DNA of 64,000 bases from a bacterium (GTDB taxonomy: Bacteria > Patescibacteriota > Minisyncoccia > Phycocordibacterales > GWA1-40-21): the NCBI GenBank assembly GCA_037131755.1, contig JBAXQJ010000001.1, positions 16,176 to 80,175 of the forward strand. Direction: 5' to 3'. The number at the start of each line of letters is the position of its first letter. Positions within the stretch are counted from its first letter, which is position 1. The notes below the pieces were generated by a model that made no database searches, was not told the DNA's origin, and worked only from the letters and a program-made list of their open reading frames with translations. The translations under genes were made by a program, and so were the position numbers. Positions 1-64,000 of the stretch are shown here, in pieces.

Positions 1-493
1 TTTAAGAATATTCTGAACTTTCACCATGGTGAAAGTTTTGGATAAAGGTTCGAGGCCGATTCTATCTGAAATACTTTGAAAATCTTTTTTGCTGGTTAGG
101 CGGGCCCAGCCGAATTTCCTCAGGTCATTGAAATATAAATGCGAACCATCGTCCAAGGTGAAAATAATTCTCGTGTGTCTGCCCGGAGCCTGGATATCAT
201 TTGCCGGATGTCCGCCAGAAATAATCTGGCCAGAACGCGGAACAAAAATTAATTGACCGGTCATTTTCAAATGAAAAATCAAATGACCATCCGAGGATAA
301 GTTGATTATGAGCATCTTGGCTCGGCGGTCTAAGCCCAATATTTTTTGGCCGGAAATTCTTTTTATAAATAAAGCGGGCGACAGGGGGAAAACCGTCTTG
401 GGCCACAAGATTTTAATCTCCTTTATGATCCGACCGGAGAGCGATTTTTCGAGCTCCCGGCGCAGGGTTTCAACTTCGGGTAATTCAGGCATG
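1..493 (-). CDS. mutM: Formamidopyrimidine-DNA glycosylase (Fpg/MutM), N-terminal part; gene runs off the window start
   Basis: Manual minus-strand translation from the ATG at 493-491 reads MPELPEVETLRRELEKSLSGRIIKEI...HLKMTGQLIF...LYFNDLRKFGW with no stop to position 1. N-terminal PELPEVE and the H2TH-region LxFxDxRKFG motif are characteristic of Fpg. The ORF track does not list it because it is partial. Confidence 0.75.
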
Positions 494-571
494 GGGAAAG
501 TGTAAGGCTTGGAGCGAAAAAAGTAAAACGGTTCAAGGTGTGACTTTGAGTTTTCGCCTTTAGAGTTTATA

Positions 572-1498
572 ATGGCGACAATGAACAAAATAAACAGCAT
601 CGCCGGTTTTCTCTGTTTTACCGCCATGATTATGGTTTTTTTGAATATGATGGTCGTTGCCCATGACCAATATGCTGCCGCTTTCTTTTCTAAGGGACTG
701 GCGGTCAATGATTTGGTGAAGAAATACGATAATACGCAAGAGACCGGGAAAATTAAGATCTTGATCGTTCCCGGCCATGAACCGGCTTATGGTGGCACTG
801 AGTATAACGGACTTGTTGAGAGGGACCTAAACGTCCAACTGGCCGACGAGCTCGGTAAAAAATTAAAAGCCAACCAGAATTTCGAGGTCATTTTTGCCCG
901 CGATAAGAAAAATTGGAACCCGCTGATAAGAAATTTTGTCGCAGACAATTTTACGGAGATTAAAAACTGGCGTGATGCTCAAGAGAAGGAAATGGGGGAC
1001 CTGACCGCCCAAGGGTTGATAAAATCAAATCAAGATTTGTCCCATAATTCTGTTCCAGGCACTTCGGCCATTATGCTTTACGGAATAAATAAATGGGCTG
1101 GTGACAATAAAGTGGACATCACCATCCACGTCCATTTCAACGATAATCCTAAGGTAAACGGCAAGCCAAAATATGAGGGCTTTGCCATATATGTCCCCGA
1201 AGCCCAATATTCCAACTCATCATCGAGTGTTGTTTTGGCTCAGGATTTAATGGCAGGCCTCAAGCAGGTTTCAAAAGTCAGCAATTTCAAAAAAGAAGCA
1301 GGTGGGGTAGTGGAAGACCAGGACCTGATTGCGATTGGGAGGTTTAATACGGCCGACTCCCTGGCTGCTCTTATCGAATATAAATATATCTATGAAAAGG
1401 TTTTGCAGGCCAAATCGAGCCGAGATTCATTCATAACCGCCGCCGCTTCGTCTACCGCCTCGGCGATTGTAAATTTTTTCACTTCTAGATCGATATAG
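572..1498 (+). CDS. N-acetylmuramoyl-L-alanine amidase-like (Amidase_3 type) with an N-terminal membrane anchor/signal
   Basis: 308-aa ORF with a hydrophobic N-terminus, then ILIVPGHEPAYGGTEYNGLVERDLNVQLADELGKKL and ITIHVHFND, which resemble the Zn-amidase fold. Divergent from mutM. Confidence 0.5.
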   Translation: MATMNKINSIAGFLCFTAMIMVFLNMMVVAHDQYAAAFFSKGLAVNDLVKKYDNTQETGKIKILIVPGHEPAYGGTEYNGLVERDLNVQLADELGKKLKANQNFEVIFARDKKNWNPLIRNFVADNFTEIKNWRDAQEKEMGDLTAQGLIKSNQDLSHNSVPGTSAIMLYGINKWAGDNKVDITIHVHFNDNPKVNGKPKYEGFAIYVPEAQYSNSSSSVVLAQDLMAGLKQVSKVSNFKKEAGGVVEDQDLIAIGRFNTADSLAALIEYKYIYEKVLQAKSSRDSFITAAASSTASAIVNFFTSRSI

Positions 1499-1506
1499 GA
1501 TTTAAT

Positions 1507-1553
1507 AAAACAACAAAGGCGGGTTCGCGTAGCGAACCCGCCTTTGTTGTTTT
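1507..1553. terminator. Bidirectional intrinsic terminator between convergent genes (22-bp perfect inverted repeat AAAACAACAAAGGCGGGTTCGC / GCGAACCCGCCTTTGTTGTTTT)
   Basis: Perfect palindrome with A/T tracts on both sides, lying between the amidase stop (1498) and the Mur ligase stop (1561). Confidence 0.75.
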
Positions 1554-1560
1554 ATGCTTC

Positions 1561-2841
1561 TTAGCGACTATCAGTTATAACCTTCTGTAGTTCTCCCTCT
1601 GCTACTTTGGCGTCGCTCCAAGGCTCTTTCAGGCCATCGGCCCGCATGATATATGGGTCGGTACCTTTACCGGTGATCAGAATCACATCATTGGCGTTTG
1701 CCTCTTTAATCGCCCGTCTGATCGCTTCCCGCCGGTCCATCACGATTTCCATTTTTTCCTTTCGGATATGCTTGGCCATATCATCGATGATCTCTCGCGG
1801 GTCATCATCATATGGATCTTCATCAGTCAGGATTATTTTGTCGCAATACTTATCGGCAATCTCAGCCATTTCTTTCCTTTTCCACTTGTCGCGTCCGCCA
1901 CCGCAATTGCCCAGGACACAGATTTTCTTTTTATTGGCAAAGGTTTCATACAAAGCTCTGAGCGAGTCGGGAGTATGGGCATAATCGACGATCACGTCAA
2001 AATCTTGCTTGTCCGAACCGATCAGTATTTTTTGTACCCGGCCTTTGATTTCTCTCACGCCCTCGAGGGCTTGTTTGATGGTTTCATCGGAAATGTTTTG
2101 CGTCCGAGCATAGGCGATGGCGGCCAACATGTTCAGAATATTGAACTGGCCGGGAATTTGCGTACGGATTTTTTCCAGGCCCAAGGCAAAACCCGAGCCA
2201 TCATCAGAAAGTTCAAACGGTTTGGCATTTTCGATGCTGTAAGAAACCTTTTTATCGGCAGCGATCGAAAGAAATTTCTGACCCTCCTTGTCATCAATGT
2301 TGGCGATAATGATCCGTTCCGACTTCGACGATTTTTCCAGGGCGTGAGCGATCTTTAATTTTGCCGCCACGTATTTCTCGTAAGAGCCGTGGGACTCAAT
2401 GTGTTCTTTGGCGAGATTGGTGAAGAGCAGGGCATCAAGCTCGATGAATTTGTGGCGGTATTGCTTGGCCGCCTCCGATGAGATCTCGATAATGGCGTAA
2501 TCGCACTTGGCGTCGACGGCTTGGCGCAGGAACTTTTGGGTGAAAAATCTTCCCGGCATGGTCATTTTGTATTTGTTGGGCGTCGATTGGTCGCCAATTT
2601 TGAAACGCAAGGTTCCGGCGAGCGCCGTCTTGTAGCCGGCGGTCTCCAGGATGGCGTTTAAGAATTCCACTGTTGAGGTCTTGCCTTTGGTTCCGGTCAC
2701 GGCGACGACTTTGATCTGGCGGGAAGGGAAGCGGTAAAACAAGGCGCCCAAAAGCGCGAGCTTCCAGTGATAGATCGGCTGAAAGAAAGCAAAAAGCTTC
2801 TTTGGAATAAATTTTTTTAGTAGTCTCAAGGCTTTGTTCAT
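1561..2841 (-). CDS. Mur ligase family protein (MurE/MurF-like UDP-N-acetylmuramoyl peptide ligase)
   Basis: 426 aa with the P-loop VAVTGTKGKTSTVEF and DVIVDYAHTPDSL (the DYAH motif of Mur ligases). It is shorter than canonical MurE and lacks the usual N-terminal domain. Confidence 0.7.
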   Translation of the reverse strand: MNKALRLLKKFIPKKLFAFFQPIYHWKLALLGALFYRFPSRQIKVVAVTGTKGKTSTVEFLNAILETAGYKTALAGTLRFKIGDQSTPNKYKMTMPGRFFTQKFLRQAVDAKCDYAIIEISSEAAKQYRHKFIELDALLFTNLAKEHIESHGSYEKYVAAKLKIAHALEKSSKSERIIIANIDDKEGQKFLSIAADKKVSYSIENAKPFELSDDGSGFALGLEKIRTQIPGQFNILNMLAAIAYARTQNISDETIKQALEGVREIKGRVQKILIGSDKQDFDVIVDYAHTPDSLRALYETFANKKKICVLGNCGGGRDKWKRKEMAEIADKYCDKIILTDEDPYDDDPREIIDDMAKHIRKEKMEIVMDRREAIRRAIKEANANDVILITGKGTDPYIMRADGLKEPWSDAKVAEGELQKVITDSR

Positions 2842-2870
2842 ATGTTGACTTTATCAGAAAAAAGCGTAAT

Positions 2871-3227
2871 TTGGAAGCAGGTTGTAACAACACGAAAGGG
2901 AGGATCTTTATGAGTAAGAAGGTTGGAAAAAAGTCCTGGTCGAAGAAGATTGAATGTAACGCAAGGGTTTGTGACCGGTGTGATTTGCTTGGTGCTTTGG
3001 CGTCGGGAGGCGGGGTCTACCTTGACGTTGTGAATCGGGGTGATTATCATACCGTTGGAGCAGAAATCCCGATTAACCTCGTGAAGCGTGTGCGGAATTC
3101 TATCCCGGACACCTCAGTTCATTGCTATTATTTTGAGGGCGACGATCATGGTATTGTGGAGTATCGTGGTCAATACGATTTTCTTCACGACAAGGGGTGG
3201 TTTCAGTGGCGGCATATTAATAAGTAA
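2871..3227 (+). CDS. Hypothetical small Cys-rich protein
   Basis: 118-aa ORF between the divergent Mur ligase and ruvA, containing CNARVCDRCD. No recognisable family; the start is uncertain (an internal Met lies at about 2910). Confidence 0.3.
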   Translation: MEAGCNNTKGRIFMSKKVGKKSWSKKIECNARVCDRCDLLGALASGGGVYLDVVNRGDYHTVGAEIPINLVKRVRNSIPDTSVHCYYFEGDDHGIVEYRGQYDFLHDKGWFQWRHINK

Positions 3228-3304
3228 CGGGATTTATCAGACCGAGCAGTGAATGCTCGGTTTTTCTTATACTATATACAATCTACAAGACACTATCTAC
3301 AATC

Positions 3305-3871
3305 TCATTTTCCCAAATGTTTCAAAGCCGCTTTGACCCGGCCGCTGGTCGTGGTGATAGTTTTGTCAATTTCCTGCAGAGCTTCTCTTGATTCCTTGTG
3401 AGAGTAACCCAGAGACTTAAGGGCTTCCAGAGCGTCGATTTCTTCCTTGAGGCCGAGATGGACCTCTTCATAAGCACCGAGTTTACCTTTAAGTTCCAAA
3501 ACAATCTTGTCGGCCATTTTTTTGCCGAGGCCGGAGACTTTAGTGAGATGGGCGGTCTCACCCGTCGAGATCGCTTTGCGCAGGGAGGGGACAGAAGCGA
3601 CATTTAGAATGCCAATCGCGGTTTTTGGTCCGACGCCGGAGATAGTGTTGAGTAGTTCGAAAAAGTCCAACTCGCTTTTGTCGGCAAAACCATAAAGGTC
3701 CATCGCGTTTTCCCGGACCGCCAAATATGTCCAGATTTTTGCCTGATCATTTTCCTTGGTTGCACTTAAAAGGTTGGTCGTGCCGTAGGCTTTGTAGCCG
3801 ACGCCGTTCACATCAATGACGATGAATTTGTCGGTCTTTAGGGTGATGGTACCGGTTAGGTGGGAAATCAT
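3305..3871 (-). CDS. ruvA: Holliday junction branch-migration protein RuvA
   Basis: MISHLTGTITLKTDKFIVIDVNGVGYKAY...LYGFADKSELDFFELLNTISGVGPKTAIGIL shows the RuvA OB-fold plus HhH motifs. The start is taken at the internal Met of the longer 199-aa track ORF. Confidence 0.85.
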   Translation of the reverse strand: MISHLTGTITLKTDKFIVIDVNGVGYKAYGTTNLLSATKENDQAKIWTYLAVRENAMDLYGFADKSELDFFELLNTISGVGPKTAIGILNVASVPSLRKAISTGETAHLTKVSGLGKKMADKIVLELKGKLGAYEEVHLGLKEEIDALEALKSLGYSHKESREALQEIDKTITTTSGRVKAALKHLGK

Positions 3872-3985
3872 AAAAACAATTATATCATAGAACAAAGAGG
3901 TCAAACCTTGCTTTTCCTAATAAGCTGTGGTAAGTTATGAGCACAAAAGTATTCAGTAATTAATCAATATTTTTTAATATAACAC

Positions 3986-4249
3986 ATGCCAATAACATCA
4001 TCAGCAAAAAAAGCACTCCGCGCCTCAAAAAATAAGAAGGTTTACAATACCCGACGAAAAGACGCAATGGGTGATACAATCAAGAATATCAAGAAATTAG
4101 TCGCCGAGAAGAAAGTCAAAGAAGCGGAGGCTATCATGTCCGCTGCCTACAAAGCCATCGACAAGGCTTCCAAGGCTCACGTGATCCACAAGAATACCGC
4201 TTCCCGAAAGAAAAGCCGATTGGCGAAACTGGTCAATAAAGCAAAATAA
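3986..4249 (+). CDS. rpsT: 30S ribosomal protein S20
   Basis: 87 aa, MPITSSAKKALRASKNKKVYNTRRKDAMGDTIKNIKK...SRKKSRLAKLVNKAK is typical bS20. Confidence 0.9.
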   Translation: MPITSSAKKALRASKNKKVYNTRRKDAMGDTIKNIKKLVAEKKVKEAEAIMSAAYKAIDKASKAHVIHKNTASRKKSRLAKLVNKAK

Positions 4250-4253
4250 TCAA

Positions 4254-4285
4254 AAACCACCTGCAAATTTGCAGGTGGTTTTTTG
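4254..4285 (+). terminator. Rho-independent terminator of rpsT
   Basis: ACCACCTGCAAATTTGCAGGTGGTTTTTTG hairpin plus T-tract immediately after the rpsT stop. Confidence 0.8.
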
Positions 4286-4410
4286 TTTTGGCAGGAGTAT
4301 CTCCCTCGCCTTAAAATTTCTCGTCAGAAATTTTAGGCTGGGCACCGGCTCACGGTTTTTTCTACTGAAAAAACATCGTTCCGCCGTTCGATTCCTGCAC
4401 GCAAGCAAAA

Positions 4411-4611
4411 TTGTTTGCTTGCTCAAGAGCACAAATTTTAAAAGCGCCACCTGGCGCTTTTAAAATTTGTGCCCATCGACCGAACGCCACTCGATTGTGG
4501 GAAATAATAACTGAAGCGGCAAAATGCCTAATTGTTCGGAATGATTTACCGGCTAATGATAGCACACCTGTATTAGAGATGCCGCGGGACCAAACGGGCT
4601 TGGCGGCATAA
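4411..4611 (+). CDS. Small upstream ORF (66 aa) of the HTH-XRE module; conserved at the protein level with small ORFs upstream of the two other XRE paralogs
   Basis: ...KICAHRPNATRLWEIITEAAKCLIVRNDLPANDSTPVLEMPRDQTGLAA aligns with CAHQRDAPRMLDLIISTMQDHLKKGPADS... (ORF 45220-45423, minus) and with an unlisted frame at about 46440-46570, minus. Substitutions between the latter two copies are mostly synonymous. Confidence 0.35.
   Translation: MFACSRAQILKAPPGAFKICAHRPNATRLWEIITEAAKCLIVRNDLPANDSTPVLEMPRDQTGLAA
4429..4472. promoter_or_regulatory. 44-nt perfect palindrome (21-bp arms, 2-nt spacer) GCACAAATTTTAAAAGCGCCA-CC-TGGCGCTTTTAAAATTTGTGC; candidate operator/hairpin of the XRE module
   Basis: Read directly from the sequence. 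A second copy with identical outer arms and a compensatorily changed inner stem is at 46565-46616. A smaller hairpin GCAAGCAAA-ATTG-TTTGCTTGC lies at 4401-4422. Confidence 0.5.
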
Positions 4612-4678
4612 ACTTGCCGCTTTCGGCAAGTCCGTCCACCTTTTGTTATTTTTACCAATCCCTTAATCTTTAATCATC

Positions 4679-4948
4679 ATGAACAATATCAAAAACAATT
4701 TGCGAGAATATCGCTTGAAAGCCGGACTTCGTCAGGTGGACGTCGCCAGTCTGATCGGCTTGGATTTTGCCGACCGTCTATCCCGCTGGGAAAATGGTCA
4801 GGCCATGCCGAATGTTGTCAACCTATTCCACCTTGCCGCGATCTATAAAGTTACGCCTAAAGATTTGTATCAGGATCTACGGCGAAATATTGATGAACAG
4901 GCTCAAGCTGCTCACTCAGATGCTCTTATACGACGAATGTCACACTGA
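4679..4948 (+). CDS. HTH-XRE family transcriptional regulator (paralog 1 of 3)
   Basis: MNNIKNNLREYRLKAGLRQVDVASLIGLDFADRLSRWENGQAMPNVVNLFHLAAIYKVTPKDLYQDL has the XRE/Cro-like HTH. Roughly 55-60% identical to the proteins at 44823-45149 and 46036-46293. Confidence 0.8.
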   Translation: MNNIKNNLREYRLKAGLRQVDVASLIGLDFADRLSRWENGQAMPNVVNLFHLAAIYKVTPKDLYQDLRRNIDEQAQAAHSDALIRRMSH

Positions 4949-4950
4949 AC

Positions 4951-5382
4951 CTAGCCCGAGTATCCCCATGCTGTCTTGAGTATTTGATATTCAGCGGTGT
5001 AACCGTGCTCAAGAAGGCATTGTAAGTACACATGTCGTGGCGGGATATTGCTATAATAAGGTGTCGGCCCAGTTGATAAACCTCCTCCAGGCCCTGTTGA
5101 TAGTCCTCCCCCTGGGCCAGTTGAAAGCCCACCGCCCGGTCCAGTAGAAAGCCCACCGCCTGGTCCAGTAGAAAGACCGCCCTCAGGACCGGTAGATAGT
5201 CCACCTCCAGGGCCAGTAGACAAGCCACCGCCTGGACCTGTTGACATCCCTCCACCAGGACCAGTTGATGCACCACCGCCCGGACCTGTTGAAAGACCGC
5301 CCCCAGGACCTGTGGATAATCCGCCTTCAGGGCCGGTTGAACTGTTTCGCGGCCATCCTCTGTGTAATTGGTTGTTATTCAT
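4951..5382 (-). CDS. Gly/Pro-rich tandem-repeat protein ((STGPGGGL)n, about 12 copies)
   Basis: 143-aa ORF in which about 95 aa consist of an 8-aa repeat STGP(G/E)GG(L/A/M), with a non-repetitive C-terminus ...TPYYSNIPPRHVYLQCLLEHGYTAEYQILKTAWGYSG. Convergent with the XRE gene. Confidence 0.45.
   Translation of the reverse strand: MNNNQLHRGWPRNSSTGPEGGLSTGPGGGLSTGPGGGASTGPGGGMSTGPGGGLSTGPGGGLSTGPEGGLSTGPGGGLSTGPGGGLSTGPGGGLSTGPGGGLSTGPTPYYSNIPPRHVYLQCLLEHGYTAEYQILKTAWGYSG
5058..5340. repeat. 24-nt tandem DNA repeat (about 12 units) encoding the STGPGGGL repeats
   Basis: Repeated ccaccgcc(t/c)gg(a/t)cc(a/t)gt(a/t)ga(a/c)ag units are visible at about 5090-5340. Confidence 0.6.
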
Positions 5383-5608
5383 GTTTTTGAGTATACCACA
5401 GTGATATCAAATGCATCAATTTGTGATATCTACACACCGTAAGTCTTTGCCTTAAAAGATGTTTTGAATTCTGATGGTGATGTGGTGCTCTAGCAGTGTC
5501 GCATAATAGTGGCTGGGTTGATTCCGCCCATGACTGGCTGGTTTTGAGTTCCCGCTGACAGGTGTCTCTCCGCATTGACCAGAAGTGAATTCAGTATAGA
5601 ATTTAGAA

Positions 5609-6049
5609 ATGAATTCAAGCACCGCATCGCCATTAGGAACAGACTTTGCGCAAGAGCTATTCCTCCACATGCAAGACGCAATTAGTGATGGAACAAAACA
5701 AGCCTGCCGAATGGTTTGGGACGTCATCCAGCAGTTTATGATGGAACACTGGTTCTTCCTGATTGTAGGGCTGGTGATTTTGTTCTGGATTGCCATCATT
5801 AGATGGATCTCAACCGGACGATGGGGTATGTTCGCCAGCCTGCTCTATCATTGCCTGTATTTTGGGACCCTACTTGTTGCCACGTTGATATTTGGCCCCG
5901 AAATCTTCGCCAGTGATTATACAAAGCTGTGGCTCTTTATCCTTTACCTAGTCTGCTTTGGGCTTGTTGGATGGTTCATACGAGCTACGGGTATTCTCGG
6001 CTGCTTATATCCTGACGGGAGAAGTAAGATCAGACGCCCGCGATTCTAG
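5609..6049 (+). CDS. Hypothetical integral membrane protein
   Basis: 146 aa with three or four hydrophobic helices (WFFLIVGLVILFWIAII..., LLVATLIFGPEIF..., LFILYLVCFGLVGWFI). No recognisable family. Confidence 0.4.
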   Translation: MNSSTASPLGTDFAQELFLHMQDAISDGTKQACRMVWDVIQQFMMEHWFFLIVGLVILFWIAIIRWISTGRWGMFASLLYHCLYFGTLLVATLIFGPEIFASDYTKLWLFILYLVCFGLVGWFIRATGILGCLYPDGRSKIRRPRF

Positions 6050-6116
6050 GCGCCGTAAAACACTGCACTGTTATGTTTCATGATCTGCCGGCACTGCGAC
6101 CGAAGGCAGAACAGAA

Positions 6117-7364
6117 CTAGGCGGTTTTCTTCCTATTCTTCTTGTCGAGACTCAAGTGGTATGAATGAAATTCATCGTCATCACGTTCATTATCCAGATG
6201 CATACAACCACACGCCCGCCCTCTTCTATAAGGGCCGAATAATCTGGCAAACTCACCCTGAAATCTGTGAAATGTGTGCCAGTCTTTGCCTACACCCGAA
6301 TCAAATCCGTTAAATTCTTTCTGCCGTGGTGTTCGCCCATACTCGTCAAAAGCAGCGGAGGTGCCGTCCTTATTGCCGATGATAATTTGTCCACCATAGT
6401 CGACACCTCTGGGATCTGGCATGCACAAGTAACCATGTCCATAATTAAACCAGTCCGACTTGCTGACGTATCTCTCGGGATATAACCATTCTTTTTTGGC
6501 AGCCGCTATGAATTTGTAAGCTCTGCTTTTGATTATGAAGTTAATCTCTCTCACTTCCTGTTCTGATAAATATCTCATGGTCTGAATGTCGGTGATCTTC
6601 ATTATCGCGTCACGAAAAAAAGTTGGGTTTGGCCTCATTTTTAGACCATCCTGATATGGGTGCCTTAACCATGATAGATTTGTGAGGATTAGGACCTTGT
6701 TTTTCGATAAAGGGAAGATGGTATGGCTCGAATGGAATCTAATATCTGGGTCATTGTACTCACGGCACCATTGGGATCGTGGACCGCAATGGCGGTTATA
6801 TATCGTTACCGGGTGATCAGAAATGATGAACTTTGTCGCTGAGTTACCTGCATCGGCTATCAGCCAAATGGACTCCATCCATATAGCGCCATAAAGCTGT
6901 TGCCATCGAGTCATTAATGCCAGCACGTGGTTCTTATCATTAATACCACGCATATTTGCCTGATCTCTCAGCCATGTTAGTCCCTTTGGGGTGCGCAGTT
7001 TTTGTGTGCTCATATAGATGAGCAACTCCTTTATTGAATTTGTGCCATCCCACGGATGTGAGAACCTCTCGCACCACTCAACGGCAGTCTTACCCCTGGC
7101 ATCAATGTCTCCAAAGAAAAGCTTTTCGATATCTTTAGATTCAGCACCATGAAAATTCGCGGTGTATAAATCATCTTCGGCAAAACAATGCCTGAAGCCT
7201 ATTTTACGCACAGTCTTTCCGACGTGACTTGTGCTCTTGGAATCAAAATACATTGGTGGTTTTAGATTCAGATAATACAACTCGCTATCCGTTGATGGAT
7301 TTAACGAAAACCGTCTTTGATACCATACCGGGACATAATGATTGTTTTTATACTCACCAGACAT
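6117..7364 (-). CDS. DUF4238-like protein (uncharacterised family often found in defense islands)
   Basis: 415 aa. The N-terminus NHYVPVWYQRRFS matches the HYVPxFYLxxF signature of DUF4238. There is no other motif support. Confidence 0.45.
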   Translation of the reverse strand: MSGEYKNNHYVPVWYQRRFSLNPSTDSELYYLNLKPPMYFDSKSTSHVGKTVRKIGFRHCFAEDDLYTANFHGAESKDIEKLFFGDIDARGKTAVEWCERFSHPWDGTNSIKELLIYMSTQKLRTPKGLTWLRDQANMRGINDKNHVLALMTRWQQLYGAIWMESIWLIADAGNSATKFIISDHPVTIYNRHCGPRSQWCREYNDPDIRFHSSHTIFPLSKNKVLILTNLSWLRHPYQDGLKMRPNPTFFRDAIMKITDIQTMRYLSEQEVREINFIIKSRAYKFIAAAKKEWLYPERYVSKSDWFNYGHGYLCMPDPRGVDYGGQIIIGNKDGTSAAFDEYGRTPRQKEFNGFDSGVGKDWHTFHRFQGEFARLFGPYRRGRACGCMHLDNERDDDEFHSYHLSLDKKNRKKTA

Positions 7365-7615
7365 AGTGACAGTTTATCATAACACGATTGAATTAGCCTC
7401 CAGATACTTCTCCAGACCAACTCAACCAGATTCGAACCTTATCTGGATCAACAAGGCCGTGTGGTGGATCAAAGGAACAGTATGGGATAACAAAGAAGAC
7501 CGGTTAGCTATGCAAACAGTGTCAAAATATTCTTGTTCCTCAACAAACTGAGGAGCTTGTTGAAATTCACTATTAGCGCTCACATAAATTGAGTCACTGT
7601 GATTATACATCTTGA

Positions 7616-9367
7616 TCAACCACTGATCTGCAAAGAGCGAATGGACTCTCGCCCAAACCATTTCACAAGGATATCCATCGCCTTAGTATTAATTTTCTGA
7701 GTAAACAGGACGGCAAGGCGTTTTTTGGGACGAGAACAGGCCACGTAGAAAAGATTACGATTTCGCTCAAAAGATTCTTTCTTATCGACCGGGATTTTAA
7801 CAGGTGTTCCTGCCCATTCCAGAAATTGGTTATCGTTGTAAATGTTCCACCCGCGCCCGCACACAACGAGTACATTTTCAAACTCGGCTCCTTTGACCCC
7901 ATGTTTCGTTGAGAAAGGTGTCTCGTCATTAATGAACCGCGCAAGGTTGATAACTTCCTGATATGAAATGTCTCTCAATTTGCGAAGGCGGTCAATTGAG
8001 GTTGTTTCCTCGGTAGCCTCCTTCACAATTTGTTGCGCCTCGGCTAGTTCACGTTCCTTTCGTTCTACCGCCTCAGGAAGTCTTGGTCGTTTCGTCCGCC
8101 TTAAATAGTCAAGTACTGCCCCGATGTTCCCTGACTTACGCAATATGGCTAAATCATCCATGTCCTTAGACCACGACACTTTATCCTGGTGTGTACCTAT
8201 GCGAGGTGTCCGACTGCCCAATAACGCAAACATTTCACCATACTTCTTTTCAGAATAGGCTATGCATACAGGTTCCAGTATGTCTATAAAGAAAGCAATG
8301 TGATCATCTTCTTTTTTAACGAAAGATTCTTTATGAGAAAATACTTGGGCTAATGAACTGTAACCTTGTTCGGCGGCAAGAACATTATGAGTCAACATGA
8401 GGATTTTGGTTGTACCTGCTGAAAAGTCCCATCCCTCGTTGGTGAGAAGTTCTTTTGCAGCCTCAAGGTGCGAATGTGCAGAATCAGCCGGTAAATCATC
8501 TGCCCAGTGCTGTCCAGTTCGGCGTGTGCCAACCCACTCATTAGTGTGGAATACTGCAACACTACCTTCCGCCGTTGGGTTTTCCACTTTTTGTGGTAAG
8601 TCTGGACGCATGCGATTAAGGCAATCAACAATAACCGGGGCAGAACGAAAATTAGCCTCTTTACCAATTGTTTCCAGTTTCGGATGGTCAATCAATCCGC
8701 ACCCATCCCCATAAATCTTCTGCCAGTGGTCACCAAAGAATCCTATCAGCGGCCCTTTCTCTGTATCCAAAAAATGTTTTATTAACGCTGCCGCGATCTT
8801 TTCATCGGTATCTTGATATTCGTCAATAAAAAGATAAGGGTAACGATCCGACACGAGATCTCGAAACTTAATTTCATTCAAGAGCTGAATTGTAAGGGCC
8901 AGCACATCGTTGTGATGAAGAGACACATGTTTGTCGTCTATCCCCGGATACCCCAGTTCATAGTTAATTGAACGATTCCCAACATCGCCAATATCCACAA
9001 GTCTTTCGGGCCAATTTTTAAGATTCGGTATCTGCTGACGTAAGAATGGCTGAAAGTCCTTGATTAGCGACCAACAAAAAGCATGAATAGTAGAACAATA
9101 AATCACCGGATGCCGGTCGGTCCGAGAATTGATTTCGTTAGTGGCTACATTAGTGAAGGTAATACATGCTACTTGCTGCTTTCTGCGCAACAGAGACTGC
9201 CCATGCTTTTCTATAATATATTTAAGGGATTTGATTAAAGAATAGGTTTTGCCGGCACCGGCCCCAGCTTCAAGACGAAAACTCTTCCCCTTATCAATGC
9301 AAGAGAAGACTCGATCAAGCGCTTCCTTGGAGGCAAGCTCTGCTGGGTTAGGTGTGATTTCAGACAT
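7616..9367 (-). CDS. gajB: UvrD/PcrA-like superfamily 1 helicase (Gabija GajB-like)
   Basis: Walker A LEAGAGAGKTYSLI, helicase motif II YLFIDEYQDTDEKI, and a C-terminal HGVKGAEFENVLVV...LFYVACSRPKKRL. It overlaps the upstream OLD-family gene by 8 nt, indicating an operon. Confidence 0.75.
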   Translation of the reverse strand: MSEITPNPAELASKEALDRVFSCIDKGKSFRLEAGAGAGKTYSLIKSLKYIIEKHGQSLLRRKQQVACITFTNVATNEINSRTDRHPVIYCSTIHAFCWSLIKDFQPFLRQQIPNLKNWPERLVDIGDVGNRSINYELGYPGIDDKHVSLHHNDVLALTIQLLNEIKFRDLVSDRYPYLFIDEYQDTDEKIAAALIKHFLDTEKGPLIGFFGDHWQKIYGDGCGLIDHPKLETIGKEANFRSAPVIVDCLNRMRPDLPQKVENPTAEGSVAVFHTNEWVGTRRTGQHWADDLPADSAHSHLEAAKELLTNEGWDFSAGTTKILMLTHNVLAAEQGYSSLAQVFSHKESFVKKEDDHIAFFIDILEPVCIAYSEKKYGEMFALLGSRTPRIGTHQDKVSWSKDMDDLAILRKSGNIGAVLDYLRRTKRPRLPEAVERKERELAEAQQIVKEATEETTSIDRLRKLRDISYQEVINLARFINDETPFSTKHGVKGAEFENVLVVCGRGWNIYNDNQFLEWAGTPVKIPVDKKESFERNRNLFYVACSRPKKRLAVLFTQKINTKAMDILVKWFGRESIRSLQISG

Positions 9368-11450
9368 TTGGTTTTGTCGATTCCGCTGGAGTGACTGGAG
9401 CTGATGGAGAAATCACAACAGGTTTTGAGGGTGGGGACAGATGGCGTGTTCCCTCAGCGAGCCAATTCAAACCCTCTGCTATATATCGTGGTACTATCCA
9501 TCCTGTCTGATTAACACCATATTCCAATGCGAAATCCGACTTTTTGGTAACACTTTCCGCTTCAGTATATGTCACATCCTCTATTGTGGCTAGCGGCTCC
9601 GTATCGAATTTGAATAATTTCAGGTTTGCCAAAATAAATGATTGCTCAAAACTTCGTCCGCATGGGTCGCCGACCTTTTCAGGCAATTCATAGGCTAAAC
9701 GAATGAAGTCATGAGTTTTCTCCGCATCTGTTTTTACTGCGAGTGCGCCTGGACTGATCGTCTTGTCATTGAACCAGTCTTTAATACAGGCATTACTCGT
9801 GTGAGTGCCTCCCGACACTTTACAAGCGATATATTTCTTTTTGTCATTCTGTATTGTCGAATCCAAATCTGTAATGACCAATGTTCGCAGTTCAAGAAAC
9901 TTAAGAAAATCAAAGAAAAGGTGGGCGTAAGCTCCCCCTACTTCCACCACCGAAATGTATTGGCTAGATAGGGGGCGCATAGTCGCAGACATTTTCGCAT
10001 CGACCTGCGGAATCATTAATGGCAGCAATATTCGTTCAGTGGTACCCTCGATAAAAATCGCCTTATCAGCAAACAGTAGGTCGCAGCGCGTCAGGGTCAT
10101 ATACTTATGGACAAATTCACGAGCCGCGGGCGCGGTAGAACTGAGTCCTTGTTGTAAATCTTTTATGACTGTGGAGCGGATGCTGGGCGAATGTTCATCC
10201 GATGTAGCCAAACAATAACGCATAGAATCAAATGGCGCCTTATTGGCGAGATGCGATGAGTGTGTCGTCACAACAAATTGAACAGGCCACGGAATTCCTT
10301 TGTTAAATGTGTCCGCAAAAACTTTGGCAATTTCTGCAAGTTTACAAATAAATACTTCCTGCATTTGCGGATGAAGGTGGGCTTCGGGTTCCTCAATAAA
10401 CACAAGATGTGTTACTGGCGCAGTTGGCAGAGTTTTAAAAGACTTAAAAAACTCCAGCAGTTTCAACAGAATATAGATTAGATTGCGTGCGCCCAAGCCA
10501 TTGTATGCTTCGGGCAGGTTGATCCCGTTTACGCCTGCATAATGCACTTTAGTGTGATCAGTTAGAAGGCGCTTAACATCTAATGTTGTTTCGGTAATTA
10601 AACCAGGATCGTTGAAACCTGGATATCCAAACAATGAAAATGCCGGAATCAAACCAGCAAGTTCAGTGTTAAAACCCTCGTCTATATTCTTTTGAATATC
10701 TTTTACTGCTGCCTCAAGTTTAAGAGCAATATCACGATCCTTCGAGTCGGCTGAGTCGGCTGTGGCATTTGCGAGAAGTCCTTCGAGGATTTTCCCCAAA
10801 ACATCCTTGTCACGGTGGCTAATATCATCCAAGCCGCGCTGCGCATTGATGAATCCACTTTGTATTAGAGCGCGGAGGGTAGACCAATCTACAGGCTTTT
10901 GGTTACTGGAATCATGAGGATCCTCAGCAAACACATTTGATGTGTAACACTTCGAGAGCCTTTCTTTAATACTTCGGAAAAAATCGATTTTGGTTAGTTT
11001 CTTGGCAGCAACTTCCCCAGTCGAAAGCTCCGCGAATAAAGAGTCAATTTCGCCAGATTTGAGCTCGTATCGGATAACGATGCAGGTATCTGTGCAATCG
11101 GGGTTCAAATCAATGATGAATTCCGAAAGCGGGCCAAAACTCGGGGTGCCTTTTTCATAGCGTACTGTTAGTCGAACTTCAATTACAGGGAGTGATGCGC
11201 GAATCTTGTCTTCGTCGACGCTAGTGGTCTTTAATATAAATGCCGTCCAGAAGTCCTCATGCGATGCAAGTGAGAAGTCCTCAAGTTGGAATGTGGGCGA
11301 TTTGTCCTGCAACAGACGTCGAAATAATTCAGTGAGCGAGGTCTTGCCACTATTGTTACGTCCTACAATGACAGTCGTTTGCTTTTCGAAGCAAAGCTGA
11401 ACTTTCCTCAATAATCGGAAGTTTTTGATTTCGACTTTATGAATATGCAT
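9360..11450 (-). CDS. gajA: OLD-family ATP-dependent endonuclease (ABC-type ATPase plus TOPRIM; Gabija GajA-like)
   Basis: N-terminal IKNFRLLRKVQLCFEKQTTVIVGRNNSGKTSL (AAA_21 P-loop) and VFIEEPEAHLHPQMQ (Walker B/D-loop), then a C-terminal TOPRIM with AIFIEGTTERILLP and LVITDLDS. A class 2 OLD protein followed by a UvrD helicase is the Gabija architecture. Confidence 0.75.
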   Translation of the reverse strand: MHIHKVEIKNFRLLRKVQLCFEKQTTVIVGRNNSGKTSLTELFRRLLQDKSPTFQLEDFSLASHEDFWTAFILKTTSVDEDKIRASLPVIEVRLTVRYEKGTPSFGPLSEFIIDLNPDCTDTCIVIRYELKSGEIDSLFAELSTGEVAAKKLTKIDFFRSIKERLSKCYTSNVFAEDPHDSSNQKPVDWSTLRALIQSGFINAQRGLDDISHRDKDVLGKILEGLLANATADSADSKDRDIALKLEAAVKDIQKNIDEGFNTELAGLIPAFSLFGYPGFNDPGLITETTLDVKRLLTDHTKVHYAGVNGINLPEAYNGLGARNLIYILLKLLEFFKSFKTLPTAPVTHLVFIEEPEAHLHPQMQEVFICKLAEIAKVFADTFNKGIPWPVQFVVTTHSSHLANKAPFDSMRYCLATSDEHSPSIRSTVIKDLQQGLSSTAPAAREFVHKYMTLTRCDLLFADKAIFIEGTTERILLPLMIPQVDAKMSATMRPLSSQYISVVEVGGAYAHLFFDFLKFLELRTLVITDLDSTIQNDKKKYIACKVSGGTHTSNACIKDWFNDKTISPGALAVKTDAEKTHDFIRLAYELPEKVGDPCGRSFEQSFILANLKLFKFDTEPLATIEDVTYTEAESVTKKSDFALEYGVNQTGWIVPRYIAEGLNWLAEGTRHLSPPSKPVVISPSAPVTPAESTKPNV

Positions 11451-11668
11451 GGTGTTTTGCTTTACTTTCTTTTAATAATAACCCGGCATTTGAATTGAGA
11501 CAAGCGATAGATGTCGGAGAGTTCAACCTTCCCTTGCTGAACTTGTTGCAGATGGAGGGGTGGCGTGACTACATTTCGACTAAGAAAGCGATTCGGTGGC
11601 GAGTTTACCAACATAGACGATAGATTTTGATAGGGATGATGAAAACAATCCTTTCGCCCTTTTAGACT

Positions 11669-14587
11669 TTGCCCTATACACCATTGCCGCGATTCAATAT
11701 CCTGAGGGGCATGTCATCTATTTCATGGAACGAGGTACGCGACAGGGCGCTTAAGTTCTCACGAAAGTGGGCTGAAGAAACCTCCGAAAGGGCGGAGGCC
11801 AAGACGTTTTGGGACCAGTTCTTCAACGTGTTTGGCGTTGAACGCCGTGCCGTTGCTAGTTTTGAGGAACCCGTCAGGAACCTGAAGGGGAAATACAACT
11901 ACATTGACCTTTTTTGGAAAGGGACGGTTCTGGCGGAGCACAAATCCCGTGGCAAGGATTTGGATAAGGCAGGCTCGCAAGCGTTCTCATACATCCAGGA
12001 CCTTGCCCGTGATGGCCGGATGGACGAAATCCCCCGCTATATCATCGTTTCAGATTTCGACAAGATTTACCTCCATGATTTGGACCCCGATGACCAGCGT
12101 GACCTTCAACTTTTCGACCAATGGCACGTCAAGACAACAGAAATCACTCTGAAGGACCTCCACAATCATGTCAGGGCGTTCGCGTTCATCAAGGGTGAAA
12201 AGGCTGTTCGTCTTGATCCTGAAGACCCGGCCAACCAGAAGGCAACCGACATCATGGGGGAACTGCATGACACCCTCAAGGATGGCGGCTATGAGGGACA
12301 CAATCTTGAACGGTTTTTGGTGCGGGTACTATTTTGCCTGTTTGCCGATGATACGGGACTGTTCGACCAGCCCCATTGTTTTCAATCGTACATAAAAAAC
12401 CACACCAGGGAAGACGGGTCGGACCTGGGAATGAACCTTGCACAGGTATTCGAGATACTGGATACCCACGAAGACAAGCGACAGAAGAATTTGGATGATG
12501 ATCTTACCGTCTTTCCCTATGTTAACGGCGGGTTGTTCCAAGAACGTCTTCCGTTTGTGCATTTCAACAGGGCTCAAAGGGAAGCCTTGCTTGCCTGCTG
12601 CGACTTCAATTGGTCGAAAATTTCCCCGGCCGTGTTCGGGTCTCTTTTTCAGTCGGTCATGGAACCTAAGGAAAGACGGCAATCTGGTGGGCACTACACC
12701 AGCGAGCGGGACATTATGAAGGTAATACGCTCATTGTTCCTTGATGACCTTCGGGCGGAATTCGGGCTGATTGAGCGCGATAAGTCAACCCGTAGGAATA
12801 CAAGGCTTGAGGAGTTTCATAGAAAACTTGCGAACCTTCGTTTCTTTGACCCCGCATGTGGTTGCGGGAACTTTTTGGTCATCACATACAGGGAATTACG
12901 CCTCCTTGAAATAGAAGTTCTCAAGGAACTGCACGATATTGAAGTGCCAAACGAACTGCACAAAAAAACCCAGTTGGTGACTGACATTCAGCATCTTTCT
13001 CTCTTGGATGTTGATCAGATGTATGGAATCGAAATCAGCGAATGGCCTGCCAGGATTGCCGAAGTAGCCATGTGGTTGCTTGACCACCAGATGAACCAGC
13101 TGTTAAGCGAAGCTTTCGGCCAGTATTACATCAAACTTCCATTAAGGGCTTCGCCGCACATTGTCTCCGAAAATGCCCTTCGTTTGGACTGGAAGAAAGT
13201 CCTGCCTCCCGAGAAATGTAGTTTCATCCTTGGCAACCCGCCGTTCGTCGGGAAACACCTGATGGACAAGGACCAGATGGCTGATATGGTTGCAGTATGG
13301 GGCGACGTTGATGGCTCTGGTATTCTTGATTACGTCACCGCATGGTACAGGAAGGCCGCCGAATACATCAAGGGTACGGACATACTTGTCGGGTTCGTCT
13401 CCACGAATTCGATATGCCAAGGGGAACAGGTTGGTATCCTTTGGAACACGTTGTTCCAGCGATATGGCCTTAAAATATTATTCGGACACCGTACGTTCAC
13501 TTGGGAAAGCGAAGCCAGGGGAAAGGCCCACGTCCACGTGGTCATTGTCGGCTTTTATAATTCCGCCAACCCATTAAAAATGACAAAAAGGATTTACGAA
13601 TACCACAAGTCCACGGACAAGATAACAGTTGAACATGTCAAAAACATCAGCCCGTATCTGATTGAGGGTTCAGACCTTGCCGTCATGGCTCAAACCAACC
13701 CAATATGCGAAGTCCCAGCCTGCGTATACGGCAACAAGCCAACCGATGGCGGCCATTTGATCATCGAAGAAGAAGACCGGGAGTCCTTCATCAGGGAAAA
13801 TCCTGACGCAAAGAAATACATTAAGAAATTGTTATGTGCTGAAGAATACCTACATTCTGTACCCAGGTGGTGCTTGTGGCTTGTCGGGGCCTCACCAGCC
13901 GACATCAAGAACATACCAGGATTGAGGAAACGAATTGAAGCGGTGAAGACTTTCCGCCTCAACAGCAAAAAGGTTCCCACGCAAAAGAAGGCCAGTGAGC
14001 CAACCCTGTTCGCGGAAATCCGTCAGCCGAAAGGCCGGTACATTGTCATTCCACAGCACTCATCGGAATCAAGGCCTTACATTCCTTTTGGCTATTTTGA
14101 CCCCGACGTGATTATTCATAACAGTTGCACCGCCGTTCCTGATGTGTCGTTGTTCCATTTTGGGGTGATGTCATCGGCAATCCATATGGCGTGGGTCAAG
14201 TTGGTATGCGGACGCATAAAATCCGATTACCGTTATTCGAACACTCTCGTTTATAACAACTTCCCTTGGCCAGAAAAAACAGCAGACAAGCAAAGGTCAG
14301 CCGTGGAAATTGCAGCACAGAAGGTGTTGGATGCCCGCAAGGCCTTTCCTGATTCGACACTTGCCGACCTGTATGACCCCGTGGCGATGCCGCCATTGCT
14401 GGCGAAGGCCCATGCGGAATTAGATAAAGCTGTAGACAGGTGTTACTGTCTAGAATCTTTCCCCACGGACCGGCACCGGGTGGAGTTTCTTTTTGCGATG
14501 TACGAGAAGATCGCTAACCCGCTGGCCATCGGGGGCAAGGAAAAGAAAGCTAAGAAGAAACCGAAAAGTCAGACTAATCATTCTTAA
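11669..14587 (+). CDS. MmeI-family Type IIL/IIG restriction-modification enzyme (fused nuclease, N6-adenine methyltransferase and target-recognition domain)
   Basis: N-terminal MmeI-like nuclease region TFWDQFFNVFGVERR...YIDLFWKGTVLAEHKSRGKDLDKA with an intact D...EHK motif. SAM motif I LRFFDPACGCGNFLV and motif IV ILGNPPFVG (gamma-class N6-A MTase). 972 aa, typical of the family. Confidence 0.75.
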   Translation: MPYTPLPRFNILRGMSSISWNEVRDRALKFSRKWAEETSERAEAKTFWDQFFNVFGVERRAVASFEEPVRNLKGKYNYIDLFWKGTVLAEHKSRGKDLDKAGSQAFSYIQDLARDGRMDEIPRYIIVSDFDKIYLHDLDPDDQRDLQLFDQWHVKTTEITLKDLHNHVRAFAFIKGEKAVRLDPEDPANQKATDIMGELHDTLKDGGYEGHNLERFLVRVLFCLFADDTGLFDQPHCFQSYIKNHTREDGSDLGMNLAQVFEILDTHEDKRQKNLDDDLTVFPYVNGGLFQERLPFVHFNRAQREALLACCDFNWSKISPAVFGSLFQSVMEPKERRQSGGHYTSERDIMKVIRSLFLDDLRAEFGLIERDKSTRRNTRLEEFHRKLANLRFFDPACGCGNFLVITYRELRLLEIEVLKELHDIEVPNELHKKTQLVTDIQHLSLLDVDQMYGIEISEWPARIAEVAMWLLDHQMNQLLSEAFGQYYIKLPLRASPHIVSENALRLDWKKVLPPEKCSFILGNPPFVGKHLMDKDQMADMVAVWGDVDGSGILDYVTAWYRKAAEYIKGTDILVGFVSTNSICQGEQVGILWNTLFQRYGLKILFGHRTFTWESEARGKAHVHVVIVGFYNSANPLKMTKRIYEYHKSTDKITVEHVKNISPYLIEGSDLAVMAQTNPICEVPACVYGNKPTDGGHLIIEEEDRESFIRENPDAKKYIKKLLCAEEYLHSVPRWCLWLVGASPADIKNIPGLRKRIEAVKTFRLNSKKVPTQKKASEPTLFAEIRQPKGRYIVIPQHSSESRPYIPFGYFDPDVIIHNSCTAVPDVSLFHFGVMSSAIHMAWVKLVCGRIKSDYRYSNTLVYNNFPWPEKTADKQRSAVEIAAQKVLDARKAFPDSTLADLYDPVAMPPLLAKAHAELDKAVDRCYCLESFPTDRHRVEFLFAMYEKIANPLAIGGKEKKAKKKPKSQTNHS

Positions 14588-15116
14588 AAATTTCGGTTTT
14601 GATCAATTCGGACACATCGCGCATCCTATCAACGTACAGTAACCCATTCAGGTGGTCAATTTCATGTGCAATTACTCTTGCCAAGAAGCCTTCGGCTTTG
14701 AGTGCTCGATTTGAACCAAAACGGTCTTGATATGAAATGCTAATTTTAGTTCTTCTTTCAACTTCGCCCGCATAATCAGGCAAGGACATACATGATTCCT
14801 TTTTTTTATCCTTTTTCCCGCTAGTTTCCAACACTTTTGGATTTACCAGAATTAACGTATCCTGCGATTTGTTTTTGTTTATATTTATAATCGTAAGCTT
14901 TAGTCGGATGCCAACCTGTGGTGCTGCTAAACCTATTGCGATTTTATGAGCTATAAAGGTCTCAACCAAATCATTAACTATCTCTTGAAATACCGGGCCA
15001 AAATCCAAGACCTCTTCACAGGCTACTCTAAGAGGCGGCTCTTTTGAACCGATTTCTTCAAGCTTGAGTTGTACTAGGGGTAAAATGCTCATGATAATGA
15101 TTAATTCATAATCCAC
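14574..15116 (-). CDS. def: Peptide deformylase
   Basis: GLAAPQVGIRLKL (motif 1), ESCMSLP (EGCLS-like motif 2) and HEIDHLNG (HEXXH motif 3). The 3' end is convergent with and overlaps MmeI by 14 nt. The real start may be the internal MSILPL (15092). Confidence 0.8.
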   Translation of the reverse strand: MDYELIIIMSILPLVQLKLEEIGSKEPPLRVACEEVLDFGPVFQEIVNDLVETFIAHKIAIGLAAPQVGIRLKLTIININKNKSQDTLILVNPKVLETSGKKDKKKESCMSLPDYAGEVERRTKISISYQDRFGSNRALKAEGFLARVIAHEIDHLNGLLYVDRMRDVSELIKTEIFKND

Positions 15117-15898
15117 TTTATTTCGTAGTGATATAGCAACTTAGGATTCGGAACAACCCATGATACTTCTCCATGCTTGTCCAAGGGTTTGGTGAACGAA
15201 TCCAGCGGCTTCCGCGATCCTATAGCGCTTGAAGTCTCACAAGTAACTTCTCTAACACCAAAACTTAATGGAAGTGATACATTAAGCTTAAGAGAATCTG
15301 TGGGTTCTTCCATCGTCGCTGAACAAAATGGAACAGCAACCTTCTCCAAGTCCTCAAGTTCCCATATAGCTTCGGTGTTGATACTTTCGCCCTTTTTTAA
15401 GGTTTTCTGTAGCCGAATTTCGTACGCATTCCAAATGTTTCGTTTCACAGTCTCAACTATATTATGTTCAGGAATACCACTTCTGAGAACTACTTTTCCT
15501 CTGCCTGTCCAGCGATATATATCTCTGTATACATCAAGACCGTTCTTTAAAGATTTAATGCATGTTCTCTTCTTATAACGCATATGAGTCTTGTCCACAT
15601 ACTCATAAGTTATTTCCCGTTCCAGAATTTTAAAGTCAAAGTCCAGTCGCGGAAAATTCGGACGGTGTCGGTCATGTTTCCTGTATATTGCCAACAATGC
15701 AAATGATATTGCAGTGCCAAACAGAATACCAATTTGGTATTTATACGGATCAAGAGATGTTATCTTGAGTGCGAGTATCTTCGAGCTCAACAAAGTTACA
15801 GCATATGCAAGAATGATCGCTAGACTATATTTAACAATATCATATAGCCCCTTCTTCAGAAAGTCCCGCCTTAATGACTCAATAAAATTATCGGCCAT
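15101..15898 (-). CDS. Hypothetical 2-TM membrane protein with a C-terminal soluble domain, overlapping and co-oriented with def
   Basis: 265 aa with two N-terminal TM helices (LAIILAYAVTLLSS..., IGILFGTAISFALLAIY) and then about 190 aa with no recognisable motif. Its stop overlaps the longest def start by 16 nt. Confidence 0.5.
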   Translation of the reverse strand: MADNFIESLRRDFLKKGLYDIVKYSLAIILAYAVTLLSSKILALKITSLDPYKYQIGILFGTAISFALLAIYRKHDRHRPNFPRLDFDFKILEREITYEYVDKTHMRYKKRTCIKSLKNGLDVYRDIYRWTGRGKVVLRSGIPEHNIVETVKRNIWNAYEIRLQKTLKKGESINTEAIWELEDLEKVAVPFCSATMEEPTDSLKLNVSLPLSFGVREVTCETSSAIGSRKPLDSFTKPLDKHGEVSWVVPNPKLLYHYEIKWIMN

Positions 15899-16154
15899 TT
15901 TTAACCTAATCTTTCTGTATCGACGGTACGTATAAAAATAAACAATCCCATCGTTTATTGTGACAAGTCACTACACGTAAGTGATCTTTTTATGATGAAT
16001 ATATACTTAACCCATATTTCAATAATATCAAAATAGATGATCAATGTCAAATACTAGACAAGAGTTTTGCGTTTACGAAACGCACGTATTATGGAGGATT
16101 TTATTGACTCCCTGACCGACTTACCCCACATAATACAGGCAAATGGAGGTGTTT

Positions 16155-16715
16155 ATGTTCAGCAAATCAAAACCTACGCAAGCCAACGTCCTCAGCCACT
16201 GGTACACTCCTGTTCCGAACTTCAGCATGTCCACCAAGGAATTCTACGACAAGGTGGAGAGAGAGCTTGGAACACAACAAGTGCCTGGCCTTAAAATATC
16301 CCGCCCTGAGCTTTCAGAAGGTGGGCTGTTTGCGGCCAAGCGTCAATATCTGCGCCTGAAACGGGATGACGTGTTGTTTGACATCTGTGCCTGTCCATTT
16401 GGTGTCAATTACTTCTTCTCCTGCCGTTTTGCAGCCACACCTCCTACTGGTCTCAAAGTATTGATTTCAAAGATCATCAACCTGATTCTGGAAAAGCTGA
16501 ATCTACGACTTGTCGATACATATCATAAGGAAGACACCCGTCTTATGTATATGACCGTGGTGGAAGGTGTCGTCAAGAAACTGGTGGAACAGGAAACAGC
16601 GGCCAAAGGCATTAAACTCTTGGATGAATACGAGCATGCTCCAATCCTGGGGGATCTGTATAAGTCGAAAAGAAAGATCTTAGACCAGAACCAAGTTGAG
16701 GTTATTGAGGCATAA
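16155..16715 (+). CDS. Hypothetical protein, first gene of a two-gene cassette with the large TraD/HerA-like ATPase
   Basis: About 186 aa (second ATG after a GGAGGTG Shine-Dalgarno). Its stop is 4 nt before the next start. No recognisable family (...CACPFGVNYFFSCRFAATPP...). Confidence 0.5.
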   Translation: MFSKSKPTQANVLSHWYTPVPNFSMSTKEFYDKVERELGTQQVPGLKISRPELSEGGLFAAKRQYLRLKRDDVLFDICACPFGVNYFFSCRFAATPPTGLKVLISKIINLILEKLNLRLVDTYHKEDTRLMYMTVVEGVVKKLVEQETAAKGIKLLDEYEHAPILGDLYKSKRKILDQNQVEVIEA

Positions 16716-16718
16716 CCA

Positions 16719-19700
16719 ATGGCCTCAATTGATGAGAAGTTCAGTGAGCAGTTCTATCACTGGGAACGGCGAGGGCGGGGCTGGCAGGTTTTTGATGAGC
16801 CAGTTTCACCTGAACCGCCTTTCCGTCCCTTCTATATATCCCCGGATGCCCCCATCATTGATGACGGGGCTCGACCGACTGTTCTGAGTGCCTGGGCGAA
16901 TCGATTGAAAGGTTTGGTTGGCGGAGGTGGACAATCGGTTGCTGTCACCAAAGCTTTACCCTCTGATATTGAAGAGCCCGAACCGCAATCACTGATCCGG
17001 GATGAATTGATTGAACTCCAAGTCGTCCTACCGGTGAATCTGAATATCCGGAGGGATGATTTCGAAGAATTCCTCTTGGCAATGTCGCTTTGTAATGAGC
17101 CGATTACCTTTGAAGTCCTCGGCCTATCCTCCCATATCTCCGTGCAATTGGTTGCACATCCCTCTGATGAGCAAATGGTCATTCAGAGATTGAAGGCCTT
17201 CTTCCCTGAAGCCAGTTTCTTGCCTCGGAAAAACGCACTGATTGATGCTTGGGTGAAAGAGCCAGACAGTTATACCGGGGTGGTTGAATTCGGTTTAGCC
17301 AGACCTTTTATGTTTCCTCTGGCAACTCGGCGAGTGGACCCCTTTGTCGGCATCATTGGGGCGTTGTCGGAACTGACAAATGATGAGTTGGGGTTATTCC
17401 AAGTCATCTTCCAGCCAGTGCAAGCTCCATGGGCAGAAAGCATGCTGGATGCCATTACAGACCATCAAGGCGGGGCTTTGTTTGTTAATGTCCCAGAATT
17501 AACAACAGCTGCCAAAGAAAAAGTATCCAGCCCCATCTATGCCGCCGTCGTGCGTATTGCTACGCAATCCCCATCAATTGAGCGGGCTTGGGAGATTGCC
17601 CGTAATCTATCAGGAGCCCTCACGGTCTTTGCTCATCCCCATGGTAATGAACTAATTCCGCTCCGTAATGATGACTATCCCTTTGATCTGCATATTGAAG
17701 ATGTCTTGCGGCGGCAATCTCGGCGTACCGGGATGCTCCTAAACAGCACGGAATTGGTCGGCTTCGTTCATTTACCATCGGTTGATGTTCGCTCGTCTAA
17801 ACTGGAACGATATACAGTTAAAACCAAACGGGCTCCGCAATCAGTCCGTAAGGATGAAGGGCTATATTTAGGGGACAATTTACATAATGGGGAGGCGGTG
17901 TCAGTCGCCCTGTCACCGGAGCAACGTGTCCGGCATACGCATGTGATTGGTGCTAGTGGTACCGGCAAGTCCACCCTGCTATTCAATCTCATTCGTCAAG
18001 ATATTGAGAATGGTGATGGGGTGGCGGTGCTAGACCCTCATGGCGATCTGGTGGACCAGCTTTTGGGTATTATCCCTGAAAATCGCATTAATGATGTCAT
18101 TTTGCTTGATCCCTCCGATGAGGAATACTCCATCGGCTTCAACATCCTATCCGCCCATTCAGAACTCGAAAAGAACCTGCTGGCCTCAGACTTGGTTTCC
18201 GTCTTCCAGCGCTTGTCCTCCAGTTGGGGTGATCAAATGGGGTCAGTGTTGAATAATGCGATATTGGCTTTCCTCGAAAGCAGCAAGGGTGGGACACTGG
18301 CGGATCTCCGTCGTTTCCTTTTAGAGTCAGATTTTCGGAATGCTTTCCTGGAAACGGTCAATGATCCTGAAGTGGTGTATTACTGGCGCAAGGTCTTCTC
18401 ACAACTGTCCGGTAACAAGTCCATCGGGCCAGTGTTGACTAGATTGGATACTTTTCTCGGGCGGAAACCAATTCGCTATATGGTCAGACAGTCCACCAAC
18501 CGGCTTGATTTCGGGAACATCCTCGATACCGGCAAAATCTTCTTGGCCAAGCTACCGCAAGGTATCGTTGGTCGGGAGAATTCATATTTGCTAGGTACGC
18601 TCCTTGTTTCCAAATTCCAGCAATTAGCAATGGCGCGGCAAAAGCAGGTGGCCGCCAGCCGTAAAGACTTCTGGCTCTATATTGATGAGTTCCATAATTT
18701 TATTACGCCGTCCATGGCTGAAATCTTATCTGGCGCTCGCAAATATCGACTTGGCCTAACTCTGGCCCATCAGGAATTGCGCCAATTACAAAGGGACTCT
18801 GAAGTGGCCAGTGCAGTCTTGTCAAATGCTGGCACACGGATTTGTTTCCGGGTTGGTGATGATGATGCTAAGAAATTAGCTGATGGTTTTTCGCTCTTTG
18901 AAGCTCAAGACTTGCGGAATCTGGACACTGGTAAAGCGGTCTGTCGAGTTGAGCGTAGTGATTATGACTTCAATCTGACCGTCCCTCTACCGGATCAGCT
19001 TGATGAGGAAGCCATGGAGGATCGCCGCCACTCCGTTATCCTGGCCTCTCGCTCCAAATATGCCACCTCTTGCTCAGAGCTTGAAAAAGCTTTCAAGGAG
19101 GCCGCAGAGACTAGACCGGTTATACCGGAACCAAAGAAAAAAGCTCCATTTGTAGTTGTAAAAAGCAAAGGACCGGAACCTACACCGTTACCGATAGAGA
19201 CTCCGCAACCAGTCATTCCACTTGAGAATATTCCGGCTCCTCGACAGACAACCGCCGATCTAGGCCGAGGGGGTGCCCAACATCAGGCGATACAGCAAAG
19301 ACTCAAGGTAGAAGCCGAAGCCGTCGGCTTTCGTGTCATTGTTGAGAAGCCAACCCCTGACGGCGGCAGCATTGATCTAGTCTTGAGTCGGGGCGGAATA
19401 TCCTTGGCTTGTGAAATTGAAGTGACTACTTCAATGGATCATAAGGTGAAGAATGTTTCTAAATGCCTCAAGGGTGGGTATCAGCAAGTCATTGTTATCA
19501 CCCAACAGGAAGGCGATTTGAAGAAACTGAAGATTGCGGTCGATAGCAGTTTGGGAGAAGAAAAGGCCCAGCCTGTCCTATACTTCCTTCCGGATCAGTT
19601 TATTGAATATATCCAGACGATACCGCAAGAGGTCGTGGTGCCGAAACCAGATCAACCGAAAATCCGGCGTGGTTTCAAAGTGCGAACCAACCACATTGCA

Positions 19701-19790
19701 TTATCTCCCCAGGAAATGCAGGCACGAGAGGGTGCGGCGATTGCTGCAATTGCCGAAGCGATGAAAAACGGTTCAACGCAATTTGCCTAA
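16719..19790 (+). CDS. Large P-loop NTPase of the TraD/VirD4/HerA (DUF87-like, FtsK-HerA superfamily) type, with an about 380-aa N-terminal unknown region and a C-terminal putative PD-(D/E)xK nuclease-like domain
   Basis: Walker A HTHVIGASGTGKSTLLFNLI followed by AVLDPHGDL (the coupling-protein/HerA signature). Walker B-like FWLYIDEFHNFITPS. C-terminus GFRVIVEKPTPDGGSIDLVLSRGGISLACEIEVTT resembles a restriction-endonuclease-like D...ExE core. 1023 aa. Confidence 0.55.
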   Translation: MASIDEKFSEQFYHWERRGRGWQVFDEPVSPEPPFRPFYISPDAPIIDDGARPTVLSAWANRLKGLVGGGGQSVAVTKALPSDIEEPEPQSLIRDELIELQVVLPVNLNIRRDDFEEFLLAMSLCNEPITFEVLGLSSHISVQLVAHPSDEQMVIQRLKAFFPEASFLPRKNALIDAWVKEPDSYTGVVEFGLARPFMFPLATRRVDPFVGIIGALSELTNDELGLFQVIFQPVQAPWAESMLDAITDHQGGALFVNVPELTTAAKEKVSSPIYAAVVRIATQSPSIERAWEIARNLSGALTVFAHPHGNELIPLRNDDYPFDLHIEDVLRRQSRRTGMLLNSTELVGFVHLPSVDVRSSKLERYTVKTKRAPQSVRKDEGLYLGDNLHNGEAVSVALSPEQRVRHTHVIGASGTGKSTLLFNLIRQDIENGDGVAVLDPHGDLVDQLLGIIPENRINDVILLDPSDEEYSIGFNILSAHSELEKNLLASDLVSVFQRLSSSWGDQMGSVLNNAILAFLESSKGGTLADLRRFLLESDFRNAFLETVNDPEVVYYWRKVFSQLSGNKSIGPVLTRLDTFLGRKPIRYMVRQSTNRLDFGNILDTGKIFLAKLPQGIVGRENSYLLGTLLVSKFQQLAMARQKQVAASRKDFWLYIDEFHNFITPSMAEILSGARKYRLGLTLAHQELRQLQRDSEVASAVLSNAGTRICFRVGDDDAKKLADGFSLFEAQDLRNLDTGKAVCRVERSDYDFNLTVPLPDQLDEEAMEDRRHSVILASRSKYATSCSELEKAFKEAAETRPVIPEPKKKAPFVVVKSKGPEPTPLPIETPQPVIPLENIPAPRQTTADLGRGGAQHQAIQQRLKVEAEAVGFRVIVEKPTPDGGSIDLVLSRGGISLACEIEVTTSMDHKVKNVSKCLKGGYQQVIVITQQEGDLKKLKIAVDSSLGEEKAQPVLYFLPDQFIEYIQTIPQEVVVPKPDQPKIRRGFKVRTNHIALSPQEMQAREGAAIAAIAEAMKNGSTQFA

Positions 19791-19857
19791 CATGACGAAC
19801 TGAGCAAAACAGGTATACACCCTGCAATTCTTATTAGGCGGATTAAGATTTACTGAC

Positions 19858-20127
19858 CTATACACGGCGGCATTGTCTTCTTATTGCCGCCTCAATCTCC
19901 GCTGGCACCTGCACACCATCACTCTCAATCTGGAAATTGCATACATTGCAACGCATCGCGGCACTTATACTTTCTTCCACGAGCCCCTGATGAACACTCC
20001 AGGTCACTTTAACAGAACCCTTGCATGTAGGACATTCGAACTGCTTCACCGGACTAAGAGTATTACGAATAATTTCTTGATTAAAAGCTGTCAGTATTTC
20101 ATTGGTGTTTTGCGGCATATTTACCAT
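19858..20127 (-). CDS. Small zinc-ribbon protein; candidate immunity protein for the upstream Rhs toxin
   Basis: About 89 aa from the internal Met MVNMPQNT (the long-ORF start at 20214 would overlap the Rhs gene by 94 nt). Contains CPTCKGS...CNVCNF (two CxxC pairs). Sits immediately 3' of the Rhs C-terminal toxin domain, the canonical immunity position. Confidence 0.45.
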   Translation of the reverse strand: MVNMPQNTNEILTAFNQEIIRNTLSPVKQFECPTCKGSVKVTWSVHQGLVEESISAAMRCNVCNFQIESDGVQVPAEIEAAIRRQCRRV

Positions 20128-23100
20128 CCTTTCTTCAAGTAATAACGAATCAAAACCTTCCTCATATATTCCTCCATAATCGGATGGTGCGGGGATGGAA
20201 TACCGCGTTTCCAAAAACGATGATGGAGCTCTTCATGCAATAAGGTCTCTCGAAGAGCCCCAAGAGACTTAAATGCCCGAGGTCCAATTTTTGAAAATGC
20301 ACCGATTTGCGAAAGCCCTAACTGACTAAGTGCCGGAGCAAATTCTGGTGGTTGCATAAACGACAATCCACTAAAGTCACTTTTGATAACTTCAGCAATA
20401 GTTGTCTGGCTTTCAACGAGTGGCACCCCATTATATGAGTTTCCTAACTTTGATTCTTCCTTTGACACATCTTTAAGTATTTCACGTGTGGCGCGTGTGG
20501 TACTTTGCGCAAGATTTCTTAAAGCTTCCTTGGTCGCTTGAATAGATCCGGCCAACGTTACGCCAGGGCTGTATGATGCCCCAACACCAGTACCCGTTAA
20601 CAATACCTGTCCGCCACCTATTAGAGCTCGCGATACGCGATCGATGTCTTTAAGTTTCTGTTGAGTAATTACATCATAACCAAACCCAGATTCATAAAGA
20701 TTAGCGATACCAGTCCAATTGACGATATTGAATGCTATTCCCTGGGAAACTGCCGCTGTCGAATCCCACACACCACCTCTTGCATCCATGCTACGAAGCA
20801 TTATAATCGATGTATTATCAACTGCCTGATTATAAGCGTTACCATTAAAAAGGTCTTTGACTCCTTGCTTGGCCCCGCTTCCCATCTCGATCAAAGATTC
20901 CCCGAGCGAAATGTCAAAGGCATCAGCCTCATCGCCTGAATAACCCTGCCCAAATATCCAAGACAAAGCTGATTCCCCAAGCGGATCAAATTTATTTATG
21001 GGATCGTTTTCACAAAAAGCAGTTAAGTTAATTCCTCCTTTTTCGGCCAGTGGATCACGAGTGATCCACTTGGCGATGGACGGATTGAAAAACCTATAAC
21101 CGAAATAATAGAGTTCTGTTTCGCTGTCATAATATTTGCTTTGGAACCGGAAGGGGCAAACATCACATCGTGAGCCCCATGACCCAACAAGTTTGCCGAA
21201 GGGCGCATAAAGGTAATTTGCCACAATCTTTTTTGTGGCGGCATCAACAACATGCACAATATTTCCGTTATGATCCGCCAGCGGCAGGTAAATATTTGTG
21301 GTTCCAGCATCTATTGCCTTGATTGCAACCAAAGCGCCAACTCCGCCTGACTGGTGATCAAATTTGCCATTTCGTTGACCTTTGAGATCCAGCCCCCATT
21401 GATAGTCACGGGTAGACGTTGTAGTGAGGGTATGGTCAGTAATTGTCTCGTGTATGAGATTCCAGCCATCATAGATAAAGGAATAGGTAAACGTCCCAAC
21501 CCAAGATCCTGGGGACCCGCTGTAGACCTTCTTGGTAGCCCGTCGGCCATCTTGGAAATAGGTATAAGTCTCCCTGATGTTTGGAGTGACACCAACGTTG
21601 ATTACCTCGCGTAATCGCCCTAAAGCATCATAAGAGAAGCGATAGCGGCTATCATTGGTAACTGAAGCACGCGCATCATAAATTGGGCTTTCGGAAGTTT
21701 GCGCGAGGTAAAGGGTTCCCGTTGTGTGGGCGATAACATCATTACTAGACACTGGGTCAAACCAAACTGCGGTGACAATGATATTGGTCGAGATTGCCGC
21801 CGAGGTGTTATCAATAACCAAAGTCGCACGGAACCATTCGCCATTGCGGTCAGTCGGCTGGTAATTGACGGTGATGTTCGCATTGGTGGCCGCGATGCCG
21901 ACAACCTCGACCTTGTTACTCCAAGCTCTGGTTATCTGCACATTCAGATTGTTCGGTGTAAATGTTGGAATAGGAGTCGAGGAGGCAGCTAATCGCCCAT
22001 AGGCGGTCGGATTTCCGATCGAGTCATATGTCGCGCCGAATTGCATGCCATAATACTCTGACCCATCGGCAAAATACCGGCGAGCGGAAATCAATTGCTT
22101 CCGGCTATCATATTGATAATCCCAGTGGGAACCGCTGATATCAATAATTTTGGATATCTGATCCGAGTTAGTGACATAGGAGTAAGCATAATTGGCAATA
22201 TTGCTGCCACTGACCGAAAAGGCAATGTTACTCATTCGGTCATTTGCCAGATCCCAGGTTAAATTTCGTGTGAGGATATCGACGCCCTGAACAGAGGTAA
22301 CAGCAGTAGCGCACAATAAACTGTTTGTGGCATAGATATACCTGACACAGACATCACCGTTACTGATAGAAGAGACCACTGACCGGAAATCATAACTCAG
22401 GGTGGTTTCATTCACGGCCCCGCCTATTACGAACTTTGAACCGTTGCGGTCGTAGTTCAGAGGATTATAAGAATAAGTCAATTCGGCTGGCGGCAAGGCA
22501 TCACCACTGACCGAATTTGTCAGCACCAAACCATCGAGGGAATAGTCAAAGGTATTTGTAGTCCCAGCATGTGTCGCCACAACTGGACGCCCGAGGCGAT
22601 CAATAACCGCTGCGGCCAGCGGACCAGTGGCATCAGAATATGTGATGCTAGCAAGGTCACCAGCCGAATTATAGTTGTGAGTTGCCACCACACTGTTTGC
22701 ATCGGTAAGAGTCAGCAATTGACCATTATCACGATAGGAATAAGTTTCAACGGGTAAACCGCTAATATTCTTTTGAGTAAGATAGCCGGTAGTGGCATCA
22801 TGTATCCATTGGGTATTTACAGCGGTTCCGGCCCGCAAAGTAATCATATTTGTCAGCCGTCCCTGAGAGTCGTACTGGTAAGTGACATCTAACGTGCCAG
22901 TATCGTATTTGCGCTTTAACAATCCACTTGTATAGTAATCATAACGAATTTCACGGCCATCACTGTGACGTACTTTGCTGATAAGTTCAGTACCTGGGTT
23001 GTATGTGAACTTAACAGGGAGTTTTGTCGGATCAGGCAGAATAATTTCGCTGATGCGCCGCTCTGTGTCGCGATTGATTATGGTTGTGCCTAACCGGGAA

Positions 23101-26100
23101 TGTTGAATACTCGACAAAGCCCCCAACCCATCATAGTTGAAAGTTTTTGTCTCCCACAAAATCCCGTCAGAGCCGTAATTCTTTTCCGTCTTAAGCTGCC
23201 ATTTCTCAAAAGCCTGAATAATTTTCGTGCCATCACTTTGGCAATTAGTCACAGAGTAAGAGCCACCAAAACTATAGCCTGAACGGCTGGCTTGATTAGT
23301 ACGGGAAACATCAATCGACAATACTCTTCTGTTATCCAATGAGACCTCCGAGCTCGCCAACATAAATGAGCTAGAGCTGTACATCTGGGGATAAGTGGTA
23401 TAGGCGCATTTAACACCTGATGCAGATACGCTTCGGTTGCGGGTAAGATATCGGTCACTACTGGCCGCCGTAAGTGCCTGATCACCGTTTTGATCTATCC
23501 CGGCGTCTGCCGGCTCATTTTTTCCATTGTAATTCATGACACTTACAATACTGGCTTCATCAACGTCGCCAGCGAAACGGGCCTGCGAGTCATATGACAT
23601 CGTAGCATCACTACTTGCACCTGAATGACGAGAACGGGCCGGTTGACCTAAAAGGTTTAAGTAGGTCTTCTCCCATTCGGTCGCAGCACTTCCGACTAAT
23701 CGAATTTCCTTGGCATAGAACTGTCCGGCTTCAATTCCGTATTCGAATTGCAAGTCAGCTTTGGCGCCTGAACCGGAGATTTCCTTCAGAGATCCATCCA
23801 AGTAATAGTCCTTAATGATCACGGCACCATTTGGTGCTGTTATTGTGCATCGGGTGCCGTATGACGGGTTCGCATAGGAGTAGACGGTAGAGCCGAGCAA
23901 ATCCGTTACCGTGATTGCCCGCCCTAACGCATCGAAAGAGGTGCTAACAGTGCGAGAGGCCCCATCTGCTCCGGATTCCGTTAGCTTGGTAATGTTCAAT
24001 AACGGATCATATTCAAACTGATTGGTAATTCCGGTTCCACCTCGCAAGACCGATTTCAAGGTGCCTTGAGAGTAATAGTCTAAAGTCATCAAGCTACCGT
24101 CAGCTTCAGAAATAGTGGCTGGGCCGAATAAGCTCAAGTTACTATTGGTCGTCGCTGTGCCATCGAGATCAGTTGAGACCAGAAGTCGACCGAATGGATC
24201 AACTGAGGAGATAATACTTTCAAACGTCACCCCGGAATCCGCATCCACTGTCATATTGGTTTCCATGACCCCGAAATTGTTTACCGTATTGGTTTTCGTT
24301 ATTCCGGTACTGATGACAGAACTGGCCGCCAGTCGCCCAAAGGATGTGAAAACGTTATTCGATGTGCCCAACACCTGGTAAGTCAAAACAGCGCTCTCGG
24401 CTGGATTTTTCGCAAAGATCAAAAGACCATTGGTAATACCACCACTTGCGAATACGTTGGTGCTTACAAGGTTCCCCGCACCATTCCAACTGCCACTGGA
24501 GTTAGTGCATTGCTGAATAATAGTCTGGGTTGATCCTGAGTAGGAATACAAGGTGAGACCGATCAACGTGGCATCATAAAGATTAGTGACTGCCCGTGGC
24601 CGCTCAATCATATTCGTTATGTTTGCAGTATCGCCAGAATTGGCTGGATATCCGTAACCGGTCGAACGTGTCGAACCATTACCGACAGGGGTCGCCTCCG
24701 TTACAATCCATCCGGTACTTGGGTCATAGGAGTAGTCAGTGTAAGTCCCGTCCGGGAAAGTAACTTTCTTGATTTTTGCTTGCTTAGGTAAGCCATTCGT
24801 ATAGCGCCCAACGGCTGTATCATATTCATTTGTAACCGCTTTGGAATCACCATTCACGGTTCGGGAATAAACGACTGGATGATTGTCGGCATTGAATGAG
24901 ATGCTTTCTGTCAAATTCCCGAAATCGTAATAACTAGAGGATAACGTCACGGTCCGCGCACTACCCGCGGGAGCGGTCTGGGTTCGGGTAACAGTACCCC
25001 AAGGATATGTAATGGTGTTGCCGGAAATAGAGGCATTGGATTTGTCGATACCGGTAATCCCGGATTTGGATATTCCAGAAAACATTTTGCTGGAATCTGA
25101 AGCTAATGTAGTGGTTATGGTTTGGCTTAAATCCTTGGAGGCATACGATACCTGGCTGACTAAGCCACTGGTCATGGTGAGAGTGACCTTGTAGCGAGCA
25201 CTATCCGCCGTGTTGGGGAAATTAATGGTTGAGCCAGGGATGGAGCTGGAAGTAACTTTCGACGAACTGCCAGCCATATTGGTGACGTTGGTAATGCCAC
25301 CATCAAATTGATGAATAACCCCCGACTCATAATACAGGTTGAATTTCAGGTCGGTATTATTCGTCGGTGTTAAGTCTCGAAGAATATAAGTTCTATTTGA
25401 GTTGATTCCGGTCGGATATCCGACAGGACTGAATGTTGAAGCGGCACTATCCCAAGGAAAGTCAAAGATTACCACATTTCCCCTTGGCCGAATTACCGCC
25501 GCCAACTTATTAGTTCGTGTATTTGATTTCACGGCACCGCTTTGCAAGATGCGAGTTCTTACACTCAAGGTTTGATAGGGTCCATCAGCATCCGTGGTGT
25601 ATGGTGTCAGATATTGAAAGGGCAGATTAGTTGTTCCACCTTGCGCTATATATGCATGGACTGGTAAACCAGCATACCACGCAGGCGTTGAGGCTAACGG
25701 GACAATTATTTGTGGTTGATCCCGGTCATCGTTGAATGTCGCTACTCCGGTATCATTGCCAAAGGCATTGAGATCAACTCCCGGATCAACCACATCATCC
25801 CGATCAGTGTCAGGCTCCTCAACACAGGGATGTATGGTCGGAGGAAGGTTAGTCGGGAAATAGTATTGGATTATAGTATTTACGTCGTAATCGTGCATGA
25901 CATATCCAGCAGTGTTTGAGCCAATCGGGATTGGTGCGGTATTAAAGACGCTGGCACCGATCGCCACTGAAGACGTAACGCCACCACTATAGGTTGTTGG
26001 CCCAGACAACCTATAGGAATTTGTATAGTAAAGGCCCGTGCCTAAATCTGAGAAATATACATTGGTAGACGACATGTAGGGCCATACACCGTAGTACCAA

Positions 26101-26858
26101 TCCACTTTATGCAGACGTCCGGTCCACATGCCCGTTGTGGCGAAATAATCCCATTGACGGACACCTGATATATCCCATCTATGTTGCGCGGAGTTCGTTG
26201 TTAAGGTTACTGTATTATAGAGGGGGTGGTAGACATTGGTTGTTGAAGCAGTCGACGGCCACATAGCGGCAAAGTTTGTAATTGCCTGAGCCATTGAAGG
26301 GCCATTCGTTGAAGCCGTACGATAATTGGCGGTATTGGAACTGGTAAAAGTAATACCACGAAGAGTGTGGGTAAGCAGATTAAGACAGGCCCAAACTTGA
26401 GTCTGTATCCCGTGGTCAACAGCCATCCATAAATGTATTGGTGCATTTGTCGCCCATTGTGAAAATCCAGCCGCCGCGTGCAGACTATTTGCTGTCCAGA
26501 AATTATCAGCAAAAACCATGTCAGGATGCGCTGTATAATATGGAGAAAAATCACCCGATGCGTCCGCGTGTGTGCTATCTACAAAATATCTTCCTAAGTA
26601 ATCTATCTTCATCGCGAGATTACTGTAGTCTTGATATGGATAGATGTATGTCGGCTGTTCGTTATAGCTGGATGATTTCCAAAACGCCATGCTCCTTTCA
26701 TTGTAGGCATCATAAGCCCTTTTGAGATCATTAGTTAAATCGACCCATTCTTGAGTCGCCGGCCAATTTGTATAATTTGTGGCAGCATGCACAGTACCAG
26801 CAGAAAACCAGCAAATCAAAGCGACCAATCCAACAAACAAACTAATATTTTTTCTCAT
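20121..26858 (-). CDS. Rhs/YD-repeat polymorphic toxin (2245 aa) with a signal peptide and a C-terminal variable toxin domain carrying an HExxH motif
   Basis: N-terminal signal MRKNISLFVGLVALICWFSAGTVHA. Many YD repeats (YDSQGRLTNM, YTYNPGTEL, YDYYTSGLLKRKYD, YSYRDNGQL...). RHS core end RFFNPSIAKWITRDPLAEKGGINLTAFCENDPINKFDPLGES (PxxxxDPxGL), then an about 370-aa tip ending ...LLHEELHHRFWKRGIPSPHHPIMEEY. Confidence 0.85.
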   Translation of the reverse strand: MRKNISLFVGLVALICWFSAGTVHAATNYTNWPATQEWVDLTNDLKRAYDAYNERSMAFWKSSSYNEQPTYIYPYQDYSNLAMKIDYLGRYFVDSTHADASGDFSPYYTAHPDMVFADNFWTANSLHAAAGFSQWATNAPIHLWMAVDHGIQTQVWACLNLLTHTLRGITFTSSNTANYRTASTNGPSMAQAITNFAAMWPSTASTTNVYHPLYNTVTLTTNSAQHRWDISGVRQWDYFATTGMWTGRLHKVDWYYGVWPYMSSTNVYFSDLGTGLYYTNSYRLSGPTTYSGGVTSSVAIGASVFNTAPIPIGSNTAGYVMHDYDVNTIIQYYFPTNLPPTIHPCVEEPDTDRDDVVDPGVDLNAFGNDTGVATFNDDRDQPQIIVPLASTPAWYAGLPVHAYIAQGGTTNLPFQYLTPYTTDADGPYQTLSVRTRILQSGAVKSNTRTNKLAAVIRPRGNVVIFDFPWDSAASTFSPVGYPTGINSNRTYILRDLTPTNNTDLKFNLYYESGVIHQFDGGITNVTNMAGSSSKVTSSSIPGSTINFPNTADSARYKVTLTMTSGLVSQVSYASKDLSQTITTTLASDSSKMFSGISKSGITGIDKSNASISGNTITYPWGTVTRTQTAPAGSARTVTLSSSYYDFGNLTESISFNADNHPVVYSRTVNGDSKAVTNEYDTAVGRYTNGLPKQAKIKKVTFPDGTYTDYSYDPSTGWIVTEATPVGNGSTRSTGYGYPANSGDTANITNMIERPRAVTNLYDATLIGLTLYSYSGSTQTIIQQCTNSSGSWNGAGNLVSTNVFASGGITNGLLIFAKNPAESAVLTYQVLGTSNNVFTSFGRLAASSVISTGITKTNTVNNFGVMETNMTVDADSGVTFESIISSVDPFGRLLVSTDLDGTATTNSNLSLFGPATISEADGSLMTLDYYSQGTLKSVLRGGTGITNQFEYDPLLNITKLTESGADGASRTVSTSFDALGRAITVTDLLGSTVYSYANPSYGTRCTITAPNGAVIIKDYYLDGSLKEISGSGAKADLQFEYGIEAGQFYAKEIRLVGSAATEWEKTYLNLLGQPARSRHSGASSDATMSYDSQARFAGDVDEASIVSVMNYNGKNEPADAGIDQNGDQALTAASSDRYLTRNRSVSASGVKCAYTTYPQMYSSSSFMLASSEVSLDNRRVLSIDVSRTNQASRSGYSFGGSYSVTNCQSDGTKIIQAFEKWQLKTEKNYGSDGILWETKTFNYDGLGALSSIQHSRLGTTIINRDTERRISEIILPDPTKLPVKFTYNPGTELISKVRHSDGREIRYDYYTSGLLKRKYDTGTLDVTYQYDSQGRLTNMITLRAGTAVNTQWIHDATTGYLTQKNISGLPVETYSYRDNGQLLTLTDANSVVATHNYNSAGDLASITYSDATGPLAAAVIDRLGRPVVATHAGTTNTFDYSLDGLVLTNSVSGDALPPAELTYSYNPLNYDRNGSKFVIGGAVNETTLSYDFRSVVSSISNGDVCVRYIYATNSLLCATAVTSVQGVDILTRNLTWDLANDRMSNIAFSVSGSNIANYAYSYVTNSDQISKIIDISGSHWDYQYDSRKQLISARRYFADGSEYYGMQFGATYDSIGNPTAYGRLAASSTPIPTFTPNNLNVQITRAWSNKVEVVGIAATNANITVNYQPTDRNGEWFRATLVIDNTSAAISTNIIVTAVWFDPVSSNDVIAHTTGTLYLAQTSESPIYDARASVTNDSRYRFSYDALGRLREVINVGVTPNIRETYTYFQDGRRATKKVYSGSPGSWVGTFTYSFIYDGWNLIHETITDHTLTTTSTRDYQWGLDLKGQRNGKFDHQSGGVGALVAIKAIDAGTTNIYLPLADHNGNIVHVVDAATKKIVANYLYAPFGKLVGSWGSRCDVCPFRFQSKYYDSETELYYFGYRFFNPSIAKWITRDPLAEKGGINLTAFCENDPINKFDPLGESALSWIFGQGYSGDEADAFDISLGESLIEMGSGAKQGVKDLFNGNAYNQAVDNTSIIMLRSMDARGGVWDSTAAVSQGIAFNIVNWTGIANLYESGFGYDVITQQKLKDIDRVSRALIGGGQVLLTGTGVGASYSPGVTLAGSIQATKEALRNLAQSTTRATREILKDVSKEESKLGNSYNGVPLVESQTTIAEVIKSDFSGLSFMQPPEFAPALSQLGLSQIGAFSKIGPRAFKSLGALRETLLHEELHHRFWKRGIPSPHHPIMEEYMRKVLIRYYLKKGW

Positions 26859-26910
26859 ATTATCTTCCGTTATTCGCTAATTTCAGAAAATTATTCCGCA
26901 AAGCATCCGT

Positions 26911-29900
26911 TCAACGCATAGGTGTGATTGTCTGAAGCCGCAGTACATTGTTTGTATCACTAACCGCTGACTTTGTGGGGTTGGCCCCAATCAAGTACTC
27001 CTGCAAATTGCTCAAGCCATCTCCATCAGCATTACCGCTAGCATTGTTCGTAAGGTTGCCGAAGTATCGCATTTCCCAAGCATCGGGTAGCCCATCGCCA
27101 TCGCTATCACCAAAAGCATCAAGAATATTGATGGTGAAAGAATCATTAGGAATACAAACCGCAGAGCCAATCAGTTGATCTAATTGCAATGTGACTGTTT
27201 TCGTTGGTTCGCGTAGATCGTTCGTCAGGATTAAAATTGAAACCAGCTGATTTGTCTGCCCTGGGGAAAATACAATGTTCTGGTTGGTGAAGGAATAATT
27301 CAGGCCGTTCACCGCCGTACCACCTATCATATAGAGACGCACCTGAATTGTATTGGTTGACGGCGGATAGATTCTAACGGGTATGTTAGTACTGGAGGCA
27401 GTCTCCATGACGGTAAGATCGTGGCTGGGGAAGAAGACGACAGGTGGCTTGGAGGCCGGATTTGTCGAATCTGTACCCAATCGGATTTCATCGGCATTGC
27501 TTACGCCGTCACCATCGAAGTCATCGCTCGGCAGGACATGTTCCACTTTTTCGATATTATCATTCGTATTGGCATTAACGATTTTCATTTCCTCATAATC
27601 CGGAAGGCCATCCCCATCGGTATCGGGATCGGTAAGTGTCACATTGATGCCAGTAACCCTCCCGGTAATAACAAGTAAACTGTTTGTATATGTCCCAGTT
27701 GCTTCCCAGGAATCATTTGAACCGTTACCGTTTGAATCGCGAAATGCTTTGACCCATCGTGCTGACGGCGGAATGTTCGGGATCTGATACGGCCCCTGCG
27801 CCAAACGAACCACCGACATATCCTTTTCCCAAGAAGTCGCATTGGTCGCCGCCAAAATTACAATCGGGCCAGTCTGCGCGCCCGAGTAAAGCACGTATCC
27901 TGAGACGCTGGGCGGATCTTGGGAATTTGTCGGCGAAGTATGGTTTTGAAATTCCCGCCAAGCAGACAGTCCATCTCCATCCGCATCCGCCCCAAGTTCA
28001 TAAGCCGCCATCACATCATTGATAGTCCATCCACCGCCACTTATCCGAATATCATCTATCATTCCGGAAAATACGTTGGTGACCGCCCCGCCTGACGTGG
28101 CACCGATCCGGAGTGAGTTTGTACTGTGCTCAATACCTCCAAGCGCCAGCCCAAATACATAATTAGTCGTCGCTACGCTTACTCCGTTGACATAAAGGTC
28201 ATGATTCCCACTAGCGTATGTACCCGTTATGTGCAGGGGTACGTCGGAAGTAAGGATGCAGGAGTATCTTAAAGTTTTTGCTCCACTGGCGCATATAGTG
28301 AAGGCAAGTCCACCATTCTCGTAGCCAAGACTATAACCAGTTGTGCCGTTTGGAATTCGCTTGCTGACGAACATCGCCGAACTGCCACTCATATAGAAGT
28401 GATCAGGCACAATCCACAGACTGATAGCAACGCTTTCCGTCTTCAGGTTGGCATTGTCGGCCACCTCAACATAGGAATTACTGCCATTAAATATTAGGGC
28501 GTTGCTGACAAGACCACTACACCAGCTATTGCTGGCAAAACCATATAGGGTGCCATTATTGGCGTTGCCGGACGAATCGAGCGCATTAGATCCGCTGTTT
28601 TCATCGAACTGCAACCACGCGGTCAAGCCATCTGCACCACCCCGAGTCGAATCCATGCCATAGAAAACTTCCCACCAATCGGATACGCTATCTCCATCAT
28701 TATCCGGGTCGACAAGAGTGACATTCCTGCCAGTGTGATTATCATCTAAGAAAATTGGATTTCCTGAATCGCTACCCCATGCCTCCCAAATTGTCGGCAG
28801 GTTATCGCCACTAGAGTCGCGCCAGGCGCGTATCCAGTAATCGGTATTTGGCGGTAAGTGTGTTATGACAAATGAACCGGTATTTGAAATAATATTGGCA
28901 TGAGCCCAAGACCAATCAACACCGTTGGTGCAAGCGACTACATAAAACACACCGGTTTGGGGACCAGTGTAGATCACGTTTCCTTCGATATTCCAGGGGT
29001 GACTCAAGCTGTTCGTGGGATTGGTATTCACATCATATTCTTCTTGATTAGTGTATTCATCACCATCGGAATCGACATTACTACTGGTATTCGTCGTGCT
29101 GCCGAAATACTGAATTTCCCACCAATCGGCCAAGCCATCGCTATCAAGGTCGGGATCAGTAAGATTGATAGCTTGTCCGGCAAGGCGGTTAGTGATGATT
29201 ATGGAGAGGTTAGTTAGGATTGCTTGGGCCTCAGCGGCATTATTGGTACTATTCCCGTTGGTATCGATCCAAGATTTGAGCCAATAATTTGTCTGTTCCA
29301 AATCACTGATTCGATAGGCCATGGGGAAATTACAAACGGCTGATGTGTAGCTATGCGCCGTTGACCAACTATTGGAACTGGTTACAGCAATAACCCAAAC
29401 GGTGCCGGTCTGGCGGCCTGAATAAGTTATTGTGCCAAGTACATTGGCAGGATCATTAGGATCAAGCGGATTATGTCCATGCGCGATTTCCCAGCCATCC
29501 CCACAACCATCATCATCCGTATCGAATTTATTGGCATCAGTACCTAAAGAGAGCTCGCCCAGAACGTAAGGACTTCCGTTTGTAGTGATGCCAGTCGGAT
29601 ATACATTTGTTGTCACAATTCCGCTATTTCCGTCAACCAGACCATCGCTATCACTGTCCATCGCATCAGGGTTACTTCGATAAATCAGAGTTTCGCGACC
29701 GTCATTAATTCCGTCACCGTCTGTATCCTCTGTACTGCCAACCGCATAGAACCGGACTGGAATATCTGCGCCGTTAGTGGCTGATGTATCGACCCACCAC
29801 AAACTATTAGTCCCGGCAGTAACCAGATTGGTGTTTAGAATGGTCCAACTATGGGTCATAAGATTGGATGAGGCGAACATTTCCAGCGGATAACTGAAGG

Positions 29901-30741
29901 AGGAGGGATAATCAACCCTAACGAGTTTTCCGGAAGTAACCAGGCTAATTTCCGAGATCACGATATTTGTATCGGCTGCTGGTAATCTCATCATGGACAT
30001 ACCGCCTGAAGACATGGATTTTGACAATGAAGAAGTTGTGGACTGGGATATAAAATCCCATAACGAGGCAGCGGCATTTTCGGCATAAATATCAATATAG
30101 CTGTCTGGAATCAGCGCTATATCGATTTCAACATGAGAAGGATCGAGCCAAGCCTCAATTTCGTCGCGCTTTTGTTCAGAACAGTCTTTCCTGTAAATTT
30201 CAGCGTGTATTTTCTTCGCTATCCAATACGGATCATAGTCACTTCGGGGTTTGAAGACATAGAAGACCTTGCCGTCCGCATCCAGTACTTGTATTTCGCG
30301 AGTTTCTTTAACTTCACGTACCTTTAGGTGATATATCGGACTGCCGTTTTTTATTTCATACACTAAACCCTTTGTAAATGACTCGGGGAAGGACTTGGGG
30401 TTGAAGGAATACAGGCCAGCCGAAAAAGATACCGGCTTAGTCATTCCAGGAACGAACAGCTGAATACAGCTTTCTTGGAATTCAAATAGCCGCTCAACTA
30501 AAAATGCGGGGCTATCGGCAAAATTAGTCGATAGTTCTTCACTGATTCTCGCTTGCCGTTCGTCAATGATCTTACGAGTTATTCCGGTTAAGGCCCAGAC
30601 CGTAACGCATGCCAGAAACAAACTGACAATAGCGGTGAATGAAATTGCGCGCATTCGAACTCTACCCGTTTTTCCTGTCCAAGGCATATTCAATCCTTTC
30701 TCTATTAATCCGCTCCGCGCCAAAAAAAGAGGCGCGGACAT
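26911..30741 (-). CDS. Large secreted/membrane-anchored surface protein with TSP3-like calcium-binding DxDxDG repeats and a LamG-like (concanavalin A-type lectin) domain
   Basis: N-terminal TM ISFTAIVSLFLACVTVWAL. Repeats DTDGDGINDGRE, DSDSDGLVDG, DTDDDGCGDGWE, DPDLDSDGLADWWE, DPDTDGDGLPDYEE, DSDGDGLPDAWE. LamG-like segment LQFDENSGSNALDSSGNANNGTLYG...ALIFNGSNSYVEVADNANL. 1276 aa, 52 nt upstream of the Rhs gene on the same strand. Confidence 0.65.
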   Translation of the reverse strand: MSAPLFLARSGLIEKGLNMPWTGKTGRVRMRAISFTAIVSLFLACVTVWALTGITRKIIDERQARISEELSTNFADSPAFLVERLFEFQESCIQLFVPGMTKPVSFSAGLYSFNPKSFPESFTKGLVYEIKNGSPIYHLKVREVKETREIQVLDADGKVFYVFKPRSDYDPYWIAKKIHAEIYRKDCSEQKRDEIEAWLDPSHVEIDIALIPDSYIDIYAENAAASLWDFISQSTTSSLSKSMSSGGMSMMRLPAADTNIVISEISLVTSGKLVRVDYPSSFSYPLEMFASSNLMTHSWTILNTNLVTAGTNSLWWVDTSATNGADIPVRFYAVGSTEDTDGDGINDGRETLIYRSNPDAMDSDSDGLVDGNSGIVTTNVYPTGITTNGSPYVLGELSLGTDANKFDTDDDGCGDGWEIAHGHNPLDPNDPANVLGTITYSGRQTGTVWVIAVTSSNSWSTAHSYTSAVCNFPMAYRISDLEQTNYWLKSWIDTNGNSTNNAAEAQAILTNLSIIITNRLAGQAINLTDPDLDSDGLADWWEIQYFGSTTNTSSNVDSDGDEYTNQEEYDVNTNPTNSLSHPWNIEGNVIYTGPQTGVFYVVACTNGVDWSWAHANIISNTGSFVITHLPPNTDYWIRAWRDSSGDNLPTIWEAWGSDSGNPIFLDDNHTGRNVTLVDPDNDGDSVSDWWEVFYGMDSTRGGADGLTAWLQFDENSGSNALDSSGNANNGTLYGFASNSWCSGLVSNALIFNGSNSYVEVADNANLKTESVAISLWIVPDHFYMSGSSAMFVSKRIPNGTTGYSLGYENGGLAFTICASGAKTLRYSCILTSDVPLHITGTYASGNHDLYVNGVSVATTNYVFGLALGGIEHSTNSLRIGATSGGAVTNVFSGMIDDIRISGGGWTINDVMAAYELGADADGDGLSAWREFQNHTSPTNSQDPPSVSGYVLYSGAQTGPIVILAATNATSWEKDMSVVRLAQGPYQIPNIPPSARWVKAFRDSNGNGSNDSWEATGTYTNSLLVITGRVTGINVTLTDPDTDGDGLPDYEEMKIVNANTNDNIEKVEHVLPSDDFDGDGVSNADEIRLGTDSTNPASKPPVVFFPSHDLTVMETASSTNIPVRIYPPSTNTIQVRLYMIGGTAVNGLNYSFTNQNIVFSPGQTNQLVSILILTNDLREPTKTVTLQLDQLIGSAVCIPNDSFTINILDAFGDSDGDGLPDAWEMRYFGNLTNNASGNADGDGLSNLQEYLIGANPTKSAVSDTNNVLRLQTITPMR

Positions 30742-32072
30742 CTGCCCATGCCCACCGGAGGGACTGGCATCCCTGTGAATGAACCTGGAACAGAAGCCGC
30801 GCCAATTGGCGCGCTTCCGCAGATTCGTCCATTCACATTGACACCCCTTTCAGAGCATCAACTAACTTGCCAGTTTTCCGGTGAACGATACTTGCGATAT
30901 CGCAAATCTATTTTGATCAATGTTTCGTTAATTCAATTGTGTCTCAATTACTAAAAAGCAAACGTCTCCGTTATCTTTAAATTCTTTATGTGCCTATTCC
31001 GCAATTTACATAAAAATTATTGGTCGAACCTTACTTATTTTCCATCCTAACGTCAACAAATCTCGGAGTTAGTGCGAATTCTTGAAGCTTATGGGGAGAG
31101 GGAGGTAAGCAGGATGTTTAGTGGGGTGACGTTAAGGTAATAAGCACAATTCTTTCAAAAAAATAGCTGACCATGTCGCCATGATCAGCTACCCTCCCAC
31201 TACAATTTTATTCATATTTGCTTCTTTTCGATCAATATGCGCACCTAACTTTTTTCAACATCAGCAGGAGCAATTCAAATGACTTGATGCCGATCTCTTT
31301 ATCACTAAGTTCTCCGACGAACAATAACCACCAGCGATCAACCGAATTTCCTCAATAGATATGAGATCTTCCTGATTGACCCTAACCCAATCTTCCCTGC
31401 AAATCACCGATTCGCGAGTTGAATGGGGACCTGAGGCCCTATCCGTTTTCATGGCTGCCCTCCCTTTCTAATAGTAGAGGAAAGCCACACAACCCATTGA
31501 CAATGAATAGCTTAGGTGTATTATGTCAGTGCTGGATGCATGGTTTCCTCGGTTTGTAACATCTGTGGCGGATTGAACCGTTCAGAATTATCGAGAAACA
31601 TGCGTCCAGTTTTTTATTACACCTATATCAACGCCCCTCCCTTCCGCGTGATCAACCAAAGTTCTTCCGCCCAAACCAATAACCTATAACTGTTAATAAC
31701 TTAACGATATTCGATTAGTAAATCAAGCTCGCTCTTCGTGCACTGCATTAAGGGCGTTTTATGTCCTTGAATAATCGGGAGTTATGACTTCAAAAAAAAA
31801 GAACCATTTTTCACCGAAGCCCAATTGCGGTGCCGATGAATGCTATTGCGGGGTATCAGCCAAGTGGATCAGGAAGATTACCAGGAAGAAATTCCTCCTC
31901 AACGCGGAGCGCTCGAAGGCCGGGTATGTCATTCACGACACGGAATGGGACAAGCTGAAAGCATTGTTCACGCGGTACGGCCTGGACACTGCAAGTGCCG
32001 AACCGCCACCACAAGGATTCTTGATGAACATAAAGAACCTACGGGTGAACTTACAAGTTCAACTACCTGTCA

Positions 32073-32942
32073 TCAGCCTTCTGTCGCTAATATCTTTTTT
32101 GACTCAACTATTAGTCTGCGCTTAATATCTGGGCGTGAAGTCCACAACAAACGGGCAAAGTTAAGATACTCGTCGGCTCCGTCTGGGCCGGACCAAGATA
32201 CGCCATATCCAGAACGATTCACTTCTGTTTCAGGGTGCGCAAGTAATTGAGGCACATGCTGATTCTGGCGCAAGGCTGCCTTCAAGGCCTGGAGGTATTC
32301 TTCATCAGGTGCGCCAACGGCATCCAAGAAAAACACTTTGCCGTATCGCCCATAACACCCGTTGCAATCCTCGTAATTCTCTGTAAGAAGATTGAATGCG
32401 GAGTATCGTCCTAACATCAAATATTCGACCGAAAGAAGCAGCCGTGCCCCCACATGGTCGCCTGAATCTAACTCGATCAGTGCTTCAAGATGCTGGATTG
32501 CCTCTTCATGGCAACCTAAGGCAATCAAGGTTCTGGCCACACCAATCCGTGAACGCATGTATGGCCTGGTGTGAACTAGACCATAGAAATATCCCTTCTC
32601 GCGTTTGAAAAATTCCTCGCCCCAATAGACTTCTGCAAGACGAGTTGCCCAACGATAAAGGAGGAGTTCTTCTCCTAAGTTCTCGGGTAGATACAATGCG
32701 AAAATATTGTAGGCATCCGAGCAATAGTCGGACTTATTTATTGCCTTGTAGGCGAGTGCCACTGTATCATCAATATCGCTGTCCCATGCGCTATAGCAAA
32801 GCTCTTGCGCCTCACGGTAACGCTCTTCATCTTCCTTTGATGGCGGCTTGAGGATTGCCCCTAGCGCTTTCTGAATAATGTCGATCTTATCTCGGTCTTT
32901 CATTGGTCCGATTCCTTCATTACTCAATAGGCGGAAGCACAA
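32073..32942 (-). CDS. Hypothetical protein (possibly helical/TPR-like), downstream partner of the putative HEPN-motif gene
   Basis: 289-aa ORF (the likely start is the internal MKDRDKID near 32903). No family recognised. Same strand as the 32990-33931 gene, 47 nt downstream of it. Confidence 0.4.
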   Translation of the reverse strand: MCFRLLSNEGIGPMKDRDKIDIIQKALGAILKPPSKEDEERYREAQELCYSAWDSDIDDTVALAYKAINKSDYCSDAYNIFALYLPENLGEELLLYRWATRLAEVYWGEEFFKREKGYFYGLVHTRPYMRSRIGVARTLIALGCHEEAIQHLEALIELDSGDHVGARLLLSVEYLMLGRYSAFNLLTENYEDCNGCYGRYGKVFFLDAVGAPDEEYLQALKAALRQNQHVPQLLAHPETEVNRSGYGVSWSGPDGADEYLNFARLLWTSRPDIKRRLIVESKKILATEG

Positions 32943-32989
32943 GGGGTGTGAAGAACGTCAATTTCTTCTCGCCTACACCACCCGGTCCA

Positions 32990-33931
32990 CTACTTTGTTT
33001 TAATTAGAGAACTTTCCTGGCCAGTTACAAAGCGACGCGAGAGATCCTTATTTACAACATTCCGCTTCTCCATATATTTGCGTCGTTCTATGAAGTCGAG
33101 AAATACATCGTGTTTCTCAGCAATGGTATAAGGTGGATTTGAACCCCCATAAATAATTGCGAGACCTACGGGCACATCATCGGAACTAATGCTCAGATGA
33201 TTCTTGAAATCATCTATAGCCTTACGCAGCGTTTGCTCCCATAGCAAGCAACCTGACGACAACTGGCTGCGAACCCCTGAGTGAATGCGCCACAAACATT
33301 CAATATATTCACGAACATATGGTTTTAGATCGAGACAGTTGGGTAGGGCTCGCAATTCATCCTTAACGGTAGCTTTGAATTGTGGGTCATTTTCCAAATC
33401 TTTACAAATCACCTGCGGTGTCACTGTACACGCAACACGACCATCATTACCCAAATCAGTTAATTGGTGCGAAATTGAATAGGAACTTGCGGCTAACCCC
33501 CGGTGCTGAACGAAATTCCTCATCGCCTCCATCAAGCGATAACTGAAGTGTTTGTCGTACTCAATGTTCGTCAGTTTCTCAATTGCATCGAACTCTGCAC
33601 CCTCTCCATAAATTGCTTTAATACTGTGTCTCAACTGGTCGAGATATAGTCTACAAGATGATAGAAGGTTTGTGATTCTACGATTGAGAGCGGTACGATC
33701 TTCATGCATTTGATGTGGAGTCATCTTTGCGAAAAGATTGTGCTCAACAGCCCTGTCAAGGATCTCTTTTTCAAATTCTACATAATTTGCCAGAACAATA
33801 TCAAATCGCTCCTCAATCTCTAGGGTACGGATCAAATTGGATTTATGCATCCGAATAAGAGCGAATTCTGCACATGTTATCTCTTTTCTGGCATTACACC
33901 CCATAGTGAGCTTCGCTAAGAAATATTTCAT
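32990..33931 (-). CDS. Hypothetical protein with an Rx4H (HEPN-like) motif; possible Abi/HEPN-type RNase
   Basis: 313 aa. LMEAMRNFVQHRGLAA matches the HEPN R-N-x3-H signature. No other support, so weak. Confidence 0.35.
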   Translation of the reverse strand: MKYFLAKLTMGCNARKEITCAEFALIRMHKSNLIRTLEIEERFDIVLANYVEFEKEILDRAVEHNLFAKMTPHQMHEDRTALNRRITNLLSSCRLYLDQLRHSIKAIYGEGAEFDAIEKLTNIEYDKHFSYRLMEAMRNFVQHRGLAASSYSISHQLTDLGNDGRVACTVTPQVICKDLENDPQFKATVKDELRALPNCLDLKPYVREYIECLWRIHSGVRSQLSSGCLLWEQTLRKAIDDFKNHLSISSDDVPVGLAIIYGGSNPPYTIAEKHDVFLDFIERRKYMEKRNVVNKDLSRRFVTGQESSLIKTK

Positions 33932-34318
33932 TGGCGAAGAATACTATGGATCATTCTCACCATCAAGAGTTGTGTCAATCTTAGGATCTTCTTGAAAGTG
34001 TATAAAGATAAACACCGGAACACGCCCTCCCCGCAAGGCTCGCGCCAACCGCCTCCAGCCCGAAACCGGGTGAATACCCGGTATCGGGCTTCCACTGTTT
34101 GTTACACCCCTTGCGGGGAGGGCGCGTACCGTGTTTCGGGACGGAGAACCGATACCAGTCTACCCCTGACAAAATATCAACTTGGCAAGGTCACGCCGAA
34201 CCGTAGCGTTTCAACACCATATAGGTGCCGTCTGTCTTGACTATGAGACATAACTCATGGCATAAGACATATATATCTTTGGTTGAAATGAGGGATCAGC
34301 GGGACTGGGGCGCAAATC

Positions 34319-35521
34319 TTGGCATCATATGAGGCATCACCCAACAGGCAAAGCATGACACAGAGCAATTCAACCTCAACTGCGCCCGGGCAACTTTTGG
34401 GGTACATATTGCAGTTTCCTCGGGCTCTTTGCCGCCTCCTTCAAGCCGGAGTGGGTGGTGCAGTTGGGATTGAGCTTATCGGCGATGTTACGGCATTTCT
34501 GGCCAACGGTGCCGTAATCAATGAGGAAGACAAATCGTCAACGACCACCAACCCTTTAACGGATCGCTCGACTGACCTTTGGAAAACCTTCTACAATTGG
34601 ATTAAACAGATTGATGATGGAGCCATTGACGTTACCAAAACGAGTTTTGTCCTGTATACAAACTGTTCTGGTCGTCCTGCGCTTGTTAATAAATTCAACG
34701 CAGCGAAAACACCCGCAGATGTGCATGCCGCGATTCAGGCGGCAATTACTGAACTGAAAGACACTTCACACTCCCATGATATTTGGGTTTACTACGATTT
34801 TGTGATTAATAAGAAACTGAACACTTTTGAGAAGTTGTTGCTAAATTTTGAATTATTGGTCGGTGTTGATGGTGCTCATGATGATGTCCGTCGAGAATTG
34901 AAGAGTAAGTTTATTCCTGACCACTCTATTCAGCTGGTTTCAGACAACATATGCGGATGGTTTCAAGAAATTGTTTCAAATAAATTAAAAGCGAAGATAC
35001 CAGCTGTTATCACGTTTGAAGAATTAGATCATCAGATTGCAGTCCTTTTGGAGCGATTGCGGCAGAAAGAACTCGTAGATTTTGCGGCTACGGAACTCGC
35101 TTTAGAGAACAAGATTGCACCCGCGCTACGGCAGCGGCCAGTATTTATCAAACAACTCGATCTGATCAAGTTATCAGACGAGATGAAAATTCAAGCAGTC
35201 TGCGATTATCTTCGCGCTGATTATAATCGCCACCGTTGGATCGAGAGCGAGATTCTTGACGAAACAACAGCCAAAGACTTTGAAAAACGTCTCTATTCCT
35301 TCTGGCAGACTGAACATAGGAAGACGGAATTACTTCATTTGAATTTAGCGGAAGAAACGCGCGGCGAGCTGCTTCTCGGCGAGTGTTCCTCGCGACAAGA
35401 GTTGATTCGGGGTGAGCCAACACCTGACCGAACCGTGGCTGGCACTTATCACGCCTTGGCCGAGTTAATGCAACTTGGTTGGCATCCTAAATGGTCAAGC
35501 CTTCTTCAGGAGAAGCTGTGA
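34319..35521 (+). CDS. Hypothetical protein (400 aa), unknown family
   Basis: Long ORF with moderate GC that is translationally coupled (GTGA overlap) to the next ORF. No recognisable motif. Confidence 0.45.
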   Translation: MASYEASPNRQSMTQSNSTSTAPGQLLGYILQFPRALCRLLQAGVGGAVGIELIGDVTAFLANGAVINEEDKSSTTTNPLTDRSTDLWKTFYNWIKQIDDGAIDVTKTSFVLYTNCSGRPALVNKFNAAKTPADVHAAIQAAITELKDTSHSHDIWVYYDFVINKKLNTFEKLLLNFELLVGVDGAHDDVRRELKSKFIPDHSIQLVSDNICGWFQEIVSNKLKAKIPAVITFEELDHQIAVLLERLRQKELVDFAATELALENKIAPALRQRPVFIKQLDLIKLSDEMKIQAVCDYLRADYNRHRWIESEILDETTAKDFEKRLYSFWQTEHRKTELLHLNLAEETRGELLLGECSSRQELIRGEPTPDRTVAGTYHALAELMQLGWHPKWSSLLQEKL

Positions 35522-35970
35522 GCAGCCTAGCGCAAGAAGTAAAAATTTGGAATACGCCTGTTCTAGGTGCGTATTTGCTCTGGCGTTTTACATGTGGGCA
35601 TTGTGCACATCATCCGCAAGGCGATGGCCCGGTGGTTCTGCTCCACTTCCTTGCTGCCGCAATTCTCACAAGCCCACCACTCTGCGATCCCATTAACAAT
35701 CATCGGGCTAATCTACAGTCTTACGTTCGCTCTTTTGATGAGAAGGGTTCGACCGATCTCTTGATGGGAATTCAGAAGAGGGTTGAACTGCGACGGCATT
35801 ACACACTTGATGCTATCGATATCGCAATTGCAAATGGCCTTTTAGTTTGGGATATACCACGCGCACGACTCTATTCTCGCAAGGTCACACAAAAGCTTAG
35901 TCGTGGTTGTGCTCTTGGCAGGAATCGAACCTGCATTTCTCCCTTCGCAGGGGAGTGTCCTATCCATTGA
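35491..35970 (+). CDS. Hypothetical protein (about 150 aa); its 3' end runs into a minus-strand tRNA-like gene, so the C-terminus is probably over-extended
   Basis: ORF overlapping the previous gene. A likely GTG start at about 35518 overlaps the upstream stop. The last about 60 nt coincide with the tRNA at 35910-35981. Confidence 0.35.
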   Translation: MVKPSSGEAVSSLAQEVKIWNTPVLGAYLLWRFTCGHCAHHPQGDGPVVLLHFLAAAILTSPPLCDPINNHRANLQSYVRSFDEKGSTDLLMGIQKRVELRRHYTLDAIDIAIANGLLVWDIPRARLYSRKVTQKLSRGCALGRNRTCISPFAGECPIH

Positions 35971-35981
35971 ACGACAAGGGC
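35910..35981 (-). tRNA. tRNA-Arg-like, anticodon GCG (unusual), 72 nt
   Basis: Manual cloverleaf on the minus strand: acceptor GCCCTTG/CAAGAGC (one C.A mismatch at 3:70); D-arm GTTC-AATGGATA-GGAC; anticodon stem CTCCC/GGGAG with loop CTGCGAA; T-arm GCAGG-TTCGATT-CCTGC; discriminator A; no encoded CCA. The D-arm is nearly identical to tRNA-Arg(TCT) at 43507. Confidence 0.6.
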
Positions 35982-36067
35982 ATGCACGGAAACACTAACA
36001 TAAAAAACAAATTTCATAAAGTGAAATTTGTTTTTTGTAAGCCATCAATTGAAACCCGACATTTATC

Positions 36068-36529
36068 CTAAAATCCCAAATAATCCATCACCTTATGCGC
36101 GACCGGTTCCTGGAGCTCTACCTCATCCAAATACTGTGAGAGAAAAGCGTGCACTTCGTCGGGATTTGCGCCGTTTAGAGGTATGGAAATGAGCGGTTGG
36201 AGTTTCTTTTTCGACTGGATAATCAAAGTCGGATTGCCATGGCGAAGCTCTACCCAAAAAGCCTCGAGTGTTTGATAGGGGTGCAATTCATTGCCGATGG
36301 TAATACCCATATTGGCCAAATCGTAGTCGACGAGACCCGGCTCGCGACGGACGAAATAAATCAGCATAAAAACCGAAAGTAAAATTAAAATTCCAAACAA
36401 GGAGTTCCCATACATGAAAGAAAGAATGACGATGCAGATCGTGATGATGCCAACCGCCCAAAACCAATCCACGCTTCTTTCGTAGTGATGATATTCCGGC
36501 GCCTGCCAATGCAAAGATTCATTACCCAT
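36068..36529 (-). CDS. Hypothetical membrane protein
   Basis: 153 aa with two TM helices (WFWAVGIITICIVILSFMYG, LFGILILLSVFMLIYFV) and a C-terminal soluble part. Confidence 0.5.
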   Translation of the reverse strand: MGNESLHWQAPEYHHYERSVDWFWAVGIITICIVILSFMYGNSLFGILILLSVFMLIYFVRREPGLVDYDLANMGITIGNELHPYQTLEAFWVELRHGNPTLIIQSKKKLQPLISIPLNGANPDEVHAFLSQYLDEVELQEPVAHKVMDYLGF

Positions 36530-36659
36530 GGAAGTATTATATCATAGTCGTAATAATTTAGAAGATAAAAACACATGCCATTTTTGTCGTGTGTTTTTCA
36601 GGGGCGGGGGATATGGGAAGACGTTGGATCGGCTATAGAAGATGTCCTAAATAAAGGGT

Positions 36660-36917
36660 TTACCGATTAGTTTTATTAGTTTGAATGTAATTTCTAATCA
36701 AATAAATAATTAAAGAGATTATAAAAATAAAAATACTTGGAACAAAAGCTTCTTTAATTGCAACTAAGGAGTGACTTGTTGTTCTTATGCCTGAGTCATC
36801 CATTGCCCCAGACCCAACTTCAGCGATATAACAAATAACAAAAAAGATAACCAATGAAATAATAAATGTTCGTAGTGCATTTAAAAAACTTTTTGTTATG
36901 TAGCCAAGGTTATTCAT
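36660..36917 (-). CDS. Hypothetical small membrane protein
   Basis: 85 aa with two hydrophobic helices, from an AT-rich region. Confidence 0.3.
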   Translation of the reverse strand: MNNLGYITKSFLNALRTFIISLVIFFVICYIAEVGSGAMDDSGIRTTSHSLVAIKEAFVPSIFIFIISLIIYLIRNYIQTNKTNR

Positions 36918-37135
36918 ACTTAGAAGTATAACATACTAGTTTTAGAAAATATATTTACGGAGGAGGTGAGAATTTCTCCTATTACATGGGCGGTACCCTT
37001 TTCTCATTTTTTCATAATATGAATTATTCAAAAATATGGGAGAAGGGCTTCGAATCTCACACGCAGGCAATTCAAATTGCCTGCTCTCCTCCGCGCAAGA
37101 AAAAAGGCTGCCGAAGCAGCTCATTTTTCAACGCG

Positions 37136-37220
37136 CGGAGGGGGCGAGATTCGAACTCGCGGTGCCTTGCGGCACACCGCATTTCAAGTGCGGCACGTTA
37201 GACCACTCTGACACCCCTCC
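37136..37220 (-). tRNA. tRNA-Ser (anticodon TGA), 85 nt, long variable arm
   Basis: Minus strand GGAGGGG-TG-TCAG...: acceptor GGAGGGG/CCCCTCC; anticodon stem CCGCA/TGCGG with loop CTTGAAA; variable arm TGTGCCGCAAGGCACC; T-arm GCGAG-TTCGAAT-CTCGC; discriminator G. Confidence 0.85.
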
Positions 37221-37692
37221 CTGTTTTTAACCAACTTTTTTCCAAATAATGATCTTCGAAATGACAATTTGGGCAGATCAGCTCCAAATTATTCAAATCA
37301 TTATTCTTGCGATCCCTATCTTTATGATGGATCTGCAATATCTCCCTTTTACTATAACCGCACCGTTCACATTTTCCACCCCTAGAAGAAAGTAAACTGA
37401 TTTTTATCAACTTAAATGTTTCAGCTTTGTCTCTCGGCTTTCCTTGCCGATACTTAATACCTTCTCTATTAATGTTCGAACATTCCCTGGAACAGGTAAT
37501 ACGATGCAAACCGGATAATATCAATTTCTTACATATTACGCAAGGCTTTTCCTTGTGACACGATAGCCCATAGCAGGTCTGACTACAGTAAAACTTTCCA
37601 CCATTTTTACTAAACTCAATTGGACGGCGGTAGATTCCTTTTTGGCAGATTGCGCATTTTGTATTAGGATTCCTTTTGTATGGCTCAGGCAT
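37198..37692 (-). CDS. HNH endonuclease with N-terminal Cys-rich (zinc-finger-like) region; paralog 1 of 3
   Basis: HNH core LQIHHKDRDRKNNDLNNLELICPNCHFEDH. N-terminal CxxC clusters (CAICQK, KFYCSQTCYG, CVICKK, CSREC). The last 23 nt including the stop overlap the 5' part of tRNA-Ser. Paralogous to 49813-50286 and 50283-50789 (shared SK(S/N)GK(Y/F)(F/Y)CS motif). Confidence 0.75.
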   Translation of the reverse strand: MPEPYKRNPNTKCAICQKGIYRRPIEFSKNGGKFYCSQTCYGLSCHKEKPCVICKKLILSGLHRITCSRECSNINREGIKYRQGKPRDKAETFKLIKISLLSSRGGKCERCGYSKREILQIHHKDRDRKNNDLNNLELICPNCHFEDHYLEKSWLKTGRGVRVV

Positions 37693-37779
37693 TAGTCCAG
37701 TATACCAGTTATTATGTAAATAGTAAAAATTTTTCCAACCAAAAACAGCCCTGGTGGGCTGTTTTTGCGTTAGAAAGTA

Positions 37780-37977
37780 TTATGCTCTCTGAACGTTGAC
37801 TGCGCTCATTCCTTTTGGACCATCTTCGGTTTCAAAAGAAACTGTATCGCCTTCGCGAAGTTCTGAGTATTGTACGCCAACGAGGGAATTTGAGTGAAAG
37901 AACAAATCTTTCGCCAAACCTGCGCCGGAGATAAAACCAAAACCTTTTTCAGTGAGCTTTTTTATTGTACCTGTCAT
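37780..37977 (-). CDS. cspA: Cold-shock protein (CspA family)
   Basis: 65 aa, GTIKKLTEKGFGFISGAGLAKDLFFHSNSL has the cold-shock domain RNP motifs. A hairpin terminator lies at about 37740-37766. Confidence 0.85.
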   Translation of the reverse strand: MTGTIKKLTEKGFGFISGAGLAKDLFFHSNSLVGVQYSELREGDTVSFETEDGPKGMSAVNVQRA

Positions 37978-38196
37978 TGATTTTTTATTAGATTACTAAA
38001 GACAAATGATTAAGTAATGTTTTTAGAAATCGACTCTTTTCGAACACAACATCTTTTGTACTGACAAGTATACTATACAATGATAATCCTGTCAATCTTT
38101 TTGCAAGATCGCTGGAAACTTGGCCAATATAGCCATATAAATAGGTAAATATGGGAATTGATGCTATCCTTTACTCAACTGATAAGAAGAAAAAAT

Positions 38197-38784
38197 ATGA
38201 CCACCAGCAACCAAACGAAAATAAGCTCGGCAGTGTTTATGCGAGGAATACGGGGAACCAATTCCATCCTGTACGATGGGGTGCCGCAGATCGCCTTTAT
38301 CGGCCGTTCGAATGTCGGCAAGTCCAGCATCATCAATGCGCTCACTAATCGGAAAGACCTGGTGAAGGTGAGCAATAAGCCGGGCAAGACGCGGGAAATA
38401 AATTTTTTCAAAATAAATAATCGTTTGTATTTTGTCGACCTGCCTGGTTATGGTTATGCCAAAGTCGATCCGGATGAAAAGGAGAGCCTGATGAAATTGA
38501 TCCTCTGGTATTTGGTTTACTCCGAAGTCAAACCGTTGAAAGTCATTTTGATTCTTGATGTGAAAGCCGGTTTTACCGAATTTGATCGGGAGATGGTCCG
38601 GGCGTTGCGGGAAAACAATCATGCTTACCTGATCGTCGCCAATAAAACAGACAAATTGAGCCAGAAAGAGCTGGCGGTCCAGCTTCAGAAAATCCGCGAG
38701 GAATCTAATGAAGAAGATATTATTTTGTGCTCGACAGTGGCGCGAGGGGGAATCGGGGAACTGCAGAAACAGATTTTTAACTGA
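38197..38784 (+). CDS. engB: Ribosome biogenesis GTP-binding protein EngB/YsxC/YihA
   Basis: G1 IAFIGRSNVGKSSIINAL, G3 VDLPGYGYAKV, G4 ANKTDKL. The start is taken at the MTTSNQ Met. Confidence 0.8.
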   Translation: MTTSNQTKISSAVFMRGIRGTNSILYDGVPQIAFIGRSNVGKSSIINALTNRKDLVKVSNKPGKTREINFFKINNRLYFVDLPGYGYAKVDPDEKESLMKLILWYLVYSEVKPLKVILILDVKAGFTEFDREMVRALRENNHAYLIVANKTDKLSQKELAVQLQKIREESNEEDIILCSTVARGGIGELQKQIFN

Positions 38785-38795
38785 ACATCTAAAAC

Positions 38796-38824
38796 AAAAA
38801 CAGCCCGATCGGGCTGTTTTTGTC
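38796..38824 (+). terminator. Rho-independent terminator after engB
   Basis: AAAACAGCCCGATCGGGCTGTTTTTG hairpin plus T-tract. Confidence 0.75.
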
Positions 38825-38859
38825 TTGGATTACGTAACTTTATCCTCCGCTGGCTGTAA

Positions 38860-39159
38860 TTATTGGTTGGTGGTCGGCAAGTTTTTTTCAGCGACGGCGA
38901 CTTGCTGTTTTTGATCGCGGTTCATCAAGAGATAGATGATTTCCAAAATACCAACGGTGTTTACGATCAATAGAATGACAAACCAAATCTTGTCGCCTTT
39001 GCGGGCAGCTTTCCAAAGGGCCAGACCTTTCCAAACGATAGTCCAAAGGGCCAGGACGATTATCAAGCCGAAACCGATGCCTAAAAACGGGGCAAATATA
39101 GCCAAGGCTTTCGGGTCGACGGTGCCAGTGCTGGTGGCGTTCAATGCAAAATTAATCAT
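38860..39159 (-). CDS. Hypothetical small membrane protein
   Basis: 99 aa with two TM helices (FAPFLGIGFGLIIVLALWTIVW, IWFVILLIVNTVGILEIIYLLM). Confidence 0.4.
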   Translation of the reverse strand: MINFALNATSTGTVDPKALAIFAPFLGIGFGLIIVLALWTIVWKGLALWKAARKGDKIWFVILLIVNTVGILEIIYLLMNRDQKQQVAVAEKNLPTTNQ

Positions 39160-39247
39160 GTGAATAATATTAAGCTAGTAAACTCCCTTAAGTATAGTTT
39201 TATTATTGGATTTTATCAAATGGCTAAAATAGTGTAAGATAGCGGGT

Positions 39248-39652
39248 ATGCCTAGATTACTTGGAATTGATTATGGAACAAAGCGGGTCGGGATCGCCGT
39301 TTCGGACGAAGCGGGCCAGATCGCCTTTCCAAAGGAGGTGCTGAAGAATGACAATCTGCTCCTTTCGAAAATCGGGGATATCTGTAAAAATGATAAAATA
39401 ACGACTGTGATTATCGGCGAGTCAAAGAACTTCAACGGCGAGGATAACCCGATCATGGAAGAAATTTATGATTTTATGAGGTATTTGGAGGAAGTCTTGA
39501 AGCTGGAGGTGATCCTTGAACCGGAATTCCTGAGCTCGCACCAGGCGGCGCGAGTGCAGGGCGAACACGGGAAGCTCGATGCTTCGGCTGCGGCGATTAT
39601 TTTGCAGAGCTACCTGGATAAAGGTAAATGCAAAACTAAAAATGAAAAATGA
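39248..39652 (+). CDS. ruvX: Putative pre-16S rRNA nuclease / Holliday junction resolvase-like YqgF (RuvX)
   Basis: LLGIDYGTKRVGIAVSD...TVIIGESKNFNGEDNPIMEE...LEPEFLSSHQA is the YqgF RNase H-like signature. Confidence 0.8.
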   Translation: MPRLLGIDYGTKRVGIAVSDEAGQIAFPKEVLKNDNLLLSKIGDICKNDKITTVIIGESKNFNGEDNPIMEEIYDFMRYLEEVLKLEVILEPEFLSSHQAARVQGEHGKLDASAAAIILQSYLDKGKCKTKNEK

Positions 39653-39718
39653 CAGTCCAAAATTTTAATTTCACATTGTTATTTTGAGTTTTGATTTTTA
39701 ATATTTAAATTTAATAAA

Positions 39719-40114
39719 ATGGAAGACAAAGACCAAATTATTGCGGAGGAGGAAGTCAAAACTGTAGTTGTTGAAACTCCCAAAATAAAATACGAAGACT
39801 TTAAAAAGGTGGAGATAAGGGTCGGAAAGATTTTAAGCGCTGAGAAAATCGAAAAGTCGGAGAAGCTTTTAAAACTCTCCGTTGATTTTGCCGAGGTGGC
39901 AGGTCCACGACAGATTGTTTCTGGGATTGCCAAGTATTTTCCTGATGAACAAGTGCTGGTAGGGAAGAAGTGCACTTTTGTCACTAATCTCGAACCACGC
40001 CCGCTTATGGGTCTGGAGAGCAATGGAATGCTGTTTGCTATTGGTGGCGGCGATGTGCCATTTTCTCTTTTTGAAGTTGGTGATGATATTCCCGCTGGGA
40101 CAAAAGCTAATTAA
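39719..40114 (+). CDS. tRNA-binding domain protein (CsaA/Trbp111/EMAP-II-like OB-fold)
   Basis: FKKVEIRVGKILSAEKIEKSEKLLKLSVDF...VSGIAKYFPDEQVLVGKKCTFVTNLEPRPLMGLESNGMLFA is the classic tRNA-binding OB domain. Confidence 0.75.
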   Translation: MEDKDQIIAEEEVKTVVVETPKIKYEDFKKVEIRVGKILSAEKIEKSEKLLKLSVDFAEVAGPRQIVSGIAKYFPDEQVLVGKKCTFVTNLEPRPLMGLESNGMLFAIGGGDVPFSLFEVGDDIPAGTKAN

Positions 40115-40167
40115 GTCCTAAAAATTGTATTAATAATCGCCTGACACCTAAAAACCAACACCTACCC

Positions 40168-40770
40168 ATGCATCTATTTGACGTTCAGTATCTAATTCAA
40201 TCGGTCGGTTTGTTGGGAATTTTTGCTATTGTTTTTGCTGAGTCCGGTCTGTTTTTCGCCTTCTTTTTGCCTGGCGACTCACTACTATTTACGGCGGGTT
40301 TTTTGGCCTCGCAAAATATGCTGCCAATATTTTGGTTAATCCTGGGTATTGCGATTTGCGCCGTTTTGGCCGGCTACGCCGGGTACTATTTCGGCCAATG
40401 GATCGGGCCAAAGATCTTTGTCAAAGAAGACTCTCTATTTTTCAGAAAGAAGTATTTGAATGAGGCGCACGCATTTTTTGAAAAGTATGGGAATAAGGCT
40501 GTGGTTTTGGCCAGGTTCATTCCTATCATCAGGACTTTTACACCAATTTTGGCCGGGGTAGGGCGGATGACTTTCGCGAATTTTTCCTTTTACAATATTT
40601 TTGGCGGTTCATTGTGGGCGGTTGGCATTACTTTGATTGGCTACTATTTAGGACATTTGATCCCTGGGGTACAGGATTATTTATTCCCAATCGCTCTTTT
40701 GATTATCTTTATTTCGGCCTTGCCGGGAGTGTATGAATATCTGTTGGAAAGGAAGAAAAGAAAGAGATAA
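40168..40770 (+). CDS. dedA: DedA/SNARE-associated family membrane protein
   Basis: FFLPGDSLLFTAGFLAS...KAVVLARFIPIIRTFTPILAGVGRM is the DedA signature. Confidence 0.8.
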   Translation: MHLFDVQYLIQSVGLLGIFAIVFAESGLFFAFFLPGDSLLFTAGFLASQNMLPIFWLILGIAICAVLAGYAGYYFGQWIGPKIFVKEDSLFFRKKYLNEAHAFFEKYGNKAVVLARFIPIIRTFTPILAGVGRMTFANFSFYNIFGGSLWAVGITLIGYYLGHLIPGVQDYLFPIALLIIFISALPGVYEYLLERKKRKR

Positions 40771-40814
40771 GGTTTGTCAAACAGATTACTTTTAAGTTTG
40801 TCTTTGAAACGAGT

Positions 40815-40902
40815 CACCGCCTTTTTAGAGACTAGCGAGCGCGACGGCGCGAGCTCGAGGAATTTTCTAGCAAGAAAATATCCGTGCTCTAAAAAGGCGG
40901 TG
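40815..40902 (+). ncRNA. Unclassified structured-RNA-like element, copy 1 (about 88 nt; 66-nt core identical to the copy at 47516-47605, closed by a different but still perfectly complementary outer stem)
   Basis: Core TTAGAGACTAGCGAGCGCGACGGCGCGAGCTCGAGGAATTTTCTAGCAAGAAAATATCCGTGCTCTAA. Outer stem CACCGCCTTTTTAGAG / CTCTAAAAAGGCGGTG. Intergenic between dedA and pilM. Confidence 0.45.
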
Positions 40903-40946
40903 GCGAGGGGTCTCTTTGTAAATAAACGTGACGGTATGGTATAATT

Positions 40947-42032
40947 ATGGGGAATAAAATTATGTCCCCCAAAAATAAGTATTCAAAATTTTTTGTACCG
41001 CCGGATTTTCTGGAAATGCCTTCCGTGGCAATTGAAATGTCTGAAAAAGGCGTCCGGTACTTGTCGGTAAAGAAAACAGATAAGGGTCTGTTGCCAGCCA
41101 AGACGGGTTTCATTCCGGTTTCTAAAGGGGTTATCCGTTTCGGTGAGGTTGTCAAAAAAAATGAGATAGTAAAAATCTTGGACAAGATAAAAAAAACCAC
41201 CGGCACGACTTTTGCCCGGGTTTCATTGCCGGAAGAAAAGACCTATATATTCAAGGTTCGTATCCCTAAGGTGGAAGAAAAGGAGATACGGCAGGTTTTG
41301 GAATTCAAGATCGAGGAAAATGTCCCACTTTCGGCGGCTGAGGCGATCTTTGATTACGAGATCATTTCTCACCAGAAAAAGAGCAGCCATATGGATCTTA
41401 TTGTCTCTGCCGTCTCAAGCAAGACGATCGATGAAATATCAGCCGTCTTGGCTGATGCTGGTTTGCAACCGGTCTGTTTCGGTCTGGATTCCAAAAATAC
41501 CGCCCGGTCGGTCGTGAAAGAAAATAACGAGCAGACTTTGGTTGTAGCGGACATAAAAGACAACCAGATTGTCTTGTCGCTGGTACTTGATGGATTAGTT
41601 TGGCAAACCTCGACTGTAAATTTTGGCGCTTCGACTTTTACCGATGCCTTGAAAAAATATTATGATATTTCCTTGGAAGAGGCAGAAAAGCTGAAGCAAG
41701 ACCGGTTATATACCGACAGCAAGGAAAGCATGGAGATTTTTTCTTATCTCATAAATACCGTCTCGGCCATTAAAGACGAGATATTCAAATTTATCACCTA
41801 TTGCAACGAAAGGGAGGACGTCAAAGACAAAGTCGATAAGGTAATCTTGTGCGGCAAGGATTCGGCTATCGTGGGCATGCAAAAATATCTGGAATTGAAC
41901 CTGAACCTGGATGTGGACATTGCCAACATCTGGATAAACAATTTTTCCCTGGCCGACTATGTCCCGACAATCGGGGCAGTGGAGTCTCTGGATTATGCCA
42001 ATGTTAACGGTCTTAACTTGTACGAATTATGA
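40947..42032 (+). CDS. pilM: Type IV pilus assembly protein PilM-like (actin-like ATPase fold)
   Basis: 361 aa. Followed by overlapping PilN- and PilO-like single-TM genes. Divergent but PilM-like in length and context; direct motif evidence is weak. Confidence 0.55.
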   Translation: MGNKIMSPKNKYSKFFVPPDFLEMPSVAIEMSEKGVRYLSVKKTDKGLLPAKTGFIPVSKGVIRFGEVVKKNEIVKILDKIKKTTGTTFARVSLPEEKTYIFKVRIPKVEEKEIRQVLEFKIEENVPLSAAEAIFDYEIISHQKKSSHMDLIVSAVSSKTIDEISAVLADAGLQPVCFGLDSKNTARSVVKENNEQTLVVADIKDNQIVLSLVLDGLVWQTSTVNFGASTFTDALKKYYDISLEEAEKLKQDRLYTDSKESMEIFSYLINTVSAIKDEIFKFITYCNEREDVKDKVDKVILCGKDSAIVGMQKYLELNLNLDVDIANIWINNFSLADYVPTIGAVESLDYANVNGLNLYEL

Positions 42033-42577
42033 GCGCAAATTTATTAACTGAAAAACAGAAAATTTTTGTCAAAAACGAATTCCGCCTGCGCCTAGCGGTG
42101 ACAGTGGTCTTTTTGGTGTTTTTGACTTCGGTCAACTATCTATCATACCTGATCCCTTATTATATTTCCGTCGTTAAAAAGGACCGGTTGGTAGCTGAAC
42201 AGTTTGCCGAAGTGATAACGGTGGAAAACAAGGAAAATAGCGGCAGCAGCATCACGCAAACTGTGAGGAGGACAAATGACATGATGAAATTGGTTGAAAT
42301 TTATGGCCAGCCGGCTTTGGTGATTTCGGAACAGATAGATAAAATCATCAGCAATAAGAATTCCGGAATCGTCATTAACAAGATATCCTCAAATTATCTC
42401 CAGCCGACAGACATGCAGATTAATATTTCCGGTCGGGCAAAAACCAGGGACAATCTGACCGTTTTTCTCCAGACGCTCAAAAGCAAGGCCGCCTTTTATG
42501 ATGTGAAATACCCAGTTTCCGATTTCTTGAAAAGCAACGATATTGATTTTACGATAAATATCCGGGCAAAAAAATAA
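42029..42577 (+). CDS. pilN: PilN-like fimbrial assembly protein (single N-terminal TM)
   Basis: 182 aa. The start overlaps the pilM stop by 4 nt. N-terminal TM LAVTVVFLVFLTSVNYLSYLI. Confidence 0.5.
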   Translation: MSANLLTEKQKIFVKNEFRLRLAVTVVFLVFLTSVNYLSYLIPYYISVVKKDRLVAEQFAEVITVENKENSGSSITQTVRRTNDMMKLVEIYGQPALVISEQIDKIISNKNSGIVINKISSNYLQPTDMQINISGRAKTRDNLTVFLQTLKSKAAFYDVKYPVSDFLKSNDIDFTINIRAKK

Positions 42578-42580
42578 GCT

Positions 42581-43141
42581 ATGAAAAAATACTCCACCAA
42601 AATAATATTTTCCGTTGCCGTCGCCATTCTTTCGATATCAGTCATCGGTAGTGCCGTATTTAGCTACTTGCTCGTCGATAAGATAAACAACATAAATGAC
42701 AAGATCAAGCAGATGGATCTTTCAACCCAAGAAAGGAACAAGCAGGGAGCGCAAAAGATGTCCGTCGTTGACACGGAAGCCGATCGGGCGAAATTAGAAA
42801 GCTATTTTGTTTCTGCCGACGGGGCGGTGGATTTCATCAAATACCTGGAGAATTTATCGGTCGAAGTCGGGGTTAAGGCCAACATTCAAAATATTAATTT
42901 TCAACCCTTGCGCGACACAGCTTATGCCAACACAGCCGAATATATCAGCTTGAATCTGTCAGTTGAAGGAACCTGGGCCAAGGTTTACCGTTATGTATTA
43001 CTACTGGAAAAGCTGCCTTTTGTGAGCGAGGTTGGCAATGTTGATATGACTGAAGTGACACAAACCGATGAGAAAAACAAAACCAAATCATTTTGGACAG
43101 CGACGATTTCCTTGAAGGTGATTAAGTTAAAAAATATTTAA
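42581..43141 (+). CDS. pilO: PilO-like pilus assembly protein (single N-terminal TM)
   Basis: 186 aa, N-terminal TM IIFSVAVAILSISVIGSAVFSYLLV, operonic with pilM/pilN. Confidence 0.45.
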   Translation: MKKYSTKIIFSVAVAILSISVIGSAVFSYLLVDKINNINDKIKQMDLSTQERNKQGAQKMSVVDTEADRAKLESYFVSADGAVDFIKYLENLSVEVGVKANIQNINFQPLRDTAYANTAEYISLNLSVEGTWAKVYRYVLLLEKLPFVSEVGNVDMTEVTQTDEKNKTKSFWTATISLKVIKLKNI

Positions 43142-43480
43142 ATGAAAAACTTAGATTTGAATAAAATACTCACTATGGATTTGTTTGGCAAAAAAAGCGT
43201 GAAGGCGGCCAAACCTTTTAGCCTCAGTAATTTTTGGCGAGTAACGATGATCACGTTTACTTTGGTGAACCTGGCTATTTCTGTCTTTGCCTGGCATGTT
43301 TATGTCGGCAATGACATTGGCGGTGGACTGGTCAGTCAGCCAGTGGTGGAAGGGGACACTTATGTGAAGGTGGTGGATAAAAACAAGCTCACCAAAGATC
43401 TAAAAATATATTCTGATGTAAGCAAAGCTTTTGATAATTTAAAAAATCAAGACATAAAGATCGTTGACCCGTCGCTGTAA
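43142..43480 (+). CDS. Hypothetical membrane-anchored protein (possible PilP-like), last gene of the pil operon
   Basis: 112 aa. Its start abuts the PilO-like stop. TM VTMITFTLVNLAISVFAWHVYV. Confidence 0.4.
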   Translation: MKNLDLNKILTMDLFGKKSVKAAKPFSLSNFWRVTMITFTLVNLAISVFAWHVYVGNDIGGGLVSQPVVEGDTYVKVVDKNKLTKDLKIYSDVSKAFDNLKNQDIKIVDPSL

Positions 43481-43506
43481 AACTGTTATAGTCTCACGGC
43501 TCATTT

Positions 43507-43578
43507 GCCCCCGTAGTTCAATGGATAGAACAGAGCTCTTCTAAGGCTTTGATGTAGGTTCGATTCCTACCGAGGGCA
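43507..43578 (+). tRNA. tRNA-Arg (anticodon TCT), 72 nt
   Basis: Acceptor GCCCCCG/CGAGGGC (one C.A mismatch at 5:68); D-arm GTTC-AATGGATA-GAAC; anticodon stem GAGCT/GGCTT (two G.U pairs) with loop CTTCTAA; T-arm GTAGG-TTCGATT-CCTAC; discriminator A. Confidence 0.75.
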
Positions 43579-43738
43579 CAAAATGGTGACTTCCCACAAG
43601 TCACACACCACGTTCAGAAATAGGGATATTTTGACACTGTCCGCATAGCCAAACAGCGTTTTTTATTGCTCTATATCTCTTTGCCAAAAGACGGCCTCAC
43701 TGAGCCAAATAATTGGTTCGAGTCTTGTGACCATGGTG

Positions 43739-44536
43739 TTATTTGGGGAAATTAGCAAAAGCCAAGTCATTTGAAAGATGCTCGATTGAAAAAGCATAAC
43801 CAATACCGACGTTTGCAGAACGAAGAATCTCTTCCCCCAATTTCTTCATCTGTATTTGACTACACATAAAGGCTGCTATCGGATCAACACCAGCCAATAC
43901 CACACCTCCTATGCTAGGTTTGACGGCTTCAATATTTTTATCAAACACCTCCATAAATTGGGTAAACAGCTTTGTAAGGCCAGTTGCTTTACGGGTGATG
44001 ATACCTAGAACATTACCAGTATCCGGATCTATCAATGGCCCACCAGAATTGCTCTGGTTGATACTCGCGTCGAGTTGAATTATTGAAACGGTTCCGGTTT
44101 TGTAGAAGGACGAGATCGTCCCTTTATGGCAAACAAGATTATTGTGTTCAAGTGGATAGCCAAGAAACAGAATGTCATCACCGACGGCTTTGTCTTTTGG
44201 GTTTCCGATCTCAAAGTTAAACCTGTTCATGGTCTTAATCACAGGAATATTGAACACCGCATAATCACAAGATTCTTCATAAGATCCAGTTACTAAATAC
44301 TTCATGAATTCGTCGTAGGAATACCTCAGTTCATCCTTTTTACTAGCAGGATCTTCATTGTCAAAACGAAGCAGGATATCTATGCCCGTTGAACCATATG
44401 GGACCTTGATTACGTGATTGCAGGTAATCAACAGCTGTTTGGAGAGGAACCCCGAACCCGAACCAATCTTTTCTTGGCCACGCATATAGTTAATATGAAC
44501 AATCCCAGATCTGACTTTTTTAATTATTTCTCGCAT
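43739..44536 (-). CDS. Trypsin-like (S1/Trypsin_2-type) serine protease, no signal peptide
   Basis: Catalytic triad context: LITCNHVI (His), CDYAVFNI (Asp), INQSNSGGPLID (Ser in GxSGGP). 265 aa. Downstream of, and co-oriented with, XRE paralog 2. Confidence 0.7.
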   Translation of the reverse strand: MREIIKKVRSGIVHINYMRGQEKIGSGSGFLSKQLLITCNHVIKVPYGSTGIDILLRFDNEDPASKKDELRYSYDEFMKYLVTGSYEESCDYAVFNIPVIKTMNRFNFEIGNPKDKAVGDDILFLGYPLEHNNLVCHKGTISSFYKTGTVSIIQLDASINQSNSGGPLIDPDTGNVLGIITRKATGLTKLFTQFMEVFDKNIEAVKPSIGGVVLAGVDPIAAFMCSQIQMKKLGEEILRSANVGIGYAFSIEHLSNDLAFANFPK

Positions 44537-44822
44537 ATATCTCCCCTTGAAGGTGGTGTCAGTATATCACACCTATCACTAAATAGTCAGTTTAAGCTCC
44601 CATGGCAACAGCACTGGATATTACTAATCCCTCTGTTTGTTATAAATTCCTGTGTGCTAACTTTAGGATATTATGAAAAACAAAACACCAACTCTAAGGG
44701 AGGTTTTTCAGACCTTTCGGATGAGAAATTAGAAGAAGTGGAAGAACGACTGGAAGAGCATGTGAGGGTGGCGATGGAGACTTACGAACGGATCAGTCAT
44801 GACCCGGTCGAATACAAAGGAT

Positions 44823-45149
44823 TCAAAGCTCTTCTGGTACAAGAGAAGGAACGGAAGCAATCGGCTTCACAGTACCATTGCCCGGATTGTCGGAAGCAGT
44901 TTGCTTTGTCCGGGTATTCTCTTCCAACTGAGACTCAATCATCTGCCACAACTCCGGGTACAGGTCCCGAGGCGACACCTTGTAAATGATCGCCAGACGA
45001 AACAGGTTGATAATATTCGGGACAGCATGACCGGCTTCCCATTTGGAGAGGCGGTCCGTGCAGTCGAGTTTCAAAGCTTCAGCCACTTCTCGTTGATATA
45101 GTCCGACGCGATTGCGATACAAGCGAAGGTTGTTTGTTGTTTTGTTCAT
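44823..45149 (-). CDS. HTH-XRE family transcriptional regulator (paralog 2 of 3)
   Basis: MNKTTNNLRLYRNRVGLYQREVAEALKLDCTDRLSKWEAGHAVPNIINLFRLAIIYKVSPRDLYPEL. The start is taken at the internal Met that matches the paralog N-termini. Confidence 0.75.
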   Translation of the reverse strand: MNKTTNNLRLYRNRVGLYQREVAEALKLDCTDRLSKWEAGHAVPNIINLFRLAIIYKVSPRDLYPELWQMIESQLEENTRTKQTASDNPGNGTVKPIASVPSLVPEEL

Positions 45150-45219
45150 GATGATTAGGTTAGCGCGATGGTTAAAAGTCACAAAGGAGGGCAAATGTGT
45201 CACAAGTGGCACGTCCCCA

Positions 45220-45423
45220 TTATGGCGCTTCAGTGGAGTGAGGCCGTGGTTTTTCTTGGGATGATATGTTAGAATTCACACATGCTGAATCAGCAGGACC
45301 CTTCTTTAGGTGATCCTGCATGGTGGAGATTATTAAATCTAACATTCGGGGTGCGTCCCGTTGATGGGCACAACATGTGGTCCACACCAAGCGATGAAGC
45401 CAGGCCGGCTCGGCTCCTTGCAT
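45220..45423 (-). CDS. Small upstream ORF of XRE paralog 2 (conserved with 4411-4611 and with an unlisted frame in the 46348-46640 leader)
   Basis: ...CAHQRDAPRMLDLIISTMQDHLKKGPADSACVNSNISSQEKPRPHSTEAP versus the paralog-3 leader translation CAHQRDTPRMLDMIISTLQDHLKKGSADSTHLNNNMSPQEKPQGWLDDAA. Most nucleotide differences between them are synonymous. Confidence 0.35.
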   Translation of the reverse strand: MQGAEPAWLHRLVWTTCCAHQRDAPRMLDLIISTMQDHLKKGPADSACVNSNISSQEKPRPHSTEAP

Positions 45424-45548
45424 GAAAAACGGTCTGGGTGTATATTACTGGTATGCCTGTGGGCGCAAGCCCCTTTTCGGCTAAGGATTACCTAAGCTGA
45501 AGGCAGGCATAACAAAACAGCCCTCCACTCGGAGAGCTTTTTTGTTGC

Positions 45549-46010
45549 CTAGAAATCCTCAATGCCATCGTCATAAAGCTTCTGATTGTTGAATTTCTTG
45601 TGCGGCATGACGCTCCAAAAGATGATCTTGCCGTCACCAACCCGTTTCAGGATCACGACGATCTTGCGCAGATAGTCTTGGCCGATGATGGCGTGGAAAC
45701 CCCAGTATTCAACATTCTTGGTTTTGAAGAAACCATCCTTGCCGACACTACCGGTTTTCTCAAGACTTTTCCGGTATTCCTGAAGAGTCCCGGCCTGCTT
45801 GATAACTTCCAGGGCTTTGGGTAGCAGGGTGAGCTTCAGAACTTGCTCATCCACGTTTCGTAGCATTCGGTTGCCTTTGTACTGAAGATGATTAAAGCCG
45901 TCAGAAGTCAAAATGATGTCACCTTGAAAATACGGGCAACGAATTTGTCCTTGAAGCGGATATGCTCGTTTTGCCTTTTCCAACGCTCTTTGTAATTTGT
46001 CTTGCTCCAT
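45549..46010 (-). CDS. Hypothetical protein (153 aa), downstream partner of XRE paralog 3
   Basis: 25 nt downstream of the XRE gene on the same strand. No recognisable motif. Confidence 0.45.
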   Translation of the reverse strand: MEQDKLQRALEKAKRAYPLQGQIRCPYFQGDIILTSDGFNHLQYKGNRMLRNVDEQVLKLTLLPKALEVIKQAGTLQEYRKSLEKTGSVGKDGFFKTKNVEYWGFHAIIGQDYLRKIVVILKRVGDGKIIFWSVMPHKKFNNQKLYDDGIEDF

Positions 46011-46035
46011 GAGAGTAGAGACATTCTACCATGAC

Positions 46036-46293
46036 TTATTCTTTCGGAGAAATTTGAGCGTTGGTAAGTTTTGATTCAATCGTCTGGCGCAAGTCTTGAT
46101 ACAGATCTTGAGGCGAAACTTTATAGATTGAAGCCAAGCGAAACAGATTGACCACGTTCGGCATGGCGACTCCATTTTCCCAACGAGATAAGCGATCAGC
46201 AAAATCCAGGCCGAGTTGCCGGGCTACATCTACCTGACGCAAACCAACTTTGAGACGATATGCTTTGAGGTTGTTGTGTGTAATATTGTTCAT
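46036..46293 (-). CDS. HTH-XRE family transcriptional regulator (paralog 3 of 3)
   Basis: MNNITHNNLKAYRLKVGLRQVDVARQLGLDFADRLSRWENGVAMPNVVNLFRLASIYKVSPQDLYQDL is near-identical in the HTH region to paralog 1. The start is at the internal Met. Confidence 0.8.
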   Translation of the reverse strand: MNNITHNNLKAYRLKVGLRQVDVARQLGLDFADRLSRWENGVAMPNVVNLFRLASIYKVSPQDLYQDLRQTIESKLTNAQISPKE

Positions 46294-46564
46294 AATAATA
46301 ATTTTATGAGAAATGATAAATGGTGCAAAGGCGGGTAAACGTATCACTTGCGATACACCACTATTAGATTAGAGCAATTGGTGAAAGTCACAAAGGAGGG
46401 CAAACGTGCCGGAAGAGGCACGTTCCCATTAGGCAGCATCATCAAGCCAACCCTGTGGTTTTTCTTGAGGTGACATGTTATTATTCAAATGAGTCGAATC
46501 AGCAGACCCCTTCTTCAGGTGATCCTGAAGCGTTGAGATTATCATATCCAACATTCGAGGTGTA

Positions 46565-46616
46565 TCCCGTTGATGGGCACAAATTTTAAAACACTTTCAA
46601 CAGGAAGTGTTTTAAA
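46565..46616. promoter_or_regulatory. 52-nt palindrome GGGCACAAATTTTAAAACACTT-(8 nt)-AAGTGTTTTAAAATTTGTGCCC; second copy of the XRE-module palindrome
   Basis: The outer 16-17 nt of each arm match the 4429-4472 palindrome. The inner arms differ (GCGCCA/TGGCGC versus CACTT/AAGTG) but remain complementary. Confidence 0.5.
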
Positions 46617-46699
46617 ATTTGTGCCCGAGAGTAAACAAATGATTCTGTTGGGATATTTAAATTGATTTTTTGCGATTTTAGTGTAGTATCTTCATATAA

Positions 46700-46772
46700 G
46701 GGCGGTTAGCTCAGTTGGTAGAGCGTTTCATTTACACTGAAAGGGTCACAGGTCCGAGTCCTGTACCGCCCA
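46700..46772 (+). tRNA. tRNA-Val (anticodon TAC), 73 nt
   Basis: Acceptor GGGCGGT/ACCGCCC; D-arm AGCTCAGTTGGTAGAGC; anticodon stem TTTCA/TGAAA with loop TTTACAC; T-arm with GGTCCGAGTCC; discriminator A. Confidence 0.85.
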
Positions 46773-46773
46773 C

Positions 46774-47487
46774 ATGGAAGTTCAAATTCTCTATGAAGAT
46801 AAAAACCTTTTGGTAATCAACAAGCCAGCCGGTCTTGTCGTGCATACGGACGGTCGGACATCTGAACCGACGGTCATCGACTGGATAAAAGAAAAATACC
46901 CCAAGAATGAGAAAGTGGGGGAACCTTTGAAAATTGTCACTGGCGAGACTATTAAGCGATACGGAGTAGTACACAGAATCGATCGCGAAACCTCGGGAGT
47001 CTTGCTGATCGCTAAAAATCAGGACGCCTACGATTTCTTAAAAAAACAATTCCTAAAGCGGGATATCGAAAAGACCTACCACGCAATCGTCTATGGCGAT
47101 TTGCGTTACGACGAGGGATTGATCAATCTGCCAATCGGCCGCCACAAAAACGACTTTAGACGCTGGTCAGCTGACAAAAAAATACGCGGGGAGGCGAGAG
47201 AAGCCCTGACTTATTATAAGGTACTGGGCCGGAAAAAAGACTATACTTTGGTTGAAGCCAACCCGCAGACTGGGCGGACTCACCAGCTGAGAGTCCATTT
47301 TAGCGCTCAAGGACACCCGATTGTCGGAGACAAGCTTTATGCTCCAGGAAAGAAAACGATTGAGGGCCTGGATAGGCTGGCTCTGCACGCTTATTCCATA
47401 GAATTTGAATCACCGGACAAAAAGATCCACAAGATTATCGCGCCGTACCCGGCTGATTTCAAGGAGGCGATTGGTATTTTTAGATAG
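46774..47487 (+). CDS. RluA-family pseudouridine synthase (RluD/RluC-like; no S4 domain)
   Basis: LLVINKPAGLVVHTD..., HRIDRETSGVLLIAKN (catalytic Asp in the HRLD motif) and ...THQLRVHFSAQGHPIVGDKLY. It starts 2 nt after tRNA-Val. Confidence 0.8.
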   Translation: MEVQILYEDKNLLVINKPAGLVVHTDGRTSEPTVIDWIKEKYPKNEKVGEPLKIVTGETIKRYGVVHRIDRETSGVLLIAKNQDAYDFLKKQFLKRDIEKTYHAIVYGDLRYDEGLINLPIGRHKNDFRRWSADKKIRGEAREALTYYKVLGRKKDYTLVEANPQTGRTHQLRVHFSAQGHPIVGDKLYAPGKKTIEGLDRLALHAYSIEFESPDKKIHKIIAPYPADFKEAIGIFR

Positions 47488-47515
47488 GACTTGAGTCATC
47501 TAAAGATAGAGCGAA

Positions 47516-47605
47516 CCTTTACTACTTTAGAGACTAGCGAGCGCGACGGCGCGAACTCGAGGAATTTTCTAGCAAGAAAATATCCGTGCTCTAAAGTAGT
47601 AAAGG
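47516..47605 (+). ncRNA. Unclassified structured-RNA-like element, copy 2 (same 66-nt core as 40815-40902 with one G>A change; different but self-complementary outer stem)
   Basis: Outer stem CCTTTACTACTTTAGAG / CTCTAAAGTAGTAAAGG. Intergenic between the rluA-family gene and rplS. Confidence 0.45.
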
Positions 47606-47670
47606 TGAGAGCTCGATTTGCCAAAAAAGGAGAGTTGTGCTAGATTAACTCGCATAATTGATTAAATAAT

Positions 47671-48066
47671 ATGAAGATTTCAACCGTAAACATCGAAGAG
47701 AGAAAGAACCTGGATTTGCGATCAAACGATACGATAAAGGTTCACCAGAAAATCAAGGAAGGCGATAAAACCAGAACCCAGGTTTTTGAAGGTTTGGTTA
47801 TTGCTGTAAAGCATGGCAAGGAAGCGGGAGGTACTTTTACCGTTCGAAAGGTTGTCGATGGCGTCGGGGTGGAAAGAATTTTCCCTCTTTATGCTCCATC
47901 TATCGAGAAAATTGAAATCGTGAGAAGAGCTCAGGCTCGACGGGCGAAATTGTATTACATCCGAGACAAAGCGGCCAAGGAAATCCGAAAGAAAATGCGA
48001 AAGATGATCTCGATCAAGAGTCCAGAGAAAGTCGAAGAAGCAAAAACCGAAGAGGTCAAAGCTTAA
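47671..48066 (+). CDS. rplS: 50S ribosomal protein L19
   Basis: [63 protein letters not shown] is typical bL19. Confidence 0.9.
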
Positions 48067-48077
48067 ATAAAAATTAA

Positions 48078-48120
48078 ATCAGCCGGGTTTCGCGAAGCGA
48101 AACCCGGCTGATTGTTTATT
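48078..48120 (+). terminator. Rho-independent terminator after rplS
   Basis: TCAGCCGGGTTTCGCGAAGCGAAACCCGGCTGATTGTTTATTT: 14-bp stem plus T-rich tail. Confidence 0.8.
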
Positions 48121-48162
48121 TGATTGAATTATTTGTCTTTTTAAGCTATATTCTATGCTAAT

Positions 48163-48246
48163 GCACGGGTGGCGAAATTGGTAGACGCACTACCTTGAGG
48201 TGGTAGCGCCCGCAAGGGCATGGGAGTTCAAATCTCCCCTCGTGCA
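48163..48246 (+). tRNA. tRNA-Leu (anticodon GAG), 84 nt, long variable arm
   Basis: Acceptor GCACGGG/CTCGTGC (one G.U); D-arm GCG-AAATTGGTAGA-CGC; anticodon stem CTACC/GGTAG with loop TTGAGGT; variable arm CGCCCGCAAGGGCAT; T-arm GGGAG-TTCAAAT-CTCCC; discriminator A. Confidence 0.85.
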
Positions 48247-48379
48247 CAGACAAAAATAAGTCCGATGCGAATACCTGAAGCATCGGGCTATTTTTGACGC
48301 ACAAAGGGAGACTTGAAAGCCGGAGTGCGACGGCACGAGGCGGGGTCGCGAGTTTTGTCAGTAGACAAAAACCGGTGAC

Positions 48380-48401
48380 CAAATCTCCCTTCGTGCACAA
48401 G
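48380..48401 (+). repeat. Direct repeat of the tRNA-Leu 3' end (CCAAATCTCCCTTCGTGCACA versus tRNA TCAAATCTCCCCTCGTGCACA), about 135 nt downstream of the tRNA
   Basis: Seen by eye. It has the look of an att-site remnant from an integration/excision event at the tRNA 3' end. Confidence 0.5.
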
Positions 48402-48412
48402 TGAGGATAAAG

Positions 48413-49141
48413 TTACTTAAAATTTAAATCAGACCTAAAGCCAAGTTCCGATCTGTCAAACTTGGTCGGTCGGTCAAGTCGACCCCAATAGGCAAACTGG
48501 CTTTTTCTCTGAAAGAAATTTTTCATCGGGTGAGAATGTCTCAGACTAAAACCGGGATCTAGTATTATTTTGTACCCGCTATTTATTGCCCAGGCTGCCC
48601 ATTCGCCATCTTCACCACCCATCTCATACCTTTCATCGAAAGGATGTTTTTCCCAAAGAGATTTCCTGAGGGCGCAATTGGTAGCGCTCATGATGCCTTT
48701 TGTATTGGAAACCAATCTTTTCCCAAATATTAATCCCTTTAAATACCAAAAGGAGTAAGTAATAAATTCAACTAAATGAGCTCCATTTCTTGGTAATTGA
48801 GTACCGTAAAAACCAGCAACATTTTTATCTTGAAAATTTTCTACCACTTTTTGTAGCCACTTGTCTGATACAGGTAGGGCATGGCCGACAGTCAGGACGA
48901 CATATTCGCCAGTGGTATTTTTGACCCCGAGGTTCATCGATTTCGGATACGAAAACTCGTTTCTTGGCAGGGTGATCACTTTGGCGCCAAAGTCCAGGGC
49001 CAACTCTTTTGTCCCGTCGGTCGATTCATTGTCTACCACGATAATTTCAAAAGGCTCGGAGCATTTTTGGCTACGAAGGGAGATCAGGAGCTTTTCTAGA
49101 CTAGCTCTTTCGTTTATTGTTCTTATCACAACCGATATCAT
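48413..49141 (-). CDS. Family 2 glycosyltransferase
   Basis: MISVVIRTINERASLEKLLISLRSQ...FEIIVVDNESTDGT...PKSMNLGVKNTTGEYVVL has the GT2 DXD/Rossmann signature. The start is taken at the internal Met (the 279-aa track ORF has an implausible N-terminus). Confidence 0.75.
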   Translation of the reverse strand: MISVVIRTINERASLEKLLISLRSQKCSEPFEIIVVDNESTDGTKELALDFGAKVITLPRNEFSYPKSMNLGVKNTTGEYVVLTVGHALPVSDKWLQKVVENFQDKNVAGFYGTQLPRNGAHLVEFITYSFWYLKGLIFGKRLVSNTKGIMSATNCALRKSLWEKHPFDERYEMGGEDGEWAAWAINSGYKIILDPGFSLRHSHPMKNFFQRKSQFAYWGRLDRPTKFDRSELGFRSDLNFK

Positions 49142-49188
49142 CCCCAAACTATATACTATCTCTAAAATACTGTATACTATTTTGTATG

Positions 49189-49746
49189 TTATACACCGGA
49201 AAAGGGGATGATGGTCAAACGACTTTGTTCCATTGCGAACAAAGGTTTTCAAAAAGCTCGATTGTGGCCGAAGCCCTCGGTTCTTTGGATGAACTCAACT
49301 CTTTTTTGGGTGTCGTAAAAGCAAAATTGGCCGAAAGAAATATTACTTTATATTCCGTGGGGCCGGAAAGAGCGGCTGATATCATACAGGAGATGCAGGA
49401 GAATTTATTTATCATCCAGGCGGAGGTGGCCGGAGTGGAAAAAACAGTTAGTGAAGAAAAAATAAAGGAAGTGGAGGACCTGATTGCCGGTATTGGAAAA
49501 GAAATTCCACCAATTAACTCTTTTGTTATCCCAGGAGTATCCATTGAATCGGCGGAAATAGATTTTGCTCGGACCTTGGCCCGTAAGGTGGAGAGGAGAG
49601 TGGTCGCTGTAAATACCGAGGGCTTTATTAAAGTTTCAGCCAACACCTTGGCTTATTTGAATCGTCTTTCGAGCTTACTATTTGCTCTGGCTAGACTTTC
49701 TGCCCATAAAAGTGGCATTCAAGAAAATAGTCCAAGTTATAAGTAG
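49189..49746 (+). CDS. ATP:cob(I)alamin adenosyltransferase, PduO/MMAB type
   Basis: MLYTGKGDDGQTTLF (the TGxGDxGxTSL motif) and helical-bundle conservation. The start is at the internal Met of the 209-aa ORF. Confidence 0.7.
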   Translation, partial: LYTGKGDDGQTTLFHCEQRFSKSSIVAEALGSLDELNSFLGVVKAKLAERNITLYSVGPERAADIIQEMQENLFIIQAEVAGVEKTVSEEKIKEVEDLIAGIGKEIPPINSFVIPGVSIESAEIDFARTLARKVERRVVAVNTEGFIKVSANTLAYLNRLSSLLFALARLSAHKSGIQENSPSYK

Positions 49747-49812
49747 GTACTATTTTAATTATCCACAGAATTGAGTATTTACATTACTTCCTCTTTTCCA
49801 TATAATTAGGGT

Positions 49813-50286
49813 ATGGAAGATATTATTTGTGAAATATGCGGTAAAAAGTCTAAGAGAAAAAGATCCCAAATAAAATTGGCGGCTAAGCATTATTGTTCTC
49901 GGTTTTGCTCAGAGAAAGGGCGGAAGAAAGGGAAAATAATTGAATGCTGTGTCTGTAAAAAACTTGTCTATAAAAAGTTAAAAGATTTAAACTTATCAAA
50001 AAGTGGCAAGTATTTTTGCAGCCATGTTTGCTGTAATATTTGGGTTGGTGAACAACAGAGAGCAGAAAATCATCCAAATTGGGCTAGTGGCAAGGCTTCG
50101 TATAAAAAACTCCTAATTCGGACAGATTCATTAAAAGAATGTGTTTTATGCAAGAAAAATGATATCAGGATACTCTGCGTCCACCATTTAGATAAGAATA
50201 GGGAGAATAATAAGATAAAAAATCTGATCTGGTTATGCCGGAACTGTCATTTTTTGGTTCATAATTATAAAAAAGAAATAAAATGA
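49813..50286 (+). CDS. HNH endonuclease with N-terminal Cys-rich region (paralog 2 of 3)
   Basis: LCVHHLDKNRENNKIKNLIWLCRNCHFLVHN, with N-terminal CEICGK, HYCSRFC, CCVCKK and KSGKYFCSHVCC. Confidence 0.75.
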   Translation: MEDIICEICGKKSKRKRSQIKLAAKHYCSRFCSEKGRKKGKIIECCVCKKLVYKKLKDLNLSKSGKYFCSHVCCNIWVGEQQRAENHPNWASGKASYKKLLIRTDSLKECVLCKKNDIRILCVHHLDKNRENNKIKNLIWLCRNCHFLVHNYKKEIK

Positions 50287-50789
50287 TCGTTTTTTGTAAA
50301 ATCTGCAGAACTAAATTTTCCCCCAGGCCGTCACACGTTAAAAAAGGATGGGGGATCTATTGCTCTAGGGATTGTAAGAATATTGGAACTCAGGTCAGGC
50401 AATGTGTTTTTTGTTTTATTTGTAAGAAGAAGTTATTAAAGACAGCTACACAAATTAATCATTCAAAAAGTGGCAAGTATTTTTGCAGTAAATCCTGTCA
50501 GACTAAATGGAGAAATACTGAATACATTGGCTCTAAACACACTAACTATAAGAACGGCAGCACCACTTATCGGGGTATACTAAAAAGATGCGGAATACCT
50601 GAAATCTGCGATCTTTGTGGTGAAAAGGATGCTAGAGTCTTGGTTATCCATCATGTCGACGAGAATCATAAAAATAATTGTGCCAGTAACTTAGCCTGGC
50701 TTTGTCATAATTGCCATTCACTGGTACATTATGCTAATGTAGAGAAGCAGAGGTTTCTTGCTAAGTACAATAAGAGACTCGGCAAATAA
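50283..50789 (+). CDS. HNH endonuclease with N-terminal Cys-rich region (paralog 3 of 3); start overlaps the previous stop by 4 nt
   Basis: LVIHHVDENHKNNCASNLAWLCHNCHSLVH, with N-terminal CKICRT, CVFCFICKK and KSGKYFCSKSC. Confidence 0.75.
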   Translation: MIVFCKICRTKFSPRPSHVKKGWGIYCSRDCKNIGTQVRQCVFCFICKKKLLKTATQINHSKSGKYFCSKSCQTKWRNTEYIGSKHTNYKNGSTTYRGILKRCGIPEICDLCGEKDARVLVIHHVDENHKNNCASNLAWLCHNCHSLVHYANVEKQRFLAKYNKRLGK

Positions 50790-50858
50790 ATGGTGGTTAT
50801 GGTGTAATAGCAGCACAAGGGTTTGTGGAACCCTTAGATCCGGAGCATAACCGGATAG

Positions 50859-50909
50859 CCACCCCAAATTGAAAAAACGGCGTTATGCCGTTTTTTCAAT
50901 TTGGGGTGG
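50859..50909. terminator. 51-nt near-perfect palindrome (23-bp arms) containing a canonical intrinsic-terminator core (AAAAAACGGC-GTTAT-GCCGTTTTTT), followed by a second 8-bp hairpin at 50913-50938
   Basis: CCACCCCAAATTGAAAAAACGGCGTTATGCCGTTTTTTCAATTTGGGGTGG lies immediately after the tandem HNH genes. Confidence 0.55.
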
Positions 50910-51302
50910 CTAAACGAGTGCTATTAAGCACTCGTGTTCGGGAGTTGAAGACCTTGAGTATATCGCATGGAGCGCAGCGAGTACGATACGAAAGGTGTAC
51001 TGTTCCTGTAAGGAAAAACTGCCCGATAGTCAGGATCTGGAGGTTTGGATTGTCTTTGTATCATAATGTAGACAACCATGATATAATGCTAGTACTATAT
51101 TCTGTCATCTATTTTGTGAGATTACATATATTTTAGGTCGAACCAATTTACCAAAAATAAATAAAGATAAAACCATAAATTAATTTACTACATACCCAAA
51201 GCGACAACCTATATCTTAGAGGCCTTAGAAGCTCAGACATATCTTGTCTGAGTACTTTTTATTAAAATAAATAATAAATACTAAAATGAAAAAATAAGTA
51301 TA

Positions 51303-52919
51303 TTGAGTTCACTCATCTCCTTTTTCATCCTAGGCTTAATCGGTCCAGTCGCCACATTTGCCGCTGGCCCAGCAACAGTTAATCTGTTATCAGCAGGTAA
51401 TTATGTAATTTTGGCAAAAACAGCAATCACAACAACTCCCGGAGTTGTGGACACCTCAATTATCGGTGATCTCGGAATCAGTCCGGCCGGAGCTGTCTCT
51501 ATGACTGGATTCGGACAAACCCTAGATGCTTCAAACACATTCTCGACATCAGCCTTAGTGACAGGAAAGATCTACGCGTCTAATTATACTGCTCCGACTC
51601 CAGCTACATTAACTACTGCCGTAAGTGCTATGGAAGCGGCTTATACAGATGCTGCCACACGAACACCTGGAACCGGCGCTACTAACCTTAACGTTGGTGC
51701 CGGAACTTTAAGTGGACAAAATTTTGCACCAGGAACTTATACTTGGAACGGACCAACCAGTAATGTGACCATAACAGGGGATATTACTCTCACTGGTTCA
51801 GCCTCAGATATTTGGATTTTCCAAATAGCTGGGACCTTGGATATTGCTTCGGGTAAGAAAATCATATTGGCCGGTGGTGCTCAGCCCCAGAACGTTTTCT
51901 GGCAGGTCGCTGGTGCAGTAACCCTTGTTACCGGCTCGCAATTTCAAGGAATTATATTGGCCCAGACAAACATTGCGATGCAAGATGGTGCTACTTTAAA
52001 TGGTAGAGCTTTGGCCCAGACCGCGGTCACTCTTATTGGAAACACTATTTTGATTTCCAATCCGGTTGTCGTGGCTCCGATTGTTAGCCACAGACTATCA
52101 ACACCAAGGCCAATCCCAGTCGTACCAATAATTGGTTTGTTAAAAATTCCTACCCCAACTTCTTTGCCGGCGGGACCAGGGAAAGTCACTTATAACTATT
52201 CGGTTTGGAATGTCGCAAAATTACAGCAATTAATTGACATTACCGTCGTCGATGATAAATGTAGCCCCGTAGTTTTGATTTCTGGAGACTTGAACAATAA
52301 TAGTAGAATTGATTTGGATGAAACTTGGAAATACAGCTGTTCGGCTACACTCGCTAGTACCACCACAAATACGGCTATCGCCACCGCCCATAGTACTGAT
52401 GGCTATTACAATACCGCCATCGCTACGGCCATTACTACTGTTGTTGTTGGTTCACCGATACAACCACCAATTATCCACGTTGTAAAAGTGCCTAGCCAAT
52501 TAACCCCATTACCATTTGGAGGCGGTGACATCACGTATTCATACACCGTAACAAATCCAGGACCTGTTGCAATGAAAAATGTTAATATTACAGATGACAA
52601 ATGCCCTAATGTTGTCGCTGTTTCTATTGACCAGAACAGCAATGGTTTACTTGATACAAACGAAACTTGGACATATACCTGCAGGACGAATGTTAAGGCC
52701 TCAACCGGCAGTGTTGTCACGGCTAAAGGTGATGCAAGCGGTCTAACCGCCGTAGCTTATGCCTTCACCAATGTTCTTGTCGCGTCTCCTAGTCTTCCCA
52801 ACACAGCTTTTGGACCTGACGGCCCGACCATTTCTTGGTTGGACATCATCCTTGCCCTTGGAGTGGTAATACTTTCTGTCCGTCTTGGTATGGTTATGAA
52901 GAAGGCAAAAATAAAATAA
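51303..52919 (+). CDS. Cell-surface protein: N-terminal DUF3494 (ice-binding-protein-like beta-solenoid) domain, two DUF11-like repeat domains, and a C-terminal LPNTA sortase sorting signal
   Basis: N-terminal signal, then NLLSAGNYVILAKTAITTTPGVVDTSIIGDLGISPAGAVSMTGF (DUF3494 signature). Repeats ...TYNYSVWNV...VVDDKCSPVV...DETWKYSC and ...ITYSYTVTNPGP...ITDDKCPNVV...NETWTYTC. C-terminal LPNTA plus a hydrophobic stretch plus KKAKIK. A TTG start is implied by the track. Confidence 0.6.
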   Translation: MSSLISFFILGLIGPVATFAAGPATVNLLSAGNYVILAKTAITTTPGVVDTSIIGDLGISPAGAVSMTGFGQTLDASNTFSTSALVTGKIYASNYTAPTPATLTTAVSAMEAAYTDAATRTPGTGATNLNVGAGTLSGQNFAPGTYTWNGPTSNVTITGDITLTGSASDIWIFQIAGTLDIASGKKIILAGGAQPQNVFWQVAGAVTLVTGSQFQGIILAQTNIAMQDGATLNGRALAQTAVTLIGNTILISNPVVVAPIVSHRLSTPRPIPVVPIIGLLKIPTPTSLPAGPGKVTYNYSVWNVAKLQQLIDITVVDDKCSPVVLISGDLNNNSRIDLDETWKYSCSATLASTTTNTAIATAHSTDGYYNTAIATAITTVVVGSPIQPPIIHVVKVPSQLTPLPFGGGDITYSYTVTNPGPVAMKNVNITDDKCPNVVAVSIDQNSNGLLDTNETWTYTCRTNVKASTGSVVTAKGDASGLTAVAYAFTNVLVASPSLPNTAFGPDGPTISWLDIILALGVVILSVRLGMVMKKAKIK

Positions 52920-52963
52920 AAATTTGGCATTGATTTTAGCTTCCCAGGTCTAAGTATTAAAAA

Positions 52964-53620
52964 ATGCGAGTAAAAATAATACCCAAAAGTTCTCTATATA
53001 TTATTGGTGTTTTGGTAATTATATTATTTGTAGTGATTACCTTTTTCCTGATACTAGTTATCTCAAATCCAATCCCAAATCTTGAACCAATACCCATTCC
53101 ACCTGTCGTTAGTCAAGCTTTGCCAAATTTGATTGATGTTAAAACTCAAGGGAATGTCTCTTCTGGCCAATCAGAATCAAATCTTCCTATTCGTTTACAA
53201 ATTCCAACTATCAAAGTCAATGCTGCAGTTGAGTCTTTGGGTGTTACACCCGAAGGAGCGATGGATGTGCCGAAAGGGCCAGATGACGTGGCCTGGTTTG
53301 ATCTCGGCCCGCGTCCAGGAGAAAAAGGTAGCGCTGTTATCGCCGGACATTATGGTTGGAAAAATAATATCCCCGCCGTATTTGATCGGTTATCTGAATT
53401 AAAAATCGGCGATAAAATATACACGATCGATGGTGCGGGAACGACAACTACTTTTGTGGTTAGCGAAATAGGAATATATGATCAAAATGGGGATGCTACA
53501 AATGTCTTTAGCTCAAATGACGGAAAAGCCCACCTGAATCTTATTACTTGTGAAGGGGTTTGGGATGTGGCCTCAAAAAGTCGCCCAAATCGACTGGTGA
53601 TATTTACTAACCGAGAATAA
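52964..53620 (+). CDS. srt: Sortase (class E/F-like transpeptidase)
   Basis: N-terminal TM, then AVIAGHYGW (His), LNLITCEGVW (the catalytic Cys in the TLxTC motif) and an Arg in NRLVIF. It lies immediately downstream of an LPNTA substrate. Confidence 0.8.
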   Translation: MRVKIIPKSSLYIIGVLVIILFVVITFFLILVISNPIPNLEPIPIPPVVSQALPNLIDVKTQGNVSSGQSESNLPIRLQIPTIKVNAAVESLGVTPEGAMDVPKGPDDVAWFDLGPRPGEKGSAVIAGHYGWKNNIPAVFDRLSELKIGDKIYTIDGAGTTTTFVVSEIGIYDQNGDATNVFSSNDGKAHLNLITCEGVWDVASKSRPNRLVIFTNRE

Positions 53621-53666
53621 ATTTGCTATCTACGCTTTATGCTATATAGCTCAAAAAAATAATATT

Positions 53667-53972
53667 ATGAAAAATAAAAAAATGGTTAAGAAAATGAAAG
53701 TAATTGCGAGTGGCGTAATGAAAAAGACCGGGGTCTTTGTCAAAAAAGCGGAAAAACAATCGGGCAAGATGGTGAAGGCATTAAAAAAAGAATGGAAAAG
53801 AGAGCGGCCACAGCGAGAAGAATATAAAAAGAAAATAGGAAAAGTTGTAAATAAGGCAAGAGTAAGAGGTATGGAGTTGCTCAAAGAGGGAGTAAAGAAT
53901 AGTATTAAAATAGGTGGAGATGTCGCCCACACCATTAAGAAAGACATAAAAGAAATTCGCGCTAATAAATAA
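53667..53972 (+). CDS. Hypothetical highly basic Lys-rich small protein
   Basis: 101 aa of K-rich low-complexity sequence. The opposite-strand ORF 53651-54082 is hydrophobic low-complexity and judged less likely. Confidence 0.3.
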   Translation: MKNKKMVKKMKVIASGVMKKTGVFVKKAEKQSGKMVKALKKEWKRERPQREEYKKKIGKVVNKARVRGMELLKEGVKNSIKIGGDVAHTIKKDIKEIRANK

Positions 53973-54264
53973 GACTTATTGTAACCAATAAGGCTACGAT
54001 AGTACCAATAGGAAAGCCTACGGATAAGTCCGTGCATTTCATTTTGATCTGCGCGGGCTTTTATTTTCCCTTTATGAACCAAGCTATAACGATCTGGTAG
54101 ATTGCTTTTATTGGCATAAATGTACCCCTTTACTGCTGGAAACTCGATTGATAGCTTTTTTGAAGCGATTAGTCGAGTCGCACTAACATGATTAATTTAA
54201 AAAAACGCATATGACATAAATAGGGAGTATTATCGGGTCGGAGGATTAGAGTTTAATAGAAGTA

Positions 54265-54474
54265 GTGGCTAACAAAAGACAAATGGAAAAATATAAAAAC
54301 AAGAAACACCTGCTTAGATTAAGAGATAGGTATCTGGATATCTTTGAATATAGGAATGGTGTTTATAACAACTGTCGACACACGCAAAAAGAAACTGGTA
54401 AGAAATTTGGAATTAGCGGGACTCGAGTTGGGCAGCTTGAAGCAAGAGTGCGATACGAGTTAGACCAAGTCTGA
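54265..54474 (+). CDS. Small putative DNA-binding protein (sigma-70 region-4-like HTH)
   Basis: 69 aa, ...ETGKKFGISGTRVGQLEARVRYEL resembles the region-4 HTH. Followed by a hairpin terminator at 54494-54522. Confidence 0.35.
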   Translation: MANKRQMEKYKNKKHLLRLRDRYLDIFEYRNGVYNNCRHTQKETGKKFGISGTRVGQLEARVRYELDQV

Positions 54475-54772
54475 TAGACAAATGAGGCCATATAAAAACC
54501 TGTGCATAACGCACAGGTTTTTGTGTTTACTGACTTTTGTAGCTAATTTTACTTATTTGTAAAAGTTTGCCAAATCTCCAGCCCTGAATGTCACTAGAAG
54601 TGCCTATTGTCCGCTAACTTTGACACCAGATAAGATTTAATATATGTTTTATCCAGAATAGATGCCTGACTATTTAGGATTGCATAACAGGAAACTGTAT
54701 TCATGCGGCCGGAAACCGCCTGAATGCCCGGAAGGCTGTGTGTTCAAGTAAAGGCAAAAGGAGTACGTTGAA

Positions 54773-55444
54773 ATGAATGCATTGGAGAATAGGTATGATG
54801 AGATGATCGAGTCGGTGAGTCCGGTGTTGATTGAAGGATATGAACGGACTAGTTTGATAGAAGGCCGAACTTTGATGGGATGTAACGAGGATCTCAAGAG
54901 AAATAATGTTCGGAGCCGGTTCTGGGATAAATTGTTACCGAAAGTGGCTGTCGGTAGTATCATTATTTTACCGCTCGTTTACTACATGATTACTTATGAT
55001 TGGCACAATATACCAGATACAAGATATGCTGTGTTAATTTTGTGCCCACTGGTAATTTTTACTGCCTTACTCCTCTTTTTGATGTCGTACGTTGACGGGA
55101 AGAAACTCGAGATTCTCTGCGCGATCAACAATTCTGTTGAGGCGCTCGATCGCTTTGGGCGAATGCTGGGCTTGTTTCCTCACCCTCCGGGAGTTTTGCT
55201 CTGTGAGTCACTGATTTATCGGGAGCTAGTCTTTATCGCTTCAGAGATTGTGAATGGCGAGTTGAAATTTGAGGCGTTGCGTCTCGATCGGAGTTGCGGT
55301 GATGAGACGGTGGTTCAAGTAGGATTGGAAATCCAACGCCGACGCCAGACGCTTGAAAACAAGCTGAAGGCAGCAGCAAGTTTCGGCTTGAAATATGATC
55401 GCAAGAAAATCTTTGCCGAAGCTAAAAAAATGCTTGGGCATTGA
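54773..55444 (+). CDS. Hypothetical membrane protein
   Basis: 223 aa with two central TM helices (VAVGSIIILPLVYYMITY, AVLILCPLVIFTALLLFLMSY). Confidence 0.45.
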   Translation: MNALENRYDEMIESVSPVLIEGYERTSLIEGRTLMGCNEDLKRNNVRSRFWDKLLPKVAVGSIIILPLVYYMITYDWHNIPDTRYAVLILCPLVIFTALLLFLMSYVDGKKLEILCAINNSVEALDRFGRMLGLFPHPPGVLLCESLIYRELVFIASEIVNGELKFEALRLDRSCGDETVVQVGLEIQRRRQTLENKLKAAASFGLKYDRKKIFAEAKKMLGH

Positions 55445-55484
55445 GGCAGTAGCCTCTATAGCACTCTTTAATCGGAGTGCTATT

Positions 55485-56234
55485 TTATTTAGACAAATTT
55501 CTCTTCCAATTATCCAGACAAATAGCGGTGGCAATCGCGACATTTAAAGACTCGGTCCGGCCATAAGCAGGAATGGTGATTTTTTTGGTGACAATTTTTT
55601 CAATCTCGCGGTTGATGCCGTTTGACTCGTTGCCCATTAGCAGTATTCCGTTTGCGGGGAAGGCAAGAGTATGAACATCTTCGCCGTCAAGAAAGGTACC
55701 GAGGATCGGGACTTTGGTTGTCGGCAGAAAAGTTTTTAGATCGACGTAGGACAACTCAACTCGAGTGAAGGAACCTTTGGTGGCACTTATTACTTTAGGA
55801 TTATAGAGATCAACAGTACCGATAGCGGCAATAATTTTTTTAATACCATACCAGTCGGCGATGCGGATAATCGTACCGAGGTTGCCCGGATCGCGGATTT
55901 CGTCGAGAGCGATGGTAATCTCATTTTTATCGATCGTGGGAATTGATACTGGTTTTTGTTTGGCGATAGCGATGGTGGCGCTGTTGCTTTCCATAGAGCT
56001 GACTTTTTCCAGCTCACCTTGTTCAACCGCTTCGGTCCGGATCTGTTTAGTGTTCAAAACTTGTCGATATTTACTGAGGAAATCCTTGGTTGCTAAAACT
56101 TCTGAGACTTGATAGTCGGAATTTATGAGTTCGACAACACTTTTTTCTCCCTCCACTAAAAAAAGACCAGTTTTCTGGCGGTACTTTTTATCATGAAGCT
56201 GTTTGATTGTACTAGCTCGGCCTTTAGTTAACAT
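55485..56234 (-). CDS. TrmH/SpoU-family RNA 2'-O-methyltransferase (RlmB-like)
   Basis: GLFLVEGEKSVVELINS..., IALDEIRDPGNLGTIIRIADWYGI and LLMGNESNGI are the SPOUT motifs. Confidence 0.8.
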   Translation of the reverse strand: MLTKGRASTIKQLHDKKYRQKTGLFLVEGEKSVVELINSDYQVSEVLATKDFLSKYRQVLNTKQIRTEAVEQGELEKVSSMESNSATIAIAKQKPVSIPTIDKNEITIALDEIRDPGNLGTIIRIADWYGIKKIIAAIGTVDLYNPKVISATKGSFTRVELSYVDLKTFLPTTKVPILGTFLDGEDVHTLAFPANGILLMGNESNGINREIEKIVTKKITIPAYGRTESLNVAIATAICLDNWKRNLSK

Positions 56235-56274
56235 GCGCCAATACTAGCACAAGCTGGCGCTTTTTTATAGCCTT

Positions 56275-56490
56275 CTACAGGCTCAAACCAGGAATATTAC
56301 CCAAATCAGCATTGAGGCCCCCGATTAATGAGGGAAGGAAAATTATACTGATAATCAATGGCAAGACGACAACAACTATGGTAATAATGAAAGTCCACTG
56401 GAAATATTTTCTCGTCTTTTCTACTGATTTATAAATAGCGTCAATTTTGACCTGCTGGTCCTCGATTTTTTTGATTAGTTCTTCGTTCAT
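56275..56490 (-). CDS. Hypothetical small membrane protein
   Basis: 71 aa with a single TM (WTFIITIVVVVLPLIISIIFLPSLIGGL). Confidence 0.35.
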   Translation of the reverse strand: MNEELIKKIEDQQVKIDAIYKSVEKTRKYFQWTFIITIVVVVLPLIISIIFLPSLIGGLNADLGNIPGLSL

Positions 56491-56535
56491 AAGATCTATT
56501 ATAGCATTTGGAGATTATTCTGCTATACTCAAATT

Positions 56536-56979
56536 ATGAAAATCTTATTTATCTCAATTGGCAAAAATCACGATTCTGACTTAGGGTCGCCAATCCTGGA
56601 TTACACCAAGAGGTTGGAAAAATATTTCAAAACCGAGTGGAAGATCATTCCTTCTTCAGATGTGAAAAAAGAAGGGGAGCAGATCTTGAAAAATATTGAT
56701 TCCGGGGATTATGTTTTGGCTTTGGATGAGAAAGGGAAGGAGGTCAGCACCCTTGAATTGGCCGGCCTGGTAGAAAAAAGAATGATTGCCGGCGACAAGA
56801 GGCTGGTTTTTGTGATCGGCGGGTCTTATGGCCTGGACCAGACGGTCTTGGAGAAGGCGAATTATATTTGGTCGCTATCGAAACTGACTTTTCCTCATCA
56901 GATCGTCCGACTTGTCTTGACCGAGGCCATCTATCGGGCAGTTTCGGTGATAAAAAATGAGCCTTATCACCATAGGTAA
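56536..56979 (+). CDS. rlmH: 23S rRNA (pseudouridine1915-N3)-methyltransferase RlmH
   Basis: 147 aa, ...VLALDEKGKEVSTLELAGLVEK...LVFVIGGSYGLDQTVLEKANYIWSLSKLTFPHQIVRLVLTEAIYRA is typical RlmH (SPOUT). Confidence 0.85.
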   Translation: MKILFISIGKNHDSDLGSPILDYTKRLEKYFKTEWKIIPSSDVKKEGEQILKNIDSGDYVLALDEKGKEVSTLELAGLVEKRMIAGDKRLVFVIGGSYGLDQTVLEKANYIWSLSKLTFPHQIVRLVLTEAIYRAVSVIKNEPYHHR

Positions 56980-57108
56980 AATACAAGACGACACAACTAT
57001 GGTCTGTCATCCTCGCGCAGGCGGGGATACAGTATTATAATAAGGACGAGATTCCTGTTTTCACAGGAATGACAGAAAGTAATATATTATTAAATTAAAT
57101 TTGATATC

Positions 57109-58257
57109 ATGGACGTCTACAAAAAATCATTAGCGCTTCATAAGAAGCATGCCGGCAAAATCGAGATCAAAGGCAAGGTGCAAGTCAAAAACCGAGCCGA
57201 TTTGTCTTTGGCTTATACGCCGGGAGTAGGGCAGGTTTGTCTGGAAATCGCCAAAGATCCAAAGAAGGTTTACGATTATACGATCAAGAAAAATATGGTG
57301 GCGGTGGTGTCCGACGGTTCGGCTGTGCTCGGACTTGGTAATCTCGGAGCGCTCGGAGCCATACCGGTCATGGAAGGCAAGGCCCTGCTCTTCAAGGAAT
57401 TTGGCGGAGTAGATGCCTTTCCGATCTGTCTCGACACTCAGGACACGGAAGAAATAATAAAAGCCGTCAAGCAGATTGCACCGGTTTTTGGCGGAATAAA
57501 CTTGGAAGACTTTTCGGCCCCAAGATGCTTTGAGATTGAGACCAGGTTGCGAGCGGAATTGTCCATACCGGTCATGCACGATGATCAGCATGGCACCGCG
57601 ACCGTCGTCTTAGCAGGCTTGATTAATGCGCTCAAGTTGCGAAAGTTAAAAAAAGAAGAAGCAAAAGTCCTGATCAATGGAGCTGGAGCAGCCGGCACAG
57701 CGATTACCAAAATGCTTGTCGGTTATGGCTTTAAAAATATTATTTTGGGCGATAGCAGGGGGATTGTGTCAGAAGATCGAGCAGATTTGAATGCCGAGAA
57801 AAAAGATTTGTTGAATCATATCAAGAATCAAACCGGTGCTTATGAGAAAATTTCCGGTGACCTGGCGATGGCGATCAAAGGTCGGGATATATTTATTGGT
57901 GTCAGCAAGGCGGGAGTGCTGTCGATGGAGATGGTCAAGACCATGAATGCCAAACCGCTGATTTTTGCTTTGGCCAATCCGGTGCCGGAAATCATGCCGG
58001 ATTTGGCGAAGAAGGCCGGAGCCTTTATCGTCGCGACGGGTCGTTCGGACTTTCCAAATCAGCTGAACAACGTCCTCGGTTTTCCTGGTATTTTCCGCGG
58101 CGCTTTGGACAACAAGATAAAACAGTTTGAACCGCGGATGTTTGTCAAAGCAGCTGAAGCCCTTGCTCGATGCGTGAAAAAACCGACCGTTGATTATATT
58201 CTGCCAAGGCCTTTTGATAAGGGCATAGTAAAAGCCGTGGCGAAAGTGATAAAATAA
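57109..58257 (+). CDS. NAD(P)-dependent malic enzyme (short bacterial type, malic-enzyme domain only)
   Basis: ADLSLAYTPGVGQVCLEI, VVSDGSAVLGLGNLG, GGINLEDFSAPRCFEIE and LINGAGAAGTAI. Confidence 0.8.
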   Translation: MDVYKKSLALHKKHAGKIEIKGKVQVKNRADLSLAYTPGVGQVCLEIAKDPKKVYDYTIKKNMVAVVSDGSAVLGLGNLGALGAIPVMEGKALLFKEFGGVDAFPICLDTQDTEEIIKAVKQIAPVFGGINLEDFSAPRCFEIETRLRAELSIPVMHDDQHGTATVVLAGLINALKLRKLKKEEAKVLINGAGAAGTAITKMLVGYGFKNIILGDSRGIVSEDRADLNAEKKDLLNHIKNQTGAYEKISGDLAMAIKGRDIFIGVSKAGVLSMEMVKTMNAKPLIFALANPVPEIMPDLAKKAGAFIVATGRSDFPNQLNNVLGFPGIFRGALDNKIKQFEPRMFVKAAEALARCVKKPTVDYILPRPFDKGIVKAVAKVIK

Positions 58258-58293
58258 GGACAACATTATTAACATAATTAATTCATAAACTAT

Positions 58294-58680
58294 ATGTCAA
58301 AAGGTTTTGTAAAAAATATTGAACAGGAGACATTGGGCAACGATAATTTTCGAAAAGTCTTGTACACCTCCCAGCACGGGCAAGTGGTGGTGATGAGCTT
58401 GAAACCATTGGAAGACATTGGCGCTGAGGTCCACGAGTATACCGATCAGTTTTTTCGTGTGGACAGCGGGGAAGGCAAGGTAGTGATTGACGGTGAGGAG
58501 TCAGTGATAACCGATGGTTTTGCTGTCGTCGTGCCGGCTGGTTCGCGCCACAATGTGATAAACACTTCGGCCGAGAAGCCGCTCAAGCTCTATACTATTT
58601 ATATGCCCCCGCACCATGTGGATGGGGTAGTGCATAAGACCAAAGAAGAAGCGGAGAATGACCTGACCGATCATTTGTGA
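58294..58680 (+). CDS. Cupin-domain protein
   Basis: HEYTDQFFRVDSGEGKVVIDGEESVITDGFAVVVPAGSRHNVIN is the cupin_2 two-motif pattern. A strong terminator lies at 58697-58735. Confidence 0.65.
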   Translation: MSKGFVKNIEQETLGNDNFRKVLYTSQHGQVVVMSLKPLEDIGAEVHEYTDQFFRVDSGEGKVVIDGEESVITDGFAVVVPAGSRHNVINTSAEKPLKLYTIYMPPHHVDGVVHKTKEEAENDLTDHL

Positions 58681-58696
58681 TAGGTGGTAGATTTTA

Positions 58697-58735
58697 AGCC
58701 GCCCGGACCGAAGGTCCGGGCGGCTTTTGCTTTTG
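58697..58735 (+). terminator. Rho-independent terminator after the cupin gene
   Basis: AGCCGCCCGGACCGAAGGTCCGGGCGGCTTTTGCTTTT. Confidence 0.8.
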
Positions 58736-58787
58736 GATCTGCGTTAGGAGTTGACAGTATACCCCTAGGGGGTATATACTGTTAGTC

Positions 58788-59048
58788 ATGAAAGACAAAC
58801 AAAAAATAGTTCGTCGTTTGCAAATTATTGAGGGTCAGGTGCGGGGCTTGAAAGAGATGCTGGAAAAAGGCGTTTATTGCATTGATGTCATCACCCAAAC
58901 ATCGGCGATCAAGCAGGCCCTGTCTGGCGTCGAGGATGCTTTATTGGAAAACCATCTGAAGACTTGCGTGATCGATCAGATCCAAAAAGGTAAGGAGAAC
59001 AAGGCGCAGGCGGAAATATTAAAAGTCTATCGCTTAAAACGAAGATAA
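58788..59048 (+). CDS. csoR: CsoR/RcnR-family metal-sensing transcriptional repressor
   Basis: [35 protein letters not shown]...HLKTCV has the CsoR fold with C-H-C ligands. Immediately upstream of copA. Confidence 0.8.
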
Positions 59049-59061
59049 AAACGGTAATTTT

Positions 59062-61344
59062 ATGCAAACACAAAAACTTAAAATCAAAGGCATGCATTGC
59101 GCTTCCTGCGCTTCGATCATCGAGCGCTCTTGCCGAAAAGTGGCCGGAGTAGAATCGGTCGAAGTGAATTACGGCTCCGAGACGGCAAAAGTTTCTTTCG
59201 ATGAGACTAAAGTTTCTCTGAATAATTTAGCTGAAAAAATCGAGCCACTCGGCTATTCATTTTCGCCGTTTGGTGCCAACCAGATGAATATGTCGGCTTC
59301 TGAGCACGCCGCACACCTTGGCCTGAACGAAAGCAAGAGAGAAAAACTGGCCGAGTTGAAAGCCTTAAAAGCTAAAGTTGTTTCTGTCATCCCTCTTGCC
59401 ATCATCAGCATTTTTGTCATGGCTTGGGATATTTCTTCCCAATTTAACTTAGTGTTGCCGATGACCGAAGTGTGGAAAGAATTCTTCCATCACTTGCTGC
59501 CGGTTTTTGCCACCTATGCCTTATTTGTAGTTGGCCAGCCTTATCTCGCTGGCGTCTACCGTTTTTTGCGACACGGCAAGGCGAACATGGATACTTTAAT
59601 CGGTATCGGCACCAGTGTCGCTTTTGTTTACAGCTTTATCGTCGGGGCGTTCGAAAACATTTTGAAACCATATTTGAATGTCGAAGCGATTTATTTTGAT
59701 GTGACAGTCGTGGTGATCGCTTTTATCACTCTTGGTAAGTATTTGGAAACTCGTTCCAAACTCAAGACCGGCAATGCTATTGAAAAACTTCTGGGCCTCC
59801 AAGCCAAGACGGCTCTCCTATGGCGGGATGGCCAGGAAACAGAGGTGCCGATAAGCGAGGTAAAAATTGGCGATATCGTGATCGTAAAGCCCGGTGGAAA
59901 AATTCCCGTTGACGGACAGATTATCGACGGGCAGTCGGCAATCGATGAATCGATGATCACTGGCGAGTCATTGCCGGTCGACAAGAAAATCGGCGATCAG
60001 GTGATCGGATCGACCATCAACAAGCAGGGAAGTTTTAAATTGCGAGCGAATAAAGTCGGATCGGAAACCATCCTCGCGCAAATTATAAAAATGGTGGAGG
60101 ATGCTCAGGGCTCGAAGGCGCCGATTCAAGCCTTGGCTGATAAGATTTCCGGGATTTTTGTGCCGATTGTTTTGGTCATCGCTTTTCTTTCTCTTTTGGC
60201 CTGGCTCTTGATCGGACCGAAATTTATGCCGTTTTCTCAGGCTTTGTCCATCGCCCTTACTTCCTTTGTCGGCATTTTGGTCATTGCTTGCCCATGCGCG
60301 CTAGGACTCGCGACGCCGACAGCAATCATTGTGGGGGTTGGCAAGGGGGCGGAGCATGGGATCCTGATAAAAAATGCCGAGAGTTTGGAAAAATTAAGCC
60401 AAGTAACAACCGTCGTCTTTGACAAGACCGGCACGATTACCAAGGGAGAATTGGCAGTGACTGAGGTGGTCACGCTTGATAAAAATATTGACGAAAAAAG
60501 TCTTATTCAAATCGCGGCCAGTCTGGAAAACCATTCCGGCCATCCGCTGGCGGAAGCGATTGTGAAAAGAGCTAGGACGGAAAAAATTAGTTTTCTCGAT
60601 GTCCAAAATTTCAAAGCCCTTGAGGGAGTCGGAGTCGAAGGAAATATCCTGAATGAAAAAATCGAAATCCACCGACCGCACAAAGACGATCAAAACATTC
60701 CCGCGATTACCAATTTGCAACAAGAGGGAAAGACGGTGGTGGTGATCAAGAAAAATAACCTGCAAATCGGTCTCATCGCCTTGGCCGATACTTTGAAAGC
60801 AGAAGCGGTGGAAGCGATAAAAAATCTCCACAAAAAAGGCTTGACGGTGGTGATGCTGACCGGAGACAATATGCTCGCTGCCAAGCATATCGGATCGCTC
60901 GCTGGAATAGACATGATCATTGCCGAAGTCTTGCCTCATGAAAAGGCAAATAAAATCAAAGCGCTTCAAGCGGAAGGAAATATCGTGGCGATGGCCGGCG
61001 ATGGCGTGAATGATGCGCCGGCTCTGGTCCAGGCGGATATCGGGATCGCGATGGCGACGGGGACGGACGTGGCGATGGAATCGGCCGGCATTACTTTATT
61101 GGGCGGTGACATAAGCAAGCTTTCCCAAGCCATAGATTTGGCCAAGGCGACAATGAAGACGGTCAGGCAAAATCTTTTTTGGGCTTTCATCTATAATATT
61201 GTCGGCATCCCGATTGCCGCTGGCGGCTTGTATCCTTTCTGGAAGATATTGCTGAACCCGATATTCGCGGGGTTGGCGATGGCTGGCAGCAGCGTGTCAG
61301 TAGTTTCCAATTCGCTTAGATTGAAGGTACTTAAGTTAAAATAA
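59062..61344 (+). CDS. copA: Copper-translocating P1B-type ATPase
   Basis: N-terminal [20 protein letters not shown] motif ([11 protein letters not shown]), DKTGTIT phosphorylation site, hinge [10 protein letters not shown] and HP motif. Confidence 0.9.
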
Positions 61345-61348
61345 AACC

Positions 61349-62380
61349 ATGGATAAAAAAGAAACAAAGAAATATATTTTTCATGTTCAAGGGATGCACT
61401 GCAAAGCTTGCGGTTTGTTAATCACGGACAAACTATCAGAAGCTTACGGTATTTTGTCTGTAAATGTTGATGAAAATAATCATACGGTTGAGATCGAGAG
61501 TGTCGCCGGGCCGACGAGGGAACAGTTCCTAGCGGAACTTAATAAAATAGTAGCTAAAGACGGCTACCATCTTTCGATTGAGAAGAAAGCCTTCCGGCCG
61601 AAGTGGCGGGAATTTGCTTATGCGGTGCCGGCAGTCGCGATATTTGTTGCTGTTTTTGTCTGGTTGCAAAAAGCCGGTCTGGCCAGTCTGATTTCCGCAG
61701 ATAAGGTCAGTTTGCCGGTCGCGTTTGGTGTCGGTCTCGTCGCCTCTGTTTCATCGTGCTTGGCGGTCGTGGGCGGATTACTGCTTTCGGTTTCGGCAAA
61801 CTATGCCAAAGACGGTGAAAAAAAACAGCCCCAGATATTGTTTCATTTCGGCCGCCTGATTTCCTTTTTTGTCTTTGGCGGGGTGATCGGTCTCGTCGGA
61901 TCGGCTTTTACCCTAAGCGGTACGATGACTGCTGTACTTGGTCTGTTTGTCGGTTTGGTGATGCTGTCGCTCGGAATAAATCTTTTGGATATTTTCCCTT
62001 GGGCCAAAAAGATCCAAATCCATCTGCCAAAGTTTTTCACATCTACAGCTAGTAGCGTAAAAAACATTCAACACGGGCTTGCGCCGTTTCTTATTGGTAT
62101 GAGCACTTTCTTCTTGCCTTGCGGTTTCACTCAGTCGATGCAGATATACAGCTTGTCGACTGGTTCCTTTGTCCTGGGGGCGCTCACGATGACCGCTTTT
62201 GCTCTGGGAACATTGCCAGTCTTGGCGCTTATCAGCTTTACCTCTGTCGAGCTTGGCAAGAGTCGCTGGTCCGGGGTATTCTTTAAGGGGGCAGGACTCC
62301 TGGTAATACTTTTTGCCCTGCTGAATATCATGAATAGTTTGGTTGTGGTCGGGGCAATAAGGCCGTTATTTAATTTTTAA
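61349..62380 (+). CDS. HMA-domain membrane protein (DsbD_2/TauE-like polytopic domain fused to an N-terminal heavy-metal-associated domain)
   Basis: N-terminal GMHCKACGLLITDKL (MxCxxC). Six or more TM helices with conserved Cys (VSSCLAVVGG, FFLPCGFTQSM). Confidence 0.55.
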   Translation: MDKKETKKYIFHVQGMHCKACGLLITDKLSEAYGILSVNVDENNHTVEIESVAGPTREQFLAELNKIVAKDGYHLSIEKKAFRPKWREFAYAVPAVAIFVAVFVWLQKAGLASLISADKVSLPVAFGVGLVASVSSCLAVVGGLLLSVSANYAKDGEKKQPQILFHFGRLISFFVFGGVIGLVGSAFTLSGTMTAVLGLFVGLVMLSLGINLLDIFPWAKKIQIHLPKFFTSTASSVKNIQHGLAPFLIGMSTFFLPCGFTQSMQIYSLSTGSFVLGALTMTAFALGTLPVLALISFTSVELGKSRWSGVFFKGAGLLVILFALLNIMNSLVVVGAIRPLFNF

Positions 62381-62384
62381 TCTT

Positions 62385-62813
62385 ATGGCTAAAACAAAAA
62401 TAATCATCGCGGTCATAATCGCTGGAACATTGATTGCCTTGGCACTAATCCTGTCTAAAGGAAATTCATCTCCGGTTGCGGACGGTAGCGTAGCACCGGT
62501 AAAAATTCAAGAGAAGCCGGAGTCTGTTGTGCCAAGAATCGAAGGCAACACGCAGATTATCGAAATGACGGCAAAGGGTGGTTTTACGCCCGAGACAATC
62601 GTCGCCAAGGCTGGCGTGAAGACTATCTTGCGGGTCATAACGAGAGCGACTTATGATTGCTCGTCCTCTGTGTCTATCCCGGATTTGAATTATCGAAAAA
62701 TATTGCCGGCCTCCGGCACGACGGATATTGAAATTCCGGCCCAATCTGCTGGAAAAGAAATTCAAGGTACTTGCGGTATGGGGATGTATCGATTTTCTGT
62801 GAGATTCGAGTAG
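62385..62813 (+). CDS. Hypothetical membrane-anchored small protein, possibly cupredoxin-like (copper-module context)
   Basis: N-terminal TM, C-terminal ...EIQGTCGMGMYRF (a Cys/Met cluster). The assignment is context-based and weak. Confidence 0.35.
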   Translation: MAKTKIIIAVIIAGTLIALALILSKGNSSPVADGSVAPVKIQEKPESVVPRIEGNTQIIEMTAKGGFTPETIVAKAGVKTILRVITRATYDCSSSVSIPDLNYRKILPASGTTDIEIPAQSAGKEIQGTCGMGMYRFSVRFE

Positions 62814-62874
62814 AAGCCAGGGATAGCTCTTGATGGTGAATTTGATTATGGTTTTTTAGTGATATAATTGAGGG

Positions 62875-63438
62875 ATGGAGACGGATAATATCGAAATAAT
62901 AAAAAATGGCGGGGTAGGAGTGATACCGACCGATACGGTGTACGGGTTGGCTTGTTCGGCTTTCAATGAATCGGCTCTCGAGAGGATGTTTGAAATAAAA
63001 GGGCGGGCGGAAAATAAACCGCCGGTTGTCCTGATTGCTGAAATGAAAGATTTGGAAAAATTTGGCGCCGAATTGTCCGACCGGGCCAAAATTTTGGTGA
63101 CAAAATTTTGGCCCGGTCCGGTCAGTATCATTCTACCGATTAAAAAAGAGCTAGCTTATCTGGATAAAGGCTTGGGCCTGGCCATCCGTCTGCCCGACAA
63201 TTCTCAATTGAGAGATTTTTTAAAGAAGACTGGACCACTGGCGACAACCAGTGCAAACTTGCAAGGCCAGCCGCCGGCCAAAAATATCGAAGAAGCCAGA
63301 AAGTATTTCGGCCGTCGCGTTGATTTTTACAAAGAAGGTTGTGACTTGTCCCAAACTGCTTCGACTCTAGTTAAAGTGAAAGGCGACAAGGTGGAGATTC
63401 TTCGACAGGGGACCTTGAGGATAGATAGCAATTTTTAA
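62875..63438 (+). CDS. tsaC: L-threonylcarbamoyladenylate synthase TsaC/YrdC
   Basis: GVIPTDTVYGLACSAFNESALERMFEIKGR, LIAEMKDLEKF and ...PLATTSANLQGQPPA are the YrdC/Sua5 signature. Confidence 0.8.
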   Translation: METDNIEIIKNGGVGVIPTDTVYGLACSAFNESALERMFEIKGRAENKPPVVLIAEMKDLEKFGAELSDRAKILVTKFWPGPVSIILPIKKELAYLDKGLGLAIRLPDNSQLRDFLKKTGPLATTSANLQGQPPAKNIEEARKYFGRRVDFYKEGCDLSQTASTLVKVKGDKVEILRQGTLRIDSNF

Positions 63439-63498
63439 TCAGTTTTTTTCGGCCGGTCGCCATTAGAGATTTTTCGGTATTTATGGTATCGTATTTTT

Positions 63499-64000
63499 AT
63501 GCAACAAACTATAACTCTAATCACTAAGCCGTCCAAGGATTACGAATTGATCGATTCTGGCGATGGGGAAAAGCTTGAGCGCTATGGCGCTTATGTTTTG
63601 CGCCGTCCGGATCCGCAAGCGCTTTGGAAGAAAAGTTTAACCGATGCCGAATGGAAAGCGGCCAATTATTCATTTATCCGTGAAGGTGACAGTGGGCGTT
63701 GGAAAACCAAAGAAGGTCTGCCGAAAGAATGGTCTATTGAAATGGATAAGTTGAAATTCTTGATCAAACCAACCGCTTTCAAGCATACGGGATTGTTTCC
63801 GGAAAATCAGCCAAATTGGAATTGGATTCAGGAGAAGATTTCTAAGAAGCTACAAGCTGATAAGTTACAAACTGTTAAAGTCTTGAATCTTTTCGGTTAT
63901 ACCGGCGGGGCAAGTCTCGCTGCTGCGAGTGCTGGAGCCGAAGTCGTGCACGTTGATGGTTCTAAAAGCGCAATCACTTGGGCAAAACAGAATGCTGAAG
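63499..64000 (+). CDS. Class I SAM-dependent rRNA methyltransferase (RlmI/YccW-like), N-terminal part; continues beyond the window
   Basis: MQQTITLITKPSKDYELIDSGDGEKLERYG... then KHTGLFPENQPNWNWI and VLNLFGYTGGASLAAASAGAEVVHVDGSK (SAM motif I region). Confidence 0.6.
   Translation, partial: MQQTITLITKPSKDYELIDSGDGEKLERYGAYVLRRPDPQALWKKSLTDAEWKAANYSFIREGDSGRWKTKEGLPKEWSIEMDKLKFLIKPTAFKHTGLFPENQPNWNWIQEKISKKLQADKLQTVKVLNLFGYTGGASLAAASAGAEVVHVDGSKSAITWAKQNAE

Follow-up and report, generated by a model that had tools for sequence, protein, structure and literature searches.

Insertion of mobile DNA at tRNA genes is routine for genomic islands, and Myxococcus phage Mx8 also targets a tRNA gene. 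Islands of the Islander type have an intact boundary tRNA, a distal direct repeat, tandem arrays and strain-variable cargo, usually with a tyrosine integrase and a repeat that runs tens of nucleotides into the T-loop or anticodon loop (PMC4383910). In the case of Dehalococcoides, the ssrA islands are linked to the CcrB-like serine recombinase DsiB and are inserted at the 3' end of a tRNA-like gene, with tandem islands, short direct repeats between them and many islands that lack an integration module; the integrase gene is intact beside attL, the repeat is 20 bp long and the target is tmRNA (PMC3146451). An attP within the integrase coding sequence, with the gene changed or split, has been described for Mx8 IntP and for the fusellovirus SSV1, both of them tyrosine recombinase systems (PMC6070905, PMC4383910). 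The tycheposons of Prochlorococcus are tRNA-targeting, variable islands in streamlined genomes, a large serine recombinase (LSR) is present in a minority of them, most are tyrosine recombinase elements with partial tRNA copies, and no in-gene att site has been described for them (bioRxiv 10.1101/2020.12.28.424599). No use of tRNA genes by LSRs was known to the authors of PMC7192596, and the literature that we searched holds no report of an attP within the coding sequence of a serine recombinase.

Here we describe three paralogous units, c1, c2 and c3, in a 64-kb stretch of Patescibacteria DNA (hereafter the window). Two of them, c3 and c2, make up an island of 3.0 kb at tRNA-Arg(tct); the third, c1, marks the far edge of a 31.4-kb segment whose other end is tRNA-Arg(gcg). 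As in tRNA islands generally, the boundary tRNA is intact with its 3' end facing the island, and there is a distal direct repeat, which is short (6–9 nt). Whereas the Islander-type repeat reaches well into the tRNA gene, the core found here sits at its very 3' end and the associated enzyme is an LSR; unlike in the DsiB islands, the site appears to lie inside the recombinase ORF, and each unit keeps an orphan recombinase tail; and the enzyme family is serine, not tyrosine as in Mx8 and SSV1, judging from the Resolvase domain of the LSR at the related locus L072.

The three units had been proposed in a sequence-only reading as XRE genes with conserved leaders, and alignment bears out their existence and places, with starts refined to 4468 (c1), 45372 (c2) and 46581 (c3). 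About 150–290 nt 5' of each XRE gene aligns between copies, and two motifs, TTGTGCCCATCRACSGRAY and CCTTTGTGACTTTYACCAAT, each occur three times in the window, versus 0.19 and 0.01 occurrences expected. That the leaders are better conserved than the coding sequence is true of the small-ORF part in c2 versus c3 (77% of nucleotides, as against 60% of XRE amino acids) but not of the remainder of that leader, which is only about 45% identical because of a 65-nt insert in c3, and the relation is reversed in c1 versus c3 (58% of nucleotides in the small-ORF part, 69% of XRE amino acids). What had been taken for a regulatory leader shows homology to the 3' coding ends of LSR genes. At the related locus L010, the motif and the small ORF form the in-frame C-terminus of a complete 522-aa LSR ORF, and at L007 they stand in frame at the C-terminus of an LSR ORF cut by the contig start. 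Intact LSRs of about 520 aa with a homologous XRE gene directly after them are found at related loci; the gene order at L072 and L098 is LSR, hairpin, XRE, and the L072 LSR has Resolvase, Recombinase and Zn_ribbon_recom domains, a make-up found also in the L010 LSR and in proteins P0013–P0132. By this homology, leader and small ORF can be recognized as the orphaned last ~150 nt of an LSR gene, followed by a post-stop hairpin and the XRE promoter region. The features of the three units and their target tRNAs are as follows.

4468–4611, plus strand: orphan LSR tail of c1 (the small ORF), placed by alignment with c2 and c3; in-frame translation CAHRPNATRLWEIITE...
4612–4631, plus strand: post-stop hairpin of c1, ACTTGCCG-CTTT-CGGCAAGT; fold −8.9 kcal/mol, z −4.9
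4679–4948, plus strand: XRE1, HTH_3 regulator of 89 aa; Pfam HTH_3, E 4.4e-9
35909–35981, minus strand: tRNA-Arg(gcg), attR-side target of the c1 segment; its plus strand starts TGTGCTCTTGG
43507–43579, plus strand: tRNA-Arg(tct), attR-side target of the c3–c2 array; its 3' end, GGGCACA, is the core
44823–45149, minus strand: XRE2, HTH_3 regulator of 108 aa; Pfam HTH_3
45220–45372, minus strand: orphan LSR tail of c2; LSR C-terminus profile E 1.6e-4, aligned from profile position 80
46036–46293, minus strand: XRE3, HTH_3 regulator of 85 aa; Pfam HTH_3, E 6e-11
46404–46423, minus strand: post-stop hairpin of c3, ACGTGCC-TCTTCC-GGCACGT; fold −10.1 kcal/mol, z −3.9
46429–46581, minus strand: orphan LSR tail of c3; LSR C-terminus profile E 1.7e-5, aligned from profile position 81

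The profile was built solely from the C-termini of the best 120 LSRs matching the L010 LSR, a search that matched more than 5,700 LSRs in all; these best 120 all have intact tails, with the conserved C-terminus ...ANRF.N.NGAPYRDIPRTWD.LL..L.... Of the 1,922 six-frame segments that the window yields, only the c3 and c2 tails match it significantly. The c1 tail, the most diverged of the three, gives no significant match on its own, being too diverged. With the 12 tails as profile, a search brought up no more than 4 proteins, owing to the shortness of the query and the size of the database. The small ORF itself, thought to be conserved as a gene in its own right, is indeed in frame in all copies, with a conserved TAA end and mostly synonymous differences across a 29-aa stretch; its dN/dS is about 0.4 over the whole ORF, a weaker constraint than that on the XRE genes, and it is a C-terminal LSR tail, not an independent gene. 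Part of the c3 tail carries an NCBI annotation as a 41-aa hypothetical protein (P0010). An orphan tail with an XRE gene is also seen outside Patescibacteria (L075, L098, L099). Viral contigs scanned with the LSR alignment yielded 3 loci, none with a tRNA, and in L081, the one of them that was inspected, the tail is intact; scanned with the XRE alignment, viral contigs gave no match.

The 64-kb window has no LSR body or body fragment, just the last ~45 codons, and therefore nothing here demonstrates activity. Nor did a Pfam scan of the island ORFs find an integrase domain; the orphan 3' tails are all that is present. A further remnant belongs to a small protein, here called LYP, whose gene is conserved upstream of the LSR in intact elements and which is a candidate partner of the LSR.

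44672–44835, plus strand: frameshifted remnant of the LYP gene; translation ...FSDLSDEKLEEVEERLEEHVRVAMETYERI, compared with LHELYPYLTEKELAEVEGTFERYLTLVLRIFERLE in L072, likeness judged by eye

Homology between the units sets in abruptly at TTGTGC(CC), and tRNA-Arg has this same sequence at its 3' end. The octamer TTGTGCCC is found at 43574–43581 in tRNA-Arg(tct), at 45366–45373 in c2 and at 46575–46582 in c3, and TTGTGC at 4467–4472 on the c1 tail side and at 35908–35913 at tRNA-Arg(gcg); comparison of attL with attR confines the crossover to TTGTGC. The core follows the target tRNA, as at L002, where TTGTAGCCCT is found at the tail and at tRNA-Glu alike; at L006, the target is tRNA-Arg(cct). 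When all related loci were compared, with breakpoints placed on the LSR C-terminus profile, 11 independent orphan tails were found to start at profile positions 78–83, that is, within the same 2–6 codons, in several phyla-level contexts. At L005, two LSR-body fragments end at the same breakpoint and run directly into tRNA-Arg(cct) and tRNA-Gly(ccc). Such fused bodies, together with the common start of the tails, are what a recombination site inside the ORF, of the Mx8/SSV type, looks like, and suggest that this LSR family recombines inside its own coding sequence. It is from these two L005 junctions, the one with the longer body being cut by the contig end, that the LSR gene would appear to be split on integration.

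The att sites of LSRs are usually about 40–50 bp long and imperfectly dyad-symmetric about a 2-bp crossover, and excision of LSR elements depends on a directionality factor. An ungapped scan for dyad symmetry around the core in 10 reconstructed attP sites gave nothing above shuffled sequences. None of the best 120 LSRs listed ends in a tRNA-encoded peptide, as expected, because the ranking favours full-length matches. Among population contigs, which often break inside repeats, no empty-site or excised variants were found; the layout of the c1 site is the same in every contig reaching it, and that of c3–c2 is likewise constant, as known from only two contigs long enough to span it. A reading of the motif as integron attC-like (GTTRRRY) was dropped, since the match is inconsistent across copies.

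Long perfect palindromes adjoin c1 and c3, as the sequence-only reading had it, and c2 has none.

4429–4472, no strand: perfect palindrome adjacent to c1, with 21-nt arms by sequence, of which RNAfold pairs 20
46575–46626, no strand: perfect palindrome adjacent to c3, with 22-nt arms

Each folds at −23 kcal/mol (z about −10), and they do have identical outer arms, a common stretch of 15 nt, GCACAAATTTTAAAA, found nowhere else in the window. Their interpretation as operators or cruciform sites of the modules does not hold. The distal arm of the c1 palindrome runs on as CAAGAGCACA (4424–4433), which is the 3' end of tRNA-Arg(gcg), while its last 6 nt (TTGTGC, 4467–4472) are the recombination core; the tail-side arm of the c3 palindrome bears the duplicated GGGCACA. 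Such a hairpin is not peculiar to the units, for the tRNA-His gene of the window has a comparable 26-bp trailer palindrome in place, its own 3' end included; this broadly amounts to the refuting case named in the sequence-only reading, a generic hairpin present elsewhere in the genome. The long palindrome is absent from c2 and from every related locus. On this evidence, the c1 and c3 palindromes are the native trailer hairpins of tRNA-Arg(gcg) and tRNA-Arg(tct), respectively, displaced by the insertions.

The c3 cassette is also found in a second context. In a related genome (L078, L079), rpsT and tRNA-Arg(gcg) are about 2 kb apart and enclose a 1.2-kb cassette, where the window has 31.6 kb between the two genes, including the 31-kb segment. 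This cassette (L079) is collinear with c3 from core to core, and its right end joins tRNA-Arg(gcg) in place of the c2 tail that follows in the window. The cargo of the units, which differs between copies as had been noted (Pfam), and the non-coding end of the c3 cassette are located as follows.

4949–35908, no strand: segment of about 31 kb from c1 to tRNA-Arg(gcg), missing from the related genome by synteny with L078 and L079
43739–44536, minus strand: cargo of the c2 cassette, a trypsin-like serine protease; Pfam Trypsin_2, E 1.2e-15
45373–45548, minus strand: non-coding right end of c3, made up of the terminator of the 153-aa gene and about 130 nt leading to the core; about 97% identical to L079 by eye
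45549–46010, minus strand: cargo of the c3 cassette, a 153-aa protein, with XRE3 upstream by 25 nt

The non-coding right end is the best conserved part of the c3 cassette; as a structured RNA it has no Rfam match and a fold z of −1.0. The c3 tail is closer to that of c2 (77%) than to its counterpart in the L079 ortholog of the cassette (64%), and to explain this one has to assume something more, for instance gene conversion between the tandem copies. The 31-kb segment holds, according to Pfam, a Gabija-like OLD/UvrD pair, an MmeI-type enzyme, a TrwB/VirD4-like ATPase, an RHS toxin and ABC-3C components; a peptide deformylase gene also lies inside it, and the segment may thus be composite and not one element. 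The 153-aa protein belongs to no Pfam, NCBIfam or PADLOC family, and its single-sequence structure model (pLDDT 35) is unusable.

All together, these observations make it likely that the modules are the distal (attL-side) ends of elements or cassettes inserted at the extreme 3' end of tRNA-Arg genes. The model that we propose starts from the gene order of intact relatives, namely the small LYP protein, the LSR, a GC hairpin, the XRE regulator and cargo. The recombination site would lie inside the LSR reading frame at N-G/C-A-P codons, reading (T)TGTGCCC in this lineage and matching the tRNA 3' end. Recombination with that end would open the element inside the LSR gene, carrying the last ~45 codons, the hairpin, the XRE gene and the cargo to the far boundary, beside the old trailer hairpin of the tRNA, and leaving the LSR body beside the tRNA after integration; repeated insertions would build tandem arrays. 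The array of the window would then run from the old trailer through the c3 tail, XRE3 and the 153-aa gene, then the c2 tail, XRE2 and the protease, to tRNA-Arg(tct), and the separate locus from another old trailer through the c1 tail, XRE1 and the 31 kb to tRNA-Arg(gcg). As the LSR bodies are gone from the window, the units would be non-autonomous. The LSR itself presumably catalyses the recombination, and cassettes that lack it may move by means of an LSR supplied in trans.

The XRE genes, all three with Pfam HTH_3 domains, are under strong purifying selection, with a dN/dS of about 0.04 in the closest pair (XRE3 and its L079 ortholog) and of 0.09–0.10 in two other measurable pairs; the constraint on the tails, as given above, is weaker. 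They are kept by selection, most likely as repressor-type cassette regulators. They probably have their own promoter just 3' of the hairpin, with little or no 5' leader: in c3, a promoter-like site lies between hairpin and XRE start, which puts the tail probably outside the XRE mRNA. The c1 post-stop hairpin is the same as that found after the intact LSR genes in L072 and L098 and would thus be inherited from the LSR–XRE intergenic region, while the hairpin after the c2 tail is degenerate by folding. Rfam searches at gathering and E-value thresholds returned tRNAs and noise only. The post-stop hairpin was considered as an XRE operator and rejected, as likeness among hairpins tracks the tails (c2 with c3) and not the XRE recognition helices, which are equal in c1 and c3.

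Type II toxin–antitoxin modules may have antitoxins of the XRE, HigA or MqsA type. It is possible, and would be compatible with insertion at tRNA ends, that XRE and the next gene form a toxin–antitoxin-like or defence pair stabilising the cassette, although we hold this reading only tentatively. Some relatives do have a small XRE HTH gene closely followed by a toxin-type gene, with a PemK/MazF toxin gene 6 nt after XRE in L006 and NYN nucleases after XRE in L005 and L076, which also supports the earlier idea that the copies belong to a mobile family of cassettes whose cargo varies. In the window, the 153-aa gene follows XRE3 by 25 nt, and the XRE proteins give weak, sub-cut-off matches to the MqsA antitoxin, to the RstR and DicA repressors and to control proteins of restriction–modification systems. 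Unlike in type II modules, however, no partner in the window matches a toxin family, the 153-aa protein included; c1 has no co-directional partner gene, the protease gene lies 286 nt downstream of XRE2, and in intact elements XRE belongs to the conserved LSR module, not to the variable cargo.

That the LSR gene is merely a passive target, its N-G-A-P codons mimicking the tRNA 3' end and serving as a secondary site for another, for instance tyrosine, integrase, we regard as unlikely. The core is identical to tRNA 3' ends, dyad symmetry of the LSR type was not found, and tRNA sites are usually used by tyrosine integrases and rarely reported for serine integrases (PMC7192596). However, no tyrosine integrase was seen in the islands or in the small cassettes, some of which, at 1–1.2 kb, have no room for one, and the LSR is the sole recombinase consistently linked to the junctions; moreover, attP normally lies at or beside the integrase gene, with Mx8 and SSV as precedents for a position within it (PMC6070905, PMC4383910).

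Ordinary decay, in which random deletion of prophages or integrative and conjugative elements leaves remnants and the LSR tail survives only by virtue of lying beside the XRE promoter, with no special site in the gene, seems quite improbable. It would account for a window without an LSR body and for LSR remnants of varied length elsewhere (about 320 nt at L008, 450 nt at L076 and 200 nt at L005), but not for 11 independent tails, if a small sample, starting within so few codons, for a breakpoint sequence that equals the adjacent tRNA 3' end and varies with the tRNA, for two LSR bodies fused to tRNAs at that very point or for a c3 cassette with identical ends in two contexts.

Highly improbable, and already largely refuted, is a cis-regulatory leader of about 300 nt with a small ORF (an attenuator or third component) and a palindrome as XRE-dimer operator or cruciform, for although the ORF is in frame with its TAA just 5' of the hairpin and a dN/dS below 1, is annotated in c3 as a hypothetical protein and stands beside perfect palindromes unique to c1 and c3, the ORF and the preceding 30 nt share homology with LSR C-termini and lie in the reading frame of complete LSRs in relatives, ACT stands in place of the supposed start codon in L006B and L008 (TTG is the next codon in L006B, and L008 has no canonical start nearby), the leader has no Rfam match, c2 and all related loci do without the palindrome, which is a tRNA trailer hairpin, and the c3 promoter-like site leaves the tail probably outside the XRE mRNA.

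The insertion of LSR-linked cassettes at tRNA ends also invites comparison with integrons, since on paper both have small cassettes arrayed downstream of a recombinase gene (L075, L098, L099), with a copy of the recombination site bounding each cassette. The likeness is one of array layout only: there is no IntI tyrosine recombinase and there are no attC hairpin sites, the cassettes are not promoterless, and each has its own regulator and a copy of the recombinase 3' end. Even so, it is conceivable, if speculative, that a widespread LSR family, of which public data hold more than 5,700 members, recombines at a site within its own 3' coding end and runs an integron-like capture, in which small recombinase-less cassettes carry a replacement recombinase tail, usually with an XRE gene, tRNA 3' ends are the chromosomal landing sites and, in the reduced genomes of Patescibacteria, a main route is provided for the shuffling of defence and toxin genes. 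As each cassette would bring its replacement tail, insertion would leave the recombinase gene intact and push older tails downstream.

What is unusual in these islands is the association with an LSR, the position of the site and the footprint; an LSR with an att site inside its own gene, targeting tRNA genes, appears to be undescribed. The footprint of orphan tail and XRE gene is easy to search for. If the arrangement is confirmed, this footprint would serve as a simple marker of the limits of mobile cassettes in metagenome-assembled genomes, in which elements of this kind have been poorly charted, and the known serine integrases would be joined by a set whose natural targets are short and derived from tRNAs. 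It would also caution annotators that a small ORF conserved 5' of an XRE gene may be what is left of a recombinase.

The three HTH_3 genes (XRE1, XRE2 and XRE3, of the XRE type) share blocks of upstream sequence when 4250-4960 (plus strand), 44810-45480 (minus) and 46020-46700 (minus) are aligned. The three paralogous units with conserved upstream DNA (c1, c2 and c3) are real; the window has exactly three copies each of a 19-nt motif, TTGTGCCCATCRACSGRAY, and of a block of 20 nt ahead of the XRE start, against 0.19 and 0.01 copies expected. On the XRE strand, each unit runs from a core, TTGTGCCC, through an open frame of ~45 codons, a conserved TAA, a GC hairpin (degenerate in c2) and 30-100 nt to the XRE gene. 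The sequence-only reading had described a leader more conserved than the gene behind it; this is true of c2 and c3 (77% DNA identity in the open-frame part versus 60% between the XRE proteins), but the pattern is reversed between c1 and c3 (58% nucleotide versus 69% amino acid identity).

Related loci, fetched as close XRE relatives from genomes and metagenomes, reveal what this upstream DNA is. L001, L002, L005 (twice), L006 (twice), L008 and L010 carry the same ~30-nt motif, co-directional with the XRE gene and ~250-450 nt ahead of it, and in L007 it is present again downstream of the XRE gene, opening a further unit. Translated in the frame of the small ORF, it yields a conserved peptide, C-x-P/H-x-R-D-x-P-R-M/T-W/L-D-x-I-I, which forms the C-terminus of an intact 522-aa ORF in L010 and, in L007, ends a large serine recombinase (LSR) ORF cut by the contig start, with the XRE gene next. 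The L010 protein, with its Resolvase, Recombinase and zinc-ribbon domains, is one of a very large LSR family (>5,700 matches at E <= 1e-20), the best 120 of which have C-termini of the form ...F.EVANRF.N.NGAPYRDIPRTWD.LL..L.... A profile made solely from those 120 C-termini matched the six-frame translation of the window at the orphaned 3' coding ends (tails) of c3 (E 1.7e-5) and c2 (E 1.6e-4) and nowhere else, and in both cases the alignment begins where the N-G-A-P residues stand (profile position 80-81). The intact order, seen in L072 and L098, is a small protein with the motif L-Y-P-x-L-(S/T)-E-(K/E)-E-L (LYP), the LSR, a TTGCC..GGCAA-type hairpin, a pyrimidine-rich stretch and the XRE start. 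Because the same parts are found there, the leader of the window is an LSR 3' end plus the LSR-XRE intergenic region and nothing more, which replaces the earlier idea of a regulatory leader with a small ORF of its own. No LSR body was found in the window.

The dN/dS of the tails is ~0.4 in every pair measured, indicating some constraint, as had been proposed for the small ORF, but weaker than that on the XRE genes (0.04 in the closest pair, c3 versus L079, and 0.09-0.10 in two other measurable pairs). The XRE genes are thus maintained by selection; the weaker signal in the tails is as expected of DNA with a history in part as LSR coding sequence, in part as a remnant. The c3 tail is 77% identical to the c2 tail, versus 64% to its counterpart in the orthologous cassette of L079. 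We infer gene conversion between the tandem c2 and c3 tails, which would account for the impression of a leader more conserved than its gene. A promoter-like TTTGCA-17-TAAAAT, in a scan not above chance, ends 7 nt ahead of the XRE3 start, and similar hexamers are seen by eye before XRE1 and XRE2; that the XRE mRNAs have short or absent 5' leaders is only a lead.

The tails share a sharp breakpoint. Across all loci compared, eleven independent orphan tails start at profile positions 78-83, including those of L075, L098 and L099, which lack a Patescibacteria-type tRNA context. In L005, two LSR-body fragments stop at the same breakpoint (...ACATCTGGATGTGC) and are joined directly to two minus-strand tRNA genes, tRNA-Arg(cct) and tRNA-Gly(ccc), at their 3' ends; mainly from this locus, integration would seem to split the LSR gene. 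On the XRE strand of the window, tRNA-Arg(tct) (start TTGTGCCCTCGG) closes the c3-c2 array with the same core as at c2 and c3, and c1 faces tRNA-Arg(gcg), 31.4 kb off (start TTGTGCTCTTGG). L002 carries the core TTGTAGCCCT at the tail and at the adjacent tRNA-Glu alike, and the L006 array is closed by tRNA-Arg(cct). The core thus differs according to the tRNA targeted, as a crossover region should. Comparison of the c1 tail side (attL, AATTTGTGC-CCATCG) with its tRNA side (attR, TGGTTGTGC-TCTTGG) confines the c1 crossover to TTGTGC.

The LSR gene could instead be a passive target, another integrase using a tRNA-like site within it; we consider this unlikely, as no other integrase was seen in the island ORFs scanned, although no dyad symmetry above that of shuffled sequence was found around the core, which would suit it. 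We favor the LSR as the probable catalyst, with LSR-less cassettes presumably moving in trans. Outside Patescibacteria, L075 (10001-12950), L098 (10001-13080) and L099 (10001-16014) contain an intact LSR gene of this family, one or two co-directional orphan tails within 1.3-4.4 kb downstream of it, and no tRNA within 10 kb, as if cassettes had been inserted at the 3' end of the recombinase gene itself. In one LSR, P0130, the tail motif is duplicated at the C-terminus (...RPRTLDIPRTWNRIL...), perhaps as a scar left by recombination at the site inside the gene. The LYP gene lies upstream of the LSR in L010, L072 and L075 (small ORFs occupy that position in L098 and L099) and antisense between tail and XRE gene in L006, L007 and probably L001 and L002. 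Its protein, without a Pfam or NCBIfam family, is a candidate recombinase partner or directionality factor. The window retains a remnant:

44672-44835, plus strand, LYP gene remnant, frameshifted

The c3 cassette, which has no recombinase, gives evidence of mobility. A related genome contains a close copy (XRE protein 86% identical) consisting of tail, XRE gene, 153-aa gene and a non-coding right end ~97% identical to that of the window. This right end meets tRNA-Arg(gcg) at TGTGCCCC in L079 and the c2 tail at TGTGCCC in the window, so that the same two ends are found in two contexts. The right end (45373-45548, minus strand) is more similar to L079 (~97%) than are the coding parts (79-87%); it has no Rfam match and a fold z of -1.0, carries a 20-aa ORF, MKNGLGVYYWYACGRKPLFG, on the opposite strand, and could be a recombinase-binding arm or a gene for a small RNA or small peptide. 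The gene after XRE is sometimes of PemK or NYN toxin type in relatives; the 153-aa protein of the window has no family match, and its structure model was unusable. Independent assemblies of the same population end inside the c3 leader near 46360 (L087, L089) or ~32 nt after rpsT (L094, L097), which fits either assembly breaks caused by repeats or a population that is heterogeneous at these sites.

From rpsT to tRNA-Arg(gcg) there are ~2 kb in the related genome (L078, L079) versus 31.6 kb in the window, with both flanks matching. Between c1 and this tRNA lies a region dense in defence and mobility genes:

7616-35970, defence- and mobility-dense region, containing:
UvrD helicase with an OLD-family AAA_15/TOPRIM protein (Gabija-like)
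MmeI-type restriction-modification enzyme
TrwB/VirD4-like ATPase
2,245-aa RHS protein with a metallopeptidase toxin tip
1,276-aa TSP3/Calx-beta surface protein
ABC-3C components
14574-15116, peptide deformylase gene

Because of its peptide deformylase, the 31-kb segment is possibly composite. The ABC-3C middle-component ORF (Pfam MC3, 35491-35970) extends ~60 nt into tRNA-Arg(gcg), which lies on the other strand; the true stop of this ORF, or the island right end, may be earlier. This tRNA (35909-35981) has a C3-A70 mismatch in its acceptor stem (5' GCCCTTG, 3' CAAGAGC), and its L079 ortholog (5' GCTCTTG, 3' CAGGGGC) has two G-U pairs; the acceptor strands look swapped between the two, as if element DNA had replaced the 3' ends. 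Convergent with XRE1, a PGGGLST-repeat protein (4951-5382, minus strand) has 143 aa versus 191 aa in L090, of the same population, so the repeat number is variable.

The palindromes at c1 (4429-4472) and c3 (46575-46626) are, as had been noticed, perfect (~ -23 kcal/mol, z ~ -10), with a common 15-nt outer arm absent elsewhere in the window. Their equivalent was found by an inverted-repeat scan at tRNA-His (50793-50866), whose last 11 nt lie within a 26-bp perfect palindrome (50856-50912), a native trailer hairpin in which the tRNA 3' end, A/T-rich DNA and a GC stem are combined. Trailer hairpins in this genome can include the 3' end of their own tRNA as an inverted copy; such trailers may serve as terminators or processing signals, or be scars of earlier events. 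Both palindromes are built in the same way, their tail-side arm carrying the tRNA-Arg 3' end GGGCACA, and the distal arm at c1 runs on as CAAGAGCACA, the particular 3' end of tRNA-Arg(gcg). With the same orientation relative to the tRNA, this 10-mer recurs only in tRNA-Arg(gcg) itself; its reverse complement occurs once more, at 7230. For these reasons, the palindromes are the old trailers of the two tRNA-Arg genes, parted from their tRNAs by the insertions, rather than an operator or cruciform of the module. This explains their restriction to the outermost units (c1 and c3), the absence of the sequence from the related loci except L077, a same-population contig containing c1, and the inner arms, which differ but stay complementary because each belongs to a different trailer hairpin. 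Upstream of the c1 palindrome, 4387-4433 repeats part of the tRNA-Arg(gcg) 3' half in inverted form, reading GTTCGATTCCTGC, a 25-nt insert with a 9-bp hairpin (GCAAGCAAA/TTTGCTTGC) and CAAGAGCACA.

In layout, the islands of the window match tRNA-gene islands (PMC4383910). Among serine recombinases, the closest parallel is that of the Dehalococcoides ssrA islands (PMC3146451), and the nearest sites within an integrase gene are those of Mx8 IntP and SSV1, both tyrosine enzymes, unlike the LSR here (PMC6070905, PMC4383910). According to a 2020 survey, no serine integrase had, to its authors' knowledge, been reported to use t(m)RNA genes (PMC7192596), and in our incomplete coverage of the literature no serine recombinase was described that acts at tRNA genes through a site within its own gene. 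The observation made in the sequence-only reading is confirmed; its interpretation is otherwise replaced, and what holds is that these units are a mobile cassette family.

Follow-up and report, generated by a model that had tools for sequence, protein, structure and literature searches.

In some streptococcal integrative mobilizable elements (IMEs), a VirD4 coupling protein is found together with a MOBC relaxase and a serine integrase (PMC5357655). Some coupling proteins without a transmembrane domain (TMD) are paired with a membrane protein, and the coupling protein of CloDF13 is MobB (PMC7431656). VirB3 is a small protein with two transmembrane (TM) segments that wraps the N-terminal domain of VirB4 (PMC9259494). 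The gene pair analysed here resembles each of these systems in part. [quoted passage not shown] The VirB4/TrwK plus VirB3/TrwM pair has in common with it a VirB4-like N-terminal domain and a small upstream gene, while the HerA-nuclease defence systems (DUF4297-HerA, SIR2-HerA) and HerA-NurA follow the same logic, in which a ring ATPase of the FtsK/HerA superfamily is combined with a nuclease of PD-(D/E)xK type and a second, small gene.

The pair is located on the + strand of the window (the whole stretch of 64,000 nucleotides, 64 kb, that was analysed), and all its parts given below are on this strand. An earlier note had described a two-gene cassette of a small protein and a 1023-aa protein, and both open reading frames (ORFs) were indeed found to be present and intact. 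The small gene (16155 to 16715) most likely encodes a product of 186 aa, the size claimed before, because GGAGG stands 6 nt ahead of the ATG at 16155 and the homologues of the small protein begin with MFG; an alternative upstream ATG at 16143 gives an ORF of 190 aa (16143 to 16715). The large gene (16719 to 19790) encodes the 1023-aa protein, in which a VirB4-like N-terminal domain is followed by an ATPase of TrwB/TraD type and then by a PD-(D/E)xK domain. The tight coupling holds, but the gap is of 3 nt instead of the 4 nt given earlier, with the TAA of the small gene ending at 16715 and the ATG of the large gene at 16719. In view of the number of homologues (more than 3184 for the large protein and 458 for the small protein) and the low dN/dS ratios against the nearest relative (0.12 and 0.08 for the two genes), the pair does not represent chance ORFs. 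Purifying selection acts on both genes (dN/dS about 0.1), with no acceleration of rate, and the full length of the large protein, about 1010-1065 aa, is kept in 120 of 120 homologues among the matches listed.

The N-terminal domain of the large protein (aa 1-385; 16719 to 17873) corresponds to DUF8128 in the homologues, a term that was not found in the literature searched, and its predicted fold resembles that of the N-terminal domain of VirB4/TrwK, the VirB4 domain being the best structural match. The P-loop ATPase core (aa 386-794; 17874 to 19100) carries the Walker A motif HTHVIGASGTGKS at aa 406 (nt 17934-17981, including GASGTGKS with K417), VLDPHGDL at aa 437 (nt 18027-18050) and the Walker B motif LYIDEFHNF at aa 653 (nt 18675-18701, including LYIDEF with D656/E657). 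The Pfam models TrwB_AAD_bind (51.6 bits, cut-off 20.5), T4SS-DNA_transf (34.7 bits, cut-off 20.1), TraG-D_C (28.8 bits, cut-off 22) and DUF87 (29.5 bits) all match this core above their cut-offs, and the best PDB sequence match of the large protein is TrwB (E 7e-5). The NCBIfam coupling-protein models stay far under their cut-offs (SXT_TraD, 48.9 versus 366 bits; conju_CD1115, 46.9 versus 250 bits). Taken together, the Pfam, NCBIfam and PDB sequence matches agree with the assignment to the TraD/VirD4/HerA class proposed earlier. The large protein has no own TM helices, as judged by the lack of any hydrophobic 19-mer that reaches 1.6 (maximum 1.34). A linker (aa 795-844; 19101 to 19250) rich in proline, of low conservation and of variable length in the alignments, connects the core to the C-terminal region.

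The C-terminal segment had been suspected to be a restriction-endonuclease fold, and the domain at aa 845-975 (19251 to 19643) is predicted to have the PD-(D/E)xK core, alpha-beta-beta-beta-alpha-beta. Here GGSIDLVL starts at aa 882 and ACEIEVTT at aa 897, so that all the motifs quoted before were located in the protein. Five residues of the domain, H855, E876, D886, E899 and K915, are invariant in the family; D886 is placed on beta2, E899 on beta3 and K915 on the next helix. At the +2 position, 112 of 121 sequences have S and this copy has E, not K; E909, kept in 120 of the 121, is replaced by K in this copy. Variant PD-(D/E)xK active sites of such a kind exist, as in BamHI and Cfr10I. The domain is a putative nuclease. 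It is present throughout the family (1288 representatives were matched at 50% clustering by this domain alone), and is followed in every homologue among the matches listed by a conserved tail of about 45-50 aa, here aa 976-1023 (19644 to 19790, including the stop codon), which is predicted to form a long helix.

This architecture separates the large protein from the known systems. In contrast to the type IV coupling proteins, it adds the 385-aa VirB4-like N-terminal domain and the invariant C-terminal domain; to our knowledge, no canonical or otherwise described coupling protein carries a nuclease domain. The likeness to HerA-Sir2 and DUF4297-HerA noted earlier holds for the logic but not for homology, because the PADLOC HerA models reach at most 29 bits, within the P-loop alone (aa 375-478), and the NCBIfam model HerA_antiphage gives 23.4 bits versus a cut-off of 800. 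Furthermore, the nuclease-like domain is fused here and is not a separate subunit, the partner carries neither SIR2 nor DUF4297, and the genomic context of the family is the core of mobile elements, not defence islands.

The small partner belongs to no known family: no meaningful Pfam or PDB match was obtained among its 458 homologues, and no match to PADLOC, SIR2, DUF4297 or PrgI/VirB3 models. In 60 of 70 loci its gene stands immediately before the large gene, which bears out the co-conservation of the pair. A hydrophobic segment is found in 115 of 120 partner homologues among the matches listed, most of which carry a TM hairpin. The partner in the window has no such hairpin (19-mer maximum 1.35 versus 1.6), nor have its closest relatives, and the segment is missing from 20 of 72 partners, so that membrane anchoring by the partner would not be obligatory. 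The gene order and the hairpin of most homologues mirror VirB3-VirB4, in line with the encoding of VirB3 just upstream of virB4 in virB operons. Together with the structural match of the N-terminal domain to VirB4 and with weak NCBIfam matches to the CedD, CedB and VirB4 models, this raises the alternative that the pair is a genuine VirB3/VirB4 pair of a cryptic, highly reduced machine for type IV secretion or DNA uptake. We consider it very unlikely, since the VirB4 HMMs remain far under their cut-offs (TIGR00929, 32.1 versus 643 bits), the VirB4 Pfam models, AAA_10 included, give no match, and coupling-protein models score higher. The large protein also has the extra nuclease-like domain, and the partner is more than twice as long as PrgI/VirB3, unrelated to them in sequence, and without TM helices here and in the 20 loci mentioned. 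Finally, an actinobacterial relative has a true VirB4 beside it as a distinct protein, and no mating-pore genes (VirB6, VirB8, VirB10-like, pilins) were found near the pair, either in the window or at those homologue loci that are annotated.

That relative is the nearest annotated one (812 aa, 30% identical over 598 aa, E 3e-64) and is encoded in the T4SS cluster of an Embleya plasmid, flanked on one side by a VirB4-like ATPase and on the other by a MOBC relaxase, and so fills the coupling-protein slot of this cluster; a cell-wall hydrolase, PrgI and a TrbL-like protein are encoded there too. As to the wider family, which occurs in Verrucomicrobiota, Acidobacteriota, Binatia, Nitrospirota, Planctomycetota, Sumerlaeota, Bacteroidota and others, we compared 80 genome loci from at least 10 phyla, and made an HMM census of the 43 loci with flanks of at least 8 kb on each side, using integrase, MOBC relaxase, short TraD-like ATPase, primase and ArdC within 10 kb as mobile-element markers. 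Any such marker was present in 37 of the 43 loci, an integrase in 32 (often immediately downstream), a mobilisation marker in 25 and a MOBC relaxase in 11; no mobile-element marker was detected by the census in the other 6. A serine recombinase is encoded downstream in 35 of 62 loci and a tyrosine integrase in another 10; in 17 loci a large serine recombinase follows the large gene on the same strand within 700 nt, and in 12 loci a ComM/ChlI-family gene of about 370 aa comes after the recombinase, which we take for a comM that the insertion has disrupted. One locus (L088) carries a complete-looking element of about 13 kb in the order short ATPase, MOBC, primase, RadC, NUDIX, partner, large gene and serine recombinase. 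The cultured Mucilaginibacter pankratovii ZT4R22 (L065) is among the carriers of a native element with the pair. In several Acidobacteria loci the MOBC gene is adjacent to and divergent from the partner gene, and a three-gene run of short ATPase, partner and large gene was found in at least 5 loci.

The expectation of the earlier note that conjugation-type genes would be out of place is not borne out by this census. From the census and the T4SS/MOBC setting of the Embleya relative, the conjugation-type context that was to count against a defence reading was largely found, though this context is itself uncharacterised. Nor do defence genes recur as neighbours of the pair: queries with the MmeI-type enzyme, the methyltransferase of locus L040, Gabija and the DUF4238 gene gave no recurrent homologue among the loci compared, GajA matching one locus.

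We therefore propose, with about even confidence, that the pair is an orphan copy of a coupling-protein-like ATPase-nuclease module of mobile elements, because elsewhere it sits at the integrase end of small integrative elements, beside relaxase and primase. The source would be a conserved two-gene module of compact integrative, probably mobilizable, elements, whose other genes are those for a relaxase of the MOBC type (Replic_Relax), a short ATPase resembling TraD, a primase of the DnaG type, ArdC or RadC, and a large integrase of the serine or the tyrosine class. In this reading the large protein would act as a ring ATPase of the VirD4/TrwB class without its own membrane anchor, and the small protein as its dedicated partner, providing in most relatives a two-helix anchor as TraI does for the TMD-less TraJ of pIP501. 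The ATPase would oligomerise on the element DNA and drive its translocation or hand-over, at the expense of ATP, during excision-linked transfer, and the nuclease-like domain may nick or trim the transferred DNA. The window copy would then have been orphaned, its partner having lost the membrane hairpin. Some observations point away from mobilisation: the second, short TraD-like ATPase usual in these elements could itself be the coupling protein, the nuclease-like domain is invariant in the family and foreign to canonical coupling proteins, and mating-pore genes near the pair, as well as any marker at 6 of 43 loci, are lacking.

The proximity to recombinases can also be read as a role in intracellular maintenance of the element, neither in transfer nor in defence, such as the processing or resolving of the excised circle, help in replication or segregation, or DNA handling as an accessory of the adjacent serine recombinase. 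In 10 loci a recombinase begins within 130 nt past the large gene on the same strand, which suggests co-transcription, and the primase and RadC of the elements imply replication of the excised form; in addition, motors of the FtsK/HerA class act in segregation and end-processing. We consider this reading improbable, since the pair persists without a recombinase (in the window, in contig P0004 and in the 6 of 43 loci), the closest annotated relative belongs to a T4SS transfer cluster, and adjacency to tyrosine integrases as well indicates no specific tie to serine recombinases.

The neighbours of the pair in the window were as claimed. Upstream, PADLOC identified GajA (910 bits) and GajB (875 bits), and a IIG enzyme of the MmeI type (1174 bits) was found as well; downstream lies an RHS-repeat protein with a Tox-MPTase5 tip. 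A DUF4238 gene is also among the neighbours. By tblastn, no relaxase, integrase, primase, ArdC or second ATPase was found in the 64-kb window; it contains no T4SS, and no direct repeats of at least 16 nt flank the region around 3900-20400. The pair here thus lacks both a TM anchor or membrane partner, as type IV coupling proteins have, and the integrase, relaxase and delimitable ends of an IME, which many homologue loci do possess. As the window lacks detectable element genes, the pair cannot serve in mobilisation locally. In a relative at 69% identity the synteny on the Rhs side is the same, also without recombinase, and this, together with the purifying selection, argues for an element-independent function. 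With the element genes missing and the hairpin lost, yet selection maintained, the present role of the pair in this genome may differ from the ancestral one.

Such a function could be defence. In that case a conjugative coupling protein would have been exapted as a translocase-nuclease for defence against phages or plasmids, or for their exclusion. It would load onto invading DNA and degrade it, at the membrane when the partner has a hairpin; like many defence systems, it would be carried at the integrase-proximal end of mobile elements, and it could survive as an orphan in defence islands. The position between Gabija, the MmeI-type enzyme, the DUF4238 gene and the Rhs toxin with no mobility genes nearby, the selection and shared orphan synteny just described, and the nuclease-like domain, with conserved residues of catalytic type, on a ring ATPase, which is HerA-nuclease logic, are consistent with this possibility, as are restriction-modification and methyltransferase genes directly upstream in L040. 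The mad8 model of MADS is the best PADLOC match of the core (66 bits), and with weak DndH and SspH matches in relatives it suggests an earlier recruitment of this class of ATPase to defence. We nevertheless regard defence as possible and not as probable. PADLOC matches neither the partner nor the large protein beyond the ATPase core, so that, as claimed, no named defence system was recognised; the recurrent neighbours are integrases, relaxase, primase and second ATPase instead of defence genes; and the otherwise conserved E909 is K in this very copy. The integrase-adjacent position is fixed across phyla, and the large protein diverges in step with the adjacent recombinase (rho 0.68) to much the same degree as with the partner (rho 0.70), which is the behaviour of a core gene and not of cargo. 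Furthermore, several related elements, each with its own copy and its own recombinase, occur together in one genome (loci L041, L047 and L048 of a Sumerlaeota MAG). The defence reading is thus weakly supported, and the earlier view that an undescribed defence system is the best account of the pair is not borne out; its more specific form, a previously undescribed anti-plasmid/anti-phage exclusion system of compact integrative elements with orphan, membrane-detached copies domesticated by the host in defence islands, seems to us rather doubtful.

The family is large and spread over many phyla, with a Pfam DUF as its sole label, and the host lineages are those of soil and freshwater, the mobile elements of which are almost unstudied. 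It marks a recognisable class of compact integrative elements, some apparently beside a disrupted comM, and its combination of VirB4-like and nuclease-like domains has not been described among coupling proteins. Should the nuclease take part in transfer, the picture of DNA processing in mobilisation would change; should the module serve exclusion or defence, it would be a new immune system, with conjugation machinery exapted into immunity in a manner kindred to Zorya, which uses a flagellar stator. The window also gives a caution that a gene pair does not become a defence system by lying in a defence island.

Membership in MADS was also considered. The mad8 model consists of 314 positions and covers the core only (53-73 bits in relatives); nothing in MADS corresponds to the partner or to either flanking domain, the eight-gene operon mad1-mad8 is absent, and PADLOC detected no other mad gene except a 13.5-bit P-loop match to mad3 and a mad2-like match (132 bits). 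The mad8-like and mad2-like genes belong to separate transcription units with two opposite-strand genes between them, and MADS was rejected on these grounds. The mad2-like match comes from the MmeI-type enzyme nearby, for which the assignment as a IIG restriction enzyme, at 1174 bits, is by far the better one.

Both open reading frames of the putative cassette described in the earlier note were found in the window together with all the motifs quoted there. The large gene was called at 16719-19790 on the forward strand (1023 aa), its product carrying Walker A at aa 406, VLDPHGDL at 437, Walker B at 653, GGSIDLVL at 882 and ACEIEVTT at 897. The small gene on the same strand could start at 16143 (190 aa) or at ATG 16155 (186 aa); since GGAGG is located 6 nt before ATG 16155 and the homologues of this partner begin with MFG..., its product is likely to be of 186 aa. 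The TAA of the small gene ends at 16715, leaving 3 nt before the large-gene start at 16719, so that the tight coupling of the two genes holds, with the gap corrected from 4 to 3 nt. The neighbours were also as described, with genes for a DUF4238 protein, GajB and GajA (Gabija) and an MmeI-type IIG enzyme upstream, and an RHS-repeat protein downstream. The interpretation of the pair survived in part only, and a clean new defence system as then proposed is not what we find.

Within the large protein, the segment aa 390-740 was assigned by sequence models to the TrwB/TraD/VirD4 branch of the FtsK-HerA superfamily: TrwB_AAD_bind, T4SS-DNA_transf, DUF87 and TraG-D_C all exceeded the Pfam cut-offs and TrwB was the top match in PDB sequences, and none of the curated NCBIfam thresholds for TraD, VirD4, VirB4 and HerA was approached. 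PADLOC analysis of both genes plus flanks gave generic ATPase-core matches only (mad8 and HerA), and the named defence systems were set aside. A MADS-like reading, combining a mad2-like MmeI enzyme with a mad8-like core, was rejected as well, the other mad genes being absent and the MmeI protein being a complete IIG enzyme.

The C-terminal domain of the large protein has a nuclease fold, of which the cleavage activity is only putative, especially for the window copy. After comparison of 56 sequences from many phyla, H855, E876, D886 and K915 were found to be invariant and E899, E909, N912 and C916 nearly so; the classical ExK lysine is missing, position 901 being S in 112 of 121 sequences and E in the window copy. 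At aa 909, within the helix after beta3, the window copy carries K (codon 19443-19445) against E in all 120 other aligned homologues, and this E909K replacement is its sole violation among 217 near-invariant columns. E909K together with Glu901 could reflect either compensating changes within the active site or its inactivation. The profile of this domain gave no significant match in PDB, and relatedness to MOBC relaxases was rejected after HHalign of both profiles (1% probability). In a search of 1.84 billion representatives, all of the matches listed for the domain were the same protein or its C-terminal fragments, with no other architecture among them.

For the small partner we collected 458 homologues, and found no relative in Pfam, PADLOC, NCBIfam or PDB, the profile searches against PDB and Pfam being also empty. 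In 60 of 70 loci its gene directly precedes the large gene on the same strand, at a distance of a few nucleotides. In most homologues, which have a length of about 235-245 aa, some 60 residues form a hydrophobic insert resembling two transmembrane helices; a hydrophobic 19-mer was detected in 115 of 120 homologues among the matches listed. In the window partner and its closest relatives a short amphipathic stretch replaces this insert, and partners without the hairpin are seen again in further clades (20 of 72 loci). The large protein would be a DNA motor resembling coupling proteins and fused to a nuclease domain, to which the dedicated partner would usually supply the membrane anchor. There is a precedent in TraJ and TraI of pIP501, for which pairing of a coupling protein lacking a transmembrane domain with a distinct membrane protein has been proposed (PMC7431656).

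One genome per species was scanned, yielding 189 relatives; 80 loci were retrieved, and ORFs were called in all of these and clustered. The loci belong to Verrucomicrobiota, Acidobacteriota, Binatia, Nitrospirota, Planctomycetota, Sumerlaeota, Bacteroidota (cultured Mucilaginibacter among them), a CPR bacterium and other lineages. Apart from the two genes themselves, the commonest neighbour is a large serine recombinase, which is present downstream in 35 of the 62 loci with room for it, 10 within 130 nt on the same strand and 17 within 700 nt; a tyrosine integrase takes its place in 10 more loci. An opposite-strand gene of the ComM/ChlI family (about 350-390 aa) follows the serine recombinase in 12 loci (L013, L014, L024, L031, L033, L043, L052, L060, L081, L083 and others), which we read as a putative disruption of comM by insertion; if comM is truly disrupted, it would be a preferred integration target of these elements. 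Recurrent upstream genes code for a Replic_Relax protein (MOBC relaxase superfamily; PMC5357655), a roughly 400-aa TrwB-like ATPase that is a paralogue of the core of the large protein, a DnaG-type primase, an ArdC-N/MPTase protein, alone or accompanied by RadC, and a PDDEXK_1 nuclease. A marker census with HMMs from the neighbour clusters, using the 43 loci with at least 8 kb on both sides, detected the partner in 41, an integrase in 32, a mobilisation marker in 25, and any mobile-element marker in 37, leaving 6 with none. Two small genes were noted after the large gene: in four Verrucomicrobia loci the gene immediately after it encodes a DUF6788 protein of about 120 aa (e.g. L016, 6080-6451), and an opposite-strand ORF of about 80 aa, possibly an excisionase or regulator, lies between it and the recombinase in 7 loci (e.g. 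L005, 11148-11411).

One locus, L088 (1430-14563), appears to contain an entire element, of about 13 kb, in the order short ATPase, MOBC, primase, RadC, NUDIX, partner, large gene, two small ORFs, serine recombinase and host genes. A NUDIX protein, Pif, reportedly limits redundant transfer in actinomycete integrative elements, and by analogy the NUDIX hydrolase of this locus is a possible parallel. In pairwise comparisons over 17 loci, the divergence of the large protein followed that of its neighbouring recombinase (rho 0.68) about as closely as that of its own partner (rho 0.70), with host phylogeny contributing too. Furthermore, several MAGs carry two to four copies of the module: one of Sumerlaeota has four (L041, L047, L048 and L085), the first three with their own recombinase and L047 and L048 also with the short ATPase, one of Binatia has L039 and L045, and one of Chloracidobacterium L067 and L073. 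Such co-residence is typical behaviour of mobile elements. The best-supported reading, to which we give an even chance, is that the window pair is a stray copy of the core module of compact integrative mobilizable elements. Mobilizable elements with their own coupling protein, MOBC relaxase and serine integrase are known (PMC5357655), and the mobilizable plasmid CloDF13 encodes its own coupling protein, MobB (PMC7431656). The main rival, that the module is, or in the window became, a DNA-degrading exclusion or defence device, appeals to the motor-plus-nuclease logic and to the island context of the window pair, but must face the integrase-adjacent position fixed across phyla, the several co-resident copies per genome, defence models that match the P-loop core alone, and neighbours that are mobile-element genes with recurrent defence genes lacking; we consider it unlikely. 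The MmeI, Gabija and DUF4238 genes of the window had no recurrent homologues in the compared loci, and among the large neighbours in recombinase-less loci PADLOC identified restriction-modification and methyltransferase genes in L040 only. A role of the pair in element maintenance is a smaller rival, less probable again.

No full-length relative of the large protein was found on the plasmid or phage records searched, and the plasmid search with the partner gave zero matches. The closest partial relative is an 812-aa protein on an Embleya plasmid (30% identity over 598 aa, E 3e-64), which aligns to aa 193-744 and is without the nuclease domain. Its gene occupies the coupling-protein position of a Gram-positive-type T4SS cluster, in the order TrbL-like protein, PrgI (VirB3-like), VirB4-like ATPase, 812-aa protein, Replic_Relax/MOBC relaxase and NlpC/P60+SLT hydrolase. 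The separate VirB4-like ATPase of this cluster (AAA_10, TraG P-loop, TraC_F_IV) counts against another minor rival, that the pair is a true VirB3/VirB4 pair from a cryptic secretion machine, which we hold to be improbable. A more distant relative of 913 aa is encoded near the conjugation genes for TcpD and TcpE on a 65-kb Bacillus subtilis plasmid. A viral origin was rejected, with just 3 matches in IMG/VR and distant partial matches only from Bacillus phages. Neither the family nor DUF8128, the label of the N-terminal domain in homologues, was described in the literature searched, which also contained no experimental study of any member. The family is a very widespread, uncharacterised group of coupling-protein/VirB4-like ATPases with a nuclease fusion, large and unexplored, and serves as a marker for a class of mobile elements from little-studied phyla.

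The window copy itself is an orphan. The recombinase, tyrosine integrase, ComM, MOBC, ArdC, primase and short-ATPase sets matched, by tblastn of the 64 kb, the large gene only; Pfam scans of the other large ORFs of the window detected housekeeping and island genes and no integrase; long direct repeats flanking 3900-20400 were not found, and scans for promoters and terminators did not outperform those of shuffled sequence. The right-hand synteny (large gene, small reverse-strand ORFs, Rhs, LamG/TSP3 protein) recurs on a contig that encodes a 69%-identical large protein and is also without a recombinase; in a relative of 58% identity, a serine recombinase separates the pair from an Rhs locus. 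An old insertion beside the Rhs locus, with later loss of mobility genes, is a plausible history. Against an 82%-identical relative, dN/dS was 0.12 (large gene) and 0.08 (small gene), and a relative-rate count gave 22 unique changes in the window lineage versus 18, with no acceleration, indicating that selection still acts on both proteins. Decay of an orphan copy was rejected on these grounds, with 1 of 217 near-invariant columns violated. Retention of the pair without element genes favours the defence reading, and an exapted immunity or exclusion device keeps a modest chance, well short of even.

Several other features of the window were recorded. The Rhs gene (20121-26858, reverse strand) encodes RHS repeats and a Tox-MPTase5 tip; a zinc-ribbon-like ORF of 118 aa on the same strand (19858-20214), overlapping its 3' end, is probably the immunity gene. 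The MmeI gene and the pair are separated by a peptide deformylase gene (Pfam E 5e-43) and a 265-aa gene with zero family matches, which occupy 14574-15898 on the reverse strand, the former overlapping the end of the latter by 16 nt; a deformylase borne on an island is unusual. The DUF4238 protein gene (6117-7364, reverse strand) adjoins Gabija and was without a match in PADLOC v2; DUF4238 is reportedly a single-gene defence candidate. The variable region seems to begin at a GGGLSTGP-rich ORF of 143 aa (4951-5382, reverse strand), which includes 9-10 tandem copies of a 24-nt unit (5042-5353) and lies just downstream of an XRE-type HTH gene (4679-4948), after rpsT. A gene at 34319-35521 on the forward strand, located some 390 nt before a tRNA-Arg gene (35909-35981), codes for a 400-aa protein with the CTD7 domain of ABC-three-component (ABC-3C) conflict systems and possibly marks a second small island.

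Follow-up and report, generated by a model that had tools for sequence, protein, structure and literature searches.

Three neighbouring minus-strand open reading frames in the 64,000-nucleotide bacterial sequence analysed here (the window) raise the question of whether they make up a toxin operon and, if so, how the toxin would leave the cell, what it would attack and what would protect its producer. The locus sits within a defence island. The frames are as follows; their coordinates and lengths in the earlier note were exact against the open reading frame list.

26911..30741, minus strand: LamG/TSP3/Calx-beta frame, 1276 aa as an open reading frame
20121..26858, minus strand: Rhs/YD-repeat polymorphic toxin, 2245 aa
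19858..20214, minus strand: small CxxC...CxxC frame, full open frame from the open reading frame list

The translations show ...NDPINKFDPLGES in the Rhs protein, LLHEELHH in its tip and CPTC...CNVC in the small frame, and a gap of 52 nt lies between the upstream gene and the Rhs start. The best explanation is a three-gene Rhs polymorphic-toxin operon comprising a LamG/TSP3 partner, the Rhs protein and a Zn-ribbon candidate immunity gene. A probability of about 0.8 was assigned to this reading as a whole, covering export, shell, cleavage, zincin-like peptidase, immunity and partner jointly. The analysis directly shows the domain identities, the boundary and polymorphism of the tip, and conservation both for the toxin/Zn-ribbon pairing and for the upstream gene, whereas export, cleavage, peptidase activity, binding-based immunity, the partner's role and the target cell are inferred. 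Bacterial Rhs polymorphic toxin operons are already known, and this one is of the ordinary kind; one more member of a very large class is unsurprising in itself, and the new points are limited to an antidote family unlisted in the curated libraries searched and a conserved partner gene. Promoter and terminator scans of the locus scored no better than shuffled sequences. The window held no orphan copies of the Rhs core, tip or immunity gene, for which the earlier note had proposed looking downstream, and nothing in it points to the reduced genome which that note had presumed.

The Rhs protein opens with a predicted Sec signal peptide, which was recognised by reading the sequence and is not the output of a predictor. 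Up to the end of the core its parts are:

26784..26858, minus strand: predicted Sec signal peptide, aa 1-25 (MRKNISLFVGLVALICWFSAGTVHA, followed by ATNY), read from the sequence
24759..26783, minus strand: family-specific N-terminal region, aa 26-700, from the alignment of relatives
21210..24758, minus strand: YD/Rhs repeat shell, approximately aa 700-1883, from RHS_repeat and YD_repeat_2x matches, bounds approximate
20976..21209, minus strand: Rhs-associated core (plug and autoprotease region), aa 1884-1961, ending DPLG, from TIGR03696

All full-length relatives have a hydrophobic N-terminus followed directly by a conserved SYTNWP motif. Within the N-terminal region, aa 26-165 form a conserved helical domain, aa 165-329 are variable, and a second conserved block starts at PDTDRDD (aa ~350). 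A Pfam scan of aa 26-700 gave no matches, and an AlphaFold2 model of these residues, built from 9 sequences, reached a pLDDT of 50, was judged unusable and was kept out of the fold search. Within the shell, matches were found to RHS_repeat (PF05593, E 2.5e-10, aa 1308-1345) and YD_repeat_2x (TIGR01643, E 1.3e-4, aa 1733-1752), and relatives of the protein matched TEN_YD-shell. Rhs_assc_core (TIGR03696) cleared its 32.5-bit cut-off with 75.8 bits over aa 1884-1961, a region that also matches Tse15, RhsA-type proteins, Tse5, YenC2 and TccC2. A canonical DPxGL boundary and a variable tip of about 370 aa had been described previously: the core does end in DPLG (aa 1961), but the next residue is E, not L, and the variable tip is present with a length of 284 aa.

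About ten Rhs relatives, the nearest named one from a Kiritimatiellae MAG, can be aligned with the window's protein across aa 1-1961 (28-47% identity) and part from it right after DPxG. Their tips, 244-324 aa long, include TNT, Tle1-like, Endonuclea_NS_2 and Lipase_3 domains, and in one relative a SUKH immunity gene comes after the endonuclease tip. Judging from its signal peptide, the 240-kDa Rhs protein would be exported by Sec. The YD-repeat shell would enclose the protein's own C-terminal 284 aa, and the core, if it behaves like those of the solved Rhs and TcC proteins, probably severs the polypeptide between DPLG and E; release of the tip by autoproteolysis is likewise probable from the homology of the core to Rhs and TcC proteins that cleave.

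The arrangement was compared with known delivery systems. T6SS Rhs effectors (Tse15, RhsA, Tse5, RhsP and Salmonella Rhs; PDB 8uy4, 7q97, 8cp6, 8h8a and 8qjb) share the YD shell, a plug/autoprotease core ending in DPxG, an enclosed variable toxin and a downstream immunity gene. Unlike these effectors, the window's Rhs matched no PAAR, VgrG or adaptor domain in Pfam or NCBIfam and has a predicted Sec signal peptide at its N-terminus instead, so a T6SS effector was rejected; no T6SS genes were found among the window's open reading frames scanned. The TcB-TcC cocoons of Tc (ABC) toxins (YenC2, TccC2) have a homologous Rhs core (E 3e-8 to 5e-6) and a large co-encoded partner protein, and toxin encapsulation and autoproteolysis would be common to both by analogy. 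A Tc toxin was rejected because Pfam scans of the Rhs and upstream proteins found no SpvB, TcdB-mid or TcA, and an immunity gene, a candidate for which is present here, is absent from Tc loci. Contact-dependent inhibition (CdiA/CdiB, T5SS) was rejected as well, with no TPS domain, FHA repeats, VENN pre-toxin domain or CdiB in the Rhs or the neighbouring open reading frames scanned. The predicted signal peptide, together with the absence of T6SS, Tc and CDI hallmarks, suggests an export route other than these. In the 'T2SS' class of Zhang et al. 2012 (Biol Direct 7:18, PMC3482391), an Rhs protein with a Tox-MPTase5 tip carries a signal peptide only. The window's protein resembles that class in its signal peptide, RHS repeats, Rhs core and C-terminal HEELH domain, and differs from it in two additions: its N-terminal region, which is long and specific to the family, and the conserved partner gene that lies upstream.

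The 284-aa tip contains the following features:

20439..20975, minus strand: pre-toxin linker module, aa 1962 to ~2140, common to proteins with different toxins
20124..20423, minus strand: Tox-MPTase5 toxin domain, aa 2146-2245, from Pfam, homologues, AlphaFold2 and Foldseek
20223-20237, minus strand: HEELH motif, aa 2208-2212, from the translation

The linker module recurs with other toxins at 36-47% identity (P0026-P0028 and others), and P0027 ends in TNT. Its identification as PT-TG was rejected, since the match was sub-threshold and nine module-sharing proteins gave no PT-TG match. The Tox-MPTase5 domain (PF15641) scored 30.4 bits, exceeding the gathering cut-off of 27.3 by just 3 bits (E 4.2e-7, aa 2152-2227). 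A word-indexed homologue search with the tip found nothing, so an exhaustive HMMER search was needed; it returned 128 matches for Tox-MPTase5, and in about 90 of them the domain forms the very C-terminal end of the protein, with protein lengths running from 76 to 6327 aa. Hosts include Streptomyces, Lachnospiraceae, Firmicutes, Myxococcota, Planctomycetota, Chloroflexi-type MAGs and archaeal MAGs, a far wider range than the Actinobacteria and gamma-proteobacteria from which alone the domain was described, with its immunity protein unnamed, by Zhang et al. 2012 (PMC3482391). Closely related tips turned up at only 2 loci when metagenomes were scanned. The HEExH motif is invariant in 28/28 aligned sequences (H63, E64, E65, H67). 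The earlier suggestion that the HExxH tip is a metallopeptidase-like toxin domain was thus borne out by a Pfam score above threshold and by the C-terminal position and invariant motif in the homologues. The literature searched held no experimental or biochemical data on any Tox-MPTase5.

The AlphaFold2 model of the domain (pLDDT 95) has an alpha+beta fold with a helix, three strands and the HExxH helix. This order, at about 100 aa, resembles that of the minimal zincins (the minigluzincins selecase and jannalysin; Wss1/SPRTN), and a Wss1-like relationship was noted by Zhang et al. 2012 (PMC3482391). Selecase, SPRTN, IrrE/PprI, jannalysin and BlaR1 took the top ranks in Foldseek, although no match reached E 1e-3; the best had E 0.075, and TM for the matches was 0.45-0.55. 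A profile of the tip domain searched against PDB sequences likewise gave non-significant matches alone (SPRTN, E 0.35), so support for the putative zincin fold comes from ranking, motif and Pfam. The payload would consist of the linker module and the 100-aa Tox-MPTase5 domain, the latter being a minimal zincin-like metallopeptidase of the HEExH type whose probable substrate is a conserved protein in the cytoplasm of a neighbouring bacterium. That the domain is instead another metal-dependent enzyme, or a processing peptidase that releases the tip, is improbable. Such a reading would fit the lack of a significant structural match, the lack of an evident third metal ligand (the downstream HH is not universal among the aligned sequences) and the remark of Zhang et al. 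2012 that certain polymorphic toxins contain metallopeptidase domains with a releasing role (PMC3482391). However, the domain lies at the extreme C-terminus, the toxin position, has its own conserved immunity-type partner and occurs also in small standalone secreted proteins (P0029, L074), and release would already be supplied by the Rhs core.

Downstream of the toxin domain lies the small gene:

19858..20127, minus strand: Zn-ribbon immunity candidate, 86 aa from ATG 20118 or 89 aa from ATG 20127

The earlier note had placed this gene immediately 3' of the Rhs gene, which is correct, with a start overlapping the Rhs stop, which holds only for ATG 20127; gene callers choose ATG 20118, which lies 2 nt past the Rhs stop and has AGGA ahead of it. 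The product is without a signal peptide. A survey was made of 65 other genomes carrying Tox-MPTase5, which gave 63 loci scorable for a downstream frame. A CxxC...CxxC frame was found downstream in 55 of these and a degenerate homologue in 2 more (~57/63), mostly overlapping the toxin stop. An HMM built from these frames matched the window's small frame alone among 746 window open reading frames (E 1.6e-5), and hhalign of the profile against it gave 91.5% probability (E 8.7e-7); the similarity is modest (~20 bits), and Zn ribbons draw spurious matches. The partners form an uncurated family, defined here by CxxC...CxxC followed by E-x-D-G..P..(I/V)R and a position at the toxin stop, and the window's frame fits this definition. 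The common form is 130-150 aa long with a C-terminal L7/L12-CTD-like domain; the window's protein has no such domain and ends after the ribbon, resembling the short forms L057, L063 and L074. No Pfam or NCBIfam cut-off was passed by the family, and a word-indexed search with the small frame returned only itself.

The near-constant partner in unrelated Tox-MPTase5 loci and the unique profile match support the immunity reading, and the proposal of the earlier note, which turned on conservation of the small frame beside related tips, survives. The 86-aa cytoplasmic Zn-ribbon protein is the putative cognate immunity protein, and would probably inhibit the peptidase by binding it, both in the producer and in kin cells. 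It is highly unlikely that the small protein serves instead as a chaperone, adaptor or regulator on which the toxin depends to be folded, loaded or expressed. The weak matches of the small protein all fall in generic zinc-ribbon families (among them the Elf1 and TFIIS ribbons, Lar and DUF7351) and it is without the second domain of the common form, as such a role might allow; the partner nevertheless tracks the toxin domain across Rhs, 126-aa standalone and >6000-aa delivery architectures, its 3' position with start/stop overlap is the canonical one for immunity, and the known Rhs adaptors (EagR, DUF4123) lie upstream. The locus thereby offers a testable toxin/immunity pair for a domain predicted in 2012 and previously without an assigned immunity protein, and exposes a widespread Zn-ribbon (and L7/L12-like) partner family lying below all Pfam/NCBIfam thresholds.

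The same pairing bears on the target cell. A eukaryotic host or prey, with the Rhs protein acting as a Tc/ABC-like toxin or teneurin-like adhesin and the small frame unrelated to immunity, would accord with the match of the core to the TcC proteins YenC2 and TccC2, with the adhesion-type LamG, TSP3 and Calx-beta domains encoded upstream and with the large secreted proteins combining RHS and TSP3 modules that PVC MAGs are reported to encode (PMC12057145). This is very improbable: the Tc-specific domains are missing from the Pfam results, relatives carry typical antibacterial tip/immunity pairs such as the endonuclease with SUKH, and a cognate Zn-ribbon gene is nearly always found behind the toxin domain in Streptomyces, Lachnospiraceae, Myxococcota and others. 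Such a near-constant partner implies a risk of self-intoxication, which argues for a bacterial target.

The remaining gene of the proposed operon lies directly upstream:

26911..30741, minus strand: partner gene, probable start 30654 (1247 aa), from domain scans and upstream homologues

Its start is probably M30 or M19, giving 1247 or 1258 aa. The protein matches Laminin_G_3 (E 2.7e-16), TSP3_bac (E 4e-18) and Calx-beta (E 7e-9), and has an N-terminal signal/anchor helix, a conserved domain X (aa 231-371) and TSP3 calcium-binding repeats; LamG lies at aa 752-901 and Calx-beta at aa 1098-1208, and the C-terminus is a TSP3 tail ending ...TPMR. A co-oriented gene was found directly upstream of Rhs in 9/9 related loci, with gaps of 4-52 nt in 7/9, 12 nt in P0003 and 144 nt in P0012, and in most of these loci it is a homologous TSP3-tailed gene, which suggests a real partner. 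The view that the LamG/calcium-repeat gene belongs to the same unit is strengthened accordingly. Its product would be a membrane-anchored or secreted conserved partner that probably keeps the Rhs protein on the cell surface or brings about binding to the target, and together with the Rhs N-terminal region it may explain how diderm PVC-type bacteria deploy Rhs proteins without a T6SS.

A broader reading joins two proposals: that the Rhs N-terminal region and the always-adjacent TSP3-tailed partner constitute an undescribed Sec-dependent display or delivery route in Kiritimatiellota-like PVC bacteria, independent of T6SS, Tc and CDI, and that the Zn-ribbon proteins, with their L7/L12-CTD-like domain in most lineages, form an immunity family not yet catalogued, whose mimicry of L12 would implicate the translation machinery as what Tox-MPTase5 attacks. 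Taken jointly, these are doubtful.

It is possible, though somewhat unlikely, that the LamG/TSP3 gene is a mere neighbour whose adjacency was inherited with the gene order of a lineage rich in such proteins. The upstream proteins vary widely (383-1276 aa, with differing domain sets), the one in L004 being RCC1-type and that in L006 beta-helix-type, and their BLAST similarity lies largely in repetitive TSP3 motifs, which inflate it. Given these repeats and the abundance of LamG/TSP3 proteins in PVC bacteria, the adjacency could partly reflect shared ancestry. A conserved partner is favoured by the co-orientation in all nine loci at an Rhs identity of just 28-47%, while the genes flanking the Rhs/partner pair are not conserved, and by two features common to the upstream proteins, the non-repetitive domain X (39-42% identity) and the C-terminal ...TP[LM]xR tail.

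The locus at 19858-30741 was found to comprise three co-oriented ORFs on the minus strand, with coordinates matching exactly the layout claimed in the earlier note:

26911-30741, minus strand: upstream gene, ORF of 1276 aa
20121-26858, minus strand: Rhs gene, ORF of 2245 aa
stop at 19858, minus strand: small ORF (86 aa), with a CPTC...CNVC pair in its translation

For the upstream gene, M19 or M30 is the probable start. The same three genes are also present on independent assemblies from three samples. The strings NKFDPLGES and LLHEELHH quoted in the earlier note were both located in the translations. The tip, put there at about 370 aa, measures 284 aa after DPLG. Of the canonical DPxGL boundary, DPLG is present and the next residue is E, not L. 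The reported overlap of the small ORF start with the Rhs stop holds if translation begins at ATG 20127, but not from ATG 20118, the gene callers' choice, which is preceded by AGGA and lies 2 nt after the Rhs stop.

Pfam/NCBIfam scans of the Rhs protein identified RHS_repeat (E 2.5e-10) and Rhs_assc_core at aa 1884-1961 (75.8 bits, cut-off 32.5). The core region also matched solved T6SS Rhs effectors (Tse15, an Rhs family protein, Tse5 and Salmonella Rhs) and the Tc subunits YenC2 and TccC2; several alignments to solved proteins stop at query residue 1961, the end point of cleaved core constructs. A homologue search returned about ten proteins of 1950-2512 aa with 28-47% identity over aa 1-1961 or aa 329-1961, the closest named relative being from a Kiritimatiellae MAG. 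Directly after DPxG all of them diverge, with unrelated tips 244-324 aa long in which TNT, Tle1-like, Endonuclea_NS_2 and Lipase_3 domains were recognised. The relative with the endonuclease tip has a SUKH/SMI1 immunity gene on its 3' side. A classic orphan tip/immunity array lies 3' of the Tle1-like-tipped relative in Kiritimatiellae MAG GCA_028706615.1 (locus L004, 15536-17734), consisting of an overlapping 134-aa ORF, a 110-aa orphan YD-shell fragment and two more ORFs. In contrast, the window has no such array, and no orphan Rhs or immunity copies were found within it. A shared core, divergent tips and immunity genes are the defining behaviour of polymorphic toxins, and the locus is judged to be a canonical Rhs polymorphic-toxin operon, its tip being Tox-MPTase5 and its Zn-ribbon gene the putative cognate immunity gene. 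The earlier note's reading holds up except on the tip length, the presumed reduced genome and contact dependence.

An exhaustive HMMER search with the 284-aa tip against 1.8 billion representatives gave 128 matches, which split the tip into two modules. Residues 1-180 (20439-20975, minus strand) form a separate module that reappears, at 36-47% identity, in homologues P0026-P0028, P0031, P0062 and P0064, in proteins with different toxins at the end, such as TNT in P0027. By this distribution the module is a predicted pre-toxin linker; its PT-TG match is sub-threshold and, being outside Pfam coverage, it looks like an uncatalogued one. Residues 185-284 are found at the very C-terminal end of about 90 proteins ranging from 76 to 6327 aa, with the consensus ..T.VHEELHHRWW.RG....HH....F...I.RY.R.RGW. 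Tox-MPTase5 was matched at aa 2152-2227 (30.4 bits, cut-off 27.3), and the H, E, E and H of HEExH are all invariant in a 28-sequence alignment. Judged by score and motif, the end of the tip is a Tox-MPTase5 member, which supports the earlier suggestion of a metallopeptidase-like toxin domain.

AlphaFold2 run on the 28-sequence alignment gave a model with pLDDT 95 and the topology helix, three strands, short helix, HExxH helix and final helix. When this model was searched against the PDB with Foldseek, no match reached E 1e-3; the highest-ranked entries, all below significance, were mostly minimal zincins (selecase, SPRTN, PprI/IrrE, jannalysin, BlaR1 and BepA). SPRTN was also among the best, non-significant, sequence-profile matches of the domain. 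Both lists agree with Zhang et al. 2012 (PMC3482391), who described Tox-MPTase1-5 as small zincins with a distant relationship to Wss1. The zincin-like fold is only suggested by this evidence. No experimental papers on Tox-MPTase5 were found in the literature searched. Small standalone Tox-MPTase5 proteins also exist (P0029; locus L074, 484-1139), one of which is 213 aa long and has a signal peptide of its own. The domain also occurs on contigs assigned to archaeal MAGs, one from Woesearchaeota and one from an unclassified archaeon (L058 and L060); in L058 the gene after the toxin appears Rhs-like rather than a Zn ribbon.

A word-indexed search with the small ORF returned only itself, and its Pfam matches were sub-threshold hits to generic zinc ribbons. 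A genome scan with the toxin alignment identified 65 loci carrying Tox-MPTase5, in Streptomyces and other Actinomycetota, Lachnospiraceae, Myxococcota, Planctomycetota, Proteobacteria, Anaerolineae and two archaeal MAGs. Of 63 loci, 55 have a CxxC...CxxC ORF, mostly of 130-150 aa, whose start lies no more than a few bases from the toxin stop and usually overlaps it; two further loci carry degenerate homologues. When an HMM of these ribbon ORFs was run against the 746 window ORFs of at least 40 aa, only the small ORF matched (E 1.6e-5; E 6e-5 when short forms were left out of the HMM). Comparison of a 22-sequence ribbon alignment with the small ORF by hhalign gave 91.5% probability (E 8.7e-7), the match covering the ribbon and the adjoining ESDG..P.EI..AI segment. 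The small ORF is a short form, consisting of an N-terminal helix and the ribbon. It resembles post-toxin ORFs in two Anaerolineae MAGs (pairwise BLASTP E 1e-8) and a 92-aa ribbon ORF that overlaps a 126-aa standalone toxin on a soil metagenome contig.

The proposal that the small ORF is the immunity gene is thus strengthened by the retention of a ribbon ORF at the toxin stop. The ribbon partner tracks the toxin domain regardless of N-terminal architecture and has no signal peptide, which is consistent with a cytoplasmic location for both the predicted immunity protein and the target. The partner family passed no Pfam or NCBIfam cut-off, and Tox-MPTase5 has no listed immunity protein in the 2012 table (Zhang et al., PMC3482391); a predicted, uncatalogued immunity family is a modest new point. 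In the common partner of 130-150 aa (loci L007-L071), the Zn ribbon is fused to a region resembling the L7/L12 C-terminal domain. Its PF00542 matches were sub-threshold (E 1e-3 and 7e-3), and hhalign against E. coli L7/L12 gave 90.7% (E 1.2e-6). This domain, which the small ORF lacks, could hint at the toxin's target.

The Rhs protein opens with an apparent signal peptide of typical form, directly followed by the family-conserved motif SYTNWP..EW..LTN. Conservation extends over aa 26-165, is lost over aa 165-329 and returns at PDTDRDD, at about aa 350. No Pfam family covers this N-terminal region, and an AlphaFold2 model from nine sequences (pLDDT 50) was too poor for use. Pfam/NCBIfam scans found no PAAR, VgrG, SpvB, TcdB-mid, TPS or FHA domains, and no T6SS, TcA or CdiB genes were found among the neighbouring genes scanned. 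The protein fits the signal-peptide-only class labelled 'T2SS' by Zhang et al. 2012 (PMC3482391). This N-terminal region, uncharacterised and found in a lineage where no T6SS is evident, adds modestly to what is new here.

Behind a hydrophobic helix at its N-terminus, the upstream protein has TSP3_bac repeats, Laminin_G_3 and Calx-beta. Nine related loci include sequence 5' of the Rhs gene, and in each of them a co-oriented gene lies directly 5' of the Rhs start, at a gap of 4-52 nt in seven and of 12 and 144 nt in those of P0003 and P0012; genes beyond this pair are not conserved. TSP3, LamG or Calx-beta was found in the upstream gene at 7/9 loci, and the earlier placing of the upstream protein in the same unit is upheld by this adjoining homologous gene. 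By BLAST, a non-repetitive domain (aa 231-371 in the window) shares 39-42% identity with a 383-aa partner in L073, and the C-terminal Calx-beta/TSP3 block shares 40-45% over 243-371 aa with the L004 and L077 partners. The partner proteins have a common tail, ...TP[LM]xR, which may be a sorting or interaction signal; the variants ...ITPMR, ...TPLNR and ...TPLQR end partners just 5' of the Rhs gene (window 26911-26945, minus strand; L073; L076). Because of its adjacency in related loci and the shared domain, block and tail, the upstream protein is regarded as a genuine partner, a view tempered by the repetitive TSP3 motifs and shared ancestry. Its role is probably surface retention or target adhesion. 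The conserved TSP3-tailed partner is likewise a new point, if a modest one.

The Rhs locus lies in a defence island; the following features were recorded in the island and elsewhere in the window:

7616-9367, minus strand: Gabija GajB, UvrD helicase (PADLOC E about 1e-264 to 8e-264)
9360-11450, minus strand: Gabija GajA, OLD-type ATPase/TOPRIM (PADLOC E 3e-274)
11669-14587, plus strand: MmeI-like type IIG restriction-modification gene (all five MmeI Pfam domains)
16719-19790, plus strand: HerA/TraD/VirB4-like ATPase, 1023 aa (TrwB_AAD_bind, DUF87; PADLOC mad8 E 8e-19)
34319-35521, plus strand: LmuA-like / ABC-3C CTD7 protein (PADLOC LmuA E 4e-49)
within 34319-35970, plus strand: 159-aa MC3 protein beside the LmuA-like gene
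35909-35981, minus strand: tRNA-Arg adjoining the LmuA-like and MC3 genes
40947-43141, plus strand: PilM-led pilus or T2SS-like gene trio
51303-52919, plus strand: ice-binding-like protein (PF11999, E 9e-66)

GajB and GajA (7616-11450) constitute a complete Gabija anti-phage system. Another contig, L072, carries a similar MmeI-like gene (9784-12642) some 4 kb away from Rhs relative P0010. The HerA/TraD-like ATPase gene, convergent with the putative immunity gene and preceded by a 190-aa ORF of no family (pair at 16143-19790, plus strand), is possibly a defence or conjugation remnant. The LmuA-like and MC3 genes with the tRNA-Arg may mark the island edge. Housekeeping genes border the island: those for an amidase, a Mur ligase, RuvA, peptide deformylase and a P-type ATPase, a PilM-type pilus or T2SS gene, and six tRNA genes. 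The earlier note had presumed a reduced genome, to which nothing in the window points; the ice-binding-like protein and the PilM-led trio fit a free-living diderm better.
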